Positions 1-64,000 are shown, counted from the first letter of the stretch. The stretch: DNA of 64,000 nt from Bacteroidota bacterium (GCA_016124755.1 WGNA01000031.1:1-64000), one strand, 5' to 3'. Numbers and translations: made by a program. Notes: a model not told the origin generated them from the sequence alone.

Positions 1-963
1 ACTCTGACTTAATTCCCACCTTCCCATCGATTTATGAGCTTTAATACTTTGAGGGTCAATATCAAGGGCCCTTTCATAACACATTCTTGAATTTGAAAAA
101 TCATCGTTAAAGATGTATGCATCACCTAATTGCACCCAAACGCCGGAATTACTCTTGTATTCCAACAGCGTTTTTTCAAAATCAAGAATTGCACTATCGT
201 ACTTCTGAAGCTTAAAATAACAGTCTGCACGATAAAAGTTCGCTAGAGGATTCATCTTTTCATTTGAAGATTTGGTAAGGAACTCATACCTGTTTAAATC
301 GCAGATTGCTTCGTAGTATCGCCCAAGGTGATAGAAACATTCCCCTCGTTCGGAGAAGAAATCCGAGACTTTAGGGTTTAATGAAATTAACGGGTTGTAA
401 CAGAATAATGCCGAATCATATTTCTCTAAACATCTGAATGCATTTCCTTTTCCTAAATAACTTCGTTGACTATTCGGAATTTTTTTCAAAACGTGATCAA
501 AGTCATATACTGCATTTTGACAATCTTTAATACATAATTTGGCATAACCCCTAGCTTCGTAGGTTCTTTCCAGTTTTACAATTTTGTTGACATTTGTATC
601 CGGCAGTTTCTTATATTGTTCAATGGCAAGATTAAACGCTTCAATTGCCTCTGTACATTGTCGTAGTTCAAATAATGCGTCACCACGCCCTTTAATAATA
701 TCCGGATTTAAGGAATCATATTTTAACGCCTTGTTATAAGATTCAAGGGAGGCTTGATAATGTTCTCTATTGAATTCTGCCAAACCCTCTAACTCATAAG
801 TCTTGCTAACTTCTCTGTAATTTTGCGCAAGCGCATTACCCATACTGTACAAAAGAAATAAGATGTAAAAAAACAAATATTTAACCTCAATTTCTACAAT
901 ATTCTCTTCATTAAACTGCCGACTACAGTTACTATATACAATATATTTTAAACACCGGTTCAT
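1..963 (-). CDS. TPR-repeat protein; the 3' end lies beyond the window start. The start is ATG at 961-963 (975 or 843 are alternatives).
   Basis: An uninterrupted minus-strand reading frame runs from 963 to position 1. The translation reads MGNALAQNYREVSKTYELEGLAEFNREHYQASLESYNKALKYDSLNPDIIKG..., a 34-aa TPR-like periodicity with helix-pair signatures. The N-terminal extension has a hydrophobic stretch, YLFFYILFLLYS. Confidence 0.55.
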   Translation of the reverse strand, partial: MNRCLKYIVYSNCSRQFNEENIVEIEVKYLFFYILFLLYSMGNALAQNYREVSKTYELEGLAEFNREHYQASLESYNKALKYDSLNPDIIKGRGDALFELRQCTEAIEAFNLAIEQYKKLPDTNVNKIVKLERTYEARGYAKLCIKDCQNAVYDFDHVLKKIPNSQRSYLGKGNAFRCLEKYDSALFCYNPLISLNPKVSDFFSERGECFYHLGRYYEAICDLNRYEFLTKSSNEKMNPLANFYRADCYFKLQKYDSAILDFEKTLLEYKSNSGVWVQLGDAYIFNDDFSNSRMCYERALDIDPQSIKAHKSMGRWELSQS

Positions 964-988
964 TTTATACTCCATATCAATAAGATTA

Positions 989-1969
989 CTAATGCGAGTC
1001 AAGGATAGTTGTATTCCGTGGAAGGACGTCTGGTTTTTTGGCAAAATTTGGAGTGCCCGATTTTTTAACATTAACATCAGCACTCTTTTCAACAGTTTTC
1101 TCACCATCCTCTTTTGAATAGGTCACACCAACGGTTACTTCTAAATCACCGCTATATTCATTCTGTTCTTCAGGTGCTGACTGTTCGCAACCTTCTTCAC
1201 AATTTACTGGTTCGACTCCTTCAGCATGTTCTTCCGCTATTTCAACTTCCTCAGGTTCTTCTTCAGAAGCTGTAGATTTAACATCCACATTTATCTCACC
1301 AGACACTTCTATCTTATTTGGTGTTAAATTTATTATAAAATTACTATTGATTGAAGCGTTGGCAGGTGTTAAACCGGGTGAATTTTCAACCGGGGTTCCT
1401 GTTTTAATACTAAACTGGAACTGGACACCATTAAACTTAACTTCGTTATAGGGACTAAATGTAGTTTTTAGCCGCACGCCTCCTAGTGTTTCAAAACTCG
1501 ATTTATCTTCTAAAATAGGGAAATTCATTGCCGTGTAACAAGTTAACTTAATTTGCTTTTTGCTATCCTTCCATGAAGACATCAGTGGAATTGTTACCCC
1601 TAGTCCATAAGAAATTGGGCTTTGTTCTCTTTCTCGTCCATCAACGTCTATAAATTTGATTGGACAATTCCCTGTAAATTGATAGGGAGAATACCATGGA
1701 TAAGTTCGGAATAAGGGATCAACACTTAAAAATCTGCCGATACGCGGATTAAAAATCCTGAACCCATAGTCACATTGGTTACCATTGTTACTAATCTCGT
1801 TGTCATCCTCTTTTCCATTAAACCCAAACCTGTACCCCCCCTCAGGTGCGGCATAACCCGTCTCGGTAATTCCCATCCCAAAAGGATAGTAGTACATCCA
1901 GCCAAGATCCCTATAGGGACATCGTTTTATGCCAATACTATTTGGTGAGAAATGCATCTTTAGCATCAA
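989..1969 (-). CDS. orphan RHS repeat-associated core domain fused to a variable C-terminal polymorphic-toxin domain (a fragment; the N-terminal RHS repeats are absent)
   Basis: The N-terminal ~110 aa (YYYPFGM...RFGFNGKEDDNEISNNGNQCDYGFRIFNPRIGRFLSVDPL...YSPYQFTGNCPIKFIDVDG) match the canonical RHS core ending (...RYxxPxxGRFxxxDP...DPxG). An unrelated 200-aa acidic-rich C-terminal domain follows. The gene is only 326 aa, whereas full RHS proteins exceed 1000 aa. Its stop overlaps the integrase gene. Confidence 0.6.
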   Translation of the reverse strand: MMLKMHFSPNSIGIKRCPYRDLGWMYYYPFGMGITETGYAAPEGGYRFGFNGKEDDNEISNNGNQCDYGFRIFNPRIGRFLSVDPLFRTYPWYSPYQFTGNCPIKFIDVDGREREQSPISYGLGVTIPLMSSWKDSKKQIKLTCYTAMNFPILEDKSSFETLGGVRLKTTFSPYNEVKFNGVQFQFSIKTGTPVENSPGLTPANASINSNFIINLTPNKIEVSGEINVDVKSTASEEEPEEVEIAEEHAEGVEPVNCEEGCEQSAPEEQNEYSGDLEVTVGVTYSKEDGEKTVEKSADVNVKKSGTPNFAKKPDVLPRNTTILDSH

Positions 1970-3024
1970 ATTACGGCTTTTTGGGTAAGCTTTTCGAACA
2001 TAGCATCGGTTTGTTGGTCGAGGCGGTGCTGGTTGTATTTTACGTATTTGTAGAATTCTGTACTTCCGGGGGTGTGTCCGCTAATTTTACGAACCGTTGT
2101 TTCATCCACTCCGAGATTAAGCATCGTTGTAATAGCGGTTCGTCGCATGGTGTGGGTGCTCACCAGATCACAAAAACGGTATTGCTTTCTGCACTTGTTT
2201 GGTGCTTGCTGAATAAACGGAATTCCTCTCTGGGTTCTGTACTTGGGTAAGTCGTAAGTCCAACCGGCTAATTCAGCCAACTGTTTAATCTGTTTGTTGA
2301 AGTTTCTGCGATCCGTTTTGCGAAAGAGCATTTTACCGCGTGTTTTATTGCGTTGTACAATGGCAACGGCATAAGCGGGTAACTTAATACGGGTAAACGT
2401 ATGTGTCTTTTGAGAAATGGTTTTCAGGTACACCGAGTTGTCGCTCTGCCATTCCAGATTTTCGTTTTTCAGATTTAGTAAATCACTTACCCTCAACCCC
2501 ACTGTACAACCGAACACAAACAGGTCTTTGGTTCTTTTCTGCAACGCGTTAAGCCGGGCTTCAAATATCTCGTCCGAGATCAGAAATTGCAATTGTTCCG
2601 GTTCCAGCGCGATAATCTGTATGTCTTCTTTCCACACATGAAAGTTCTGGTAGAATGGTCCTAAGGAAATTCCCTTGTGGTGATTTACCCATTTTAAAAA
2701 GGTCTTTAGCATTTTTATATTATGCCCCACATAGTTGTCGAAATGCCCCTGGTCGTCGAACAGAAAATTGGTGAACTGCAGATACAGTTTTTCGTAGTAT
2801 CGCTTTTCCTGCTCAAACAGTCGCTTGTTATTACCGATTGATTTAATCCGCAGTTCAAATCCGGTCTTTTCAACGAACAGAATAAGCAACCGCCGCACAT
2901 ACCGGTAGTTGTTTTTTGAATCGGCAGTCATTTTTCTTCCGCCTTTCAGCATTCGTTTGTTGCGGTTGGTTGCCATCAAAAACGAATCGAACAGGGAGAG
3001 CATGTCGTATTGGGTTGTTTTCAT
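1966..3024 (-). CDS. tyrosine-type site-specific recombinase/integrase
   Basis: The C-terminal catalytic region reads LRVSDLL...HTMRRTAITTMLNLGVDETTVRKISGHT...FYKY, fitting the R...HxxR...Y pattern of phage-integrase-family recombinases. It is 352 aa and overlaps the downstream RHS fragment by 4 nt. Confidence 0.8.
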   Translation of the reverse strand: MKTTQYDMLSLFDSFLMATNRNKRMLKGGRKMTADSKNNYRYVRRLLILFVEKTGFELRIKSIGNNKRLFEQEKRYYEKLYLQFTNFLFDDQGHFDNYVGHNIKMLKTFLKWVNHHKGISLGPFYQNFHVWKEDIQIIALEPEQLQFLISDEIFEARLNALQKRTKDLFVFGCTVGLRVSDLLNLKNENLEWQSDNSVYLKTISQKTHTFTRIKLPAYAVAIVQRNKTRGKMLFRKTDRRNFNKQIKQLAELAGWTYDLPKYRTQRGIPFIQQAPNKCRKQYRFCDLVSTHTMRRTAITTMLNLGVDETTVRKISGHTPGSTEFYKYVKYNQHRLDQQTDAMFEKLTQKAVI

Positions 3025-3183
3025 TCAATAAGAAATTTCGATGCATACAAATAGGATGTATGGATAATTTAAGGTGGTCATGGTTTTCCAGCATGGATGA
3101 ATAGAAAACGTTGACATAGGGATGGGTTTGTTTTATCAAGTAACTAACAAGAGCTCCGGATCTTCAGAACCAAAGTTGAACGA

Positions 3184-3222
3184 AATAAAAAAGAAAGGCT
3201 TCATTAATTAATGAAGCCTTTC
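3184..3222 (-). terminator. rho-independent terminator for the lipoprotein gene 3247..3804
   Basis: A perfect 13-bp inverted repeat, aaaggcttcatta/attaatgaagccttt, spans 3194-3221. On the minus strand it is followed by a T-run (plus strand aaaaaag at 3186-3192). Confidence 0.5.
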
Positions 3223-3246
3223 GATGAATAATTTTTTATTGGTAAA

Positions 3247-3804
3247 TTATTTTGATTCCCAGATAAGACGCCCTTTTTCGATAAGAGCAGTTGCCTTACC
3301 ATCACCACCATCAACGCAAGTCATATAACCTTTACCAAATTCGGAAATTAATTTTCCATCTACCATTTTAAGTACGTACGTGCCATTGGGTGTAGGAGGT
3401 TCATCGGTAGTCGTAAATTGGCAATAAGCCGGAGGAGGGCCTTCAGAATAGGAAAGTTGAACTTCAAATTCATCAAAGTCAAAATCCGTGGTGTACCATT
3501 TAGATATGACATAATCTCTAGGCAACAAAGTGTCCCCGGATTTTTCATGAACAATTATTACTTCAGGGTAAGTGTTCTTAAGACTTATTCTGAGCTCTTT
3601 TGTAGATGGGTTATTAACGATTTTCTTGCTTTTGAAATTTTTTCCTTCAAATCGCTCTCCATTCAGCACAATATATTCCTCCAGTGAGTCGGAGGTGTTG
3701 TTATTATTGTTATTGTTAGTTGTTGGTGTGGGGTCGTCGCCACAACTCCAAATCGAAAATCCAAGGAATAAAGTGAGAGCGGTGCTTAGAATATTTTTCT
3801 TCAT
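3247..3804 (-). CDS. hypothetical lipoprotein
   Basis: Signal peptide plus lipobox MKKNILSTALTLFLGFSIWSCGDD. There is a poly-Asn tract, and the terminator lies downstream. Confidence 0.6.
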   Translation of the reverse strand: MKKNILSTALTLFLGFSIWSCGDDPTPTTNNNNNNNTSDSLEEYIVLNGERFEGKNFKSKKIVNNPSTKELRISLKNTYPEVIIVHEKSGDTLLPRDYVISKWYTTDFDFDEFEVQLSYSEGPPPAYCQFTTTDEPPTPNGTYVLKMVDGKLISEFGKGYMTCVDGGDGKATALIEKGRLIWESK

Positions 3805-3888
3805 GGGATTAAATATTTGCGTGTTAAACTTTTGTCAGTCGGCAATATAGTTTGAAATTTGAATGATACGACCTAGATAAGAAAAATA

Positions 3889-4365
3889 ATGCAACCTCAA
3901 ATCAAAAAATCTAAAGAAATACAGTTAATCGGAATGCACCTGCAAATGAGTCTTTCCGAAAATCGCACACCCGAATTGTGGCGAAAGTTTATGGGTAAGA
4001 AGTCGGAAATTAAAAATGTGGAATCAACAGAAACGATTTCTATGTCGGTTTATCCGCAAGGTTATTTTAATGCGTTTAATCCGAATATGAAATTTGATAA
4101 ATGGGCTGCCATTCCGGTTTCATCTGTGGCATTTGTCCCCGATGAAATGAAGGCTGTTATTATTCCATCAGGAATGTACGCGGTTTTTAATTACAAAGGC
4201 TTGTCAACCGATCCTTCGATTTTTCGGTATATATTTAACACATGGCTTCCTGAATCAGATTACCAATTAGATAACCGGCCGCATTTTGAAATTCTGGGGG
4301 ATAAATACAAGAATAATGATGCGGAATCGGAGGAAGAGATTTGGATTCCGGTTGTGAAAAAGTAG
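3889..4365 (+). CDS. GyrI-like small-molecule-binding (AraC effector-binding domain) protein
   Basis: 158 aa. The beta-rich pattern (IQLIGMHLQMS...AVIIPSGMYAVFNYKG...PHFEILGDKY) is typical of GyrI/SbmC-like domains. Confidence 0.45.
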   Translation: MQPQIKKSKEIQLIGMHLQMSLSENRTPELWRKFMGKKSEIKNVESTETISMSVYPQGYFNAFNPNMKFDKWAAIPVSSVAFVPDEMKAVIIPSGMYAVFNYKGLSTDPSIFRYIFNTWLPESDYQLDNRPHFEILGDKYKNNDAESEEEIWIPVVKK

Positions 4366-4398
4366 TTCGATTTTGGTGGCAATTTAATCCGCCTACCT

Positions 4399-5214
4399 TT
4401 GCCCGATATGGATTCTGAAATTAATTATCTCGAAGTCAACCGACAATCCTGGAACAACCGGACCGATACGCATATCGAATCTGAATTCTACGATGTTGAA
4501 GGTTTTAAAAACGGAAAAACTTCTTTAAACCCAATTGAACTCGAATTGTTAGGGGATGTGAGCGGAAAGAAAATCCTGCATTTGCAATGTCATTTCGGTC
4601 AGGATTCTATTTCGCTTGCTCGAATGGGCGCATCGGTTGTCGGCGTTGATCTTTCGGATATCGCCATCAACAGAGCAAAGGTTTTGGCACAATCGGAAAA
4701 TGCGGATGTTCGATTTATCTGCTGTGATATTTACCATCTGAAGGATAATTTAGACGAAAAATTCGATCTCGTTTTTACCAGTTACGGAACGATAGGCTGG
4801 TTACCGGATATGAATCGATGGGCTGAGGTTATTTCCCATTTTTTAAAACCCCAAGGGAAATTTGTTTTTGTGGAATTTCACCCGGTGGTATGGATGTTTA
4901 ATGATTCGTTTGATTCGGTTGGATATAATTATTTTAATTCAGGACCAATCATCGAGGAGGAAAACGGAACCTACGCGGATCGAGAGGCGGATATCAGTCA
5001 AAATTTTATTACCTGGAATCATTCCATCAGTGAAGTGATCAATGCGCTAATTCGAAATAATATGAATATTCGAAGCCTTGATGAATTTGATTATTCGCCC
5101 TATAACTGTTTTCGGGATACGGTAGAATCTGAACCGCAGAAGTTTCGGATAAAGCATTTGGAAAACATGATTCCGATGGTGTATTCGGTGGTGGCGGTGA
5201 AGATGGCGAATTAA
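4399..5214 (+). CDS. class I SAM-dependent methyltransferase
   Basis: Motif I ILHLQCHFGQDSISLARMGASVVGVDLS, then post-I D/E and motif II FDLVFTS. 271 aa. Confidence 0.75.
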   Translation: MPDMDSEINYLEVNRQSWNNRTDTHIESEFYDVEGFKNGKTSLNPIELELLGDVSGKKILHLQCHFGQDSISLARMGASVVGVDLSDIAINRAKVLAQSENADVRFICCDIYHLKDNLDEKFDLVFTSYGTIGWLPDMNRWAEVISHFLKPQGKFVFVEFHPVVWMFNDSFDSVGYNYFNSGPIIEEENGTYADREADISQNFITWNHSISEVINALIRNNMNIRSLDEFDYSPYNCFRDTVESEPQKFRIKHLENMIPMVYSVVAVKMAN

Positions 5215-5270
5215 TATTTTGAATAAGGAAGTTTCCAGACCAATACGGTATTTTACTGGTATTAATTTCT

Positions 5271-6310
5271 GTGGGGCTATAGCCACCCCTCCCCGAATGA
5301 AAGTTCGGGATCTTTTATTGGATCGGCAAAAATTTCGATGATATTAAGTGCTTATTTTCATTGAGATATTTGTATGAAAATATGTGCGGCTTGTTTCACG
5401 CAGAGACGCAGAAGATTGTGTGAATTGTTAAAGTTTAATTTGAGTTCGCAGAGGTTGCCCGAGAATGGAAAATTTGTTGTGAATGATTAGAGGCTATTTC
5501 CGCCGGGCAATTGCCACCCCTTACCCGGATGAAAGTTCGGTGTATTGAAATAACAAAACAAAAAACCAGACAATTTTAAACATTTACTTTTTTAAATGTA
5601 TTCCATTTTTCACGCAGAGTTCGCAGAGGACAACAACGAGCTTTAAGCTATACCGAATTATTAGATTTGAGAGGCGCAGATGTGTATGATGGAGAGTAAG
5701 TGGGTGCCATGTCTTAAAAAACATCTAATCATTATGCGGAACTCCCCTTAGCCAAATCCGTCATTGAGGGAGTAGAGAAAATTTTGTGGGCTATAGCCGC
5801 CCCTCCCCGGATGAAAGTTCGGGATCTTTTTAATGACCTGCAAAAACTCGGTTGAATTTAAATGCTTATTTCTGATTGATATAGTCGGAAAAAAATTGTG
5901 TAACTTGGTTCACGCAGAGGCGCAGGAGATGAGGAATGAGGAATTTAAATGTTTGGGTTATAACAGCTCACTGTTTTTGTTGAGGTGATGATGAGTTCGC
6001 AGAGTTGGCACTTAAACGTGCGGTTCTTACCTAATGAATTATTGAGTTGGATAGAACCTCATTTGGCCGACCACCCTCGCACCTTATGTTATGGAATTTA
6101 TTTCGCAGGTGTATTTCTGCGGGGCTATAGCCACCCCTCCCCGGATGAAAGTTAATCAGTTTGTGGTTTCGAAACAAATTAACCGCTTGAATTAAATGCT
6201 TATTTCTGAATGGGAAATGCCGGGCAATAGCCACCCCTCCCCGGATGAAAGATACAAATTCATTGCACATCAAACGCAACCGGATGATCAATTAAGTACT
6301 TAACCCAGAC
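5271..6310. repeat. mosaic intergenic repeat array, family A, cluster 1
   Basis: Five copies of the core GGCTATAGCCACCCCTCCCCGGATGAAAGTT. They are interleaved with the modules AAATGCTTATTTCT and TTCACGCAGAG(A/G)CGCAG. No ORF is supported. Confidence 0.8.
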
Positions 6311-6419
6311 ACCAACAAACTTTATAATTTTAATTCTTTATGCTCATAATAGATGTTTCTACGGGTGTAGATCATTTATCTTATTTTTAACTTTTTAATA
6401 AATGCTTATTGGTTTAAAT

Positions 6420-6765
6420 GCAAGTAAACCAACTTGTGGTTCACTTCCATTGTAGTAATAGAAAGAATAAAATGCATGGTGCGAAGCGGATCCTAAAACA
6501 AGAATAGGATCGCGTGGGTTGGCCGTCGGAAAGGTGGGATATCCACGGCGGGAATTTTTCATTTGGTAGAAAATCGGGAAAGTGCTTGACACCTCTTTCC
6601 CAGATTTTCAACAAATGATAAAGGGCGCTTACCGGCTTTCTTTCCGACTTGATTTTTTGCTTACTTTTTTATCAAGAAAAAAGTAAGAATATAAATTGTA
6701 AATTAATCCCCAACCAATTTACAATCTTGGTGTATCCATACGGAGAAGCATTTATTATTTTATTA
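6420..6765. repeat. family B repeat element, copy B1 (~340 bp)
   Basis: The same ~330-bp sequence recurs at 18215-18548 (same orientation) and inverted at 51760-51945, 53198-53505 and 54748-55040. It has a GC-rich core (GGATCGCGTGGGTGGGCCGTCGGAAAGGCGGGATAGCCCCGGCGGGAATTT) and an internal perfect hairpin, CTTACTTTTTTATCAAGAAAAAAGTAAG. Confidence 0.8.
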
Positions 6766-6788
6766 TACAAAAAAGAATTTTAAAGCTA

Positions 6789-7946
6789 TTAGCCCTCTTG
6801 TCCCGCCAACTTAATTCCCTGATTCCCTGCCCATGTACTAATGCTGTGTTTTGCAATAGCTGCAGCCATTAAATCCGGGAATAAATCGGGAGAACAACCA
6901 AAGACCGGTATTCCTAATTGTGCTAAAAAATCAGCATTAGAATGATCAAAAGAAGGATTTCCATTATCATCCAAAGCTAAAAGAGTTATTACCTGTACCC
7001 CGGAATTATTGAGTGCAGCAAAGCGCTTTCTCATTTCTTCCGTATCTCCTCCTTCGTATAAATCTGTAATTAAAAAGAGAATAGTATCCGTTGGTCTGCG
7101 AATAATCTGCTGACAATATTGAAGTGCCTGATTAATATCGGTTCCGCCTCCAAGCTGAACTCCAAATAACAGATCTACCGGATCTTTGAGATCTTCGGTA
7201 AGGTCGGCAACACTTGTATCAAATACCACCATGCGCGTATCCACCGCCGGAATAGAAGCGATCACCGCACCGAAAATACCGGAATACACAACGGATGCTC
7301 CCATAGAGCCGCTTTGATCAATACATAAAACGATGTCTCGAAGAGAACGACGTTTTTTCCCAAAACCGATTCGAGTTTCCGGAATAATGGTTTTGTAATC
7401 GGGTTGATAATGTTTCAGATTTTTCCGGATGGTTTCCGGCCAGTTTATTTCATTAAATCTGGGATTTCGGTTTCGAACAGATCGGTTAATACTTCCGGTT
7501 ATCGCCTGTCGGGTAGGGGATTCCAGCTTTCGAATTAATTCATCCACCACTTTTTTAATTACCATTCGGGCGGTGGCTTTTGTTTTTTGCGGAATCAATC
7601 TGCCCATGGTCATCAGATTGGCGACCAGATGAACATCCGGTACAACCGATTCCAGCATTTCCGGCTCGGTGAGCATTTGTTGAAGATTTAAACGACTGAG
7701 GGCATCCTTTTGTAATAATTGAACAGTTGATGCCGGAAAATATTCGCGTATATCGCCCAACCATCTTGCAACATTCGGAGAAGATGGGCCCAGTCCTCCT
7801 TTTCTGTCTGAATTATAAAGAGCTTCTAATGTTTTATCAATTCCGGATTCCAGTTTGTTCAATTCCATCGGAATTTCTGTCTGTACTTCTTTTCCGAGTA
7901 ATAACCGCCAGCGCTTTAATACTAATTCCTGCTCCTCTTTATTCAT
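6789..7946 (-). CDS. VWA (von Willebrand factor A) domain protein
   Basis: MIDAS motif VLCIDQSGSMGAS with downstream T and D residues. 385 aa. The start overlaps the stop of the upstream gene by 8 nt. Confidence 0.8.
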   Translation of the reverse strand: MNKEEQELVLKRWRLLLGKEVQTEIPMELNKLESGIDKTLEALYNSDRKGGLGPSSPNVARWLGDIREYFPASTVQLLQKDALSRLNLQQMLTEPEMLESVVPDVHLVANLMTMGRLIPQKTKATARMVIKKVVDELIRKLESPTRQAITGSINRSVRNRNPRFNEINWPETIRKNLKHYQPDYKTIIPETRIGFGKKRRSLRDIVLCIDQSGSMGASVVYSGIFGAVIASIPAVDTRMVVFDTSVADLTEDLKDPVDLLFGVQLGGGTDINQALQYCQQIIRRPTDTILFLITDLYEGGDTEEMRKRFAALNNSGVQVITLLALDDNGNPSFDHSNADFLAQLGIPVFGCSPDLFPDLMAAAIAKHSISTWAGNQGIKLAGQEG

Positions 7947-10206
7947 CGTTCTGCTTTTTGAGTTCTAACAATGATGCGTAAAATGGGATGATGAGCTGAG
8001 CACGTTTTTGGTCCCATCTCGTATCATCAGGTTCTGTTACACCGGATTGAATCTGTTGGAGTTTCAACGCTAACTGGCGCTTTTCTGCCGGAGAATAGGT
8101 CGAAACGGTTCTTCGTAATAATGGAATGATTTCCTGAAAAATTTGGTCGTTGAGGCCAATCAACCAGCGACTGATGATGTTTCTGATTACATCGTCGTAC
8201 AGTAAAATTGATGCACCGTCCATCAGAAATCCTTCAATCCAGGCAGCGGATGCCGAAGGTGGATTTGCAAGAGATAACGATCTGCCGAAAACGGATGCCG
8301 TTTCTTCTTCATCAAATTGATTTCGGTCGTAAAGGATCTTACAGCAGATGCCGTTCACCATTGGAGCACTCTGTTCAGAATCCGCAACTTTCTGAATGGT
8401 AGTAAACCAATCATCCGAAAATTCTTCCTCTTCCAACAACAAAACCGCATCGTGAACCTCGCGGATTCGGTTAGTGAGATTTAAGGCCTCTTCTTCATTA
8501 ATACCGTTGGGAGCATACTCCAGCCCCGGCAAAATCCGGTAAAAAACAGAACGCACAATAGAACTGATCATTACCAGATCCGTGTTTCGCACATTCCCGT
8601 ACCGTTTTATTCGAACCAATGGGGCAAAAGCTGCCATCAAAGCCGGAATATCTGACGACGATGCCGACAAATCATCGAGTCGTTGAAGCGCTGTTTCAAT
8701 TCCGGTTGTTAATTCAGTTGGAATCGCGTCTTCGATTAATGAACTGATTTCTGAAATGCTGTTGCAGTTCCCGGCGAGATGAATTAAAAATTGATTAGCC
8801 GCCAATTCAATAGTATTCCCCCAAATGGCTTTTTCAATTAATTCAATCACCATTTCCGGATCCCATTGAAGTGTCCATTCTTCTTTAAAAGTTCCTTTAC
8901 CGCGGCTGAATGCTTCATAAGCCCACTGAATTTTCAGAATCTTCAGCCGGTGGAATAGAATGCTTTTTTGGAGATCCGTTTCTTTTCGCAAATCAAGCGT
9001 AATGGATTTCGGAGTTTCCGACAGCTTTAACCGAAGTGATTTTACCGATTTTTCAAAATCCCGGTAAATGGGTGCCTGCGGTGTTCCTTCCGGTATTTCA
9101 CCGATCACAGAACCAACAATAAGATCGCGCCAGATGAGCTTCATCAGAACATCGTCACCCATGCACATCACGGCTATAGTGGATTCGATGTGCTCGTTAA
9201 GTCCCGGTTTGTTGTAATTGCGCAAAGCGGCCAGTGCATTCGACAACTTCACACTTTCAATTATGTGAGCTGATGAAACATCCGTTGCATTTTCGCGGAA
9301 CACAGCGGCCGTTTTGGAAAGCCAGTATGTTCCGTCATCATCCAGCATTTGCCACAGATAACGGTACCAGCCCGGAGACCGCACTCCCGCTCCGTACCCT
9401 GTGTGAAACGACATTCGGGTGTAGGTCCACGGAACCCAGGTCATTTCAATTTTCGTTTTCGGCAAACCCTTTAACAGGGAATTATCCCCTTTAAATTTTT
9501 TACTATCGGTTAATGCGGGAACGTGCCATGCTCCGCACACAACTACAATATTTTGGAATCCTTCCTTTTCGGTACTTTTCAGAATTTTCCGCATCCAGGC
9601 TTCCCGTAACGCATCGATTTTTTGCACATCCGGAAATTCCTCTCGCAATGCAGATATTACTTCAGTGATTCCATCAAAAACTTCCAGAGCTGTTTCTGCC
9701 CTTTCTACCTGATGTTCCCACCACAGATCTCCATCATCGAAACCGGTTAGCTTCGCCAGATATCCAAATGGATCCTCCTTAACCTGCTCTGAATCCTTAT
9801 CGTCTATCGTGTATCCTTCTATTTCCTGATCCGTTACCGTTACTGTTACTGTTACCGTTTCAGTTACCGTTTCAGTTACCGTCCCCGTCCCCGCCAACGC
9901 ATGATGCAACGGCAAATCCATGAACCGCACAGGAATATCTTTTTCCTGTGCGAACCGAATCGCATTCCACTCCGGAGAGTATTCTGTAAAAGGGTAGAAA
10001 TGTGCGTTTTTCGGATTATCAGTGGCATACGCCAGCATCGCAACCGGAGGCTTCATATTCGCATGGCTGAACCATTTGAGGAGGGTATCGCCTTCTGGCG
10101 GACCTTCAACCAGAATCACATCGGGATGTAATTCTTCCAACACATGTAAAACGTGTCTTGATGAACCAGGGCCATGGTGTCGGATACCTAAAACGTGAAC
10201 CGGCAT
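7939..10206 (-). CDS. DUF5682-like large protein of the MoxR/VWA cassette
   Basis: 755 aa. The N-terminus MPVHVLGIRHHGPGSSRHV is as I recall for DUF5682-family proteins. It contains an in-frame low-complexity TVTETVTETVTVTVTVT tract. Confidence 0.6.
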   Translation of the reverse strand: MPVHVLGIRHHGPGSSRHVLHVLEELHPDVILVEGPPEGDTLLKWFSHANMKPPVAMLAYATDNPKNAHFYPFTEYSPEWNAIRFAQEKDIPVRFMDLPLHHALAGTGTVTETVTETVTVTVTVTDQEIEGYTIDDKDSEQVKEDPFGYLAKLTGFDDGDLWWEHQVERAETALEVFDGITEVISALREEFPDVQKIDALREAWMRKILKSTEKEGFQNIVVVCGAWHVPALTDSKKFKGDNSLLKGLPKTKIEMTWVPWTYTRMSFHTGYGAGVRSPGWYRYLWQMLDDDGTYWLSKTAAVFRENATDVSSAHIIESVKLSNALAALRNYNKPGLNEHIESTIAVMCMGDDVLMKLIWRDLIVGSVIGEIPEGTPQAPIYRDFEKSVKSLRLKLSETPKSITLDLRKETDLQKSILFHRLKILKIQWAYEAFSRGKGTFKEEWTLQWDPEMVIELIEKAIWGNTIELAANQFLIHLAGNCNSISEISSLIEDAIPTELTTGIETALQRLDDLSASSSDIPALMAAFAPLVRIKRYGNVRNTDLVMISSIVRSVFYRILPGLEYAPNGINEEEALNLTNRIREVHDAVLLLEEEEFSDDWFTTIQKVADSEQSAPMVNGICCKILYDRNQFDEEETASVFGRSLSLANPPSASAAWIEGFLMDGASILLYDDVIRNIISRWLIGLNDQIFQEIIPLLRRTVSTYSPAEKRQLALKLQQIQSGVTEPDDTRWDQKRAQLIIPFYASLLELKKQNDE

Positions 10207-10212
10207 AAAGTT

Positions 10213-11295
10213 TTAAATCAAATCACGACAAGAGCGATACACATCTTTCCAGCCATCCCTGCTTTTCATAACGGTATCCATATATTCCTGAAAAACCACT
10301 TTATCCTGCACCGGATCTTTAACAATGGTTCCGATGATACCGCTTGCCAGATCATCTGCCTGAAGTTTACCGTCTCCAAAATGTTGTGATAATGCGAGCC
10401 CACTGTTCATAACCGAAATAGCCTCTGCGGTTGAAAGAGTGCCGCCGGGAGATTTCAGCTTGGTTTTTCCGTCGATGGTAACACCGTTCCGGAGTTCGCG
10501 GAAAATGGTTACAACTCTTTTTATTTCTTCTGTAAAAGATTTATCGGGTGTGAATTCGGAGGTTTTCAGAAATCCTGTAACACGCTGCCGGACAATTTCC
10601 ACTTCTTCTTCAATGGTGGCCGGAACTGGAAGAATTACCGTATTAAATCTTCTTTTTAATGCACTGGATAAGTCATTAACCCCTTTATCGCGGTTGTTGG
10701 CAGTTGCAATAACATTAAAACCTCTCGTTGCCTGCACTTGTGTGTTGAGTTCGGGAACCGGCAGCATTTTTTCGGAAAGAATGGTAATCAACGAATCCTG
10801 AACATCTGAACCGATACGGGTTAATTCCTCTACCCGAACAATTTTTCCATGTTTCATGGCTCGCATTACCGGTGTTTCAACCAATGCCCGTTCCGAGGGA
10901 CCTTCCGATAAAAGCAAAGCGTAATTCCATCCGTACCGAACCGCTTCTTCGCTGGTTCCGGCTGTTCCCTGAACCAAAAGTCCGGAGTCGCCGGTGATCG
11001 CTGCTGTTATGTGCTCCGACACCCATGACTTTGCAGTACCGGGAAGTCCGTACAGTAACAAAGCCCGGTCGGTTGTGAGGGTTGCAATGGCAATCTCCAT
11101 GAGTCTTTTATTACCGATGTATTTGGGCGTTATCTCAAATCCGCTTTTTAGTTTTCCTCCCATCAAATACGTTAGAACCGAAGAAGGTGACATCTGCCAG
11201 CCTTCCGGTTTTTTCCCGGAATCCGATTCTTTAATGGCATTTAATTCAGCTTCGAATTCCTTTTCTGCGGGTAGTCGTAATATGTTTTCAGACAT
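10213..11295 (-). CDS. MoxR-family AAA+ ATPase
   Basis: Walker A LLYGLPGTAKS, Walker B/sensor IVRVEEL...ATANNRD, and arginine finger SALKRRF. 360 aa. Confidence 0.85.
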   Translation of the reverse strand: MSENILRLPAEKEFEAELNAIKESDSGKKPEGWQMSPSSVLTYLMGGKLKSGFEITPKYIGNKRLMEIAIATLTTDRALLLYGLPGTAKSWVSEHITAAITGDSGLLVQGTAGTSEEAVRYGWNYALLLSEGPSERALVETPVMRAMKHGKIVRVEELTRIGSDVQDSLITILSEKMLPVPELNTQVQATRGFNVIATANNRDKGVNDLSSALKRRFNTVILPVPATIEEEVEIVRQRVTGFLKTSEFTPDKSFTEEIKRVVTIFRELRNGVTIDGKTKLKSPGGTLSTAEAISVMNSGLALSQHFGDGKLQADDLASGIIGTIVKDPVQDKVVFQEYMDTVMKSRDGWKDVYRSCRDLI

Positions 11296-11300
11296 AATAA

Positions 11301-12794
11301 TTAATTGAGAAGATTATTTGAATTGAGTTGCTTTTTAAGATTAATGATATCCAGCATTTCGTCTAAGCGTTTTATCCAGAAATGATTTTCCAATTTGGTG
11401 AATTCAGTTTTGTAGGATTCTAACATTCCTGTAATGGAAACCGGCAAATAGAGCGAGAGTTCACGGATTTTCGGGCTATCTACATTGTACGGATGTTCCA
11501 GTAATTGATTAAAAATAATTTCAGAAACACCCGGATCTATTACCGTATATTCACCATCTGTAAACTGATCTATTAATTCATTTATCTGCATGGATCTGGC
11601 TAGTTTCTGAGCCAGTTCTTTCTTTTCATAAACTGAGAAAAACGAAATCATTTCGCTACTTATCAAAACCTTTTCAGATTCGATCAGCGCTTTAGCCCAT
11701 TTTTTATTTTTAAAATGAGTTGCACTCATGGCGGCAAAAGGAGCCAGAAAATCAACATTCTCATGGCTTAATAATAGTTGAATTAACTCATACTCGGAAA
11801 TGCCGAGTGTTTGGGAAATTAATTCAGGATTTGTTAGGCCAATGATTTGACCGGCGATAAATACCGCATCTGTTAATTGCTTTATGTTCGATGTTTCCTC
11901 AACTCCGGCGTCGAGTAATATTTTTTCCGGTTTGCCGGGAAAAGCAAAATGGATAACCTTTTTCTTTTTAATTAACATTACCCGTTGCTCATCAATCTGA
12001 ATGGCTTTTTTTAAATAATTTAGACACGCTTTCGATATATCGGAGCCGGGAATAAAACACAAAGCGCGATATGCTGCATTACGTACTTTAATACTCCGAT
12101 CGGATAAACAGGATTCAAAAAATGGCTGATCATCAGAATTAATTTTCTGGCTCAGGGCATCAACTAAAAACTCCCGCATATCGGCGTTTTCGGCAGAAAA
12201 ACTTTCTGATAAAATGAGTCGTGCAGTGTTTGGGTCGTTCTTTAGTAATGATTTAAACCATTGTTTTCGAATCGCCGGAGAGCCGGTTTCCCAAATATTT
12301 TCATCCGAATCAGAAATACTTGATTTATTCGCCCAATCCGGATTAATACTTCGCAGCCATTTCCCGGTTTCGCCCTCGACATCCGACAATAATTGCGGAT
12401 CTATTTTATTTCTTTGATTAAAGTACATAAGATCTGAAACCAAAAATCCGGGTACAATTATTCCTCGTTTTCTGAAATTCGTCAAAAGATAAGAAACGAG
12501 GACGGCGTCTGATTCCTGAAGATATTTTTTGAAGTAATGCGTTATTTCAGCAGGGGCAATGGGTTTTGTCTCGTTTGGACAAACCGGGAATTCGCCTTTA
12601 ATTTCAACTCCGTTAAATCCGGCTTCGTTGATGGCAAATACAAGTGCAATGGATTTCAGAAACGCGTCTTCTGTATCGCTTTCATTTTCTGCGACAATCT
12701 GCAATAATTCCTTTGGTAAATCAAGTATACTCCCTCCGGCTCTGCTGGTTCCGAGAGTGGCGGTTTTGGTAATATTTGTTGTGTTAATTTTCAA
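11301..12794 (-). CDS. alpha-helical protein (DUF5691-like) of the MoxR/VWA cassette
   Basis: 497 aa with no catalytic motifs. Its position between the SWIM and MoxR genes matches the recurrent annotated neighbourhood. Confidence 0.45.
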   Translation of the reverse strand: MKINTTNITKTATLGTSRAGGSILDLPKELLQIVAENESDTEDAFLKSIALVFAINEAGFNGVEIKGEFPVCPNETKPIAPAEITHYFKKYLQESDAVLVSYLLTNFRKRGIIVPGFLVSDLMYFNQRNKIDPQLLSDVEGETGKWLRSINPDWANKSSISDSDENIWETGSPAIRKQWFKSLLKNDPNTARLILSESFSAENADMREFLVDALSQKINSDDQPFFESCLSDRSIKVRNAAYRALCFIPGSDISKACLNYLKKAIQIDEQRVMLIKKKKVIHFAFPGKPEKILLDAGVEETSNIKQLTDAVFIAGQIIGLTNPELISQTLGISEYELIQLLLSHENVDFLAPFAAMSATHFKNKKWAKALIESEKVLISSEMISFFSVYEKKELAQKLARSMQINELIDQFTDGEYTVIDPGVSEIIFNQLLEHPYNVDSPKIRELSLYLPVSITGMLESYKTEFTKLENHFWIKRLDEMLDIINLKKQLNSNNLLN

Positions 12795-14095
12795 AAGGAA
12801 TAATAAATTGAATTAAACCAAATCCCCAGAATCATGAATGTAGTTCTGTGAATACAGCCAAAAATGCTTGTTGGCTTGCCACCAGTTATTGATAATGCCT
12901 TCATAATTTCCAATTCCGGATTTATTAATTCAAGCCCAATATTATCGCTGTCCTTTAGCATCCATTTCTGATTGTGCCGAACAACGGAGACTGCTGAAAA
13001 AACAACCGGGAATTCGTTCCCGAAGGGTTGATTAATCCGGTAAGCTGTTTTCGCATCTAAAGCTAGGGTAATGCCGGAAAAACCGGATATGACGGTACAT
13101 CCGGATGAGGTTTTTCGTAAAGCGGAAGGAATAGCCCGGAGGTTTTGTTTGCCGGGATAAAAATGGACATCCGCCTCGATTGTGGTATTGGCGAGATAAT
13201 GTGTTTCCATGATTTGTCCGGGTGCAAAGAATTGAAGTAGTTGAGCGAACCGTTTATCTTGTTCACTATACATCCAGATTTTTTCCATCGTGAGTCGGTC
13301 CATCTCTGATTGCTGACAGGAAAGAACCATCCAGTTTCCTGTAATTGCATCCGTTTTTAATACTTCTTCTTTTGTGATATTCCAGCCGATCCACTGTTCG
13401 AGATCGCTGTGGCGTTCTTCATCCAGTACGTTTCGGTTTACATACGTTTCACTTAGCAGGTAAAGCGATGATGCCTGATACATTAATTCTTCCGGCCAGC
13501 TTTGTTGGCTGAAATCTATTTCATTGAATTGCCTGAGTCGGTTTGCTAATCCGCCAGCCTGAGCATCAACCATTCGGGAAATAATATTTGCATTAAACTG
13601 AAACCGGTTTTGTGGAATGGAAACGATGCCATTTCGAACGAGATCTTTCAACCAAAGTTGAAGTTCTTCGATACCGTTTCTGACTTTTTCTTCCCGTGAT
13701 TCAATTCGCTTTGCTTTGGCCTCTGGATCCACGGATTTTGATTCCGATGATTCCTTTTTTTCGGCACGTGAGTTTCGTTTATCGAGCCATTCCTGAACAT
13801 CTTCAGGATTTGGATTCTGGGTAAATTCTGATGTGTTTCGGAGTTGAAGGATCAGAATGGAGAGTCCGTGTTTACAGGGAAATTTTCGACTTGGGCACGA
13901 ACATTTAAAGGCGATGTTACCAAGATCAACCATTACCCGATACGGAAGTTTCCCGCTACCTTTACAATTTCCCCAGAGAGCGTTTTCACTTCTGCCCGTA
14001 TCAGACCAATTCGAAACAACCGCTAATTTCTCCCCGGCTTTCACAGAGGCTTCATCAGGGGCAAGTCGTGTTATTTCGTCGAGACTAAAAGACAT
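12791..14095 (-). CDS. SWIM zinc-finger protein
   Basis: CSCPSRKFPCKHGLSILI gives a CxCx(n)CxH SWIM signature. The probable start is MSFSLDEI at 14093-14095; the longer ORF up to 14200 is less likely. There is a 4-nt ATGA overlap with the downstream gene. Confidence 0.7.
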   Translation of the reverse strand: MSFSLDEITRLAPDEASVKAGEKLAVVSNWSDTGRSENALWGNCKGSGKLPYRVMVDLGNIAFKCSCPSRKFPCKHGLSILILQLRNTSEFTQNPNPEDVQEWLDKRNSRAEKKESSESKSVDPEAKAKRIESREEKVRNGIEELQLWLKDLVRNGIVSIPQNRFQFNANIISRMVDAQAGGLANRLRQFNEIDFSQQSWPEELMYQASSLYLLSETYVNRNVLDEERHSDLEQWIGWNITKEEVLKTDAITGNWMVLSCQQSEMDRLTMEKIWMYSEQDKRFAQLLQFFAPGQIMETHYLANTTIEADVHFYPGKQNLRAIPSALRKTSSGCTVISGFSGITLALDAKTAYRINQPFGNEFPVVFSAVSVVRHNQKWMLKDSDNIGLELINPELEIMKALSITGGKPTSIFGCIHRTTFMILGIWFNSIYYSF

Positions 14096-14304
14096 GGTAT
14101 CGGGGTAAAAATAAGAATTGAATTTCACGATTCTGAAAAGGAGCGAAAAACTTTTTATGCCCAATCGACAGTCGTTTTTGCGGGCATAATAATCAGACAA
14201 GCCTGCTGCATTTGTAATTTTTATTTTTAACTGTTGGGTCCAGACTTAACAAGAATGACCAAAGCGCGATTTGCAGAATTAATAAATCGCTACTTTCGAA
14301 ATAC

Positions 14305-14829
14305 TTGAAGAATGATATGAAAAGTAAAAGCGTAAAAGGTTGGATTATACTTTTTTTATTGGGTCTGATTTCATTTACTGTTTCTCCGGAACCATTTCAC
14401 AACCAGCAGGCAATCCGGCAGTTTCCTTCACCAGTTGGCTACGTTAATGACTTCGATTCAATATTTACTTTTAGCCAGAAATACGAACTGGACTCCATTT
14501 TACGACAGTTTGAAAAATTAACGACTAATGAATTTGCTATTGTTACAGTTGGAGATATTAATCCGTATGATTCACTTCAGCATTTTTCAGAAGATCTCGG
14601 TAATTTCTGGGGTGTTGGAAAAGAGGGAAAAGACAACGGATTGTTACTGGTGATCTGTTCGGGATGTCGCGGCGTATATCTGGAACCGGGACTTGGAACA
14701 CGCAGGACATTGCAGACAGCGCAATTGCAGGAAGTGATTAATTATACGATTGTTCCAAAATTTAAATCGGGGAAGTATTATGAGGGTACAAAAGCCGGTG
14801 TTTTGAAATGTATAGAGCTTTGGAAATAA
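14305..14829 (+). CDS. TPM (TLP18.3/Psb32/MOLO-1) domain protein, secreted
   Basis: Signal peptide. Motifs YVNDFDSIF, EFAIVTV and GVGKEGKDNGLLLVI. Confidence 0.65.
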   Translation: MKNDMKSKSVKGWIILFLLGLISFTVSPEPFHNQQAIRQFPSPVGYVNDFDSIFTFSQKYELDSILRQFEKLTTNEFAIVTVGDINPYDSLQHFSEDLGNFWGVGKEGKDNGLLLVICSGCRGVYLEPGLGTRRTLQTAQLQEVINYTIVPKFKSGKYYEGTKAGVLKCIELWK

Positions 14830-14840
14830 TTTGTTAAGAA

Positions 14841-15524
14841 ATGTTGAAAGATGACACCAGGAAATTTGTAACATACCAAAAATATAATTTTCCGGAAGAG
14901 GCAAGTCAGTTAATTGAGTTGCTTGAAGAGAATGAGATTACGTATGAATGGGAAAATACCTCGCCGACCTTTGACATAACTTTTTCGCTCAATACATCTC
15001 AAAATGAATTTCGGTTAAAAGTGAGAGCCGAAGACTTTTTGAAAATTGATGAGCTTTTAAAGGAAAGAGCACTTTCGAATTTGTCCGAAATTCCTGCGGA
15101 CTATTATCTCCGTGATTTTACAGATAAGGAACTTTTAGAATTGATTTCAAAAAAGGAGGAATGGTCTATCCAGGATGTAATTTGGGCACGGGAAATTTTG
15201 GAGAAAAGAGAAATTCCGATCAGTGATAAAATTGTTGAAACTCTTCAGGAAGTTCATGGAAGAGAATTGCGTGAACCGGAATCAGTGCCGGAAGGTGTAT
15301 TTCAAAGAAAGTTAATATTGGCTTTTTTCGGAAATCCGCTAAATATTTTGGAAGGATGGAGTTACTGGCAGGCATCTCAAACTGACCCATCGAGGCAGAC
15401 GGGAGAGAAGATGTATATTTATGATGCTAAAACCAGGGAATTGGGAAAGCGTTTGATGACCAGAAGTATATTCTTTTTATTTTTTTGGATGTTGGTTGTT
15501 CTTTATTGGTTGGTGCTTAATTGA
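14841..15524 (+). CDS. hypothetical protein with a C-terminal TM helix
   Basis: 227 aa. Hydrophobic C-terminus IFFLFFWMLVVLYWLVL. Coding potential is consistent. Confidence 0.5.
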   Translation: MLKDDTRKFVTYQKYNFPEEASQLIELLEENEITYEWENTSPTFDITFSLNTSQNEFRLKVRAEDFLKIDELLKERALSNLSEIPADYYLRDFTDKELLELISKKEEWSIQDVIWAREILEKREIPISDKIVETLQEVHGRELREPESVPEGVFQRKLILAFFGNPLNILEGWSYWQASQTDPSRQTGEKMYIYDAKTRELGKRLMTRSIFFLFFWMLVVLYWLVLN

Positions 15525-15544
15525 ATATTCGGATGGAGATTTTG

Positions 15545-16790
15545 GTAGGGCTGTGGCACCCTTGCTCGGATGAAAATTAATAGATTTGGAAATTTAAACA
15601 AACAAACGTGCAGAAAAATATACTTAATGTTGGATTGGAAATGCTGGGGTAAGAACCACCCCTCCCCGGATACAAGATAAGCGATTCCTGAATCGTAATC
15701 AAATATACGTGCAGAAATAAATGCTTAAAGTTGGTTCGAAAAAGCTGGGGCAATAGCCACCCCTCCCCGGATGAAAGTTCGGGATCTTTTATTGGATTGG
15801 CAAAAATTCGGATGATATTAAGTACTTATTTTCAATGAGATGTTTGTGTCTAAAAATGTGTGGATTGTTTCACGCAGAGACGCAGGAGAATGGGAAATAT
15901 GTTGTGAATGATTAGAGGCTATCTCAATACTTCTACGAATATTTGAATTGAAGGTGGGACACTATTTCCGCGGGGCAGTAGCTACCCCTCCCCGGATGAA
16001 AGTTACTCGATTAATTGGTCTGGAACAAATAAACGAGCTGAATTAAATGCTTAATGTTGTATAGAAAAGGTTTGGGTAAGAACCACCCCTCCCCGGATGA
16101 AAGTTCGGGAACTTTTATTGGATCGGCAAAAATTCGGATCATATTAAGTACTTATTTTCAATGAGATGTTTGTGTGTAAAAATGTGTGGATGGTTTCACG
16201 CAGAGAGGCAGGGGAATGGGTGAAATATGTTGTGAATGATTAGAGGCTATCTCAATACTTCTACGAATATTTGAATTGAAGGTGGGACACTATTTCTGCG
16301 GGGCAGTAGCTACCCCTCCCCGGATTAAAGTTACTCGATTAATTGGTCTGGAACAAATAAACGAGCTGAATTAAATGCTTAATGTTGTATAGAAAAGGTT
16401 TGGGTAAGAACCACCCCTCCCCGGATGAAAGTTCGGGATTCTTTGATTAGTTCCCAAATTAAAGAGCAGAAATAAGTGTTTATTTGATTTAAAGGTCAAT
16501 GAGTATTTCAAGTAGTTCACGCAGAAGCGCAGATCTTTGGTTCGTTTTGAATGCGAATATGCTATAGGAATATTCAGGTTTTGAAAATGCATCGATGGGA
16601 GTCGCGGAGAATGCGGTATGCCAGAAATCCAACCGATTATTCAAATGTTTGTTCTTGTAATTTCCGGCCGGGCAATAGCCACCCCTCCCCGAATGAAAGT
16701 TCGGGAATTGTTATCAAACATCAACTATCGGATACCCGGATAAGCACTTATTTTTGTTTGCACAACTTCAGTTCAGATGAAAGTTCAAAA
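15545..16790. repeat. mosaic intergenic repeat array, family A, cluster 2 (includes a ~340-bp near-identical tandem duplication)
   Basis: About 8 copies of the CCACCCCTCCCCGGATGAAAG core. The segment 15745-16085 is repeated almost exactly at 16085-16430. Confidence 0.8.
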
Positions 16791-16858
16791 CCAAATCGGC
16801 TACGGTAGTTGTACAGGAGACGGCCATTGAACATCCTTTTTAAACAACAACTGAGCAA

Positions 16859-17191
16859 ATGAACTTCTACGTGAATCAGCCGGAACCCAATCGAAGTTGT
16901 CTGCTCGCTTTGAAGGATTTAATTCTTCAATCGGACCCGGAAATGATCGAAACAATTAAATACGGAATGCCGTGTTTCTGTTTGGGTAAAAAAATAATAT
17001 GCTATTTGTGGACCGATAAAAAAACGCGTGAACCGTACATTCTTTTTGCGGATGGTAATAAAATGAAGCATCCCAAACTGGAAACCGGTGATCGTTTACG
17101 AATGAAAATTTATTGGGTAAATCCGAATGAAGATCTTCCTGTTGCGGAAATAAATGAAGTGTTGGTACTGGCAATAACCTTGGTGAGATAA
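16859..17191 (+). CDS. DUF1801 (YdhG-like) domain protein
   Basis: 110 aa with the pattern ...IKYGMPCFCLGKKIICYLW.... Confidence 0.55.
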   Translation: MNFYVNQPEPNRSCLLALKDLILQSDPEMIETIKYGMPCFCLGKKIICYLWTDKKTREPYILFADGNKMKHPKLETGDRLRMKIYWVNPNEDLPVAEINEVLVLAITLVR

Positions 17192-17201
17192 TAGAAATAG
17201 A

Positions 17202-18194
17202 ATGATCGGGAAAAACAATTCCAATACAAGATTGCGTTACCTGTTGGAGATGCTCGATAATTGTCCGAATGAAATACAGTCTCAGAGAATGAGATTAATC
17301 CTGATTCTATGTATTGTTCTTAATTCTAATATCCAGGCTCAGAATTATACAAAGTCAGATTCCGTACTACTTAATAATTATTACGACACAATTCCGCCTC
17401 AATCGGAATGGATGTGGGGTGAACAAGTAAACAGGGTAAATAAATATGGTTTTGTGGAGGGGAAACAAATTCGGTTTGATTCGAAAGGAAATTTAATAAC
17501 TATCACAATGTTTCCGGAGAAAGTACTTTATCAACAAGCAAATTATGTTTGGAAAGCAGAATTTGAAAATGATACTTTAGTGTTGATGAGTGATTCTTCC
17601 GGTTCCGAAATACGATGGTTTTCTAATGGAATTATAGAAGAAGCTATTACCCAATATCGCTGCGGGGATGATAAGTTCGTTTCAAAATATAAAGCCAATA
17701 TCAATGGATTAGTGACGGAAACATCTTTACTCCGATATTACTGGAAAGAAGATACCAGTATGTTTAATCATTGTTTTCGCAAATGCAGGTTTGTTTCCGA
17801 ATTAATATATTCTTTTAAATATTATAATAATGGAAATCCAAAATATTCATTTAATAACGATACCGCAATTTATTGGAATGAAAATCAAACCATTCGAACA
17901 AAGATGTATCCGGATGGTTCTGTAACCTTTAATGACGGAGGCAAAGTAATTGACAGGCAATTTACATGGTGGGAGCCGGGCGACAGTTGTTCGGAAGATG
18001 TTCAGGTAAAGATGGTGGTATCCTACGAATTAGAAGATGTTATTGATTTATATGTGTACAAGATGATACCGAATAAAAGAGCGGAATACTTCCGGTGGAA
18101 ATGGGATCAATCAGGTCGTCGGCTTGTATCGGCAAGTAACTGGGAAGGGGAATTGCCATGGAAAAGGTTTTCAGAATTTAATGATTTATACTAA
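17202..18194 (+). CDS. hypothetical secreted protein
   Basis: Probable signal peptide MRLILILCIVLNSNIQAQ (from an internal Met). 330 aa. Confidence 0.5.
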   Translation: MIGKNNSNTRLRYLLEMLDNCPNEIQSQRMRLILILCIVLNSNIQAQNYTKSDSVLLNNYYDTIPPQSEWMWGEQVNRVNKYGFVEGKQIRFDSKGNLITITMFPEKVLYQQANYVWKAEFENDTLVLMSDSSGSEIRWFSNGIIEEAITQYRCGDDKFVSKYKANINGLVTETSLLRYYWKEDTSMFNHCFRKCRFVSELIYSFKYYNNGNPKYSFNNDTAIYWNENQTIRTKMYPDGSVTFNDGGKVIDRQFTWWEPGDSCSEDVQVKMVVSYELEDVIDLYVYKMIPNKRAEYFRWKWDQSGRRLVSASNWEGELPWKRFSEFNDLY

Positions 18195-18214
18195 TATGTT
18201 TCTCCGGTTAATTA

Positions 18215-18548
18215 CACCAACTTGTGGATCACTTCCATTTAAGTATTAAAAAGAACAAAATGCATTGTGCGAAGCGGATCCTAAAACAAGAATAGGATCG
18301 CGTGGGTGGCCGTCGGAAAGGCGGGATAGCCCCTGGGGGAATTTCTTATTTGGTAGAAAATCGGGGAAAATGCTTGACACTTCTTTCCCCAGATTTTCAA
18401 CAAATGATAAAGGGAGCTTGGGCAGCTTTTTTTCGACTTGATTTTTTGCTTATTTTTTTATCAAGTAAAAAGTGAGAAGAAATGCGAATGTAAATCAATA
18501 CCAAACTGATTTACAATAATGGTGTATCCAAACGAACGAGCATTTTAT
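18215..18548. repeat. family B repeat element, copy B2
   Basis: About 85% identical to 6420-6765, including the hairpin CTTATTTTTTTATCAAGTAAAAAGTGAG. Confidence 0.8.
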
Positions 18549-18749
18549 ATTAATTCGTTAAGCCTAAAAAATAAAATGTTTCAGTACAATGGATAAGTAT
18601 AAAAATATTAAAATAGGAACATTTGTTCTGGCCTGATAATGAATTTGTAAGAGATGAAAAGGCACTCAATATTTTTTTCGAGATGATAGATGAAAATGAT
18701 TTGTTGTATTGCTTAATGAGTTATTTTCGCTTTTGTAATAGCCACCTGT

Positions 18750-19337
18750 ATGAAGAAATGGATTGTGATATTTCTCACGATTTCTGTGCTTTTTAATTCG
18801 TGCAAAGAAGAAGTTGAAAGCGTTCCCGAATGCGAAAACTGTTTGCAGTTTACCGATCCGCAAGGAGTTAAACGAACCTTTACCATCTACTCAAAGGAGC
18901 TTTCCGATAATACCGGATACTTCGACACCGCAACCGGTAAGCAGGTTCCAAACACCAAACTAAATTTGTACTTCTCTGAATCTCCAACCAGTATTATCGG
19001 TATAACCTTATACACCAATGTGCCTTTCGATTTTAAAAGAAATTATACAAGTACCGGCAAGGTGGATTATTTGCCCGGCGGAAATATCAGTGGTGCATAT
19101 AACAAATCAATTGTTGTGTTTTGGGATGGAGGCAACACTGCGGCTTATTCGTATCTGGCGCTAAAATCAGATTTTAGGGTTGAGAATTATTCTTACTCTG
19201 AAAATGTATTCGATCAGCACATAATTAAGGGTGAATTGGATTTGGTTTTTGAACGCAGCGACTCCAGCCAAACAATACCGTCATTTGGAGTGAACAGGGC
19301 AGAAATCAACAAGGCTTTCTTAAATATTAAATTCTAA
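18750..19337 (+). CDS. hypothetical lipoprotein
   Basis: MKKWIVIFLTISVLFNSCKEE lipobox. Confidence 0.6.
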   Translation: MKKWIVIFLTISVLFNSCKEEVESVPECENCLQFTDPQGVKRTFTIYSKELSDNTGYFDTATGKQVPNTKLNLYFSESPTSIIGITLYTNVPFDFKRNYTSTGKVDYLPGGNISGAYNKSIVVFWDGGNTAAYSYLALKSDFRVENYSYSENVFDQHIIKGELDLVFERSDSSQTIPSFGVNRAEINKAFLNIKF

Positions 19338-19340
19338 CAG

Positions 19341-20588
19341 ATGAAGTTAAAAATAGCGGCATCAATTGGTGTTTTATTATTCCTTTCATCCTGTAAAGAC
19401 GATAGTGAAGTTGACCAACCGGTTAAACAATCTTCAGGTTTTCACAACAATCTGAATGGCTGGAATTACATTGGAAAAGCCACAAATACCATATCAAATA
19501 TTAATTCACCACAATTTATGTCCTACAAATTATTTTGTGGTAACACTTTTAATAATAAAGTTGATATTGTTTATCAGTTCGACAATGCAAACGATTACCC
19601 GACAACCCAAAGAGCACACAGATTGATATTTAATGCAGATGGTTCAACTTTTTTTTTCGGAACCATTAACGTTGATATTTATCCTTACAGCGCAAGTACT
19701 ACAGCTTCGCGTGAAATAAAAAGTGTAGCAACGAAGGGATTGTTAGAGGATGATATCTGCATGGTGATCGGGAGTCAAACCAACTCCAATCTGATCACAA
19801 GTGCCATTAAACCCCGATATAAAAGTGAGCATACAGAAGTATTTACAACGTTAAACGGATCCCCGATACTATGGAAAAAACAGGCATCTGATCTCACGCC
19901 TGACAATGGGTTTTTCGGAAATTATTTTATGGTAAAGCCATTGTATAAAGGGGATCAGTATCCTATTACTTTTGACGAAACAAGTGGCAATGTGCATGTT
20001 GCAGGTTATGTGGAGGATGACGGAACCTTAACATTGGCTTCCGTGGGGGGAGGTGCAGGATTTCGTGCTCTTTCTCTTTTTAAAAGTTCTATAGGTCTGG
20101 AAAATATCAACTGGAATGGGGTTTATGCCGGGCCGGTACACCATGCAATTCCCAAACATAATTTATCGGTGGCTTCTCTTTCAAATGGTGATGCCAATAC
20201 CGATTTATCTAAATCCCTTTTTGTGAGAATAAATGGAAGTCTGTACATGGTACTCGCATTTACCAATGGAGAAACCCGTCTCGTAGAAGCCGACCGCAAG
20301 AATTACATATTAAAGGTGAATTCGGATTATGTATATCCCGAGTCGGTAGCCAAAGAAAACTGGATAGGGTTGAGTGCCAGAGACATTGGAACAGTTTATA
20401 CATACTCTACCGGTCCGTTTACTATCAACGAATACGATGGTCACGGTACATCTTCTGTTCAATTGCCGGATTTTAAAAATTTTACCCCACAGGAAGGCGG
20501 CGTTGTTGGAGTAACCATGACCAACGACAGGCTTTATCTGATGATTTACAATGAATATGATATTTATATCTACACGAAAGATTTATAA
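19341..20588 (+). CDS. hypothetical lipoprotein
   Basis: MKLKIAASIGVLLFLSSCKDD lipobox. It starts 4 nt after the previous stop. Confidence 0.6.
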   Translation: MKLKIAASIGVLLFLSSCKDDSEVDQPVKQSSGFHNNLNGWNYIGKATNTISNINSPQFMSYKLFCGNTFNNKVDIVYQFDNANDYPTTQRAHRLIFNADGSTFFFGTINVDIYPYSASTTASREIKSVATKGLLEDDICMVIGSQTNSNLITSAIKPRYKSEHTEVFTTLNGSPILWKKQASDLTPDNGFFGNYFMVKPLYKGDQYPITFDETSGNVHVAGYVEDDGTLTLASVGGGAGFRALSLFKSSIGLENINWNGVYAGPVHHAIPKHNLSVASLSNGDANTDLSKSLFVRINGSLYMVLAFTNGETRLVEADRKNYILKVNSDYVYPESVAKENWIGLSARDIGTVYTYSTGPFTINEYDGHGTSSVQLPDFKNFTPQEGGVVGVTMTNDRLYLMIYNEYDIYIYTKDL

Positions 20589-20597
20589 CAGGGCATT

Positions 20598-22172
20598 ATG
20601 ATGAAAAAAATTAGTTCACTGTTGTTTCTGATCTCATCAATCTTTGTTGCGGATGCCCAGAATTTTAATACCAATTACGCCTGGAAATGGGCGGTTTTAA
20701 ATTATTCGTGTCCGGAAGATATTATTGATTACCCCACTGGTCTTGATTATAGTGAAGGGCCAGATTGTATGGGAATCGATAGCATGGGAAATGTTTATTT
20801 GTTTGGTCTTTTGGAGGTTTCGGAAGGTTTGGATTATACGCTGGCGGCGAACACAAATTCGGCCAAATCTTTTACTCAAAATAACCAGTACAACACCAAT
20901 GTTAACACTTCTCTCTACCTGATGAAACTGAACAACAAAGGAGAAATAGTGTGGTGTAAGGATATTGTTACACCTGGAATAGGAAAAGATATGGAGCTTA
21001 CTCTATACGTGGATGCAAAATCCGCTACTTCCCACATTTTATTAAATGCAGGTTTTGAAATCAAATTGAATGATGAGTTTGTTCACACTCCTTATTCCGG
21101 TGGAGTAAACGGCACCATGTTGTCTTTTAACTCGGAAGGGAATTTGATAGATACGGTTTGGTATATTAATAATCTCATTCCGGGTGATTCCGGTTCGTTC
21201 CTTTATACCAAGCCGGGTCCCTGGCCCAATCAGTTTGATATAGTGAGACATACTTTTTCCGGAGATAAAGTTCTTACCACTTTTAATTATAGCGTGCCGA
21301 ATCTAATTTATAATCCATATCAAAATGTTTACTACTCTTTTTCAGCCGGAAGCAGTTCTATCCGGATCTTCGATAAAGATTTGGTTCAGAAAAATAGCAT
21401 TATCATAACCGGTGATGCCCCGGATATGTTGGGAACCGATTTTAAAGTTGCGTTTAAAAAGAATGGCGATTTTATGATCACTTACTACGATCAAAAGGCT
21501 TACGCGAATTGGTTATTGTATATTGATTCAGATCATAAATGTAAATGGTTCAGAACCGCCGGAAGTGTGGCCGCATTTGATGGCGATGGAAATCCGTGGA
21601 CATATTATAAACAGTTGGGATTGGTTGAGGGTAAGCACATCGTTCCATTCAGAGGCGGATCCTGTGTGGCAATAAAGCTCGATGAAGAAAACGGGAATCT
21701 TACCGATGACTTTGTAGCGCCAACCTATACCAGTTTTTGCATAGGTTCAGATAACTTTCTTATTGATCAGCAGAATCGATTTTATATGGCTGGAACTTTT
21801 CGGTATGAAATTGAATTCGGTAAGACGGTGCTGAGTCAGGTTTGTTCCAATAAAGCTTTTGGCCGTACGCAATTTGTTTCGATGGCTACACCTGGAAAAG
21901 ATTCTACTCGTTTTTCAACTGGAATCAGAGAATTCGATTCCGAATTTACCACATCTGTTTATCCGGTTCCGTTTTCGGATCGATTGTTTGTAAATACAGA
22001 AAATGTAATTGATGAATTGTGTATTTATAATCTGAATGGTCAACAATTATTTAGAGTTTCTTTAAACGCATCGTTTGCAGAACTCGATCTTTCATTCCTG
22101 AATGCCGGAGTGTATCATTTAAAGCTGATTTCCGGGAACCGGATTACTTTCCGAAGAATCACTAAATATTGA
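20598..22172 (+). CDS. secreted protein with a T9SS C-terminal sorting domain
   Basis: Signal peptide. The C-terminus ...CIYNLNGQQLFRVSLNASFAELDLSFLNAGVYHLKLISGNRITFRRITKY is typical of the T9SS type-A CTD. Confidence 0.65.
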   Translation: MMKKISSLLFLISSIFVADAQNFNTNYAWKWAVLNYSCPEDIIDYPTGLDYSEGPDCMGIDSMGNVYLFGLLEVSEGLDYTLAANTNSAKSFTQNNQYNTNVNTSLYLMKLNNKGEIVWCKDIVTPGIGKDMELTLYVDAKSATSHILLNAGFEIKLNDEFVHTPYSGGVNGTMLSFNSEGNLIDTVWYINNLIPGDSGSFLYTKPGPWPNQFDIVRHTFSGDKVLTTFNYSVPNLIYNPYQNVYYSFSAGSSSIRIFDKDLVQKNSIIITGDAPDMLGTDFKVAFKKNGDFMITYYDQKAYANWLLYIDSDHKCKWFRTAGSVAAFDGDGNPWTYYKQLGLVEGKHIVPFRGGSCVAIKLDEENGNLTDDFVAPTYTSFCIGSDNFLIDQQNRFYMAGTFRYEIEFGKTVLSQVCSNKAFGRTQFVSMATPGKDSTRFSTGIREFDSEFTTSVYPVPFSDRLFVNTENVIDELCIYNLNGQQLFRVSLNASFAELDLSFLNAGVYHLKLISGNRITFRRITKY

Positions 22173-22231
22173 ATTTAGAATGATCAAGTTCTTTAAAGGT
22201 TTTAACAGTTAAATTAAAAAGAGTATTTTGG

Positions 22232-22909
22232 ATGAGGATGAGCCTTAATCGAATTTGTATTGGTTTGATTCTGATGTTCTACGCAACTTCAGCACATCCT
22301 CAAACCAGACTTGGAGTGAGCCTGATGCCGGGTTTTTCACAAATAACTCAAAGTTTAAATTTGGTAAATGCAAAGGTTAATTTAATCAGATCGGTTTGTG
22401 TTCAATCCGGGATTTACTGCGAACATGAATATGCAAATCATGTTTATTTCGGTCTCGTATTTAATTATTTTGGTGTACAAAGCAGTGAGAATTGGATATC
22501 GTATGATATTAATGTGCCGGATAAAGTACTATCGAGGTCAATCGTTACAAAACAAATAAATTGTTTTTCTGTCCCGGTATACGGTGGGTTTAAGATTGGA
22601 AAGTTTGGATTTACTACAGGAATTCAATCCGCAATTCTTCTGTCTTCGAATGGCAGAGAGCAAGGTGAAGTCTATGTTGATGGTCAGGTAATAAAGTTTA
22701 ATAGCGATTTTAATAAACTTAATATTGATCGACTGGACTATGGAGTAATGATGGGATTAAATTACACCTGGAAGGAATTGACTTTTGCCACAACTTTTTA
22801 TTACGGATTGAAAAATATTTCTAAATTGGATAATCACTTATTTAATTGGAGAATTCGCAGTTTTAATGTCGGAATAAATTATACAATTAAGAAGTGGGGG
22901 AATGAGTAA
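22232..22909 (+). CDS. outer-membrane beta-barrel (porin-like) protein
   Basis: Signal peptide, alternating beta-strand pattern, and a terminal aromatic residue. Confidence 0.5.
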   Translation: MRMSLNRICIGLILMFYATSAHPQTRLGVSLMPGFSQITQSLNLVNAKVNLIRSVCVQSGIYCEHEYANHVYFGLVFNYFGVQSSENWISYDINVPDKVLSRSIVTKQINCFSVPVYGGFKIGKFGFTTGIQSAILLSSNGREQGEVYVDGQVIKFNSDFNKLNIDRLDYGVMMGLNYTWKELTFATTFYYGLKNISKLDNHLFNWRIRSFNVGINYTIKKWGNE

Positions 22910-23675
22910 AGCTGCTTTACTGTTAATTCTTATATTTATCTTCTGTTCTTGTTCTAAGAAGGCCGGTGATACAGGTGGCAGCGTTATTAATCATAATATT
23001 TCATTTCCTGTTTTGACAGACACACTCAGTTGTGTTGATTTAAATCGAGGGGAAGACTTTTACAATCGAAGCGAATTCTCCTTTCAGGATTTTCAAGTGT
23101 GTTATATCGGTAAGGAATCAGATACCTTAATCGTAAATAATTATTACCGAATAAGTAAAATTCCATTGGAACCCAATACTACCATTATACCGAATAAACA
23201 TCGGTTACAGTATCGGGATCGGCTGTGTGATCATGTGCTATACGATTCAGATACAAATCGCCTTACCCGAATTCAAGAAAGCAGATGTGAAATCAGGGTG
23301 GATACCGCTCAGATTCTATATAGTGAATATCCGGTTTTGGTGCGCAATTCAGATTCGGTTCGGGTGGAAATTGGTTTTGAAAGCCATTTATTTCTGGAGA
23401 TAGAAGCGCTGGATTCAAATGGAAACTGGCAGATGATTATAAGCGATTGGAACAGTTTTCAGTGTGGACTTGGAAGTCATGTTTTTCTCAATCCGGGTGA
23501 AGTCGCACTTACATTTATTCCGATTCTGAGGGGAAATTATTATACCTCACTTCGGGTCAAAATGGGAATGAATTACTCCAACACTTTTCGGGGGCGAATT
23601 AATTATACCCAGTTTCATCCGGATCGGAAGCAGGATTTTTTGAAATTTAAATCACACCAGTCCAAAATAAACTAA
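22902..23675 (+). CDS. hypothetical lipoprotein
   Basis: LLLILIFIFCSCSKK lipobox. Overlaps the upstream gene by 8 nt. Confidence 0.55.
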   Translation: MSKAALLLILIFIFCSCSKKAGDTGGSVINHNISFPVLTDTLSCVDLNRGEDFYNRSEFSFQDFQVCYIGKESDTLIVNNYYRISKIPLEPNTTIIPNKHRLQYRDRLCDHVLYDSDTNRLTRIQESRCEIRVDTAQILYSEYPVLVRNSDSVRVEIGFESHLFLEIEALDSNGNWQMIISDWNSFQCGLGSHVFLNPGEVALTFIPILRGNYYTSLRVKMGMNYSNTFRGRINYTQFHPDRKQDFLKFKSHQSKIN

Positions 23676-23721
23676 ATGCTAAAAATTATTTTGGACAGGA
23701 GATAAACAAATTATAGATTGA

Positions 23722-24981
23722 ATGTTTAGCTTAAAAATAAAAGGGAAGTTATTGACGCTATTTGTCGTTTCAATAACTCCCTTTGTTTGTTGCGCCCAGA
23801 AAGTATCGGAAGAGAACTTTCAGAATCTGTTAACATATGATACTTCATTTTATCTGCATCCCACGGAAGGATTTGGTGCGCATGTTACCAATGAATTTCT
23901 GTATTCAACAGTAGGAAGCGATGTTTGGGTTGCTGCGAATTTTAATAGAAACCGGTCTACCATTACGTTGTACAACCTCACCCATTTCGATTCCTTTTCT
24001 CTTGTAATCCCTAGGAAAGTATTGAAAAAAACGGATGGCTGGTGCCCTTATGCATTGCATGTAAATGACTCTCTGCTCTTATTGCAGTATTTTAATTGGG
24101 TGGCCGTTTTCAAAGGAAGTCCTGCAGAACATAAATATAAGTTTGTTAATTGTTATGAATTACAGAATTGCCGAAAATCTTTTGTGTCAGGAAATTATTT
24201 TTATGCTATTGATGATTACAAGATACTTTCGTCTGAAGATGAACATCTAATTTACAAATTCAACCTGATTGATTTCGCTCTAACTCCCGATACCTTTATT
24301 AAAATTCAAACCGATTTGCCGGAATACTCTGTTTTTGGACCCGACTTCCGATATGTTCAGAAGGGAAAATATTTATACTATTTAAAGGTTGGTGAGCCTT
24401 ACATTTATCGGGTTGATGCATTAAGTTTTACCGACTCGTTTGAATTGCAGCAAAAGAATAGCTGGGTATATTGGGACAAGGATTTTTTGGATTCTCTTCG
24501 GTCAGTGAACCTGAATCCTGCGTATTCCGCACATTTCTGGATCAGCAAATTGCGGCACTATAAAAATCATCATTCCCGAACCCAATCCATGGAATTTGTA
24601 AATGATAGCATTGTCCTCATTTTAACTGAGCAGCCAAAGAGTGTTGAAGTTTGTGAAAATCCGGATAACTGTTCAGGAACAACGACACTTTACGAACTCT
24701 TTAATGTGAACACCGGGAAGAGTTTGTCATACGGAAATTATTACAAACGCTTAAACAAGAATGATTCATTAAATAAAAATTCATTTCCGTGTGGTTGTGT
24801 TCAGGGGTGTGGAAACGGGATTTGGAATACTGAATACGACTATTTCCTGGAATGGGGTGCACCGATAAATCCAATTGGAAAGACGTATGGTGAGTATGTT
24901 TCAGAACGAGATGCATGGTTATCCTCCAATATTCCCATTCTTGTGGTAAGAAGGTATAAATTAGCAATTCCGAATGAATAG
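23722..24981 (+). CDS. hypothetical secreted protein
   Basis: Signal peptide ...FVVSITPFVCCAQ. 419 aa. Confidence 0.55.
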   Translation: MFSLKIKGKLLTLFVVSITPFVCCAQKVSEENFQNLLTYDTSFYLHPTEGFGAHVTNEFLYSTVGSDVWVAANFNRNRSTITLYNLTHFDSFSLVIPRKVLKKTDGWCPYALHVNDSLLLLQYFNWVAVFKGSPAEHKYKFVNCYELQNCRKSFVSGNYFYAIDDYKILSSEDEHLIYKFNLIDFALTPDTFIKIQTDLPEYSVFGPDFRYVQKGKYLYYLKVGEPYIYRVDALSFTDSFELQQKNSWVYWDKDFLDSLRSVNLNPAYSAHFWISKLRHYKNHHSRTQSMEFVNDSIVLILTEQPKSVEVCENPDNCSGTTTLYELFNVNTGKSLSYGNYYKRLNKNDSLNKNSFPCGCVQGCGNGIWNTEYDYFLEWGAPINPIGKTYGEYVSERDAWLSSNIPILVVRRYKLAIPNE

Positions 24982-25426
24982 AATAATTGTTCTTCTTTTA
25001 ATCACGGTTTTGCTGACATCCACGAAGCAAGAAAGTCCATTTATACCGGAAGTCGCTGTTTCTCTACAAAACGATACACTTCGGTCAGACGATTTGCATC
25101 AGGGCAGTTTGTTAATTTTTTATAAACAGCCTTATTGTCACGACTGTCTTCCGGAAATGATCAAACATCTTCAGCATTCCAGAGAATTAAAACATCAGAT
25201 TTTTATTTTAATGGAGTCCGATAATATTATTATGCAGAGAACAGAATACAATTTTTTGTTGAATAAGGGTTGCCCCATTTCAGAATCGAATTTTTTGCGC
25301 TATCCGGTTTCTGGCTCTTCATCAAAAGGCCATTTATATGCTTTGAAATGCAATGATTCAACATCCATTAAATGGACATACGAAGAGATCATGAAAAAGA
25401 GAATCAGAAGGAAAACGAATCTGTAG
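24974..25426 (+). CDS. hypothetical secreted protein
   Basis: Signal peptide. 150 aa. Overlaps the previous gene by 8 nt. Confidence 0.5.
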   Translation: MNRIIVLLLITVLLTSTKQESPFIPEVAVSLQNDTLRSDDLHQGSLLIFYKQPYCHDCLPEMIKHLQHSRELKHQIFILMESDNIIMQRTEYNFLLNKGCPISESNFLRYPVSGSSSKGHLYALKCNDSTSIKWTYEEIMKKRIRRKTNL

Positions 25427-25432
25427 TATTTC

Positions 25433-25470
25433 ATGCTAAAAAAAAGCGCGACCCTTTCGAATCGCGCTTT
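25433..25470 (-). terminator. rho-independent (probably bidirectional) terminator
   Basis: A 9-bp perfect stem AAAGCGCGA/TCGCGCTTT with a 10-nt loop. On the minus strand it is followed by T8, downstream of the SPFH gene. Confidence 0.55.
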
Positions 25471-25490
25471 GCATTTCATGATCAGATTAT

Positions 25491-26588
25491 TTATTCCTTA
25501 CCGCCGAAAATCGTTTGTAATTGTTTCAGCATATCCGAGTTTCCGGAAACGGTAACCTCTCCGATTCGACTTGCGATTTTTTCGAGGTATTCCATTTCTT
25601 TCAATCGGAAGAGCATGGTGTTTTCTTCCAACAATTTGGCGGTGTTGAGCAGGCTTCGTGTCGAGGCGAATTCCTCGCGTCGGGTGATCACGTTGGCTTG
25701 AGCTTGTTTTTGAGCAACCAAAACCTGATTCATGATCTCCTTCACGTCTCCCGGAAGAATGATGTCTTTTACACCGGCATTGAGCACTACAACCCCAAGG
25801 GTGGCTGCAGGTTCAGCGATATTCGACATCACGTGATCGGTAATTACCTCTTTGTTTTCGAGGATTTCATCCAGCATTTGTGAACCGATAATTTCGCGGA
25901 GCAGCAACTGAGCAACGAGGTACAATTGTTTGTCGTAATCCTTGTTTTCCAGAATGGCTTTGCGCACATCTTTCACTTTATACTGAAGAGTAAAATTCAC
26001 CCGCAAGCTGGCTTTGTCTTTAGTCAGCATTTCTTGTCCGCTGATTTCCATCGACTGCAACCTTAGGTCAACTTTACTAATTGAGATTCGGGTGCTGTTT
26101 TTATAGAAATAATACGAACCGGCAGTGAGCAATTGTTTGTATTCGCCGTTGATCATCAAAACGGATTGTTCGAAAGAATCCACTTCTAATTTCCGGATAA
26201 TGCCGGAGAGGTGTTTATCGGCTAATTTTAAAATTAACGGATCGGTAATTCTCTCGGTTGAATCGACGTCAATTATTACGAATTGGAAATCGTGCAACCC
26301 TTTGAAATATACATACCTGCCCGCACCTAAAAGCGCGTGATACAACTTGTCACGGAGAACCACGCACATTTGTCCATCTGCTATTTCCACCAGGTGAATC
26401 GCCTGTTTGAAGACCGTGTTTCGAAGCAAAATGTTGAGATCAAATTTCGGCACATACAGATTTCCTGTTTGTACAATTTCAATCGTGTCTGTTAACGGAT
26501 TCACGAAGTGTGTACCCGCTTGCAGTACCCGGACCAGTTCCCGGTTTCGGTAAACCAGACCTACGGTTCCAATGTTAATACGTGTCAT
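25491..26588 (-). CDS. SPFH/band-7 (slipin/flotillin-like) domain protein
   Basis: 365 aa. The SPFH core pattern is ...TKDKASLRVNFTLQYKV...DEILENKEVITDHV...VLNAGVKDIILPGDVKE. Confidence 0.7.
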   Translation of the reverse strand: MTRINIGTVGLVYRNRELVRVLQAGTHFVNPLTDTIEIVQTGNLYVPKFDLNILLRNTVFKQAIHLVEIADGQMCVVLRDKLYHALLGAGRYVYFKGLHDFQFVIIDVDSTERITDPLILKLADKHLSGIIRKLEVDSFEQSVLMINGEYKQLLTAGSYYFYKNSTRISISKVDLRLQSMEISGQEMLTKDKASLRVNFTLQYKVKDVRKAILENKDYDKQLYLVAQLLLREIIGSQMLDEILENKEVITDHVMSNIAEPAATLGVVVLNAGVKDIILPGDVKEIMNQVLVAQKQAQANVITRREEFASTRSLLNTAKLLEENTMLFRLKEMEYLEKIASRIGEVTVSGNSDMLKQLQTIFGGKE

Positions 26589-26639
26589 AGTTGTATTTAT
26601 TAAGTGTTAAAAATTTGCTATCTAAATTCCCCCATTTGT

Positions 26640-27400
26640 GCTGATGATGCCGTGCGAAATGCTGCTTGGTTAAAATTACTCATCGGCATTCGTCTGTACG
26701 ATGAGATCCCGGAACGGTGTCTGAAAGTTTACACTGACAACTCGACTTGGATTTTATTCCTACACTAGATATCCTCGAGTTCGTCGGTGGGATGACGCTC
26801 CGTGGTGAACATTCCCCAATTTATGCTGACAATGCCATACATGAGTTACACTTAACCCATAAGTATTATCTGGCTTTCGTCAGTAATTCCCCAATTTCCG
26901 AATTCTCGAATTCCCCATTTCTTAATTCTTTTCATTTCTTTCATTGTTTAATTAAAAAGTGGGTTCCTTCGCTGCGCTCAGGATGACGGGGTTCTTTAGG
27001 CAATCAGAGGGATTCTTCGCTCTGCTCAGAATCCACATTCTCCAATTTATGCTGACAAAGCCATACGTGAGTTACACTGTACCCATAAGTATTATCTGGC
27101 TTTCGTCAGTAATTCCCGAATTCCCCAATTTATGCTGACAATGCCGTTCCAAAATCATTTTCTTCACCAATCACTCTCCAGGCATTCGTCAGTAATTCTT
27201 TTCATTTCTTTCATTCTTTAATTAAAAAGTGGGTTCCTTCGCTTCGCTTAGAAGGACGAGTATCTTCAAGCGTTACGAGGGATTCTTCGCTTTGCTCAGA
27301 ATCCAAATTCTCCCATTCCCGAATTCCCGAATTCCCCATTTCTTAATTCTTTTCATTTCTTTCATTCCTTAATTAATTTAAAAAGGTTTCCTCCCAACCC
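26640..27400. repeat. mosaic intergenic repeat array, family C, cluster 1
   Basis: Modules AATTTATGCTGACAATGCC / CATTCGTCAGTAAT (mutually complementary), TTCTTAATTCTTTTCATTTCTTTCATT, and a GGGGAAT/TGGAGAAT microsatellite. An 85-bp module GAGCGTCATCCCACCGACGAACTCGAGGATATCTGG... is also found at 49310-50100. Confidence 0.75.
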
Positions 27401-27920
27401 CGCCTGTCAACGGGATCTGCCTTAATTAATCTTTCATGCAGACAGATGATTGAATTTCTGTTTGAAGGATTTGATTTAATGATTTACTAAATCCGAATCA
27501 TTCAATTTCGTTCATCATGTGTCGGCTTGTTAGATTACTGAATCCGGCAGAGCCAGGGTATCCGAACGGTTGCAGAACAGATTATTTCCCGAAGGAAATT
27601 TTCGGCTCTGTGCGGTTGCGGAGGAACCTTTTTGGTTGCCGGTTTTTATACGCAGACCGGCGACTGCGATCATGACGGAAATTGTGAGTTTCCGTGGCTG
27701 GGTTTCCAATTAAAAGTTGGATCCATTTGCATTACTCTACCAACTGAGTTACTTCAACCTAAATGAAGGCGGGAATCGAACCCACGACAGATGCGTTTGG
27801 TGGTGTAGACTTCCCTTCAACAGTATATGATTACCTACCGGATCACACTTCGGTGCATGCAAAGCACCCGATTCGTTGTTGGTTTTGTCTGAACCTTCTT
27901 TGTCTGTTTGTTACAGACTT

Positions 27921-27992
27921 GCGGTGCTGAAGGGGCTCGAACCCTCAACCTTCCGATAGACAGTCGGATGCGCTACCATTGCGCCACAACAC
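27921..27992 (-). tRNA. tRNA-Asp (anticodon GTC)
   Basis: The reverse complement GGTGTTGTGGCGCAATGGTAGCGCATCCGACTGTCTATCGGAAGGTTGAGGGTTCGAGCCCCTTCAGCACCG folds as a cloverleaf. It has a 7-bp acceptor, D-arm GCGC/GCGC, anticodon loop CTGTCTA (GTC), and T-arm GAGGG-TTCGAGC-CCCTT. Confidence 0.85.
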
Positions 27993-28173
27993 CATATTTT
28001 AAAAAATACTTTCAAAGAACTTCCGGATTGTTTTTCTGTCTTTCCGTTTCGACGTTTCAAAGGTTTTTACTTGACTGCGCAGTCTTTTTGCGCAGAAAAA
28101 AATATTTTTGTTTTTTTAACTAACCTGCTGAAAAACAGGTAGAATTATTCGACAACTATTTTGGGGATTCGTT

Positions 28174-29184
28174 ATGCCTGTAAACCGAAATGCTTTGATT
28201 CGCTACAAAACCATCGATCGGTGTCTGCAAAACCGCTATCGGAAATGGACCCTCGAAGATTTAATAGAGGCATGTTCGGATGCGCTATATGAATACGAAG
28301 GAATCGACAAGGGCGTGAGTCGCCGCACGGTTCAGGCCGACATACAGTTGATGCGCAGCGATAAACTCGGCTACAATGCTCCCATTGCCGTGGTTGATAA
28401 ACGATATTATACCTATTCCGATTCATCGTATTCCATTACGAATATTCCCTTGACGGAGAATGATCTTTCGAAGTTGTCTGAAGCCGTAGAATTTTTAAAA
28501 CAATTTCAGGGATTCACACAATTCCGGGAATTGGATACGATGGTTTCCAAACTCGAAGATCATATTTATGCGCAGCGATCTTCAACCCGACCTGTTATAG
28601 ATTTTGAAAAAAATACCGATTTAAAAGGACTCGAATTTTTAGATGAATTGTATCACGCTATAATTAATAAACACACTGTGAGTTTAACGTATCAGTCGTT
28701 TCAGGCCCGGGATAAATCGAAATTTGATTTTCATCCGTATCTGTTAAAGGAATTCCGGAACCGATGGTTTGTGATTGGCAAAAAGACCGCGAAAGGGAAA
28801 ATTTTGAATCTGGCCCTGGATCGCATTCACGCGGTTGATCGCAGTCATGAAGATTATGCCGAACCCGATAATTTTAATCCGGATTTGTATTTCCGCGATG
28901 TGATCGGTGTAACCGTTAGTGAAAACCTGCGTCCGGTAAATGTGGTGTTAAGAATCACTAATAAACACGCACCGTACATCCTTACTAAACCGCTTCATTC
29001 TTCCCAGAAATTAATTGAGCGAACCGATTCGGGAACCATTATTTCCCTTCGTGTTCAGCACAATTTTGAACTGGAAAAAGAAATTCTTTCTTACGGCGAA
29101 CAGATCGAAGTAATTCTGCCTTTAAAACTTCGACACATGATTGGGAGCAGATTGGCAGAGGCGCAGAAGCCCTATGGGAATTAA
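28174..29184 (+). CDS. HTH + WYL-domain transcriptional regulator (YafY/BrxR-like)
   Basis: The N-terminal wHTH is RYKTIDRCLQN...WTLEDLIEACSD. A central WYL-like block (FHPYLLKEFRNRWFVIGK) follows, with a C-terminal WCX-like domain. 336 aa. Confidence 0.6.
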   Translation: MPVNRNALIRYKTIDRCLQNRYRKWTLEDLIEACSDALYEYEGIDKGVSRRTVQADIQLMRSDKLGYNAPIAVVDKRYYTYSDSSYSITNIPLTENDLSKLSEAVEFLKQFQGFTQFRELDTMVSKLEDHIYAQRSSTRPVIDFEKNTDLKGLEFLDELYHAIINKHTVSLTYQSFQARDKSKFDFHPYLLKEFRNRWFVIGKKTAKGKILNLALDRIHAVDRSHEDYAEPDNFNPDLYFRDVIGVTVSENLRPVNVVLRITNKHAPYILTKPLHSSQKLIERTDSGTIISLRVQHNFELEKEILSYGEQIEVILPLKLRHMIGSRLAEAQKPYGN

Positions 29185-29995
29185 TTAATGAAAAGTATGA
29201 AAATAATTAAGAATTACTGACGAATGCCTTTGAAACTACCGTGTAATAACTTGCTGGCGGAACGGTATTGTCAGTATAAATTGGGGAATTGGGGAATTGG
29301 AGAATGGGGAATACTAACGAAATCCGTTTAGACTTTATGTATGCCGAATGAATTGAAGGTGCGGATTTGTCAGCATACTGACGAATGCCGGGAAAGTGAC
29401 TTGAGAATAGTATTGTGACGGAACGACATTGTCAGCATGAATAGGTGATTCGCGGTATTGTGGCTTGAAGCCTCGCGCACGGAAAATTGCAATGGCGCAA
29501 CATCTTGCGCCTGTCATCTCAAGAAACATCTTGCGCCTAACAACCCGACAGAACAATCTCTTTTAGTAACGGTTGCAAAAATCACTTTGATCCAAATCAA
29601 TATTCTTGGGCCAATAACGCTTTAGTACCTCGAACTGCGTTCGGGACAGGATCGGAAATGAGAGCGGAATTGCCGGTAGTTTTACAAGCGGCAAAAAGCG
29701 ACCGGGGCAAGCTCTTTTGCGCGACAGGAAAACAACGGCAATACAAACGAATTGGAGGGATGGCCCGTAAAACGCCCAAAATCCAAGAGGAATTAATTAA
29801 TGAAAAGTATGAAAATAATTAAGAATTAGGGAATATGTGAATTGGAGAATACTGACGAATGCCGGGAAAGTGACTTGAGAAAAGTATTGTAACGGAACGG
29901 CATTGTCAGCATAAATTGAAGTAGGAAGATTGCAATGGCGCAACATCTTGCGCCTGTTATCTCAAGAAACATCTTGCGACTTACTACACTGCACT
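29185..29995. repeat. mosaic intergenic repeat array, family C, cluster 2 (contains an internal ~230-bp direct duplication)
   Basis: GAATTAATTAATGAAAAGTATGAAAATAATTAAGAATTA appears at both 29184 and 29790. CTGACGAATGCCGGGAAAGTGACTTGAGAA...CATTGTCAGCAT appears at 29380 and 29855. ATTGCAATGGCGCAACATCTTGCGCCTGT appears at 29490 and 29930. Confidence 0.75.
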
Positions 29996-30005
29996 TTTCC
30001 CTAAA

Positions 30006-30236
30006 TCAAAGATCCCAGACCGATCTTCTTTGGCGTGTATGTCCGCGCATTTCCATCCAGAAAGCGACGATGAGATAGAAAAGTACCGGAGAACCAAAGG
30101 TTAAAAACGACGTGTAAATAAAATAGAGCCGGATGCGTGAATCGCTGATTCGCAGTTTTTCACCCAAATAACTGCACACTCCATAAAATCGTTGTTCGAT
30201 GATATACGTCCAGGTTTCAATGACTCTTCTTTTCAT
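30006..30236 (-). CDS. PspC-domain membrane protein
   Basis: FYGVCSYLGEKLRISDSRIRLYFIY...FGSPVLFYLIVAFWM gives the PspC-domain signature. 76 aa. Confidence 0.6.
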   Translation of the reverse strand: MKRRVIETWTYIIEQRFYGVCSYLGEKLRISDSRIRLYFIYTSFLTFGSPVLFYLIVAFWMEMRGHTRQRRSVWDL

Positions 30237-30415
30237 GCGGTCTGCGGTTTTGTTTATGAGGCAAATATATAAATGAGGTAAATAATTTCCTTGTGAACCA
30301 AAGGCTTTTGGAATCTTGGAATATCAATATGCGGGTGGTGTCGGGTTATAAATGTAGGGTTCGGAAACATGGCAACCGATTGATCATCTGACCAATAATT
30401 GCCTAACTTGCAGGT

Positions 30416-30994
30416 ATGTCCGGGGGCAGAAAACTGAATGTGCCCAATATTTTATCGGGTTACCGCCTGTTGTCATTCCCCTTTTTGTTGTGGATGATCA
30501 TCGACGGGAGGGAAGATCTTTTCGTTGTCTTTTTCGTGATTAATCTCATTACCGACATTCTCGACGGAATGATCGCCCGAAGCTTTAATTTACAAACCGA
30601 ATTTGGCTCACGGCTCGATTCACTTGCCGACGATGGAACATATATTCTTGCCATTACAGGAGTTTTAAAATTTCATTATGATGATTTCGAACCACATTTC
30701 TTCAGCTTTTTTGTTTTTGTTTCACTCTTTATTCTCACCATTATTATTTCGTTGATCCGGTTTAAAAAAACACCGAGTCTTCATTTGTATTCGTGGAAAA
30801 TCGGAGGCTATATGCAGGGAATATTTCTTTTTACGGTCTTTGTTTTCGGGTTTAATGTTCTGTTTTATTACGGTGTAATTATCTGGGGAATTTTATCTTT
30901 TGTCGAACACATTGTTGTGCAGTTTCAGCTAAATGAAATGAGTTCGAATGCAAAAGGCCTTTACTGGATTTTAAAGGATAAAAGGAGAATGTGA
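30416..30994 (+). CDS. CDP-alcohol phosphatidyltransferase family protein
   Basis: Motif DILDGMIARSFNLQTEFGSRLDSLADD, matching D(x)2DG(x)2AR(x)8G(x)3D(x)3D. Multiple TM helices. Confidence 0.75.
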   Translation: MSGGRKLNVPNILSGYRLLSFPFLLWMIIDGREDLFVVFFVINLITDILDGMIARSFNLQTEFGSRLDSLADDGTYILAITGVLKFHYDDFEPHFFSFFVFVSLFILTIIISLIRFKKTPSLHLYSWKIGGYMQGIFLFTVFVFGFNVLFYYGVIIWGILSFVEHIVVQFQLNEMSSNAKGLYWILKDKRRM

Positions 30995-31704
30995 TGATTC
31001 AGACTCTCTACATAGTTCTGTTAGCCTTTGTATTATTCGGAGGATTTCTCAACTATCTGGTATGCCGCAATATTTCTCGAATTGCTAAAAAGGAAAAGTG
31101 GAAGAAATATTTTGTTTATGTACTGATTGTACATCTCGTTTTTATTTCCATCGCAATGGGAAATGAAATTTATGCATGGGTTAATCTGGCATTGGTGATA
31201 ATGGCTCTTTCCGAGATAATCCGGCTAATGATTCTGCGTGGTAAGTGGATTACCGGACTAACGGGTTTGGTGGTTCTGGGAGCTTTTGCCATTCCGTTTG
31301 TCAGGTTTGGTTTTATGGATTCCGAAACCCATTTTATTGTATTTTTTATTGTAATTGTTTTTGATGCTTTTTCTCAATTAATAGGTCAGCTTTTCGGTCG
31401 CAACACACTTTGGAAATGGGTGAGTCCGAACAAAACAGTGGAAGGTGTAATCGGCGGATTTGTCTTTGCTTTTTTAGTGTATGAAACACTTTCGGCATTC
31501 GTAATTCGATCGGCACCGGTTGAACATGTGCCGGCAGTTTTTATTTGTATTGCGGCATTGTGTGGTGATTTGTTGGCCTCGGCTTTAAAGCGCTTTTTTG
31601 GTGTGAAAGATTACAACAATTTATTGCCCGGTCAGGGTGGATTTCTCGACCGTTTCGACAGCTATATTATGGCCGGAGCCGTAATTTATATTTTGTCTGT
31701 ATAA
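30991..31704 (+). CDS. cdsA: phosphatidate cytidylyltransferase (CDP-diglyceride synthase)
   Basis: C-terminal signature KTVEGVIGG...SALKRFFGVKDYNNLLPGQGGFLDRFDS. Overlaps the upstream gene by 4 nt. Confidence 0.75.
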   Translation: MMIQTLYIVLLAFVLFGGFLNYLVCRNISRIAKKEKWKKYFVYVLIVHLVFISIAMGNEIYAWVNLALVIMALSEIIRLMILRGKWITGLTGLVVLGAFAIPFVRFGFMDSETHFIVFFIVIVFDAFSQLIGQLFGRNTLWKWVSPNKTVEGVIGGFVFAFLVYETLSAFVIRSAPVEHVPAVFICIAALCGDLLASALKRFFGVKDYNNLLPGQGGFLDRFDSYIMAGAVIYILSV

Positions 31705-32999
31705 GTTTCAATTTCGGGTTCTTCCAAAATAGTTTTACCAATTCCGCAATGCAGACAATTGCGATTCATGCAGGATTCGTGATACAATTGATACGCGCCC
31801 TGACTCCCGGCGGCATTGGGAATTTCGAATCCGTTTTCTAAAAACATCCTCACGACTTTATTATTCTCACTTGGAATTGTTGTCATCACCCGGATTAATT
31901 CGTTTTTACTTTTCAAATCATTCTTCCAATGCGCATTTGCCAATCGAACCGGAATAATGGCGTTAATGGCAATATTTTGAATTAATGAAGACCCCGGAAT
32001 TTTTGCTTTTGAATTTGAAATTTCCCCTAATCGATAATGGCTTTTCCAATATTCGGATGGTTCGGTTTTAAAAGTATTGCGGATCATTTTCCAGGAATTC
32101 AGATCTTTCATTTCCGAATAAAGTTCAGGTTTTTCCGACATTAAAGCCGACAGTTGGGCCAGCCGGATCGTCGGGAAATTAGCCGGACGCAATCGCATAA
32201 ATTTCCACTGGTCTGTTGAAATGGAAGTGAGGTTGTGTTTTTTCGAGAGAAACCGGAATTCGTTCACTAATGCATGTTCGTATTCGTCTCGCGGAATTTC
32301 ATCTTTGTTCGCGTACAGAAATCCGGCAACTCCAAAAAATAAGGCTTCAATTAAATTGGGCTTATCGGCATATTTTGAAATTAGATTAAACGATAATCTG
32401 CGGCTTAGTAATTCGAACGGCTGACTGTTTACCCATGCGCCAAATGCCCGGCAAACATAACGGTACATTACGGCGTTCCAGTCGAATTCGCATTTGGAAG
32501 CAACTTTTAGAATCGATTGAATTTTGAATTCCATCCGGTTTAAAAAGCGAAGGGTTATTTCTTCGTTTTTGATTTCCGGTTGTACATCATTCAGAAAAGA
32601 CGCACACGTTAATTTCGATGAAGACTGGAGCAACCAATCGTATTTCGACCGTAGTTTAGGGAAAATGCGACTGCCGATTTCAAGGCACGGAATACGGCTG
32701 CCATTCGATCGAAAAACTTCGCGATTACATGCATAGCAAACATGGAGAATAACCGAATCATAGGCCCGGTCACTGTCGTGGTTGTGATCGAACCAGTCGG
32801 AGCTCTGAAGATGAATTTCAACATTGCCCGCCCACATTTGTCCGTTGATGCGAATTATCGCGTTTTCAAAATCAGGCCCTGAGTTGTGCTGCAATTGTCC
32901 GGCTTCTATAATCTCAATGGTTTCGCCGGTTGTCGCTTTTAATTCACGCGTATCAAACGACGTGGTTTGCCAGATAAAGTGTATGAATTCTTCTTGCAT
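31686..32999 (-). CDS. DUF2851-family protein
   Basis: N-terminus MQEEFIHFIWQ.... 437 aa, conserved in Bacteroidota. Confidence 0.55.
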   Translation of the reverse strand: MQEEFIHFIWQTTSFDTRELKATTGETIEIIEAGQLQHNSGPDFENAIIRINGQMWAGNVEIHLQSSDWFDHNHDSDRAYDSVILHVCYACNREVFRSNGSRIPCLEIGSRIFPKLRSKYDWLLQSSSKLTCASFLNDVQPEIKNEEITLRFLNRMEFKIQSILKVASKCEFDWNAVMYRYVCRAFGAWVNSQPFELLSRRLSFNLISKYADKPNLIEALFFGVAGFLYANKDEIPRDEYEHALVNEFRFLSKKHNLTSISTDQWKFMRLRPANFPTIRLAQLSALMSEKPELYSEMKDLNSWKMIRNTFKTEPSEYWKSHYRLGEISNSKAKIPGSSLIQNIAINAIIPVRLANAHWKNDLKSKNELIRVMTTIPSENNKVVRMFLENGFEIPNAAGSQGAYQLYHESCMNRNCLHCGIGKTILEEPEIETYTDKI

Positions 33000-33218
33000 T
33001 TCATGGTTGGTTTGTACCTGAGAAATAAATTGGAAAATCTATTACGAGATTAAAACCCTCCACCACGTAAATGAATGTCATTTCGCTTACTCACCATCCG
33101 ACTTCTACTGGATGATTCCGTCGCGAACTAACACATGATATTGGGTTTTACTCACTTACAACGATTTTCCAATTCATTTTCCGGGTTGGTGGTTTATTAA
33201 TGAGTAAAATGAAAATCC

Positions 33219-34046
33219 TTAACTCGTCCCGGGAATCAGCCCGTGATTCGTCAGTAGAATCTCCATATCTTCCTGTAGTTTTTTGGCTTCTTCTCCGGCT
33301 CTGATCGCGAAATCTTCATCGGAGGAAGCGTAAATTATTCCTCGTGATGAATTCACTAACAAACCGCAACGACTGTTCATTCCCTGTTCCGAAACATCTT
33401 GCAAACTTCCGCCCTGAGCGCCGACTCCGGGAACCAACAGGAAGTGATCCGGAATAAGTGTTCGAATTCGGTTGAGCATATCGGTCTGAGTGGCACCAAC
33501 AACAAACATCATCTGATCTACACTTCCCCAGGTGGTTGCCGTTTCCAAAACCTTTTCGAACAAATAGCTGTTTCCGACTTTCAGGTATTGAAAATCCTGG
33601 CTTCCCGGATTGGAAGTAAGTGCCAGAATAATGGCGGTTTTCCCTGTTTTTAGAAAAGGTTCAACGCTATCTTTTCCCATATACGGGTTCACGGTGATGC
33701 TGTCGAAATTGAGGTTTTCCAGAAAAGCGCGGGCGTACATTTTTCCCGTATTACCGATGTCGCCTCGTTTGGCATCCGCAATCGTGTAACAATCGGCAGG
33801 AATGCATTTCAGGGTTTCCTCCATGATTTCCCAACCGGCGGTTCCGTATTGTTCGTAAAATGCCGTGTTAATTTTATAGGCAACTGCAAAAGGCGAAGTT
33901 GCTTCAATTATCGCCTGATTAAACCGGAGGATGGCCTCCACATTATCACCCAAATGAGCCGGTAACTTTTTTAAATCCGTATCTAAACCCACGCACAGAT
34001 AGCTGCGTTTCCGGATGATCTGTTCAAACAGTTGCTGATTGTTCAT
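33219..34046 (-). CDS. pyrF: orotidine-5'-phosphate decarboxylase (type 2)
   Basis: Motifs LCVGLDTD, DAKRGDIGNT and VPGVGAQGG. 275 aa. Confidence 0.8.
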   Translation of the reverse strand: MNNQQLFEQIIRKRSYLCVGLDTDLKKLPAHLGDNVEAILRFNQAIIEATSPFAVAYKINTAFYEQYGTAGWEIMEETLKCIPADCYTIADAKRGDIGNTGKMYARAFLENLNFDSITVNPYMGKDSVEPFLKTGKTAIILALTSNPGSQDFQYLKVGNSYLFEKVLETATTWGSVDQMMFVVGATQTDMLNRIRTLIPDHFLLVPGVGAQGGSLQDVSEQGMNSRCGLLVNSSRGIIYASSDEDFAIRAGEEAKKLQEDMEILLTNHGLIPGTS

Positions 34047-34154
34047 GAATTTGATGCACTAATGCCGGCAAAATTAAGATGTCGGCGTAAAGTGCGGGTT
34101 GTTAAGGTTCGGGTAATTGCTGAACGCTTCGATTCTATCACCGAACGCCCCGAC

Positions 34155-35207
34155 TCACCACGAAACCATGCTCTCGAAATACTTTATCACACATCGTTTT
34201 CCGCTGGCAACCAGTGCTTCTTTCTCTTCTTTTTTGAGTTTTCTTACCTTGGTTCCGGCATCGAGTCCGTCGATGGAAATGGTTCTGGCCCAATCGGCGG
34301 GGGAGAGGTTGAGGCGATTTATTTTTTCGAACGACATATCGTACATCGCCCGCATATATGGTGAGAACCCGTCGATCAACGATGGCTTTTTTTCCATCCC
34401 GTTACGATCGTGTTCAATTTGTTCGGTGTTGTCTAACCGCAACCCCAAGGTGTTTGGATTCGGTTTGTATTCCACACATTTATCATCACAAATTAATGAA
34501 TCAAAAACGTGAATCGGATAATTCATCAGCAGTCCGCCATCGACCATTAAAAGCGTGCTGTCGTTCATTTTCTTGTGAGAAATAATCTTGCCTTGCGGAG
34601 TCATAAAAATCGTTTCGAAATGCATGGGCAGCGTAGAACTTATCCGGATTGCATCCACCAATTTCATGTCGGGGAAAGACTCATAAGAAAAAATAATGGT
34701 TTGCCGGTTGTTGAGGCAGGTGCCGGTTACATACAGGTCTTTGTATTTACTTTTTAATTGTGCAGAATCGTGCAATTCTCGGAAGGTGATGTTGCGGTTG
34801 CCGGTGTATTTCTCCAACACATCACCAATCATTTTTGCATACCGGTCTGAACTGTTGATTCCGTATGATCGTTTCATCCTCCGGTACGGACCAATCAGCG
34901 GAAATCCCTTTTGATTGAATTTTCGATGATTGGTTGCCATACTCACTTCGTAAATTTCTTGTGGCGTCATTCCGATGGCGAGCAACGCTCCGTTTAACGC
35001 GCCGCTGCTCGTTCCGGCAATGCGTTTCAGAGAATCGAGCATGTGCAAACTATCTAATGCCATAAAAGCACCTGGATAGGTCATACCTTTCATTCCACCC
35101 CCTTCCAGCACAAGGTTGTAAACGGGATGTTGAGCTTTCGATGAAGAGCTAATTAGTTGAAAAGAAATACATATCAAAGATGAAAACAGGACGCTTCGCA
35201 TACTCAT
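34155..35207 (-). CDS. patatin-like phospholipase
   Basis: Oxyanion hole GGGMKG, GTSSG nucleophile elbow, and catalytic D in VDGG. Signal peptide. Confidence 0.85.
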   Translation of the reverse strand: MSMRSVLFSSLICISFQLISSSSKAQHPVYNLVLEGGGMKGMTYPGAFMALDSLHMLDSLKRIAGTSSGALNGALLAIGMTPQEIYEVSMATNHRKFNQKGFPLIGPYRRMKRSYGINSSDRYAKMIGDVLEKYTGNRNITFRELHDSAQLKSKYKDLYVTGTCLNNRQTIIFSYESFPDMKLVDAIRISSTLPMHFETIFMTPQGKIISHKKMNDSTLLMVDGGLLMNYPIHVFDSLICDDKCVEYKPNPNTLGLRLDNTEQIEHDRNGMEKKPSLIDGFSPYMRAMYDMSFEKINRLNLSPADWARTISIDGLDAGTKVRKLKKEEKEALVASGKRCVIKYFESMVSW

Positions 35208-35905
35208 TTACCAACAACGAAAACAGCAGGACGTTTGTGCAGGGAGCTAAGATCACCCGTAAATTCTTTCAGCGGTTTTCGAATAATCTGTTCGGATGGA
35301 AGGGAAATATCAACGCCAACGCACAATTCAATTTCGCCCGGCAAACTCAGTTTCAACTCTTCAATAATCTTTTCATTCCGATACGGAGTTTCAATAAAAA
35401 TCTGCGTTTCTCCCCTTTTTACAGAAGGTAGAATTTCTTTTAAAAGGTTCTTCTTTTCTGTTTTATCATGGGGCAGATATCCGTGAAAACGGAATTGCTG
35501 ACCGGTAAATCCCGACGCCATTAAAGCCATCATAATTGAAGACAAGCCATGAAAAGGAATAATGGGAATGCCTTTTTTATGAGCTAAACGAACCATCTGA
35601 AATCCCGGATCTGCAACACAGGGAAGTCCGGCATCACTCATTAGTCCCATGTCGGAACCAGTAAGAGCCGGCTCCAGAAAAGACCCGATTGAGTTGAGAT
35701 CCGTGTGTTTGTTTAACGGAAATAATATCAGATCATCCTGAGGAATTTCTGTCCCTATACTTTTCAGAAATGCGCGAGCAGGTTTTTCATTTTCCACAAC
35801 AAAATGGCGAATTGATTTAATCTGCTTTTTATAAAATTCAGGAATCAGATCCGGATCGTTTTGCCCCAGATAGGTGGGTATCAGGAATAACTTTCCGGTT
35901 GACAA
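35204..35905 (-). CDS. tetrapyrrole-methylase-fold SAM-dependent methyltransferase (RsmI-like)
   Basis: N-terminus GKLFLIPTYLGQ...RHFVVENEKPARAFL and mid-region GLMSDAGLPCVADPG. 233 aa. Confidence 0.55.
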   Translation of the reverse strand: MSTGKLFLIPTYLGQNDPDLIPEFYKKQIKSIRHFVVENEKPARAFLKSIGTEIPQDDLILFPLNKHTDLNSIGSFLEPALTGSDMGLMSDAGLPCVADPGFQMVRLAHKKGIPIIPFHGLSSIMMALMASGFTGQQFRFHGYLPHDKTEKKNLLKEILPSVKRGETQIFIETPYRNEKIIEELKLSLPGEIELCVGVDISLPSEQIIRKPLKEFTGDLSSLHKRPAVFVVGK

Positions 35906-35913
35906 GCTCCGAA

Positions 35914-38121
35914 TTATTTAGACGTTCGCACCATGTCTTCGGCAATTTGAAGACTTTCGTACAGGTACACATCTTTTTTAATGGATTTGTACCAGTCTTC
36001 GGCTCTCTTTTTCTTCAGATCGTCAACTTCCATTTCCTTTTTATCGGCAGATAAGGTGGTAACGGTAAGGTCGTCGTGCGTTGTGAAAAGTTTGTTGAAG
36101 GCATCGCTCAATTCTTTTCGGGCTTTCTGTTCAGCGCGATATTTTTCGAGGTTGAGTGTGTACGTTGTTGTTTCACTTTGTTCTTTCCAGCGCTTCGCAT
36201 TGGTTTCGATTTCACCGAATACCGGATTGGCTTTCGTTCTCTTTTCGCTCGCTCTTTTCAGCATGTCCATCCGAAGAACCGCATTGGTTTTGGTATATTC
36301 GGCAGATGCGATTTTATCCCATGGCATGGCAAATTTTTCTTCGCGTTCACCGGTTTTCAAATAGGTGTAGTTATCCGGCCAGATAATGTCGGGAACAACA
36401 CCGTTTAATTGAGTCGCTCCTCCGTTCACCCGGTAAAATTTCTGGGTAGTGAGTTTCAATGAACCGAGGTCGTCGTAATCGTTGCTTCTCAGGGTCTGAT
36501 TTAAATCGATGAATCGCTGAACGGTTCCTTTTCCGTGGGTTTGATGGGAGCCCACAATCACCGCGCGGTTGTAATCCTGAAGTGCAGCTGCCATAATTTC
36601 GGAAGCCGATGCGCTGAATTCATTTACCATTACTACGATTGGTTTGTCCCATTCCATATCCGCGTTGTTATCCTTCATAATGTACGGATCCGAGTTTCTG
36701 GATTTAACCTGTACGATCGGACCTTTAGGGATAAAGAGTCCGGCCATTTCAACCACGTCGTTAAGCGATCCGCCACCATTGTTCCGCATATCGAAAATCA
36801 GGGCCATCGCACCGTCTTCTTTCAATTTTCGCACTTCATCCCGCACGTCTTTCCAACTGGTTCTTCCGTTGTGGTCGTTGAAATCGGTGTAGAAACTTGG
36901 CAAATAAATGTATCCGGTTTTAATGCCGTTCTTATCGTGAATCATGGTGGATTTCGCAAAAGTTTCTTCCAGTACAATCACTTCGCGAATGATCGGAATC
37001 ACCTTAACACTTCCATCTGGTTTCTGAACCGTAAGCCTCACTTCGGTTCCTTTTTTACCGCGGATAATTTTAACCGCATCATCAATACGCGCGTTCACAA
37101 TATCAACCGGAGCCTCTTTTCCCTGTGCCACTTTCAGAATTAAATCGTTTGCCTGAAGTTCTCCCTGAATGGCAGAAGGAGATCCCGGAACAATAGAAAC
37201 CACGCGGATGTAACCGTCTTTCTCCTGTAGGGTTGCACCGATACCTTCTAATTTACCGGAGATATGAATGTCGAAATTGTCTTTGTCGGCCGGTGGGAAA
37301 TAACCGGTGTGCGGATCGAAAAGCATGGTAAGTGAATTTACATACGTTGCCATACGGTCTTTACGGTTGAGTCGTGCAATTCGGTCGAACCATTCGTTGT
37401 GCGTTTTCAGCACAGCTTTTCTGGCGTCTTCCTCCATGGTTTCGAAGGTTTTAATTTCGGTACCGGCATCGGTAACCGTTTCCGGAACAGATTCGGTAAC
37501 ATCCATTTCCGGATCTTCAGAAGCATCAGTAGCATTGAGTTCCGGAGCAACGTCGAAGCCGTTTTCCGATTTATCCGATTTTGCTTTTTCAACGGTAGCT
37601 TCCTGCACATCCATTGCAGAAGCCAGGCGGGTCATAACACTGTATTTCAAATATTTTCTCCAGCGATCTTTTAGCTCTTCACTGTTTTTGGCGTAGGGCA
37701 GATCCTCACTAAAATTTACCGATTCGTTCACGGTAAAGTTGAACGGTTTGTCCAGAATTTCCTTGTAATACGATTGGGTCTCTTTAACCCGTGTCGCCAT
37801 TAATTCGAGCGATTTATTAAAAAATTCGTAGGTGCCGTTTTGGCTCTCATTATCGATCTCTTTTTTGTATTGTTCTAAAATTTTGATGTCTTCCTGAGTC
37901 AGAAATCGTTTGTTCGGATCGAGGTTTTCAAGATAGTTGGTCCAGGCTTTTTCGGAGAAATTATCATCAATCGGAATCGGATTGTAATGTGCCTGTCTGA
38001 GATTTTCAAGAATCACTTTTACGAGAATGTCTTCTCCGGAATTTTCTGTTTTAAGATAGAAACCTGCACTGATGAGGGTAACCGGTACGATTACCATCAG
38101 CGACTTGATCCATTTATTCAT
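35914..38121 (-). CDS. carboxy-terminal processing (tail-specific) protease, S41 family
   Basis: PDZ domain (PGSPSAIQGELQANDLILKV). S41 catalytic block (LIFDMRNNGGGSL ... SASASE). 735 aa. Confidence 0.85.
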   Translation of the reverse strand: MNKWIKSLMVIVPVTLISAGFYLKTENSGEDILVKVILENLRQAHYNPIPIDDNFSEKAWTNYLENLDPNKRFLTQEDIKILEQYKKEIDNESQNGTYEFFNKSLELMATRVKETQSYYKEILDKPFNFTVNESVNFSEDLPYAKNSEELKDRWRKYLKYSVMTRLASAMDVQEATVEKAKSDKSENGFDVAPELNATDASEDPEMDVTESVPETVTDAGTEIKTFETMEEDARKAVLKTHNEWFDRIARLNRKDRMATYVNSLTMLFDPHTGYFPPADKDNFDIHISGKLEGIGATLQEKDGYIRVVSIVPGSPSAIQGELQANDLILKVAQGKEAPVDIVNARIDDAVKIIRGKKGTEVRLTVQKPDGSVKVIPIIREVIVLEETFAKSTMIHDKNGIKTGYIYLPSFYTDFNDHNGRTSWKDVRDEVRKLKEDGAMALIFDMRNNGGGSLNDVVEMAGLFIPKGPIVQVKSRNSDPYIMKDNNADMEWDKPIVVMVNEFSASASEIMAAALQDYNRAVIVGSHQTHGKGTVQRFIDLNQTLRSNDYDDLGSLKLTTQKFYRVNGGATQLNGVVPDIIWPDNYTYLKTGEREEKFAMPWDKIASAEYTKTNAVLRMDMLKRASEKRTKANPVFGEIETNAKRWKEQSETTTYTLNLEKYRAEQKARKELSDAFNKLFTTHDDLTVTTLSADKKEMEVDDLKKKRAEDWYKSIKKDVYLYESLQIAEDMVRTSK

Positions 38122-38356
38122 ATGCGTTTAGCGTGTTGATGTTCAGAACTAAAAACAGTTTGACCGTGAGGTTAAACGTTGGACAAAAATACACACATCC
38201 ATGCTGCACGGACGCGAAAAGTGAACGGGAAAATACGGTGAGGGTGCAGCAGCTTGTCCGTTTTTCGATGTTTTTGATCTATCCGACGACCAGTGACGAT
38301 GCGAAGACAGGAAACAGAAGCAATGTATTTATTTTGCCCGACCCAAATTTGAATGT

Positions 38357-40393
38357 ATGAACAAAGTAATCGCGGCATCTGCCGTAGTCATTCTATTCTC
38401 GCAATGCAACAGAAAAAAGGAAATGACCGAAACTGAAACACCTGAAAAGGTCGTGGCTTTCGACCTCTCAAACATCGACTCAACTGTGAGTCCGTGTGAA
38501 AATTTTTACCAATACGCTGTCGGAAACTGGATGAAGAACAATCCGGTTCCATCAACCGAAAGTCGTTGGTCGAGTTTCAATATCCTGCACAAGGAAAATC
38601 AGAAGAAATTAGAATCCTTAATTCTCGAAGCGAATAAAAAGGAAGATGCACATAAGGGCAGCGACGCTCAACTTATTCGTGATCTCTACCGCTCGGCCAT
38701 GGATTCGAATCTTTTAGAAAAGAAAGGAATCACTGCACTCAAGCCTTTGATGGAGGAAATTTCTGCTGTTAGTTCTAAAGAACAATTGTCTTCGGTAATC
38801 GGCAAACTCAAAACTATTGGAGTTTCTACTCCAGTCGGATTATATGTTAGCCGTGACGATAAAAACAGTGAACAATACATCACAACGATTACCCAGAGCG
38901 GACTCACACTACCCGATCGTCAGTATTACATTTCACAGGAAGACAAATACAAAACAATCCGAACCCAGTACATCGAACATATCAATAAAATGTTTGAACT
39001 GGCAGGGATGGTTTCCAGAACTTCAGCCGATAAGATTCTGGCGGTTGAAACAGCAATTGCCAAAGCGCAATGGGATCGCACAGAGCTTCGCGAACCGGAA
39101 AAGAACTATAACAAAATGACGCTGGTTCAGGCTCAATCCAAACTCAGATTTGTGAGTCTGCCTGCTATTATTAAAGAATTAAACATGGCTTCTTTCGATA
39201 CGCTTATTGTCGGACAGCCATCGTATTTCGAAGCAATGGACAAAGCGGTGGGAGCGCTCGACCTTCAGTCCTGGAAAGATTATTTGCTTTGGAAATTAAT
39301 CGACGGACATGCTCCATGGGCTAATAAAGCATTCGAAGACGAGCATTTTAAATTCTTCAGCACTCAGTTACGCGGCGTAAAGGAAAAGAAACCGCGATTA
39401 GAACGAGTGGTGGAAATGATCGACGGAGAACTCGGCGAACCACTCGGTAAGCTGTACGTTGAAAAATATTTCTCTGCTAAGTCGAAAGAATACATGTCTC
39501 AACTCATTGAAAATTTGAGATCCGCTTATCGGGTGCGCATTAAAAACCTTACCTGGATGAGTGCCGAGACAAAAGAAAAAGCACTGAAGAAACTCGAATC
39601 TTTTACCTACAAAATCGGATATCCCGATGAGTGGAAAGACTACACCAAATTGGAAGTTACACCGAATGATCTGTTAACCAATTTCATGAACATCACCAAA
39701 TACCAGATGCGGTTCATGCTCGATCGTCTCGACAAACCGGTTGATAAAAAAGAATGGTTCATGTCGCCTCAGACGGTAAATGCTTATTACAATCCGAATG
39801 GAAATGAAGTGGTATTCCCGGCGGGTATTCTTCAACCTCCTTTCTATCATCCTGATTTTGATGATGCCATTAACTATGGTGGAATTGGTGCTGTAATCGG
39901 TCACGAATTCACGCACGGTTTTGACGACAAGGGAAGCATGAGCGATTGGGACGGAAATCTTAACAACTGGTGGACAGACAGTGATCGCAAGGAATTCGAT
40001 GCACTTACCGGAGCACTTGCCGAACAGTTTGATGCCTACGAACCGATAGCTGGAATGCATGTAAACGGTAAAATGACTTTGGGTGAAAACATCGCCGATC
40101 TGGGTGGTTTAACATTGGCGTATGCTGCGCTCGAAACCAAACTCGCCGGAAAAGATGTACCGGAGATCGATGGCTTCAACTGGCAGCAGCGATTCTTTTT
40201 AGGTTGGGCGAACATCTGGAAGATGACAACCACGGAAGAAGAATTGCGAAACCGTTTGAATACAGATTATCATTCTCCGGGCGAATATCGTGTGCTCGGA
40301 CCACTCGTAAATTTACCTCAGTTTCATCAGGCATTCGGCTGTACAAATCAGGCGATGGTAAAACCTGATTCATCACTGATAAAAATTTGGTAA
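38357..40393 (+). CDS. M13 family metallopeptidase (neprilysin/PepO-like)
   Basis: HEFTHGFDD zinc motif, NAYY, GENIADLGG. 678 aa with a lipoprotein signal. Confidence 0.9.
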   Translation: MNKVIAASAVVILFSQCNRKKEMTETETPEKVVAFDLSNIDSTVSPCENFYQYAVGNWMKNNPVPSTESRWSSFNILHKENQKKLESLILEANKKEDAHKGSDAQLIRDLYRSAMDSNLLEKKGITALKPLMEEISAVSSKEQLSSVIGKLKTIGVSTPVGLYVSRDDKNSEQYITTITQSGLTLPDRQYYISQEDKYKTIRTQYIEHINKMFELAGMVSRTSADKILAVETAIAKAQWDRTELREPEKNYNKMTLVQAQSKLRFVSLPAIIKELNMASFDTLIVGQPSYFEAMDKAVGALDLQSWKDYLLWKLIDGHAPWANKAFEDEHFKFFSTQLRGVKEKKPRLERVVEMIDGELGEPLGKLYVEKYFSAKSKEYMSQLIENLRSAYRVRIKNLTWMSAETKEKALKKLESFTYKIGYPDEWKDYTKLEVTPNDLLTNFMNITKYQMRFMLDRLDKPVDKKEWFMSPQTVNAYYNPNGNEVVFPAGILQPPFYHPDFDDAINYGGIGAVIGHEFTHGFDDKGSMSDWDGNLNNWWTDSDRKEFDALTGALAEQFDAYEPIAGMHVNGKMTLGENIADLGGLTLAYAALETKLAGKDVPEIDGFNWQQRFFLGWANIWKMTTTEEELRNRLNTDYHSPGEYRVLGPLVNLPQFHQAFGCTNQAMVKPDSSLIKIW

Positions 40394-40444
40394 GAGTGAT
40401 GCACCATATATGATATAAATTATATTCGACAAAATTTTCTAGAA

Positions 40445-41290
40445 ATGAAGTTGAGAAATCTGATTTGGGTTGGTATTGCCGCCCTCATGTTCACCGCCTG
40501 TAAAGAGGATGAAGGGGTGAAAAAAACTGACGATACAAACAATACTGAAAACACTGATAATACGCCTGCTCCAATCGTTGTTTCTGAAACCAATATGAGC
40601 ATCATCAACAAGATGACGGCGACTTGGTGCGGACCCTGCGGAGCATGGGGATGGACTTTGTTTGAAGAAATTATCGCAGCAACCGAAAACGATGCGGTTG
40701 AAATGGGAACTTACGGAGACAAAAACAGCAACTATTACAACGCAACATCTCAGGCGTTTAAAACTGCTCAGGCTCCATCGGCAGGTTGGCCGGCATTCTG
40801 TGTGAATGGATACAACAAAACCGAGTATGCTTCAAACGGAGGAATCTATACCACTACAACAAAAACCAACGTGCTTACAGAAGTTTCGCGGTTTAAAGCT
40901 GCAGAATGTGTGGTGAGTGCCGGTTATCGCGATACCATCATCGACGGTAAAATCAAGATCGATGTGAAAACCAAATTCTTCAAAGATGGTGAGGAAGCTT
41001 ACAACTACTATGTTGGTGCTTACGTAATCGAAGATAAAGTTGTGGGTTATCAAAACAGCATCGGAAACAACGCTTCACATCATCACGTTCTCAGAAGTTC
41101 TATGACTGGGGATAATGTTTGGGGAGTTGCCGTTGGAAACGGAAAAGCTGCAGGTTCAGAATTCGACACTTCATTTGAAATGGCCGTTGATCCTAGCTGG
41201 AACACAGAAAATCTGGAGTACGCTGTTATCATCTGGAAAAACATCGGACCGAAATACATGTTCGTGAACGCACATCAGAATAAAGACTGA
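40445..41290 (+). CDS. thioredoxin-fold lipoprotein (possibly Omp28-related)
   Basis: Lipobox LMFTACKED. WCGPCG thioredoxin-like motif. Confidence 0.5.
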   Translation: MKLRNLIWVGIAALMFTACKEDEGVKKTDDTNNTENTDNTPAPIVVSETNMSIINKMTATWCGPCGAWGWTLFEEIIAATENDAVEMGTYGDKNSNYYNATSQAFKTAQAPSAGWPAFCVNGYNKTEYASNGGIYTTTTKTNVLTEVSRFKAAECVVSAGYRDTIIDGKIKIDVKTKFFKDGEEAYNYYVGAYVIEDKVVGYQNSIGNNASHHHVLRSSMTGDNVWGVAVGNGKAAGSEFDTSFEMAVDPSWNTENLEYAVIIWKNIGPKYMFVNAHQNKD

Positions 41291-41314
41291 TTGCAGATTC
41301 CATAAAGTAATTTT

Positions 41315-41350
41315 AAACGGAGGGGCGCATTTGTGTCCCTCCGTTTGTTT
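41315..41350 (+). terminator. rho-independent terminator
   Basis: AAACGGAGGG-(12-nt loop)-CCCTCCGTTT, followed by a T-rich tail. Confidence 0.55.
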
Positions 41351-41408
41351 AATATCATTTTCACAATTCCTTTAGGCTGAAGGAACGAGTCGGGAGTAAT
41401 TTCGCCCC

Positions 41409-42710
41409 GTGAAACGAACTACCGCTTTTGTTCTTTATTTGATTGCCGCTGCAACCGCAACAGCTCAGAGTTCAGACACCTTAAAAATAATGCACTACAA
41501 TTTGTTGAATTACCGCAATTCAACAGCGCAGTGCACAGAATCGACCAACAACGGTGATAAAAAGGATGGTTATCTTTCCATCATAGCGGCACACATCAAA
41601 CCTGATGTGATTACCGTAAATGAAATGGGGGCCAATTGGCTCAATCCGAATAAAATTCTCACCAAGGCATTAAATGTCGATGGGGTTACGCATTTCGATC
41701 AGGCCGAGTTTACCAACAATTCTTTTAGTTCACTCACCAATATGCTTTTCTTCAATACAGAAAAGCTGGTGCTAAAAAATCAGGAAACCATTGCCAAGGA
41801 TAAAAACAATCAGGATCTGGTTCGGGTAGTGGATGTTTACAACCTGTATTATAAAAATGATGAAGCGCTTCAAAAGGGTGACACCATCTTTATCACTTTT
41901 CTGGCGGTTCACCTGAAAGCCGGTAGTACCACCGATGATCAGAACGAAAGAGCCTTGTGTACCGAAGCAATTATGAACTACCTCTCAGATCATAAAGCGG
42001 CCCACAGTTATTTGCTTTCCGGAGATTTTAACGTTCAGTCAAATTCTGAAACAGCGTATAAGAATCTTACGGCAACCGGTTCTGAGGATATTCGTTATTA
42101 CGATCCGGTAGATGCACCGGCAACCTGGAATAACAATTCGAACTACACCAATCTACACACACAAAGTACTCATGTTTCCGACACCAGAGGAGGATGTTTC
42201 AGTTCGGGCGGAATGGACGACCGTTTCGATTTTATTCTGGTTGGAAAAGAAGTGCTGAATAACACCTATGATGTAAAATATCTGGATGGAAGTTATCACG
42301 CCGTGGGACAAGACAGCCGCCGATTCAACAGCGATGTTGTAACACCTTCGAATAATGACGTACCTGCGGATGTTGCTGATGCACTCTATAATATGTCGGA
42401 TCACCTGCCGGTTACGCTGAAACTTGTTGTAAAAAAATCGAACAGCTCGGTGCAACCATTTTCGGGGGTAGGCAGACTAATGATCAGACAACTTCCCGAT
42501 CAGCAATTGGAAATTCGTTTTCCGGAAAGTGTGGTGGAAGGTGTTCGACTACTGGACTTAAGCGGGAGAACCGTTATGGAAGACAATCAAAAATCAAAGA
42601 CAAATACTCAGAATTTAGAAATCCGCTCTGTGAATCCCGGCGTATATATCGTTGAAGTTAGGACACAGAATCGCGGTACGTTAATAACCAAAATAATCAT
42701 TACTCAATAA
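41409..42710 (+). CDS. endonuclease/exonuclease/phosphatase (EEP) family protein with a T9SS C-terminal sorting domain
   Basis: Signal peptide. EEP motifs (IMHYNLLNY ... SGDFN ... SDHLPV). C-terminus ...VNPGVYIVEVRTQNRGTLITKIIITQ. Confidence 0.7.
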   Translation: MKRTTAFVLYLIAAATATAQSSDTLKIMHYNLLNYRNSTAQCTESTNNGDKKDGYLSIIAAHIKPDVITVNEMGANWLNPNKILTKALNVDGVTHFDQAEFTNNSFSSLTNMLFFNTEKLVLKNQETIAKDKNNQDLVRVVDVYNLYYKNDEALQKGDTIFITFLAVHLKAGSTTDDQNERALCTEAIMNYLSDHKAAHSYLLSGDFNVQSNSETAYKNLTATGSEDIRYYDPVDAPATWNNNSNYTNLHTQSTHVSDTRGGCFSSGGMDDRFDFILVGKEVLNNTYDVKYLDGSYHAVGQDSRRFNSDVVTPSNNDVPADVADALYNMSDHLPVTLKLVVKKSNSSVQPFSGVGRLMIRQLPDQQLEIRFPESVVEGVRLLDLSGRTVMEDNQKSKTNTQNLEIRSVNPGVYIVEVRTQNRGTLITKIIITQ

Positions 42711-42738
42711 ACTCATCAATTTTGCACAAGCTAACGCC

Positions 42739-43644
42739 ATGTTCACTCATCAAAGAAAGACTACACTACTGCTGGCATTAGTGTTCGCAACAGTTGCGAA
42801 TGCTCAGTTCATGACCAAGTCCCGACCTAAATACGAATGGTCTGTGGGCGTTGGCACTTCAACCTTCTTCGGCGATATCGGCGGAGCAAACCGGGACGGG
42901 AAAAATCTCCCGGGGCTCACGGGAACCGATCTCACCATGGTAAAACCCGCGTATTCATTTTCCATCAAGCAAAACTTCAAACAAAGGAGTGCTGTAAAAG
43001 CCAGACTTATTTGTACCCGTGCCGAGGGCGATGATCTTAATGCAAAGGATTTAAGCCGCAGAAAAAGGAATCTCCGGTTTGTTTCACCACTGATCAGGTT
43101 GTCGTTTCAATACCAGTACACGGTTGCGAAGAATCTGTTAAAGAATGTGAGCCGCCACACCAAATTGGAGTATTACATATACGCCGGACTCGGAGCGACT
43201 TATTTCGAACCAAAGACTCAGTACAATGGAGAATGGGTAAAACTCAGAAAGCTCGGAACCGAGGGGCAGGGCTTAATTCCCGGAACCCGCTTATACCGAC
43301 CGTTCACCGCAACTATTCCGGTGGGCGGAGGTTTAAAACTGGATCTTAAAAGCGGTTTGAGTTTTTTCGGAGAACTCACATTTAACGCAACCAATTCGGA
43401 TTACATCGACGACGTTCACGGCAAGTATTACGATTCAAATTCCCTATTGCAAAATCGTGGTCCCGTTGCGGCAGCACTCAGTTACCGCGGAAGTTCCGAA
43501 ACCTATCCCAAATCCAGTTCAAGAGGAAGTATTCACTCAAAAGACCATTACGCTACACTTGTAATCGGAGTGAGTATGCAACTCGGCAGAAGTCGTACAG
43601 CTCCCAAGAAACTGCTCGACGAGGATATGGACAACAGTTTCTGA
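42739..43644 (+). CDS. outer-membrane beta-barrel protein
   Basis: Signal peptide ...ATVANAQ. Beta-strand periodicity. 301 aa. Confidence 0.5.
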   Translation: MFTHQRKTTLLLALVFATVANAQFMTKSRPKYEWSVGVGTSTFFGDIGGANRDGKNLPGLTGTDLTMVKPAYSFSIKQNFKQRSAVKARLICTRAEGDDLNAKDLSRRKRNLRFVSPLIRLSFQYQYTVAKNLLKNVSRHTKLEYYIYAGLGATYFEPKTQYNGEWVKLRKLGTEGQGLIPGTRLYRPFTATIPVGGGLKLDLKSGLSFFGELTFNATNSDYIDDVHGKYYDSNSLLQNRGPVAAALSYRGSSETYPKSSSRGSIHSKDHYATLVIGVSMQLGRSRTAPKKLLDEDMDNSF

Positions 43645-43748
43645 TTGCGGAAAATTTGAAATACAAAGCGGAAAATAATTGAGCCGCTGCTCTTATTAAA
43701 TTGGCAAACAAACCCATTAATTGATCCGATAATCTTGAACCTGTAATA

Positions 43749-46700
43749 ATGGTTCAGGACATGAAACGATCAATTTTTCTTCTCACTTCTTTTCTAATTA
43801 CCGTACTGGCTTGTAACCGGTCGAACACGTATCCGAAATACCACCCGGATTTTATTCATCATATTTCTGCATACACGGCAGGAATAATTGAACGCGATGC
43901 CGTCATCCGGATCGTGCTTTCAGATTCGCTCACTCAAAGGCAAATTAAAAAACTGAGTGATCTGGATCTGATGGAATTCAGTCCGAACATCAAAGGCAAA
44001 TACGAGATGGAAGGAAACCGCACTGTGGTTTTTATTCCGAATGAAAAATTGCCCCGAAACATGGTTTATCAGGCAGTTTTTAATTTAGGGAAAGTCAAAA
44101 AAGTGGATCGCGTTCTGCGCCGGTTTCCATTTCGGTTCGAAACCCCCAAACAATCTGTTAACATGGAGGTTGGAGCACTTCAGGCTTACAGCGATTACGA
44201 TCCCAAATACAGGCATATTGAAGGTGTTTTAACAATAAACGACAATGAAGAAATTGATGCGTTAAAGGGTTGTATCTCGGCCGATCTCGACGGAAAAAAT
44301 TTACCGGTAAAAGTTTTCTCAGCCGACCACAATAAGCAATTTATTTTTCGAATCGACAGCATACTCAGAACCGAGAAAAACCGGAATCTGACCATTCGCC
44401 TTAACGGAAAGTCAATCGGAGCATCTGAAGTTCAGACGGAAATCGTAGAAGTTCATGGTCTCGGAGAATTTACCTTAACCAACGTCCTCATTCAAAATGA
44501 ACCGGATCAGAAAATAGAAGCGGTTTTTAGTGATGCGATTTCCGTTATGCAAAGCATCGACGGAATGATCTGGCTTGATGAAGATGCTGACATCAATTAT
44601 GAAATCAACGGAAATGTTGTACGCATTTTTCCTAAAAACCGGTTGACCGGAAGTCATGAAATAAAATTCTCCAAGTCCATTCAGAACAACATGGGATACA
44701 ATCTCAAGAATGAAACGATCCGGGAAATTTATTTTGATCAGACAAAACCCAAACTGCGGTTGGTGGGTAACGGAACGATTGTGCCGGACGCCAAAGGAGT
44801 TGTTTTTCCATTTGAAGCAATGGCATTAAAAGCCGTGGATGTCTGGATTTATCAGGTGTATGAAAAGAACATTCCGCAATTTCTTCAGGTGAATGATCTC
44901 GAGGAATCGGGTCAGTTGAAACGCGTTGGAAAACTCATTCACACTTCTAAAGTAGATCTCAGTCAGAATAAAAAAGTAGCCGAAAACGAATGGACCCGAT
45001 ACACCTTAAATCTCGGCAAATTCATCAACCAGGAACCGGGCGCCATTTATCGCGTGATGATCGGTTTCAGAAAATCTTACACCTTCTTTCAATGTGAAGA
45101 AAACGAAGATGATTACCAGACCGACGCTGATCCGCTTTATTACAATTACTATTCAAACAGCGAATATTATTTGAGAGAATACGAGCCGTGCAATTCTTCA
45201 TTTTATTATTCGGGTGCCATTGCGCGAAACATTCTCGCATCGGATCTCGGACTAATGGTGAAGCAGGGAAGTGATCAGAAATTTCACGTTTTCACAACTG
45301 ATTTAATTACGGCCAAACCCAAAGCAGGCGTAAAAGTAGAACTGTTCGACTATCAGAATACACGAATGGCTTCTGCTGTTTCTGACGAAAATGGAATGGC
45401 GGTATTTTCATCAAAAGAAGAAGATCCTTATCTGTTGGTCGGAAGTTCCGGAAAACAAAAAGGCTATCTCAAACTCGGCAACGGAAGGAGCAATTCCACT
45501 TCAAAATTTGATGTGGAAGGAATAAACGATGAAAAAGGAATTGACGGAATTATTTACACCGAGCGCGGCGTTTGGCGACCCGGCGACAGCATGTATGTAA
45601 TGTTCATTCTTCAGGATAAATTGAAAAATCTTCCGTCGAACGTTCCGGTGAATTTTACCCTCACCGATCCCATGGGCAAAAACCTTATACAAACCGTGAA
45701 AAACCAATCGACCGGCGGAATCTACGATTTCAGAACCGCGACTCCCGCCGACGCTATTACCGGAACGTACCGGGCAAAAGTGGAAGTGGGTGGAAACACA
45801 TTTTACCGCTCACTTCCGGTGGAAACCGTTCAGCCAAACCGACTAAAAATTGCCATGGATGTTTCCGATTCGGCACTGCAGTTAAAAGGAAAAGACACTA
45901 TTTATCTAAAAACCCGATGGCTGCACGGCGCACCTTCGCCCGGACTTGCGTATCAGGTTAACGCTCGAATCCGGTCGGTTACAACCCGGTTTAAAGGCTT
46001 TGAGAAATATTCGTTCGACGACGGAACCAAGTCTTTTAATCAGATGGAACGTGTTGCAGCGGAAGGGAAACTCGATGAAGAAGGTGAAACGCACTTTAGT
46101 CCGAACTGGAGTTTTAATGAAAATGCACCGGGAAGATTAAAGGTTGATTTTATTGCTAAGGTGTTCGAGAAGAGCGGAAATTTTAGCACCGATTTTTCTG
46201 AATTTGAAATCTCACCGTATGCATCTTATGTGGGAATTGGCTCGCCTTCTTCTTTGCAGGAAGATGGTTCGATGGAAACCGACAAATCGCACATCTTTCC
46301 GTTGGCACATTTGAAAGCGAATGGTAAACCGGCGAACGACGGCAAGCTACAAGTGAAAATTTACCGACTCGACTGGAGCTGGTGGTGGGAAAGCGACCGC
46401 AATCTTTCGAGTTATGTTCAGTCGCATTCAATCATTCCGATGATGGATTCGTTGGTGAAGACTGCAAATGGAAAAGGAAAAGTTTCTTTCCGGATTCCAT
46501 ATCCGAACTGGGGACAATTCCTGATGGTTGCCAAAGATCCGGTGTCGGGTCATACCACCAGTAAGGTGTTCTATATCGACTGGCCTTACTGGCGACGCGT
46601 TAACCGAAACCAGACCGATGACGCTTCGATCATTCAGCTTTCCACCGGAAAATCGCATTATAACGTCGGACAAAATATGCAGATCACAATTCCCGCAACC

Positions 46701-49244
46701 GGTGACGGAATGGCGTTGGTTTGTGTTGAAAACGGTTCTTCCGTTCTGAAAAAATTCTGGGTGAATACGACTAAAGGAGAAACGCGTTTCACCGTTACGG
46801 CTACCGAAGAAATGTCGCCCAATGCCTATGTGCACGTGAGTTATCTTCAGCCTTACAAACAAACCGACAACGATTTGCCGGGAAGGATGTACGGCATCAT
46901 TCCGGTAATGGTTGAAAATCCCGGATCGCATATTAGTCCGGTGTTAAATATTCCGGATGAAATACGACCGGATGTTGCTCAACGGGTAGTTGTTTCCGAA
47001 TCTAACGGAAACCCCATGACTTACACATTGGCGGTTGTTGATGAAGGTCTTCTCGATCTCACGCATTTTAAAACCCCGGAAGTATGGAAACACTTTAATC
47101 AAAAGCGCGGACTCGGTGTTCGAACCTGGGATTTGTACGATGATGTCTTGGGTGGATATGCCGGCAAATGGAGCAACGTTTTGAGCGTTGGTGGAGATGA
47201 GGAAGGCAGCAATGCAGGAGATGCAACACACAAGGCAAACCGGTTTAAACCTGCCATCCGGTTTATCGGTCCGTTTACGATACCGGCAAACGGAAAAGCT
47301 GTTCACAACATTAAAATGGGTGATTACATCGGAGCGGTTCGGGTAATGGTTGTGGCCAGAAACGGCAATGCGTACGGAACTACCGAAAAGTCGGTGAAGG
47401 TGAAAAAACCATTGATGGTGTTGAACACACTTCCGAGAATTCTAACGCCGGGAGAGAAGATCGTTATTCCGGTTACGGTTTTTAATCTTGATGAAAAAGC
47501 CAAAAAAGTGATGGTGAAAATCAGTGCGAAAGGCAATCTGGAACTAAAGGGCGAAGCGACCAAAACCATTGAATTCAGCAGGGCGGGAGATGAGATAGTA
47601 ACCTTTTTGGCTACGGTTAAAGAAAGTGTTGGATTGGCAGAAGTAATCACATCCGTAACCGACGGAGTGGAAACCGCATCGGCAGAAACCGAGCTCGATG
47701 TTCGGGCGCCGAATCCGGTTGTGACACATGTTGATGAATACGTTATTAAGCCCGGGGAAACACTCGATATAAAAGCAGCCATGCAGGGAATCGACGGCAC
47801 AAACGATGCGTCAATGGAAGTTTCCGGAATGCCACCGATCAACCTGGCGCAGCGGCTTGACGAACTGATTCACTATCCGCACGGATGTGTTGAACAGACC
47901 ACCAGTTCGGTGTTTGCGCAGTTGTTTCTCGACGACTTTATGATATTGAACGAAGAGCGTGTGAACGAGGTTAATCACAATATACGGGCGGCGATAAACC
48001 GGTTGAGATCGTTTCAAACAGGCGATGGCGGACTGGCGTACTGGCCGGGAAATTCGGAAAGCAACGAATGGGGATCGAATTACGCAGGGCATTTTCTCAC
48101 GGCAGCAAAGGCACGTGGTTACGAGGTGAACGAATATTTCTACAACCGCTGGATCGATTACCAGACGAACAAATCGCGTCAATATTCATCCGGAATCTGG
48201 TACGATCAGCACACACAAGCGTACCGGCTTTATACATTGGCATTAGCAGGAAAACCGGAACTCTCGGCCATGAATCGTTTGCGCGAACAGCAAAATCTTT
48301 CAAACGAAGCACGATGGCGACTTGCCGCAGCCTACGTATTAGCCGGACTTCCCGAATCAGCCAAAGCACTTATTCAGGATGTTTCGAAAGTCAGCCGAAG
48401 TTATCAATCACACGGAAATACGTACGGATCCTCGTTGCGGGATCAGGCGATGATTCTCGAAACCATGGTGCTGATGAAAAAAGAAGATGAAGGTTTAAAA
48501 CTGCTAAAAGAAATTTCGTCTTCGCTTTCAAAAGCATATTGGCTGAGCACTCAGGAAACCGCCTATTCACTGATTGCCATCGCGGGTTATCACAAGAAAT
48601 ACAAGGCATCAAACGGCATCAGTTTTACATTCACCGAAAAAGGAAGAGCGCATTCTGTGAAATCCGCGAAGCCATTTGTCCAGATGCAATTGGCGCAAAA
48701 GGCAAAGCGATCGGTTGAAGCAACAACCGTTAGCAACAAAGGCGAAGGCGTTCTGTTTGTGCGGGTAATTCGTGCCGGTGTTCCGTTGCAGGGCGATACG
48801 AATACCATTAGCCGAAACCTCAATTTAAAAATAAAATATGCCGATCTGGAAGGACGGGAACTGGATCCGAAAACGATTCGTCAGGGTACGGAATTCCGCA
48901 TGATCGTGGAAATTAAAAATCCGGGTACGAAAGGATATCAGGCAGACATGGCATTGTCGCAACTGATTCCGGGTGGCTGGGAAATCCGGAACGAAAGAAT
49001 GTTCGGAAACGGAAATGTGCAGAATTACACGTACCGTGATTATAAAGACGATCGCGTTTATACCTATTTTAATCTCGGAGCTGGTTCGCAAACCACGTAT
49101 GAAGTTTTGTTAACCGCAACGTATCAGGGAACATTCTATCAACCGGCGGTGGTTGCTGAGAATATGTATGATCATGAAGTAATTGCTTCTTTGCCGGGCA
49201 GATGGGTTGAGGTAAAACCGGCGGAATATGGGAGAGTTAATTAG
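43749..49244 (+). CDS. bacterial alpha-2-macroglobulin family protein (thioester-containing)
   Basis: 1831 aa with a lipoprotein signal. The thioester motif is HYPHGCVEQTTSSVFAQ (CxEQ). Multiple MG-like repeats. Confidence 0.9.
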   Translation: MVQDMKRSIFLLTSFLITVLACNRSNTYPKYHPDFIHHISAYTAGIIERDAVIRIVLSDSLTQRQIKKLSDLDLMEFSPNIKGKYEMEGNRTVVFIPNEKLPRNMVYQAVFNLGKVKKVDRVLRRFPFRFETPKQSVNMEVGALQAYSDYDPKYRHIEGVLTINDNEEIDALKGCISADLDGKNLPVKVFSADHNKQFIFRIDSILRTEKNRNLTIRLNGKSIGASEVQTEIVEVHGLGEFTLTNVLIQNEPDQKIEAVFSDAISVMQSIDGMIWLDEDADINYEINGNVVRIFPKNRLTGSHEIKFSKSIQNNMGYNLKNETIREIYFDQTKPKLRLVGNGTIVPDAKGVVFPFEAMALKAVDVWIYQVYEKNIPQFLQVNDLEESGQLKRVGKLIHTSKVDLSQNKKVAENEWTRYTLNLGKFINQEPGAIYRVMIGFRKSYTFFQCEENEDDYQTDADPLYYNYYSNSEYYLREYEPCNSSFYYSGAIARNILASDLGLMVKQGSDQKFHVFTTDLITAKPKAGVKVELFDYQNTRMASAVSDENGMAVFSSKEEDPYLLVGSSGKQKGYLKLGNGRSNSTSKFDVEGINDEKGIDGIIYTERGVWRPGDSMYVMFILQDKLKNLPSNVPVNFTLTDPMGKNLIQTVKNQSTGGIYDFRTATPADAITGTYRAKVEVGGNTFYRSLPVETVQPNRLKIAMDVSDSALQLKGKDTIYLKTRWLHGAPSPGLAYQVNARIRSVTTRFKGFEKYSFDDGTKSFNQMERVAAEGKLDEEGETHFSPNWSFNENAPGRLKVDFIAKVFEKSGNFSTDFSEFEISPYASYVGIGSPSSLQEDGSMETDKSHIFPLAHLKANGKPANDGKLQVKIYRLDWSWWWESDRNLSSYVQSHSIIPMMDSLVKTANGKGKVSFRIPYPNWGQFLMVAKDPVSGHTTSKVFYIDWPYWRRVNRNQTDDASIIQLSTGKSHYNVGQNMQITIPATGDGMALVCVENGSSVLKKFWVNTTKGETRFTVTATEEMSPNAYVHVSYLQPYKQTDNDLPGRMYGIIPVMVENPGSHISPVLNIPDEIRPDVAQRVVVSESNGNPMTYTLAVVDEGLLDLTHFKTPEVWKHFNQKRGLGVRTWDLYDDVLGGYAGKWSNVLSVGGDEEGSNAGDATHKANRFKPAIRFIGPFTIPANGKAVHNIKMGDYIGAVRVMVVARNGNAYGTTEKSVKVKKPLMVLNTLPRILTPGEKIVIPVTVFNLDEKAKKVMVKISAKGNLELKGEATKTIEFSRAGDEIVTFLATVKESVGLAEVITSVTDGVETASAETELDVRAPNPVVTHVDEYVIKPGETLDIKAAMQGIDGTNDASMEVSGMPPINLAQRLDELIHYPHGCVEQTTSSVFAQLFLDDFMILNEERVNEVNHNIRAAINRLRSFQTGDGGLAYWPGNSESNEWGSNYAGHFLTAAKARGYEVNEYFYNRWIDYQTNKSRQYSSGIWYDQHTQAYRLYTLALAGKPELSAMNRLREQQNLSNEARWRLAAAYVLAGLPESAKALIQDVSKVSRSYQSHGNTYGSSLRDQAMILETMVLMKKEDEGLKLLKEISSSLSKAYWLSTQETAYSLIAIAGYHKKYKASNGISFTFTEKGRAHSVKSAKPFVQMQLAQKAKRSVEATTVSNKGEGVLFVRVIRAGVPLQGDTNTISRNLNLKIKYADLEGRELDPKTIRQGTEFRMIVEIKNPGTKGYQADMALSQLIPGGWEIRNERMFGNGNVQNYTYRDYKDDRVYTYFNLGAGSQTTYEVLLTATYQGTFYQPAVVAENMYDHEVIASLPGRWVEVKPAEYGRVN

Positions 49245-50130
49245 AATTAAAAGAATGAAATGAATTAAAAGAATTAAGAATTGGGGAATTGGAGAATTGG
49301 AGAATTGGGGAATGTTCACTACGGAGCGTCATCCCACCGACGAACTCGAGGATATCTGGTGTAGGAATAAAATCCGAGTCGAGTTGTCAGTGTAAACATT
49401 CTTACAACGTTCCGGGTACTCATCTTACCTACGAATGCCGATGAGTAATTTAACAAAGCAATATCTCGCACGGCATTGTCAGCATTAATTGGAGAATGTT
49501 CACTACGGAGCGTTATCTCGGACACCGTTCCGGGATCTCATCTTACCGACGAATGCCGAAGAGAAATTTTAAGAGAGCAACATTTTCGCACCGCATAGTC
49601 TGCATGAATTAAACTTGTTTCAGGATCTTATTCCAACAAACAGTTAAAAGAATATTTTTCATGAACACTCAAAACCCGCGGATTCAAATGGAAACGTTTG
49701 ATGAAGCGGGCTTTTTGTTAACTAATTAGAATGAAAAAAATTACTGACGAATGCCTGATGAGTGAATTGTGAAGAGCATTATTGGGGAACGGCATTGTCA
49801 GCATAAATTGAAGAAGAGAATGTTCACCACGGAGCGTCATCCCACCGACGAACTCGAGGATATCTGGTGTAGGAATAAAATCCGAGTCGAGTTGTCAGTG
49901 TAAACTTTCTGACGCCGTTCCGGGATCTCATCTTACAGACAATTGCCGAAGAGAAATTTTAACAGAGCAACAATTTCGCAAGGCATGGTCTGCATAAATT
50001 GGAGATTTGGAGAATGTTCACCACGGAGCGTCATCCCACTGACGAACTTGGGGTTATTTTTATAGGAATAAAACTAGAGATGAGTTGTAAGGATAAACGT
50101 TCTAACTGCATTCCGCGATCTTTTTTAAAT
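49245..50130. repeat. mosaic intergenic repeat array, family C, cluster 3
   Basis: GGGGAAT/TGGAGAAT microsatellite. Four copies of the 85-bp TGTTCAC(C/T)ACGGAGCGTCATCCCAC(C/T)GACGAACT... module. CATTGTCAGCAT and CGAATGCCGA modules. Confidence 0.75.
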
Positions 50131-50246
50131 CGTAAACCCAATTTTTCAACCTCATTTATCTGCAAAACACACACGTTCATATAATGGATTTGAACAGCCG
50201 TGCGCATCGTTAGAATAATACCTAATTTTCCGCTTTAATCTGTTAA

Positions 50247-51668
50247 ATGCCAATGAGAATAGTTTTTACTACCGCGTTGTTGATGGTGTTCGGATTCGTA
50301 TCCGCCCAAGGTCTTATTCATCAGGCCGAATCTGAACTGAATCCTGATCAGCCTTTGCTGCGATGCGGGAGTCACGATTTTATGAAACAGATCGACAATA
50401 AAACCGGCAACTTTATGGAGTTGTCGAACCAGATGATGCGATCCGTTCAACAGACCAAAATGTTTAAGGGAACTCTCGGCGCCGATGACGTAATTACCAT
50501 TCCGGTTGTGTTTCATGTGGTGTACCACCATGATTTGGAAAATCTTCCTGATTCGGTGATTCAGAATCAACTCAAAGCATTGAACAATTGTTTCCGGAGA
50601 CGCAATGCCGATACGGTTAACATGCGCTCAGATTTCGAAGGGTTGGTGGGCGATGCTAAAATTCAGTTTGTATTGGCGAGTAAAGATCCCGGGGGACAAC
50701 CTACTTCTGGAATCGTTCGAAAGAGCACAACCATTGACGATTTTGGAGGAACTCTTCCGTACAAACAAGGTCAGAATACGGAAATTATCAAATGGGTGAA
50801 CGACAGTTTTTATAATAATTTATTTCGCATTACCCGCGATGAAAACGGTGGAAGCACTATTTGGGATCCGAATACATACCTCAATATCTGGATCGGCGAT
50901 TTACGGGTTTACGAACCTCAGGTTAATGATGTTCACGAAATTCTGTTTATGGGTTTAACGACTCCGCCAATCGGACATCCGAACTGGCCGGCGGAAGTAG
51001 TAAAAGTTTTTAAGAACTTTGATCAGGGTGTATTGATTCATTACAATTCAATTGGTCCGAATAATCCCGCTTTGTTTGAAGCGCCCTATACACAGTTTAA
51101 CGGAGTTGCGAATACCGGAAAAATCGTGGTTCACGAGGTCGGACATTATTTCGGTTTGCGCCATATCTGGGGTGACGGCGACTGCTCGGCAGACGACTAT
51201 GTAGATGATACGCCGAGAGCCGGTGCCGCAAGTAACTGGGGATGTTCACAGCTCAATTCGTGTAAAGACACCATCAATGGAAAAGACCTTCCGAACATGA
51301 TTGAAAATTATATGGATTATTCCGGTTCGTCTTGTATGAATTCCTTTACCAAAGGTCAGATCGATGTGATGCGATTTGTAATTAATAATTATCGTGCGCC
51401 TTTATTGAGTGTTAATAAACTGGAACAAGCTGCAATTGCACGCATTTATCCCAATCCTTCATCCGGATTAATTACTATTGATTTTATTTCGAATTCATTA
51501 AATCATATCATTAAAATTTACGATTTATCCGGACAGGAAATCACAACAAAAACGGTTTTCAATTCGAAAAGTATTCAGATGGAAACCAGTTTTACTCCCG
51601 GTTTGTATTGGGTAGAAATTGTGGGTGATAACGGATGGGTTCAACGAGAGAAATTGGTTGTGCAGTAA
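50247..51668 (+). CDS. M43 (cytophagalysin/pappalysin-like) zinc metalloprotease with a T9SS C-terminal sorting domain
   Basis: HEVGHYFGLRHIWGDGDC zinc motif. C-terminal ...IYPNPSSGLITIDF...GLYWVEIVGDNGWVQREKLVVQ. Confidence 0.8.
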   Translation: MPMRIVFTTALLMVFGFVSAQGLIHQAESELNPDQPLLRCGSHDFMKQIDNKTGNFMELSNQMMRSVQQTKMFKGTLGADDVITIPVVFHVVYHHDLENLPDSVIQNQLKALNNCFRRRNADTVNMRSDFEGLVGDAKIQFVLASKDPGGQPTSGIVRKSTTIDDFGGTLPYKQGQNTEIIKWVNDSFYNNLFRITRDENGGSTIWDPNTYLNIWIGDLRVYEPQVNDVHEILFMGLTTPPIGHPNWPAEVVKVFKNFDQGVLIHYNSIGPNNPALFEAPYTQFNGVANTGKIVVHEVGHYFGLRHIWGDGDCSADDYVDDTPRAGAASNWGCSQLNSCKDTINGKDLPNMIENYMDYSGSSCMNSFTKGQIDVMRFVINNYRAPLLSVNKLEQAAIARIYPNPSSGLITIDFISNSLNHIIKIYDLSGQEITTKTVFNSKSIQMETSFTPGLYWVEIVGDNGWVQREKLVVQ

Positions 51669-51759
51669 TGAGAAGTAGGATAGAATAATCTTGGAATATT
51701 GTCCGGGATGATGCTCCGTAGGGAACGAATTGTTTTTTGTTGAAGAGTTTCTGGTTTAA

Positions 51760-51945
51760 TGTTTCCCCGATTTTCTACCTTAAGACAAATTCCCGCCGGG
51801 GCTATCCGGCCTTTCCGACTGCCCACCCACGCGATCCTATTCATGTTGTGGGTTCCGCTTCGCAAAATTCATTTTGTTCTTTTTAATACTAAAATTGAAG
51901 TGATCCGACAAGTTAGTGCAATAAAGCGGAGAAGCATTTAATTTA
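51760..51945. repeat. family B repeat element, truncated copy B3 (inverted orientation)
   Basis: Matches the GC-rich half of B4/B5 (TTTCCCCGATTTTCTACC...CGCTTCGCA...). Confidence 0.7.
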
Positions 51946-51963
51946 ATGCAGACTGTAAATCAC

Positions 51964-52632
51964 CTAAAGATATCTTTCCTCCTTTTCCCGTTTGCGCACT
52001 TCAACTGCCGGAACACCGCTCATTAAAGCATAATCGCCACAATTTTCTAAAACGAGAGAACCTTCGCTTATAACCGAATAATTTCCAATGGTAATTCCAC
52101 GCTTTATAGTTGAACCGATGAGAACTGCCGAAAGCGTTCCGATGGTAACGCAGGCTCCGGTTGTTACGCCGGGTGCCAGACTGGAATAATCTGCCATTTC
52201 ACTTTCGTGGTCGATACTCGATTTAGTATTGAGAATCGTGAAATTTCCAAGGGTAGTTTCACTATTAATTACAACTCCTGCCATTACTGCGGAACCGTGA
52301 CCAATTTGCACATCCCGGGCAATTTGTGCCGAAGGATGAATAGCAGTTGCGAACTGAGCTTCGGGAACCAAAGCAGTAATTTTATCTTTTACTTTTTGTC
52401 GGATTCCGTTATCGCCAATCGCAATAAAAAGAAAACAACCGGGATGTTCTTGAAGTAATTCGGGAAGATCGGCTTCCTTTCCCAACACCTTATAACCGGC
52501 CGTTTCTTCGCCCGATTCACGAAACGAATCCACAAATCCGACAATTTCGTATTGACCAGATTTCTCAAAAATATCCACGATCACTTTTGCATGTCCGGAT
52601 GAACCGATGATAAGTACTTTTTGTGCGGGCAT
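51964..52632 (-). CDS. NeuD/PglB-family sugar O-acetyltransferase (hexapeptide-repeat)
   Basis: N-terminal Rossmann-like KVLIIGSSGHAKVIVDIF. C-terminal left-handed beta-helix hexapeptide repeats. 222 aa. Confidence 0.7.
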   Translation of the reverse strand: MPAQKVLIIGSSGHAKVIVDIFEKSGQYEIVGFVDSFRESGEETAGYKVLGKEADLPELLQEHPGCFLFIAIGDNGIRQKVKDKITALVPEAQFATAIHPSAQIARDVQIGHGSAVMAGVVINSETTLGNFTILNTKSSIDHESEMADYSSLAPGVTTGACVTIGTLSAVLIGSTIKRGITIGNYSVISEGSLVLENCGDYALMSGVPAVEVRKREKEERYL

Positions 52633-52718
52633 ATTGGAGGAAATGTTTTTAATATTACTTCACGAATATGATTTTTTCTATAAATCTGAAGCAAAGAAAA
52701 TTTAACGCAAGAACGGAT

Positions 52719-53141
52719 TTAATTTGACACCTGCTTCCTCACAAAATCAATATAAGCCAATTTCTTAAAATCGAACCAATGCTGGCGATACGGGGATGAG
52801 TCAATCAGCGTTTTAAAATGCCGGAACGGATTTTTGTTGGAAAGAATGCGGTATATTTTATCCCGGAAATAGTTGTCGGTTATCTGATCTGCAAAATTCT
52901 GCATGACCTCAAACGCTTCACTTGATTGCATTCCTTCAATGATGTGGTAATTATCCCGGTCTTTTTCAATTTTGTCGAGAACATCCTGCCACGGTAATTC
53001 TTCATCTGCAGAGAAAAAAAATTCGTTTTCTTCTGTTTTTGGAAGCGATTCAATTTCACCGGTAATGCGGTGAATATAACAAACCATTCCGGTTTCGAGC
53101 AGTTCGGCGATTTCTTCTATTTGTTTTTCGGTTAATGACAT
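52719..53141 (-). CDS. hypothetical protein
   Basis: 140 aa. The acidic N-terminus suggests an all-alpha fold. No motifs recognised. Confidence 0.45.
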   Translation of the reverse strand: MSLTEKQIEEIAELLETGMVCYIHRITGEIESLPKTEENEFFFSADEELPWQDVLDKIEKDRDNYHIIEGMQSSEAFEVMQNFADQITDNYFRDKIYRILSNKNPFRHFKTLIDSSPYRQHWFDFKKLAYIDFVRKQVSN

Positions 53142-53197
53142 TGTTCAATTCTGATTTTTAAAAAATGCTTGTCCGTTTTGATACGCCGAGATTGTTC

Positions 53198-53505
53198 TAC
53201 AATCTCTTTTCTTCTTACTTTTTTCTTGATAAAAAAGTAAGCAAAAAATCAAGTCGGAAAGAAAGCTGCCCAAGCGCCCTTTATCATTTGTTGAAAATCT
53301 GGGGAAAGAGGTGTCAAGCACTTTCCCGATTTTCTACCAAATGACAAATTCCCGCCGGGGCTATCCCGCCTTTCCGACGGCCCACCCACGCGTTTCTATT
53401 CTTGTTTTAGGATCCGCTTCGCACAATGCATTTTGTTCTTTCTACTGCTATAATGGAAGTGATCCACAAATTGGTGCTATTGCAATGAAGCGGTGAAACA
53501 TCTTA
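53198..53505. repeat. family B repeat element, copy B4 (inverted orientation)
   Basis: Carries the hairpin CTTACTTTTTTCTTGATAAAAAAGTAAG and the GC-rich core. Confidence 0.8.
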
Positions 53506-53589
53506 AAAAATTTAAAAATAAGAAAAATGATTTACACCCGGGAACACATTTTTGGCGAGCATAAAGTATCAAAACTGGTTGGTCTCTGT

Positions 53590-54165
53590 GTTAAGTGCTT
53601 AATTGATCATCCGGTTGTGTTAGATGTGCAATGAATTTGTATCTTTCATCCGGGGAGGGGTGGCTATAGCCCGGCATTTCCCATTCAGAAATAAGCATTT
53701 AATTCAAGCGGTTAATTTGTTTCGAAACCACAAACTGATTAACTTTCATCTGAGGGGTGGCTGTTGCCCAGCCGCAATAACTCTCCGAAATAGATTCCAT
53801 AACATAAAGTGCGAGGGTGGTAGGCCGAATGAAGTTCTATTCAACTCAATAATTCATTCGGTAAGAACCGCACGTTCAAGTGCCAACTCTGCGAACTCAT
53901 CCTCATCTCAACAAAAGAAGTGAGCTGTTATTACTCAAACATTTAAATTACGCATTCCTCATCTCCTGCGCCTCTGCGTGAAACAAGCCGAATTTTGGGG
54001 ATACTTACAGTATAGATAAAGCACGTTGTTGTCCTCTGCGAACTCTGCGTGAAAAATGGAACGCATTCAAAAAAGTAAGTGTTTAAAATTGTCTGGATTT
54101 TTGTTTAGTTATTTCAATACATCGAACTTTCATCCGGGGAGGGGCGGCTATAGCCCACAGTCAAC
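53590..54165. repeat. mosaic intergenic repeat array, family A, cluster 3 (inverted orientation)
   Basis: Three reverse-complement cores CTTTCATCCGGGGAGGGGTGGCTATAGCC plus CTGCGTGAA modules. The terminal segment is the reverse complement of the 6280-6305 end of cluster 1. Confidence 0.75.
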
Positions 54166-54183
54166 AACGAACCCACAATTGAC

Positions 54184-54624
54184 TCACCTCGCATATTTCT
54201 TTCGATTCTCTTCGCTAAAGATTATCGGAATACTCCAGCTCCTCGTTACAAACTTACCACGCCGGTAATACACATCCCATTCGGGAATTAATTGTACAAC
54301 CCGAAGCGCTACCTGATTCAACAGGGAATCATCGCAGCCGACTTTTATCCGGATGCTATCCGGTTTCGGTGAACTGCCCGATTGCAAAGCCACCCAAACC
54401 TTTTTGGATGCGGAATGCAAATCCGGGATGTTCTGCCAACGCATTCGGGAATACAAAAAACGGAACAGACTATCCGGATTCTCCGTAAACACGGATCTGA
54501 ATGATCTGGAATTATCAAACGTTAATTGTTGTTTTAAAATCCCCGATTCAAAAGTGAATTCTAATTCCTTTTCGTAAATCGATTCGTACTCGCTGTGCAC
54601 ATAAAGAATCTGTTTTCCGTCCAT
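54184..54624 (-). CDS. hypothetical protein (the start is placed at an internal Met; the longer ORF's N-terminus lies inside repeat B5)
   Basis: The ORF 54184..54873 has its first 83 codons inside repeat B5, so I restarted it at MDGKQILYVHSEY. Confidence 0.35.
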   Translation of the reverse strand: MDGKQILYVHSEYESIYEKELEFTFESGILKQQLTFDNSRSFRSVFTENPDSLFRFLYSRMRWQNIPDLHSASKKVWVALQSGSSPKPDSIRIKVGCDDSLLNQVALRVVQLIPEWDVYYRRGKFVTRSWSIPIIFSEENRKKYAR

Positions 54625-54747
54625 TGCCAGAATTTTCCCGGAAAACCAGTTAGCAGAAACAATGGATGTCCCGAACTCTTTCTGCAGATCAAAATAAATG
54701 CTTGTCTGTATGCATACACCAAGATTGTAAATTGGTTTGGGGGTCGA

Positions 54748-55040
54748 TGTACAATCTCTTTTCTTCTCACTTTTTTCTTGATAAAAAAGTAAGCAAAAAA
54801 TCAAGTCGGAAAGAAAGCTGCCCAAGCTCCCTTTATCATTTGTTGAAAATCTGGTGAAAGAAGTGTCAAGCACTTTCCCGATTTTCTACCAAATGACAAA
54901 TTCCCTCCGGGGCTATCCCGCCTTTCCGACGGCCCACCCACGCGATCCTAGTCTTGTTTTGGGATCCGCTTCGCACATTTCATTTTACTAAAATGGAAGC
55001 GATACACAAGTTGGTGTAAAAAAGCGGAGAAACATTTCAA
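54748..55040. repeat. family B repeat element, copy B5 (inverted orientation)
   Basis: Near-identical to B4. Confidence 0.8.
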
Positions 55041-55349
55041 AATATGTTCGGTTGTGGTAATCGCAACTGCGTTGAATGTGGGTTAGAAACAAACTGTCGT
55101 TCACCAATTTCCAGGTGGCCAGATAACCGCGTGAACAATCGGTAGAGGTCCAGGGTAGCGTGTCGCCGTTAATTGATCTGTCTGATTTATACCGGAAATA
55201 CGATTCCAACGGATTGGAATGCATTATAAACGTATCGCCCTTATAAATGAGACGGTCGCCGGTCTGTTCGGTTGCGAATGTGAGGGCGGGAAAAAGTAGG
55301 AGAAAGTAGTTGGAGTAATTTCTTCAAATAGGGGGATTTTGGTTCGCAT

Positions 55350-56105
55350 TTATTTATCTTTTACACATCTTATTGATGCTCCCAACTGCTTCAATCCATT
55401 TCCCTTGCTGATTTCAGAACTGCTAAAATACAAGCTGCGAACGTAAGCTCCCAAAAGACCTTCTTCTTTTACTTTGGTAGAAGTCCAGAAGTGGGCAAAT
55501 TTTCCTACTGAGCCAAAATTTCCAGATAATCCAGCGCGCACAGAACCAGGGAGTGCACAAAATCCGGATCCATTTGTTGCACCAATATTTGGCTGATACC
55601 AATACTTGAGTGTATTTTCTTTTAAAAGACCTCCTATGTTTATGCCGGAGTAGCCCATTTTTGTTGTGTCAACTTCCGGGTCCAAATATTTGCATAATTG
55701 ATTCCAGTCTACATCAGTAGCTACGTGCCAACCTTTTGGTGCAATTTGCCGCTCATCTTCAATCACAAACCAATTATATAGGTAGCCATAAGTAGTAATT
55801 AAGGATGTATCATTATTGATTATGGTCAAAGCACCATGTTCTAACCTACTCCATACATCTCCGTCATTAATTATTGGAATGTTGTCGCCATTGCGGTATC
55901 TCGTTACCCTTAAGTTTTCACACATCCAGATTTGGGAACCTATTTTAATTGTCTTATAAATATTACCGTCAATATCTCTAATTTTGGATTGGTACTTATT
56001 TAAATTATTGGGTTTGTTTTCAATTGAATTTATTTTATCTGAGTGAGATGTGCAACCAGAGGTGATCATGTATATAGATAATATTATGAGTGAAAATATT
56101 TTCAT
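55350..56105 (-). CDS. FISUMP-domain (Fibrobacter succinogenes major paralogous domain) lipoprotein
   Basis: Lipobox ITSGCTS. Motifs YGYLYNW, GWHVATDVDW and GASIRCVKD. Confidence 0.7.
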   Translation of the reverse strand: MKIFSLIILSIYMITSGCTSHSDKINSIENKPNNLNKYQSKIRDIDGNIYKTIKIGSQIWMCENLRVTRYRNGDNIPIINDGDVWSRLEHGALTIINNDTSLITTYGYLYNWFVIEDERQIAPKGWHVATDVDWNQLCKYLDPEVDTTKMGYSGINIGGLLKENTLKYWYQPNIGATNGSGFCALPGSVRAGLSGNFGSVGKFAHFWTSTKVKEEGLLGAYVRSLYFSSSEISKGNGLKQLGASIRCVKDK

Positions 56106-56218
56106 TTCATAAAGTCTAACGGTTTCGAGCTATACACAGGTAGGGATTTTATTACTTACCTGTCCTACGAAACATGAACCCCCTAATTGCGTACAGGTGA
56201 TGTTATGCAATCGCCCTT

Positions 56219-58153
56219 TTATATTTTGTTTGTCAAGTCTTTAAAGTAACCATAATCTTTGTCAACTAAAATTCGCCTGTCAAGATAGCAATTGAATTTT
56301 TCGCAAGACGTTTCGGGTAACAATGTACAACTGAAACAAGCGGAAAGATTCAAATTAGCGACTCCTTGCCCGTGTGTATGGTAACAAATGGGGTCTGTCG
56401 CACAGTCAATAGCTCGAATCATTGCTGATTCAATTAGTTTTCCTATTCTGTCGTCATCGCAAATTGATGTTATTCCACCGTAACTTCCCTCTGAACCTGC
56501 AATTGTGTAAATTAAAACTCCGTTCATTTCGGGGTTTTCGTCAATGTACAATCGTTCTTGAATTGATGTTGATGGGTAACCGCACAAATACTCCAATTCT
56601 TTAATAATTAAATGCGAAAATGTATGAATGAGAACATATTTTGGATTTAAGTCAAAGTCCTCATTAAAAGTCGATTCAAACTGTTGTTTGTTTCCGATTA
56701 AAATTGAAATCCGTTCTTGTATTTTGGGGTTGTTTTTAATCCATTCATCCAAGGCTTTATTGTCAAATTCAAAAAACACACCTTCGCCAAAACTTTCAAT
56801 CGCTGGTAAATATTTTGTTGTTTTACCATAAGTAGAAGTGAATTTTTTTATGATACTTTCAATTGTGATTTTTTCAGGGTCTTCATCTTCTAAAATTGCA
56901 TTTGATGCAATTGGCTCTTGTCTTGTGTACGAAGTCTGAACAGACGAAATTTTTATTTTATCCATTTTGAAAATGGACTTTATCAAATCGTTTTGAAAAA
57001 AAGAACTGTCTATTTTATTGAAAATCAATTTATCTTCAATTCTATCGCTATCTTTTTCAGTAATGAATTTATATTCGTCAAACCGATATTCATTTTCAGT
57101 TTTTGCAATTTCAAGGTTTTTTTCGCTGAAATTGTTATCAATCAGTTTCTGAATGGTTTCGGAATCTATGTCTATGTTTTTATAGCGTTTTAGGTTTCTC
57201 GAAATTGTTTGGGCATTACTTCCGTCATTGTATTCTTCTTTAACCAAGTTAACTGAAAACTCATTTAGCTCATCATTGGCAGGAATGAAAATACTCGACA
57301 AAATATTTGGGTAATAAACGCTATTACTTGAACGAATAACAGGTTTAAACAAAATGTCTGTTTCCTTTGTGTTTGGAATTAAATCTTGAATTTTTACCCT
57401 TAGATTGAACAAACCAGAAAGTGTTGTAAAATTTACTTGTTCTCCGTTTTTTCTTTTCGCAATTATCCAAATACCTTTCAAATCGTCCATTTTATCGGAT
57501 GTTTTGTACTCAAAAATCACATCATCCGGAACTTGAATATTTGCGAGCGTGATAATTTCTTCTTCATTTGGGGTTTGGGTTGATTCTGTATTGTCCTCTT
57601 TTTTTCTGTTTCTGAGTAATGACCATTTATCCCAAGGTATATCGGCAATTTCTCCATTTGGCGAGGTTAGGACAAAACGAACTTGTTCCAAATCATAAAA
57701 CTTTCTTTTTCTATCTCTGTTTTTAACGTAGCAACTGTAACACTTGGGTGGATAAAAATTGTCTTTATGGTACGAATCAACATTATTTTCCCAATTGATT
57801 TTCCACTTGTCAATTCTGTCAAAACGATTACAGTTGTTGCAGTAAAACCATTCAGGGAAATATTTTGCTGATAAAAAAGCAAATGGATTTTCGGGCTTAA
57901 AACCTTGTTTTAAATCGTTAACAGGGATTTTTATCAAGTGTTCTAACTCTTGAAAATACTTGCTCAATCGGTTTTTGAATCTTTTGTCAATGACAAAATT
58001 GTGTTCTTCAAATTGTCCGTTTGTGGTTTGAAAAAAAGGCCACTCGTTGAAGTTGTCAATCAATATTGAACCGTCTCTTGTTTCTATAATAGAACCAACA
58101 CCACCATACGAACTAATGGCTTTTCTTGTTTGTATTTGCTCAAATTGTCCCAT
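56219..58153 (-). CDS. DUF1998-like Cys-rich protein (DrmB / DruE C-terminal-module-like)
   Basis: 644 aa. N-terminal CNNCNRF...CYSC. The C-terminal block LIHTFSHLIIKELEYLCGYPSTSIQERLYI...GVLIYTIAGSEGSYGG...CATDPIC...ACFSCTL...SCEKFNC fits my memory of DUF1998 (the conserved HT.SH, LYD-GG and four-Cys elements). The start ATG shares 1 nt with the helicase stop. Confidence 0.6.
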   Translation of the reverse strand: MGQFEQIQTRKAISSYGGVGSIIETRDGSILIDNFNEWPFFQTTNGQFEEHNFVIDKRFKNRLSKYFQELEHLIKIPVNDLKQGFKPENPFAFLSAKYFPEWFYCNNCNRFDRIDKWKINWENNVDSYHKDNFYPPKCYSCYVKNRDRKRKFYDLEQVRFVLTSPNGEIADIPWDKWSLLRNRKKEDNTESTQTPNEEEIITLANIQVPDDVIFEYKTSDKMDDLKGIWIIAKRKNGEQVNFTTLSGLFNLRVKIQDLIPNTKETDILFKPVIRSSNSVYYPNILSSIFIPANDELNEFSVNLVKEEYNDGSNAQTISRNLKRYKNIDIDSETIQKLIDNNFSEKNLEIAKTENEYRFDEYKFITEKDSDRIEDKLIFNKIDSSFFQNDLIKSIFKMDKIKISSVQTSYTRQEPIASNAILEDEDPEKITIESIIKKFTSTYGKTTKYLPAIESFGEGVFFEFDNKALDEWIKNNPKIQERISILIGNKQQFESTFNEDFDLNPKYVLIHTFSHLIIKELEYLCGYPSTSIQERLYIDENPEMNGVLIYTIAGSEGSYGGITSICDDDRIGKLIESAMIRAIDCATDPICYHTHGQGVANLNLSACFSCTLLPETSCEKFNCYLDRRILVDKDYGYFKDLTNKI

Positions 58154-61100
58154 TATCTGTTTATTATTTTTACAATACTATTCGTATCTATTTCTCTCAT
58201 TGACATCATCAAACTCCAATCGTCTAAATCGGACGTTTTTTTAATCAAAATTTTATAAGTCAAATCGCCCTCTTTGGTCGTCCATTTTTCGGCTAAAACC
58301 TTCAATTTGTCCAACGCATAATCCAATTGCTTTTTGTTTTTGATTCTCTCTGAAATGAAAGTTTTTAGTTCCTCATAATTGCCTGTGAAGTCTTTGGCTC
58401 TTTTGTCGAGATACAAACCTTGCTTGTGTCGAACAAAACAAACTAACAAACTCGCCAAAACTTTATCCAAAGCAATTTCGGTAAATGGGGTAACACTTAA
58501 CGGCTCTACGTATTTGTAATATGCGTTATTGAAAGGAACGTAATTTTCAAAATACGACTTGTCTCTTGAACGGTTAGCATCTAACAAATTGATAACAATT
58601 CCTTTGTCTTTTCTTCCAACGCGACTTGACGCTTGAATGTATTCGGCAACATTTTTTGGTTGTCCATTCATCAACATTACATTCAGGCGTTCAATATCAA
58701 TACCAACCGAAAACATATTTGAAGCCAAAACCAAATCAATTGTATTTTGAACAAAAGTCCATCCGTCTTTAGTAATTAGGCTGAACTTCATTTCGAGTTC
58801 GTCCAATAGCCTCTTGATAGAGTTACTTTCAATTCTACTTGTCAGTTCTTTTGTTCTTCCTGCAAGCCCAAAATAGTTAAAGCCATAAATTTGTTTATTA
58901 AATTGGTAGCGGTTGTGTAAGAGTTTTAAGAAATCCGAAATTTCCGCAGGAACCTTGTTGTAAACCTTGCCAACATCACGCAAACTGTTGTAAAATGAAA
59001 CAATTGTCCAAAAATTATTTTCTCGGCTTATTGCTTCTTCTTGCGATAAATTCTCCTTTACTCTGTAATATTTGAACAACTCAATACGAGCCAAAAGCAA
59101 ATTTCCTAAAATCCGTATTTGAGAATTTAAAGCCGTTTTCCCTGTTGGCATAAAACCAATATGCTTCCTTTTACTTTCGGTTGAAACGTAAGAAAAGAAG
59201 TTGTCGTCATACGTTACGCCCATTGGTGGAAATATGCTTAATGTTCTATTTCCGTAAAGCATTGCAACTTGTTGTTCCGTATTTCGGGTTGTTGCTGTTG
59301 AAGTAATGATTTTAGGTTTTCTTTTTCCCTTTGTTGAAAGCATTTCAACAATAGATTCGTATAAACCAGTGATTGAACCCAAAGGACCACTCAATAAGTG
59401 CAACTCATCTTGAATAATTAAATCAGGTGGCAGTTTGTTTTCTTCCAAAGAGTTGAAAAGATGATGCCCTTCTTGTCTATGCGAAAGCATTGCGAATTTA
59501 TCTACTGTTGCAAAAAGTAATGTTGGTGGATTTTGATAGATTTTATCATCCACGAAATAAATTGGCAATTCTGTATTAAATGCACAATCAGGATTTAAGC
59601 AATTGGTTGAAAATGCTTTGTCGGTTGCTCTGTAACCCAAATCAAATTTTCCAGATTGATTTTGTGTAACCAAATTACAGCCACACCAAGAACAATTTGT
59701 AATAGGAAATGTATTTGCTTTACGATAATCGCCTGTTCTTTTGTTATTGAGTTTTGTGATTTCATCAAATACTTTTTTGAAAATTGTTCGAGCATCCGAA
59801 TATGAGTTTGGTGTTGTAGATGCTCCAACCCACATTCCAATTGAAACTTCATCATCGCCAAAAAAGTAATCATCATCTGAATTAAAGCTTCTCCTTAAAA
59901 AATCCAATGACAAAATAAGTTTTGTTGCTCGTTCAAATTGTTGGGCTGTCAACAATCGCAATGTATATCGCATAATTACAGAAACCCCGTCCGCATCTTT
60001 TCCGTGCAATATTCTCCGGCTAATTATTGTGAAAGCCGTAATTGCCAAATACGCTTCTGTTTTTCCGCCACCTGTTGGAAACCAAAGTAAATCAACAACA
60101 TTATTTCTGTCATCTGAATCTTCTTTGATTATTGATTCAATATTCAAAAGGAAGAATGCCAATTGAAACGGTCTGTAATTTGGCTTGAACGAATGATTTT
60201 TAAAAAAGTCTAAATCATTGTAATTGAAATTTTTGTCAATTTCAGATAGCTCAATTCCTTTTTTTCCAAACAAATCTTTGTTAGAGATTAGCATTTGAAT
60301 ATACATTGCCGTGTTTGCCAACAAGAAAGATTTGAAAGCTGTTTCGTTGTTATTTAGAAAATCAATGTTTTTGATTAGTCTTTCGAATGTTTTATTTTGC
60401 TTTTCTAAAATGGTGCATAACGGTTTTTTGTAATTGTCTTCCGCAGTTGTCTTTTCTTGTTCGGCTATCCAATTCTTGTACTCTTTGGCAAATAGTTTTA
60501 ACTTTTGAATGATTGTTGATTTGTCAAAATCAGTCCAAATTGAAAGTTTTTTTAACTCGGTTATATCTTTCAAATTTGCTGGGAAAGTGTTTTTAAAAGC
60601 ATTACTGTAATTCTTAATATCAACTTCAGGTAAAAATGTGGTTTTTAATTCCGTTGGATTTTTGTTGTTATTCCAAGTAACCGCACAACCATGTCCAATG
60701 GCAAAAGAGTTTTCATTTCTGTATTGAAAATTGATTAGGTTTAGTTCTTCGTCAAACGGATTTGTTTCGGAAATTTGCTTGTATGGCAAAAAAGTAACAC
60801 CCGAAACGGCAATTTCGCCCTGAAAAATTGCTTTTGTGTTTAAAAGTTCATTGCCAAACGAAAATTTATTTTTCGGGTGGTTCAATCTGTTTGCCAATAG
60901 AATTTTTATGAATTTGCCGTATGGCGTTTCATAAATTTTCTTGTAGTAGCAAGTAATAATAGAATTGTCCTCTTGGTTTTGGTCTAACGGATATTCCTTT
61001 GATTCATCAGCGTTTATTCCCTTTAGATTTAACTCAACAATTACGGGTTCTCTTTTGACTCTTTTCCAAAGTCGTTGTCCTAATATAAGTTCTCCTTTTT

Positions 61101-61758
61101 TGTATCCAACACTATCAATTAATTCTTGTTGCTGTTCGTTTTCCTTAAATCGGCTTCTATAATTCCGAACATTCAAACCGCCCTTTGCAAATTCTTCTTT
61201 GTTTAAGGACAATAGTCCATTTTCATAGTTAAAATATTTGCTGACTGAATTGTATGGGTTTTCTGAAAACTTTTTAAACTCCTCTTCTGAAATTTCTATT
61301 ACTGCATCTGTTGGTTCTATTTGAATGTACTTGGCATAATTGAAAGTTACGGTTAAGGTTTCGGCTTCTTTTGGAACGCAAAAAGTCAAACCGAAATTTG
61401 TCGGGAAATATTGATTGGCTTCCGAATATTCTTTTTCAGGTTCAACATTTTTGCTTTTATCTACATCTTCATCAAATTCATTCTCGTCCTTGTCTGCAAA
61501 TTCCAAATTTGTGTCAAGGTTATCATCTTCAATCTCTGCATTAGCATTGGCATCATCATTTTTCCCGATACTGTCTTTCTTTGCATCTTCAACATCACGT
61601 TCGGGAAATAAAATACCTGAATAATATCTACTCAATGGATAATCGGAAATGATTTCATTTTCAGAATCGGAAACAAAAACATCAGAATTGGGGCCAATCA
61701 AATTATTTTTGATTGTATCCCGAAATATCAATCTTGGCTCGTTTACGTAATTACTCAT
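58153..61758 (-). CDS. SF2 DExH-type helicase with an N-terminal unknown domain and a Cys4 insertion (DrmA-like)
   Basis: 1201 aa. Q-motif PFQLAFF, motif I WFPTGGGKTEAYL, motif II IIQDELHLLSG, motif III TSTAT, motif VI QASSRVGRKDKG. Zn-ribbon-like CSWCGC...CLNPDC. About 30% GC. Confidence 0.8.
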   Translation of the reverse strand: MSNYVNEPRLIFRDTIKNNLIGPNSDVFVSDSENEIISDYPLSRYYSGILFPERDVEDAKKDSIGKNDDANANAEIEDDNLDTNLEFADKDENEFDEDVDKSKNVEPEKEYSEANQYFPTNFGLTFCVPKEAETLTVTFNYAKYIQIEPTDAVIEISEEEFKKFSENPYNSVSKYFNYENGLLSLNKEEFAKGGLNVRNYRSRFKENEQQQELIDSVGYKKGELILGQRLWKRVKREPVIVELNLKGINADESKEYPLDQNQEDNSIITCYYKKIYETPYGKFIKILLANRLNHPKNKFSFGNELLNTKAIFQGEIAVSGVTFLPYKQISETNPFDEELNLINFQYRNENSFAIGHGCAVTWNNNKNPTELKTTFLPEVDIKNYSNAFKNTFPANLKDITELKKLSIWTDFDKSTIIQKLKLFAKEYKNWIAEQEKTTAEDNYKKPLCTILEKQNKTFERLIKNIDFLNNNETAFKSFLLANTAMYIQMLISNKDLFGKKGIELSEIDKNFNYNDLDFFKNHSFKPNYRPFQLAFFLLNIESIIKEDSDDRNNVVDLLWFPTGGGKTEAYLAITAFTIISRRILHGKDADGVSVIMRYTLRLLTAQQFERATKLILSLDFLRRSFNSDDDYFFGDDEVSIGMWVGASTTPNSYSDARTIFKKVFDEITKLNNKRTGDYRKANTFPITNCSWCGCNLVTQNQSGKFDLGYRATDKAFSTNCLNPDCAFNTELPIYFVDDKIYQNPPTLLFATVDKFAMLSHRQEGHHLFNSLEENKLPPDLIIQDELHLLSGPLGSITGLYESIVEMLSTKGKRKPKIITSTATTRNTEQQVAMLYGNRTLSIFPPMGVTYDDNFFSYVSTESKRKHIGFMPTGKTALNSQIRILGNLLLARIELFKYYRVKENLSQEEAISRENNFWTIVSFYNSLRDVGKVYNKVPAEISDFLKLLHNRYQFNKQIYGFNYFGLAGRTKELTSRIESNSIKRLLDELEMKFSLITKDGWTFVQNTIDLVLASNMFSVGIDIERLNVMLMNGQPKNVAEYIQASSRVGRKDKGIVINLLDANRSRDKSYFENYVPFNNAYYKYVEPLSVTPFTEIALDKVLASLLVCFVRHKQGLYLDKRAKDFTGNYEELKTFISERIKNKKQLDYALDKLKVLAEKWTTKEGDLTYKILIKKTSDLDDWSLMMSMREIDTNSIVKIINR

Positions 61759-64000
61759 CTACCAAAGTCTTTTTAATTATTGTCTTTTCCTTTATTGTTG
61801 CCGTTAGTTTCTCTAAAATACCCTCTGGAAGTTTGTTTAGTGAATCGCTTTTTTCTTCTTTGTTAGAAGCAACATAATCTAACAAGTCATTTCCCAATAT
61901 TTTTCCAGCCTGTTGCCTTATGGAATGGTCTTTTTTGGAATATATTTTGAATTTATCAAACTCTGTTACAATCAAGTCATTTTCACGATTATTCGTTAAG
62001 CAAAAATCACGAATGACTTCCATTGTTTTCACTCTTGGAAATCGTGTTATGCAATTCGTATCTAAATAATTTCGGAATGTGTTGAAATGAATTTTGTACG
62101 AAGTGAAAAGGGAATCGTATAGATTTTCGGCAGTTTTAAACTGAATAGATAAGTCTTTCAATGTCTGTTTCCAACTGTCGGAATATTTGTCAAACGAATC
62201 CAATAAATTCTCTGTGTCAAAGATTTTCAGGATTTTTCTAAATTCTTCTTTGCTGTTGTTTTGGTAAAACCTAACTGTTGCGTTATTGTACAATTCTCCA
62301 ATGGTTGTTTTGATTTGTTCACCATTTTCAATCAAGAAAACACCTTTTGTGGAATCGAATTTCTCAATCGTTCCATCACTAAATTGAACTTCATAAACAG
62401 CACTTTCTTTTGGCAATTCAAGAGCTTCATAAGGATTGTTTTTGAAGTTTTCATTATTTAAGTCAAAATAAAAAATATCATCCAACTCTCGTTTTTTTAT
62501 TTCTGTTGGGTGAGAAAAATCCGTTTTGAAAAATATTAATCTATCCTTGTGGTTTAATTTAGTTTTTTCTTGACTTTGGTATGCCTGTTCAACATTGTCA
62601 AAAGAAATTTCATCTAAATTTTCATAGCATAAAACTTCGCATTTTCCCTTTATGGCTTTGATTTTCGTATAGAGTTCCATATTGTTTAAATAGGGAACAA
62701 GTGCCAATTTGTTTTTGGAGTTTTGGTCATCATTCAACCATTTGTCCAAATAGAGCTTTGAGTTGTCAATCCGTTTCTCGCTTATCAATTGGATGTTGTG
62801 TATTTTTTCGTTCTTAATTTGAACAGAGACAGCATCATAGTTTTTCTTTTCTACGATTACGTATATTGGTTTAGGATTGATTTCTTTTGCTTTTTGCTTA
62901 ATGTAATCCCATTTCAAATTTTCACTTCCCAATGTGCTTGAAATTTTTGAAAACAAATCGAAAATGAGGTCTGTATAACCTTTGATTGTGCCAGGATTAT
63001 AAATGTCTTTTTCGTAAAAATGATTGTTTAGTTCATCTGAAAAAGCTTCGCTTTGGAAATAATGATTTAGTCGGTCTAAATACTCTTGAAAAATCCCTCT
63101 TGACAGATTAGTGTTTACCAAAATTACCCTCAAAAAGAAATTGGTGTACTTTAACACAAAGGTAAGATTTACCTTGCTTTCGTCTTTTATGTTTTGAATA
63201 ACTTCCGTTAGTTCTGAAATCAAGGAATAAAGATTGTCATTTTTTAAACAAACTTTTTTTGTGTCGTTTGGGATTTCGTTATTGGCAATTTTTACTTCAT
63301 CATTAGACCATAACCACTCTAAAAATTGATTTTCAGAGCATGGCTTTTCTGTTCCAATTATAATAATGTTTTTGTACTTGTTTCTGTATTTTTCTTGTAG
63401 AATGAAATCAAAATCATCACGATACTTGGAATCACCAATAACTATTATTTCGTCAAATGTTTGATTTTTATCTAATAGATAGTTTTGGGCTGTTTCAAAA
63501 TTATTACAGCATTCTATCATATAGTTGAAAAATGGTAAGTCATTCTTTATTTTGCCATTCCTATTTGTATATCTAATTGGTAAATGTTTACTTTCTTTGA
63601 AAAATCTTTGGTCTGCTATGACCAAAGTATTATTCTTAAAATCTGTGATGAATGGAAAATCCTTACCAAAAACATTTTTTAAATAATTTATATAGTTGTC
63701 AATATTTTTGGCCGTGTTTCGACCATTGGCTAGATCTGGATTTATTTTGTAAAACTTATGACCGCTAATTGAAATTTCCACTCCTTTTTCATTTCTTTTT
63801 GGAAATTGGTATTTCAGTCTTAATCCTCTAACAGTCTTACCAATTACTTTATATACACGTTTTTTTGTTTCAGAATATATTAAATCTCCTGTTTCAAGAG
63901 AAGGTTTCTTTTTCTCAAGGTTGAAAAAGTTTTGAAAAAGTTTTATTAGAACAATTGAATTAAAAATTGAAGCAAAAAAGTTTTCTCGGTATACGTCTTC
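61751..64000 (-). CDS. large hypothetical protein (≥750 aa; the 5' end lies beyond the window); first gene of the AT-rich helicase/DUF1998 operon
   Basis: The reading frame stays open from 61751 through 64000, so the ORF-track Met at 63781 is internal. No recognisable motifs. There is an 8-nt ATGAGTAA overlap with the helicase gene. Confidence 0.55.
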   Translation of the reverse strand, partial: EDVYRENFFASIFNSIVLIKLFQNFFNLEKKKPSLETGDLIYSETKKRVYKVIGKTVRGLRLKYQFPKRNEKGVEISISGHKFYKINPDLANGRNTAKNIDNYINYLKNVFGKDFPFITDFKNNTLVIADQRFFKESKHLPIRYTNRNGKIKNDLPFFNYMIECCNNFETAQNYLLDKNQTFDEIIVIGDSKYRDDFDFILQEKYRNKYKNIIIIGTEKPCSENQFLEWLWSNDEVKIANNEIPNDTKKVCLKNDNLYSLISELTEVIQNIKDESKVNLTFVLKYTNFFLRVILVNTNLSRGIFQEYLDRLNHYFQSEAFSDELNNHFYEKDIYNPGTIKGYTDLIFDLFSKISSTLGSENLKWDYIKQKAKEINPKPIYVIVEKKNYDAVSVQIKNEKIHNIQLISEKRIDNSKLYLDKWLNDDQNSKNKLALVPYLNNMELYTKIKAIKGKCEVLCYENLDEISFDNVEQAYQSQEKTKLNHKDRLIFFKTDFSHPTEIKKRELDDIFYFDLNNENFKNNPYEALELPKESAVYEVQFSDGTIEKFDSTKGVFLIENGEQIKTTIGELYNNATVRFYQNNSKEEFRKILKIFDTENLLDSFDKYSDSWKQTLKDLSIQFKTAENLYDSLFTSYKIHFNTFRNYLDTNCITRFPRVKTMEVIRDFCLTNNRENDLIVTEFDKFKIYSKKDHSIRQQAGKILGNDLLDYVASNKEEKSDSLNKLPEGILEKLTATIKEKTIIKKTLVDE

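Follow-up and report, generated by a model that had tools for sequence, protein, structure and literature searches.

Class 2 DISARM reportedly comprises DrmE-DrmA-DrmB-DrmC-DrmMII; it is represented in this work by a Paenibacillus locus (L035) and by the L. plantarum plasmid pMK02 (L034). Class 1 DISARM supplements DrmA and DrmB with DrmD (SNF2), an N6-adenine methylase, and DrmC, and the structure of the DrmAB complex has been solved for the class 1 system of Serratia sp. SCBI (PDB 7S9V/7S9W; Bravo et al., 2022, PMC9142583). DISARM poses two questions, namely how host DNA escapes attack and by what means the phage is ultimately stopped; DrmC is dispensable, and DrmAB senses the structure of DNA. 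Two further architectures have no adjacent dedicated methylase. DISARM-like DrmE-DrmA-DrmB triplets occur beside McrBC, a type IV restriction module that provides them with a nuclease (e.g., C. botulinum L037; Bell et al., 2024, 2025). Druantia type III combines DruH with DruE, a single fused protein containing a YprA-type helicase, DUF1998, and C-terminal PLD nuclease domains; the system is reported to sense ssDNA. Other defence systems are carried between attC sites as integron cassettes (BRiCs), which are reported to be streamlined for small size and of which 73% were found in Vibrio (Kieffer et al., 10.1101/2024.07.02.601719; Darracq et al., 10.1101/2024.07.02.601686). Here we analyze a predicted defence locus at the end of a 64,000-nucleotide stretch of DNA from a member of the Bacteroidota (GCA_016124755.1 WGNA01000031.1:1-64000), hereafter the window, and compare it with these systems.

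Organization of the locus

Three co-directional ORFs, here designated X, drmA, and drmB, occupy the minus strand of an AT-rich island at window positions 56219-64000 (Table 1). An initial annotation made from the sequence had described three coupled genes at about 30% GC, and the ORFs, their overlaps, and the GC profile agree with this description. The stop codon of drmA overlaps the ATG of drmB (TAATG at 58153), the start of drmA overlaps the stop codon of X by 8 nt (ATGAGTAA at 61751-61758), and GC across the block is 0.27-0.35, compared to 0.38-0.49 to the left and 0.47 past the right end. The reading frame of X is open up to base 64000. A public contig (L001, 13.9 kb) is identical to window positions 54921-64000 (0 mismatches over 9080 nt) and contains the complete gene: its start codon lies at window-equivalent position 64192, 192 nt outside the window, and the full-length protein has 813 aa, in line with the earlier estimate of at least 750 aa. 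The entry of 676 aa with a GTG start that the ORF tool returned for X merely reflects the first start codon past the window edge. On either side of the island, L001 carries a gene for a HemN-like radical-SAM protein and one for a lipoprotein. The repeat elements that had been thought to border the island on its left are real, but they lie more than 1 kb from it, on the far side of the lipoprotein gene, are not attC-like, and do not delimit it.

Table 1. Features of the island and its left flank (window coordinates)
Feature	Position	Strand	Description
Repeat elements	51763-55017
Lipoprotein gene	55350-56105		Fib_succ_major family; left neighbour of the island
attC-like site, degenerate	56114-56208	-	directly after the drmB stop codon
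R' box of attC-like site	56120-56114		GTTAGAC
R'' box of attC-like site	56208-56202		GCATAAC
drmB (predicted)	56219-58153	-	644 aa; DUF1998/MZB zinc-binding module
drmA (predicted)	58153-61758	-	1201 aa; SF2 helicase, 'short' DrmA type
X (putatively DrmE-like)	61751-64000	-	3' 749 codons of an 813-aa protein

Predicted identity of the three proteins

The 1201-aa protein was recognized as DrmA by its PADLOC profile (4.6e-171), and its sole match in the PDB was Serratia DrmA (7S9V_A, 2.5e-120). All SF2 motifs quoted in the initial annotation are present (PFQLAFF, FPTGGGKTEAYL, QDELHLL, TSTAT, and QASSRVGRKDKG), as is the Cys cluster; the Walker A motif GGGKT is found at position 563 and DELH at position 784, and residues 51-115 form an acidic stretch (38% D+E). 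The protein is of the short type that occurs in DrmE-containing, class-2-like loci, and its score against NCBIfam DISARM_DrmAS (787 bits, under the equivalog cut-off of 950) argues for a divergent subfamily. The 644-aa protein passed the NCBIfam DrmB_fam cut-off (306.5 bits; cut-off 240) and matched DrmB both in PADLOC (1.8e-59) and in the PDB (7S9V_B, 1.1e-35). Its suspected relationship to DUF1998 was borne out by HTFSH, GSYGG, and C-terminal Cys motifs, N-terminal CxxC pairs, and a DUF1998/MZB match, which at 23.4 bits for Pfam MZB is marginally below the gathering score of 24.2. Sequence profiles, together with the solved structure of the Serratia DrmAB complex, identify the products of the middle and downstream genes as DrmA and DrmB.

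No match was obtained for X among Pfam, PADLOC, and NCBIfam models, DrmE_C and all PADLOC models included. Profile-profile comparison, which alone forms the basis of the link to DrmE, aligned X with a Paenibacillus DrmE bearing Pfam DrmE_C (hhalign 99.3%, E 2.3e-20, 691 columns), with homology over almost the full length. The initial annotation had proposed X as an analogue of either DrmE or DruH; the DruH part found no backing from model matches, whereas the DrmE part is strengthened by the alignment, which suggests that X is not a mere positional analogue but a remote homologue of DrmE that the current family model does not cover. In its confidently predicted structure, X has paired RecA domains like those of SF2 helicases and lacks a Walker A motif.

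Conservation and genomic context of the module

X, drmA, and drmB are syntenic in 22 Bacteroidota loci that contain all three genes; five further loci, broken off by contig ends, were counted apart. The loci span at least five Bacteroidota classes. In the 22 complete loci, all three ORFs extend over most of their length and the coupling is kept; an apparent frameshift is present in drmB of L014. A distant version of the same three-gene layout is encoded on a Haliscomenobacter plasmid (DrmA 43% identical, X approximately 19%). Because of the strict synteny, the dN/dS values of 0.04-0.14 for all three genes, and the recurrence of the layout in this distant copy, we conclude that the module is kept by selection.

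A survey of neighbourhoods showed that the locus is not fixed at one position at core-genome GC. Related loci have no neighbouring genes in common, and cassette GC is 25-32% irrespective of the host, compared to 26-51% for host flanks. DrmA and DrmB from the window are up to 93-95% identical to those of Dyadobacter, Prolixibacteraceae, and Allomuricauda loci. Together with the GC contrast, this cross-taxon identity strongly supports the horizontal acquisition that had been suspected for the island. Many public contigs with the protein measure 8.0-8.5 kb, and the one examined, L039, consists of the cassette alone.

Neither a methyltransferase nor the PLD nuclease DrmC was found in the cassette, in the flanks reached (approximately 1.2 kb downstream and 4.6 kb upstream), or in the 64-kb window, and the 40 other window ORFs gave no methylase and no Drm match with PADLOC. 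The absence of both genes noted in the initial annotation thus extends past the window edge into L001, with 64 kb plus 4.8 kb of this genome examined for partner genes. In a set of 120 genes flanking 23 related loci, three was the highest number of occurrences of any Pfam family, DrmC was not recurrent, and N6_Mtase was represented by a single gene that is part of a type I R-M system. Upon clustering of the related loci, the only recurrent genes were the three of the cassette; nothing besides X, drmA, and drmB belongs to the module.

Evidence for an integron-type cassette

The ends G|TTATGC...GCATAAC delimit the homologous unit: homology between loci begins at GTTATGC(A/G)AC, 49 nt upstream of the X start codon, and its shared part terminates at GCATAAC past drmB. 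GTTATGC is the exact reverse complement of GCATAAC, a relationship that the R' and R'' boxes of a single attC should show, and the two sequences open and close the unit in L007, L008, L014, L027, L029, and L039. In the window the ends read GTTATGA and GCATAAC. An integron cassette should begin at G|TTRRRY, complementary to its own R'', and the 5' end of the unit agrees with this. The middle base of the cassette-end box deviates from the RRR/YYY consensus.

On a Draconibacterium chromosome (L025), a 22-kb stretch contains 14 co-oriented attC-like sites, two of which enclose the module. Most of the 14 sites are 130-134 nt long, and compensatory changes occur in 14 of the 21 pairs of their consensus structure; the other cassettes contain small co-oriented ORFs, some of which encode AbiH-like and HNH proteins. 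A covariance-model site is located directly 3' of drmB in L027 (E 1e-9), and the L014 site forms a long hairpin (z -2.8; none of 200 shuffles fold as well). The L004 site has no significant fold, covariance model R1 missed the L004 and L014 sites, and no attC was recognizable past drmB in L009, L011, L015, L016, L018, L021-L024, and L026. No integron integrase gene (intI) was detected in the sequence examined, the L025 array included. Since the L025 module sits inside a 14-site attC-like array, we infer that the unit behaves, in these relatives, as an integron-type gene cassette of approximately 8.1 kb (8.1-8.4 kb), which is unusually large.

The window's own attC-like site is the best R1 match in 24 kb on both strands, covering the full length on the correct strand, albeit weakly (9.9 bits, E 0.34), and by sequence comparison its position equals that of the L027 site. 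It folds no better than shuffled sequence (z -0.17). No other attC-like site was found within the 64 kb, and the window cassette is solitary and intergenic; cassette insertion outside att sites is documented (10.1101/2022.09.11.507474). The 3' crossover would be G|TT at 56120|56119, which leaves 14 nt to the start codon of the lipoprotein gene. The site is a decayed remnant, not a proven active site. Delimitation of a mobile, integron-cassette-like unit to the nucleotide goes beyond the initial annotation, and the repeats cited there are unrelated to this unit.

Proposed function and alternative explanations

On balance, we think it probable that the island is the self-contained core (drmE-like, drmA, drmB) of a class-2-type DISARM that lacks the C5 methyltransferase and DrmC and spreads as an integron-type cassette. 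A minimal DISARM was one of three options offered initially, and it is the one supported by the DrmA, DrmB, and DrmE-homologue evidence. We advance more tentatively the stronger proposition of an autonomous DrmE-DrmA-DrmB immune system that does not depend on methylation, separates foreign from host DNA solely by structure, and circulates across Bacteroidota classes packaged as a three-gene integron cassette of approximately 8.1 kb. Phage defence without a methylase would be its predicted role.

In such a system, the stop/start overlaps suggest that the three genes are co-translated. DrmA and DrmB would form an ATP-driven helicase/DUF1998 heterodimer, judging by their homology to the Serratia complex. 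By extension from Bravo et al. (2022), auto-inhibition would keep the complex off host DNA, allowing it to load on invader DNA that exposes single-stranded ends; the acidic loop formed by residues 51-115 of DrmA is a candidate for the inhibitory role. X, helicase-shaped and without Walker A, may act as a partner without motor activity, either binding DNA or regulating DrmAB. Given that the module contains no nuclease, infection might be halted by a direct block of replication or by a host nuclease, and self might be distinguished from non-self by DNA structure rather than by methylation. The module spreads among Bacteroidota as an approximately 8.1-kb integron-type cassette, as its relatives show.

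Alternatively, the module could be non-autonomous, i.e., a DISARM core using a methyltransferase and/or nuclease encoded elsewhere in each host genome. A C5 methylase adjoins DrmE-DrmA-DrmB in Paenibacillus L035 and L. plantarum pMK02, McrBC accompanies the triplet in the C. botulinum relative, and a methylase or nuclease may be encoded in this host beyond the stretch inspected. Such 'mix-and-match' use of host components has been proposed for DrmC, which is reported to be non-essential and for which host PLD nucleases may stand in (Bravo et al., PMC9142583). We nevertheless regard this explanation as rather unlikely: the hosts of the cassette belong to at least five classes and its neighbourhoods are unrelated, with no recurrent partner, so that a partner encoded elsewhere would be needed in all of them, and it is unlikely that each recipient of a mobile cassette has a cognate methylase pre-installed. 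It is improbable that the locus is a decaying, non-functional class 2 DISARM from which drmMII and drmC were lost, even though two DISARM-defining components are missing and the window attC is degenerate. The near-complete ORFs and retained coupling of the 22 loci not broken by contig ends (the L014 frameshift aside) speak against decay, the dN/dS values do not fit pseudogenisation, and the architecture is retained even where X has diverged to approximately 19% identity.

Two other explanations concern the nature of the ends and of the proteins. The unit ends in imperfect inverted repeats of 10-14 nt (GTTATGCGAC...GTCGCATAAC), the majority of loci are lone insertions outside any array, and no integrase gene was seen nearby; these features would also suit a non-autonomous transposon mobilized by a transposase in trans, with the repeats as its termini rather than attC halves. 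This is improbable, however, as none of the junctions shows a target-site duplication, the repeat cores are canonical attC boxes (AAC...GTT), the L025 unit fills one slot of a 14-site array with attC architecture and covariation, and full-length structured sites follow drmB in L027 and L014. As for the proteins, a YprA-type helicase plus DUF1998 module is common to DISARM, Druantia, and MrfA/Lhr-like families (Bell et al., PMC12458937), and weak DruE and DpdJ matches are present. It is very improbable that the genes encode a housekeeping MrfA/Lhr-like repair helicase pair or the split Druantia III (DruE halves plus DruH) that had been among the options first considered. DrmA/DrmB models outscore DruE/DpdJ models by more than 100 orders of magnitude, and in the PDB the proteins match DrmA and DrmB alone, without a match to MrfA. 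DruE models match residues 1002-1116 of DrmA alone, within Helicase_C (7.8e-7); the genes are split, and X has no DruH match and is homologous to DrmE. Moreover, the locus is mobile and AT-rich, not core genome.

If the DISARM core is carried as we propose, it would be an autonomous cassette far larger than the streamlined defence cassettes so far described, in a phylum with barely explored integron biology, and would extend the role of integrons as defence-gene stores to large multi-gene cassettes and Bacteroidota hosts. As the triplet is kept in many unrelated hosts without a methylase or nuclease, it offers a minimal system for testing both DISARM questions. DrmE would also gain a structural identity from the predicted model of X, as a helicase-shaped protein without a P-loop.

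Comparison with known systems

The locus resembles class 2 DISARM in its gene order (DrmE-like, DrmA, DrmB), its short DrmA, and a DrmB with DUF1998/MZB. It differs in having no C5 methyltransferase and no PLD nuclease, in an X too diverged for Pfam DrmE_C and PADLOC and a DrmA under the equivalog cut-off, and in its location on an attC-bounded cassette in Bacteroidota. Clear sequence homology links DrmA and DrmB to the Serratia class 1 complex, and the helicase core is shared, with ATPase motifs I and II intact. The additional class 1 components are absent here; moreover, the N-terminus of class 1 DrmA is EVE-like and the protein contains a defined trigger loop, whereas the N-terminus differs here and the acidic loop is the sole hint of such an element.

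Like the triplets beside McrBC, the module has no adjacent dedicated methylase, but those triplets have a restriction partner and the Bacteroidota cassette is partnerless. It shares with Druantia type III the methylase-free pairing of a YprA-type helicase and DUF1998 with one large partner; in contrast to that system, it encodes helicase and DUF1998 as separate proteins, has no nuclease, and has a DrmE-like partner in place of DruH. As in BRiCs, a putative defence system lies between attC-like sites, and the L025 array additionally contains AbiH-like and HNH cassettes. The module is set apart from BRiCs by its three-gene size of approximately 8.1-8.4 kb and its Bacteroidota host. In kind, the locus is probably a DISARM core; what is new is a methylase-free, nuclease-free triplet on an integron-type cassette.

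Extent and composition of the island

As the initial annotation had described, the island holds three co-directional minus-strand genes whose stop and start codons overlap (TAATG and ATGAGTAA), in an AT-rich block with a GC content of 0.27-0.35, compared to 0.38-0.49 to its left. A public 13.9-kb contig that encodes exactly the same helicase (L001) matches window positions 54921-64000 with 0 mismatches in 9080 nt and runs 4.8 kb further, completing the upstream protein (X), earlier put at 750 aa or more, at 813 aa. Upstream of the gene for X, this contig contains a 470-nt spacer followed by a divergent HemN-like radical-SAM gene and carotenoid genes; the left neighbor of the island is a Fib_succ_major lipoprotein gene. 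Given these flanks, the island consists of exactly three genes. The cassette that they form measures 8121 bp, from 56120 to window-equivalent 64240.

Positions of the island genes and other features in the window
Feature	Window position	Strand	Details
drmB	56219-58153	minus	644 aa
drmA	58153-61758	minus	1201 aa
Gene of X	stop codon from 61751; frame open to base 64000	minus	Full length 813 aa; start at window-equivalent 64192 (from L001)
attC-like site	56208-56114	minus	95 nt, after drmB; GCATAAC and ACCGTTAGAC at right places
Repeat family	51763-51906, 53198-53465, 54750-55017; also 6422-6519, 18210-18307		~100-360 nt; contains GCGAAGCGGATCCCAAAACAAGAATAGGATCGCGTGGGTGGGCCGTCGGAAAGGCGGGATAGCCCC
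45-nt element	5274-6266 and 15647-16714		GGGCTATAGCCACCCCTCCCCGGATGAAAGTTCGGGATC...; twelve copies, two clusters 10 kb apart, inside longer 100-250-nt repeats
Tandem 8-nt units	26885-27384, 29176-29317, 49243-49317		AATTGGGG/AATTGGAG and complement
~70-nt repeats	29211-29916 and 49738-49808		Adjoined by the 8-nt tandem units
tRNA gene	27922-27993	minus	
Very large ORF	43749-49244	plus	1831 aa; native-GC part of window

Three copies of the GCGAAGCGGATCCCAAAACAAGAATAGGATCGCGTGGGTGGGCCGTCGGAAAGGCGGGATAGCCCC repeat, spaced 1.55 kb apart, lie left of the island and are probably the elements B4, A3, and B5 that had been taken as its border. We considered these repeats as attC or boundary elements and rejected them: they bear no relation to the cassette, do not resemble attC, and have no Rfam match.

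Identification of DrmA, DrmB, and a probable distant DrmE

Profile searches identify the 1201-aa protein as DrmA. It matches the PADLOC DrmA models down to 4.6e-171 and the NCBIfam model DISARM_DrmAS with 787 bits, short of the equivalog cut-off (950), and the sole solved structure that it matches at E <= 1e-5 is the Serratia DrmA (7S9V_A, 2.5e-120); matches to DruE, DpdJ, and RecQ-type models are marginal. ATPase motifs I and II are intact (GGGKT at residue 563, DELH at residue 784), and residues 51-115 form an acidic stretch (38% D+E). The 644-aa protein is likewise assigned to DrmB, with 306 bits to NCBIfam DrmB_fam (cut-off 240), 1.8e-59 to PADLOC DrmB, and 1.1e-35 to 7S9V_B in the PDB; its score to Pfam MZB/DUF1998 is 23.4 bits, just below the gathering score of 24.2. 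On account of these profile and PDB matches, the helicase does not group with Lhr/MrfA-type enzymes and its downstream partner does not lack a DUF1998 signal, upholding the original DrmA-like and DUF1998-like assignments.

Searches of Pfam, PADLOC, and NCBIfam gave no match for protein X at E values up to 10. Its 208 close relatives (~812-820 aa) come nearly all from Bacteroidota, and the family is compact, with just 122 representatives among 1.84 billion 50%-identity clusters. An AF2 model built with 70 sequences (15 close sequences had reached a pLDDT of 64 only) predicts two RecA-like domains, at residues ~185-320 and ~440-525, with a helical insertion between them and β-rich and helical domains flanking. 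No Walker A motif was found in X, whose sole GKT (residue 118) lies outside both RecA-like domains; P205, E299, K427, F718, and P719 are invariant across the family. We read X as helicase-shaped and probably not an ATPase. We dropped a PD-(D/E)xK reading of D254/E299-x-K301, since in the predicted fold these residues belong to a RecA-like domain and resemble helicase motifs II and III in position.

The genomic context of related DrmA proteins points to DrmE. In Firmicutes relatives, a protein with Pfam PF24957 (DrmE_C) is encoded directly upstream of DrmA; the gene order is DrmE-DrmA-DrmB-C5 methylase in Paenibacillus and DrmE-DrmA-DrmB in C. botulinum (L037, 6381-17672), with McrB and McrC directly after. 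In hhalign comparisons, the X profile matches this Paenibacillus DrmE over near full length (99.3%, E 2.3e-20, 691 columns), an L. plantarum plasmid protein of 801 aa encoded with a dcm-type methylase, DrmA, and DrmB (97.2%, E 4.4e-11), and a protein from a Haliscomenobacter plasmid with the identical bare three-gene layout and a 43% identical DrmA (100%, E 4e-111). PADLOC returned no DrmE match, and one chance-level Csa3 match, for ten remote X-family members, and a tblastn search of plasmids with the DrmE-like protein of L. plantarum recovered that protein alone. By these profile-profile matches X is classed as a probable distant DrmE homologue, bearing out the DrmE side of the proposed DrmE/DruH analogy, and the module is assigned as the DrmE-DrmA-DrmB core of a class-2-type DISARM.

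In two Bacillus plasmids (L031 8218-16172, Bacillus toyonensis; L033 4584-12526, Bacillus sp.), DrmA-DrmB occurs without DrmE. The pair is accompanied by two hypothetical proteins (~327 and ~508 aa) that lie downstream of it in one plasmid but upstream of it in the second; one of these proteins has a faint CARF-like match.

The module as a probable attC cassette

Nucleotide homology between loci starts 49 nt upstream of the X start codon, at GTTATGC(A/G)AC, and its common portion ends ~18 nt past the drmB stop, at GCATAAC; the two cassette ends (GTTATGC and GCATAAC) are exact reverse complements. A 5' end, G|TTATGC, complementary to the cassette's own R'' box (GCATAAC) is the expected product of integron recombination. 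On a Draconibacterium chromosome (L025 1-22439; OY781971.1, 596200-618638), 14 attC-like sites, all in the same orientation, occur within 22 kb; most are 130-134 nt long, their form is GCTAAC...ACCGTTAGC, and the triplet occupies the interval between two of them. Each remaining interval contains one to four small ORFs in that orientation, which encode among others an AbiH-like protein, an HNH protein, DUF6602, and several proteins without a Pfam match. No integrase was found within these 22,439 nt. From its sequence, the array looks like a defense-rich chromosomal integron in Bacteroidota, a phylum in which integrons have been detected (PMC9668308).

The consensus fold of ten of these sites has the attC layout (R''/R' stem, unpaired spacer, L''/L' stem), with compensatory changes in 14 of its 21 pairs. 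We built a covariance model (R1) from the L025 sites, and Draconibacterium sites dominate it. R1 detected a full-length site directly 3' of drmB in a Saprospiraceae locus (L027, E 1e-9) and further sites in two related loci (L012 and L003); even with filters off, it missed those of two others (L014 and L004). The equivalent site in L014 folds into a long hairpin (z -2.8); thermodynamic folding gave no hairpin support for the L004 site or the window site. Many public contigs carrying the protein are 8.0-8.5 kb long, and one that we read (L039) holds the cassette alone and ends at the cassette ends; a circularity check of the short contigs found no terminal overlaps. Bacteroidota-type tyrosine integrases lie near the module in L022-L024 and L026, hence larger islands may carry it too.

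The window's attC-like site is the best R1 match in 24 kb, with both strands searched, and lies on the correct strand; the match is weak (9.9 bits, E 0.34), and the estimated chance of the top match falling there is ~0.002. As the site scores weakly, folds no better than shuffles, and is the only one in the 64-kb window, we conclude that the window copy stands alone as a cassette and that its attC has decayed. The cassette sits between the hemN-like and lipoprotein genes, with its 3' junction 14 nt upstream of the start codon of the lipoprotein gene. Integron integrases are reported to insert cassettes outside att sites (10.1101/2022.09.11.507474), and the window cassette may have been inserted in this way. 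The predicted empty insertion site matched nothing in metagenome contigs.

Conservation, partners, and proposed mechanism

Scanning one genome per species yielded 28 loci, 27 of which share the gene order; 22 have all three genes over most of their length and five are truncated by contig boundaries. Among the hosts are Dyadobacter, Prolixibacteraceae, Empedobacter, Myroides, Flavobacterium, Pedobacter, Tenacibaculum, Saprospiraceae, Draconibacterium, and Capnocytophaga. Identity to the window copy is 65-95% for DrmA and DrmB and 49-84% for X, cassette GC stays at 25-32% with host flanks from 26% to 51%, and each of the three genes has a pairwise dN/dS of 0.04-0.14. This sequence comparison shows purifying selection and recent wide horizontal transfer, in agreement with the acquisition first proposed from base composition. 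It also makes it highly improbable that the locus is a decaying DISARM remnant, given such selection and the conservation of 22 full loci.

Within the same locus pairs (L001/L003/L004/L026), dS of the DrmE-like gene is ~2x that of drmA and drmB (e.g., 0.83 vs 0.44 and 0.34 for L001-L003), which suggests either replacement of the first gene by recombination or a mutational history unlike that of the other two. One 4.8-kb contig with the cassette (L005, CAZLZF010000045.1; X 78% identical) has been assigned to a 'Candidatus Woesearchaeota archaeon' MAG; a binning error is the most likely cause, rather than an archaeal host.

No methyltransferase or PLD nuclease was found in the cassette, in the flanks reached (~1.2 kb downstream, 4.6 kb upstream), or among 40 other window ORFs, as first noted. 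Among 120 neighboring genes of 23 related loci, no Pfam family recurs more than three times, and the one N6 methylase belongs to a type I R-M system. Conservation extends to the triplet and no further. The main rival reading, that the module depends on host-encoded methylase or nuclease functions, appears unlikely to us.

We lean toward a mechanism in which the three translationally coupled genes would act together. The solved DrmAB heterodimer binds 5'-overhang ssDNA, and a loop in DrmA auto-inhibits the complex; in that system ATPase activity is required and DrmC is dispensable (PMC9142583). By homology, DrmA, with its intact ATPase motifs, and DrmB would form such a heterodimer, the acidic stretch of DrmA may take the inhibitory role, and the DrmE-like pseudo-helicase could be a DNA-binding or regulatory partner. 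Self and non-self would be told apart by DNA structure, not methylation, and infection would be stopped by a replication block or a host nuclease.

Comparison with known systems

None of the papers that we read describes DrmE-DrmA-DrmB in Bacteroidota as a bare, mobile cassette. The gene identities will not surprise a specialist; that a strongly selected triplet free of methylase and nuclease travels as an 8-kb attC cassette is testable and somewhat unexpected. Bell et al. (PMC12458937) report 'many uncharacterized DISARM-like' classes and DISARM-like cassettes adjoining McrBC, an association that the C. botulinum locus fits. Integron cassettes are known to encode defense systems, described as small, streamlined, and mostly from Vibrio (10.1101/2024.07.02.601686; 10.1101/2024.07.02.601719), whereas the island's relatives are a three-gene unit of ~8 kb in Bacteroidota. 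The island has three proteins in common with DISARM and is predicted to work like it; it lacks two defining features, the methylase and the PLD nuclease.
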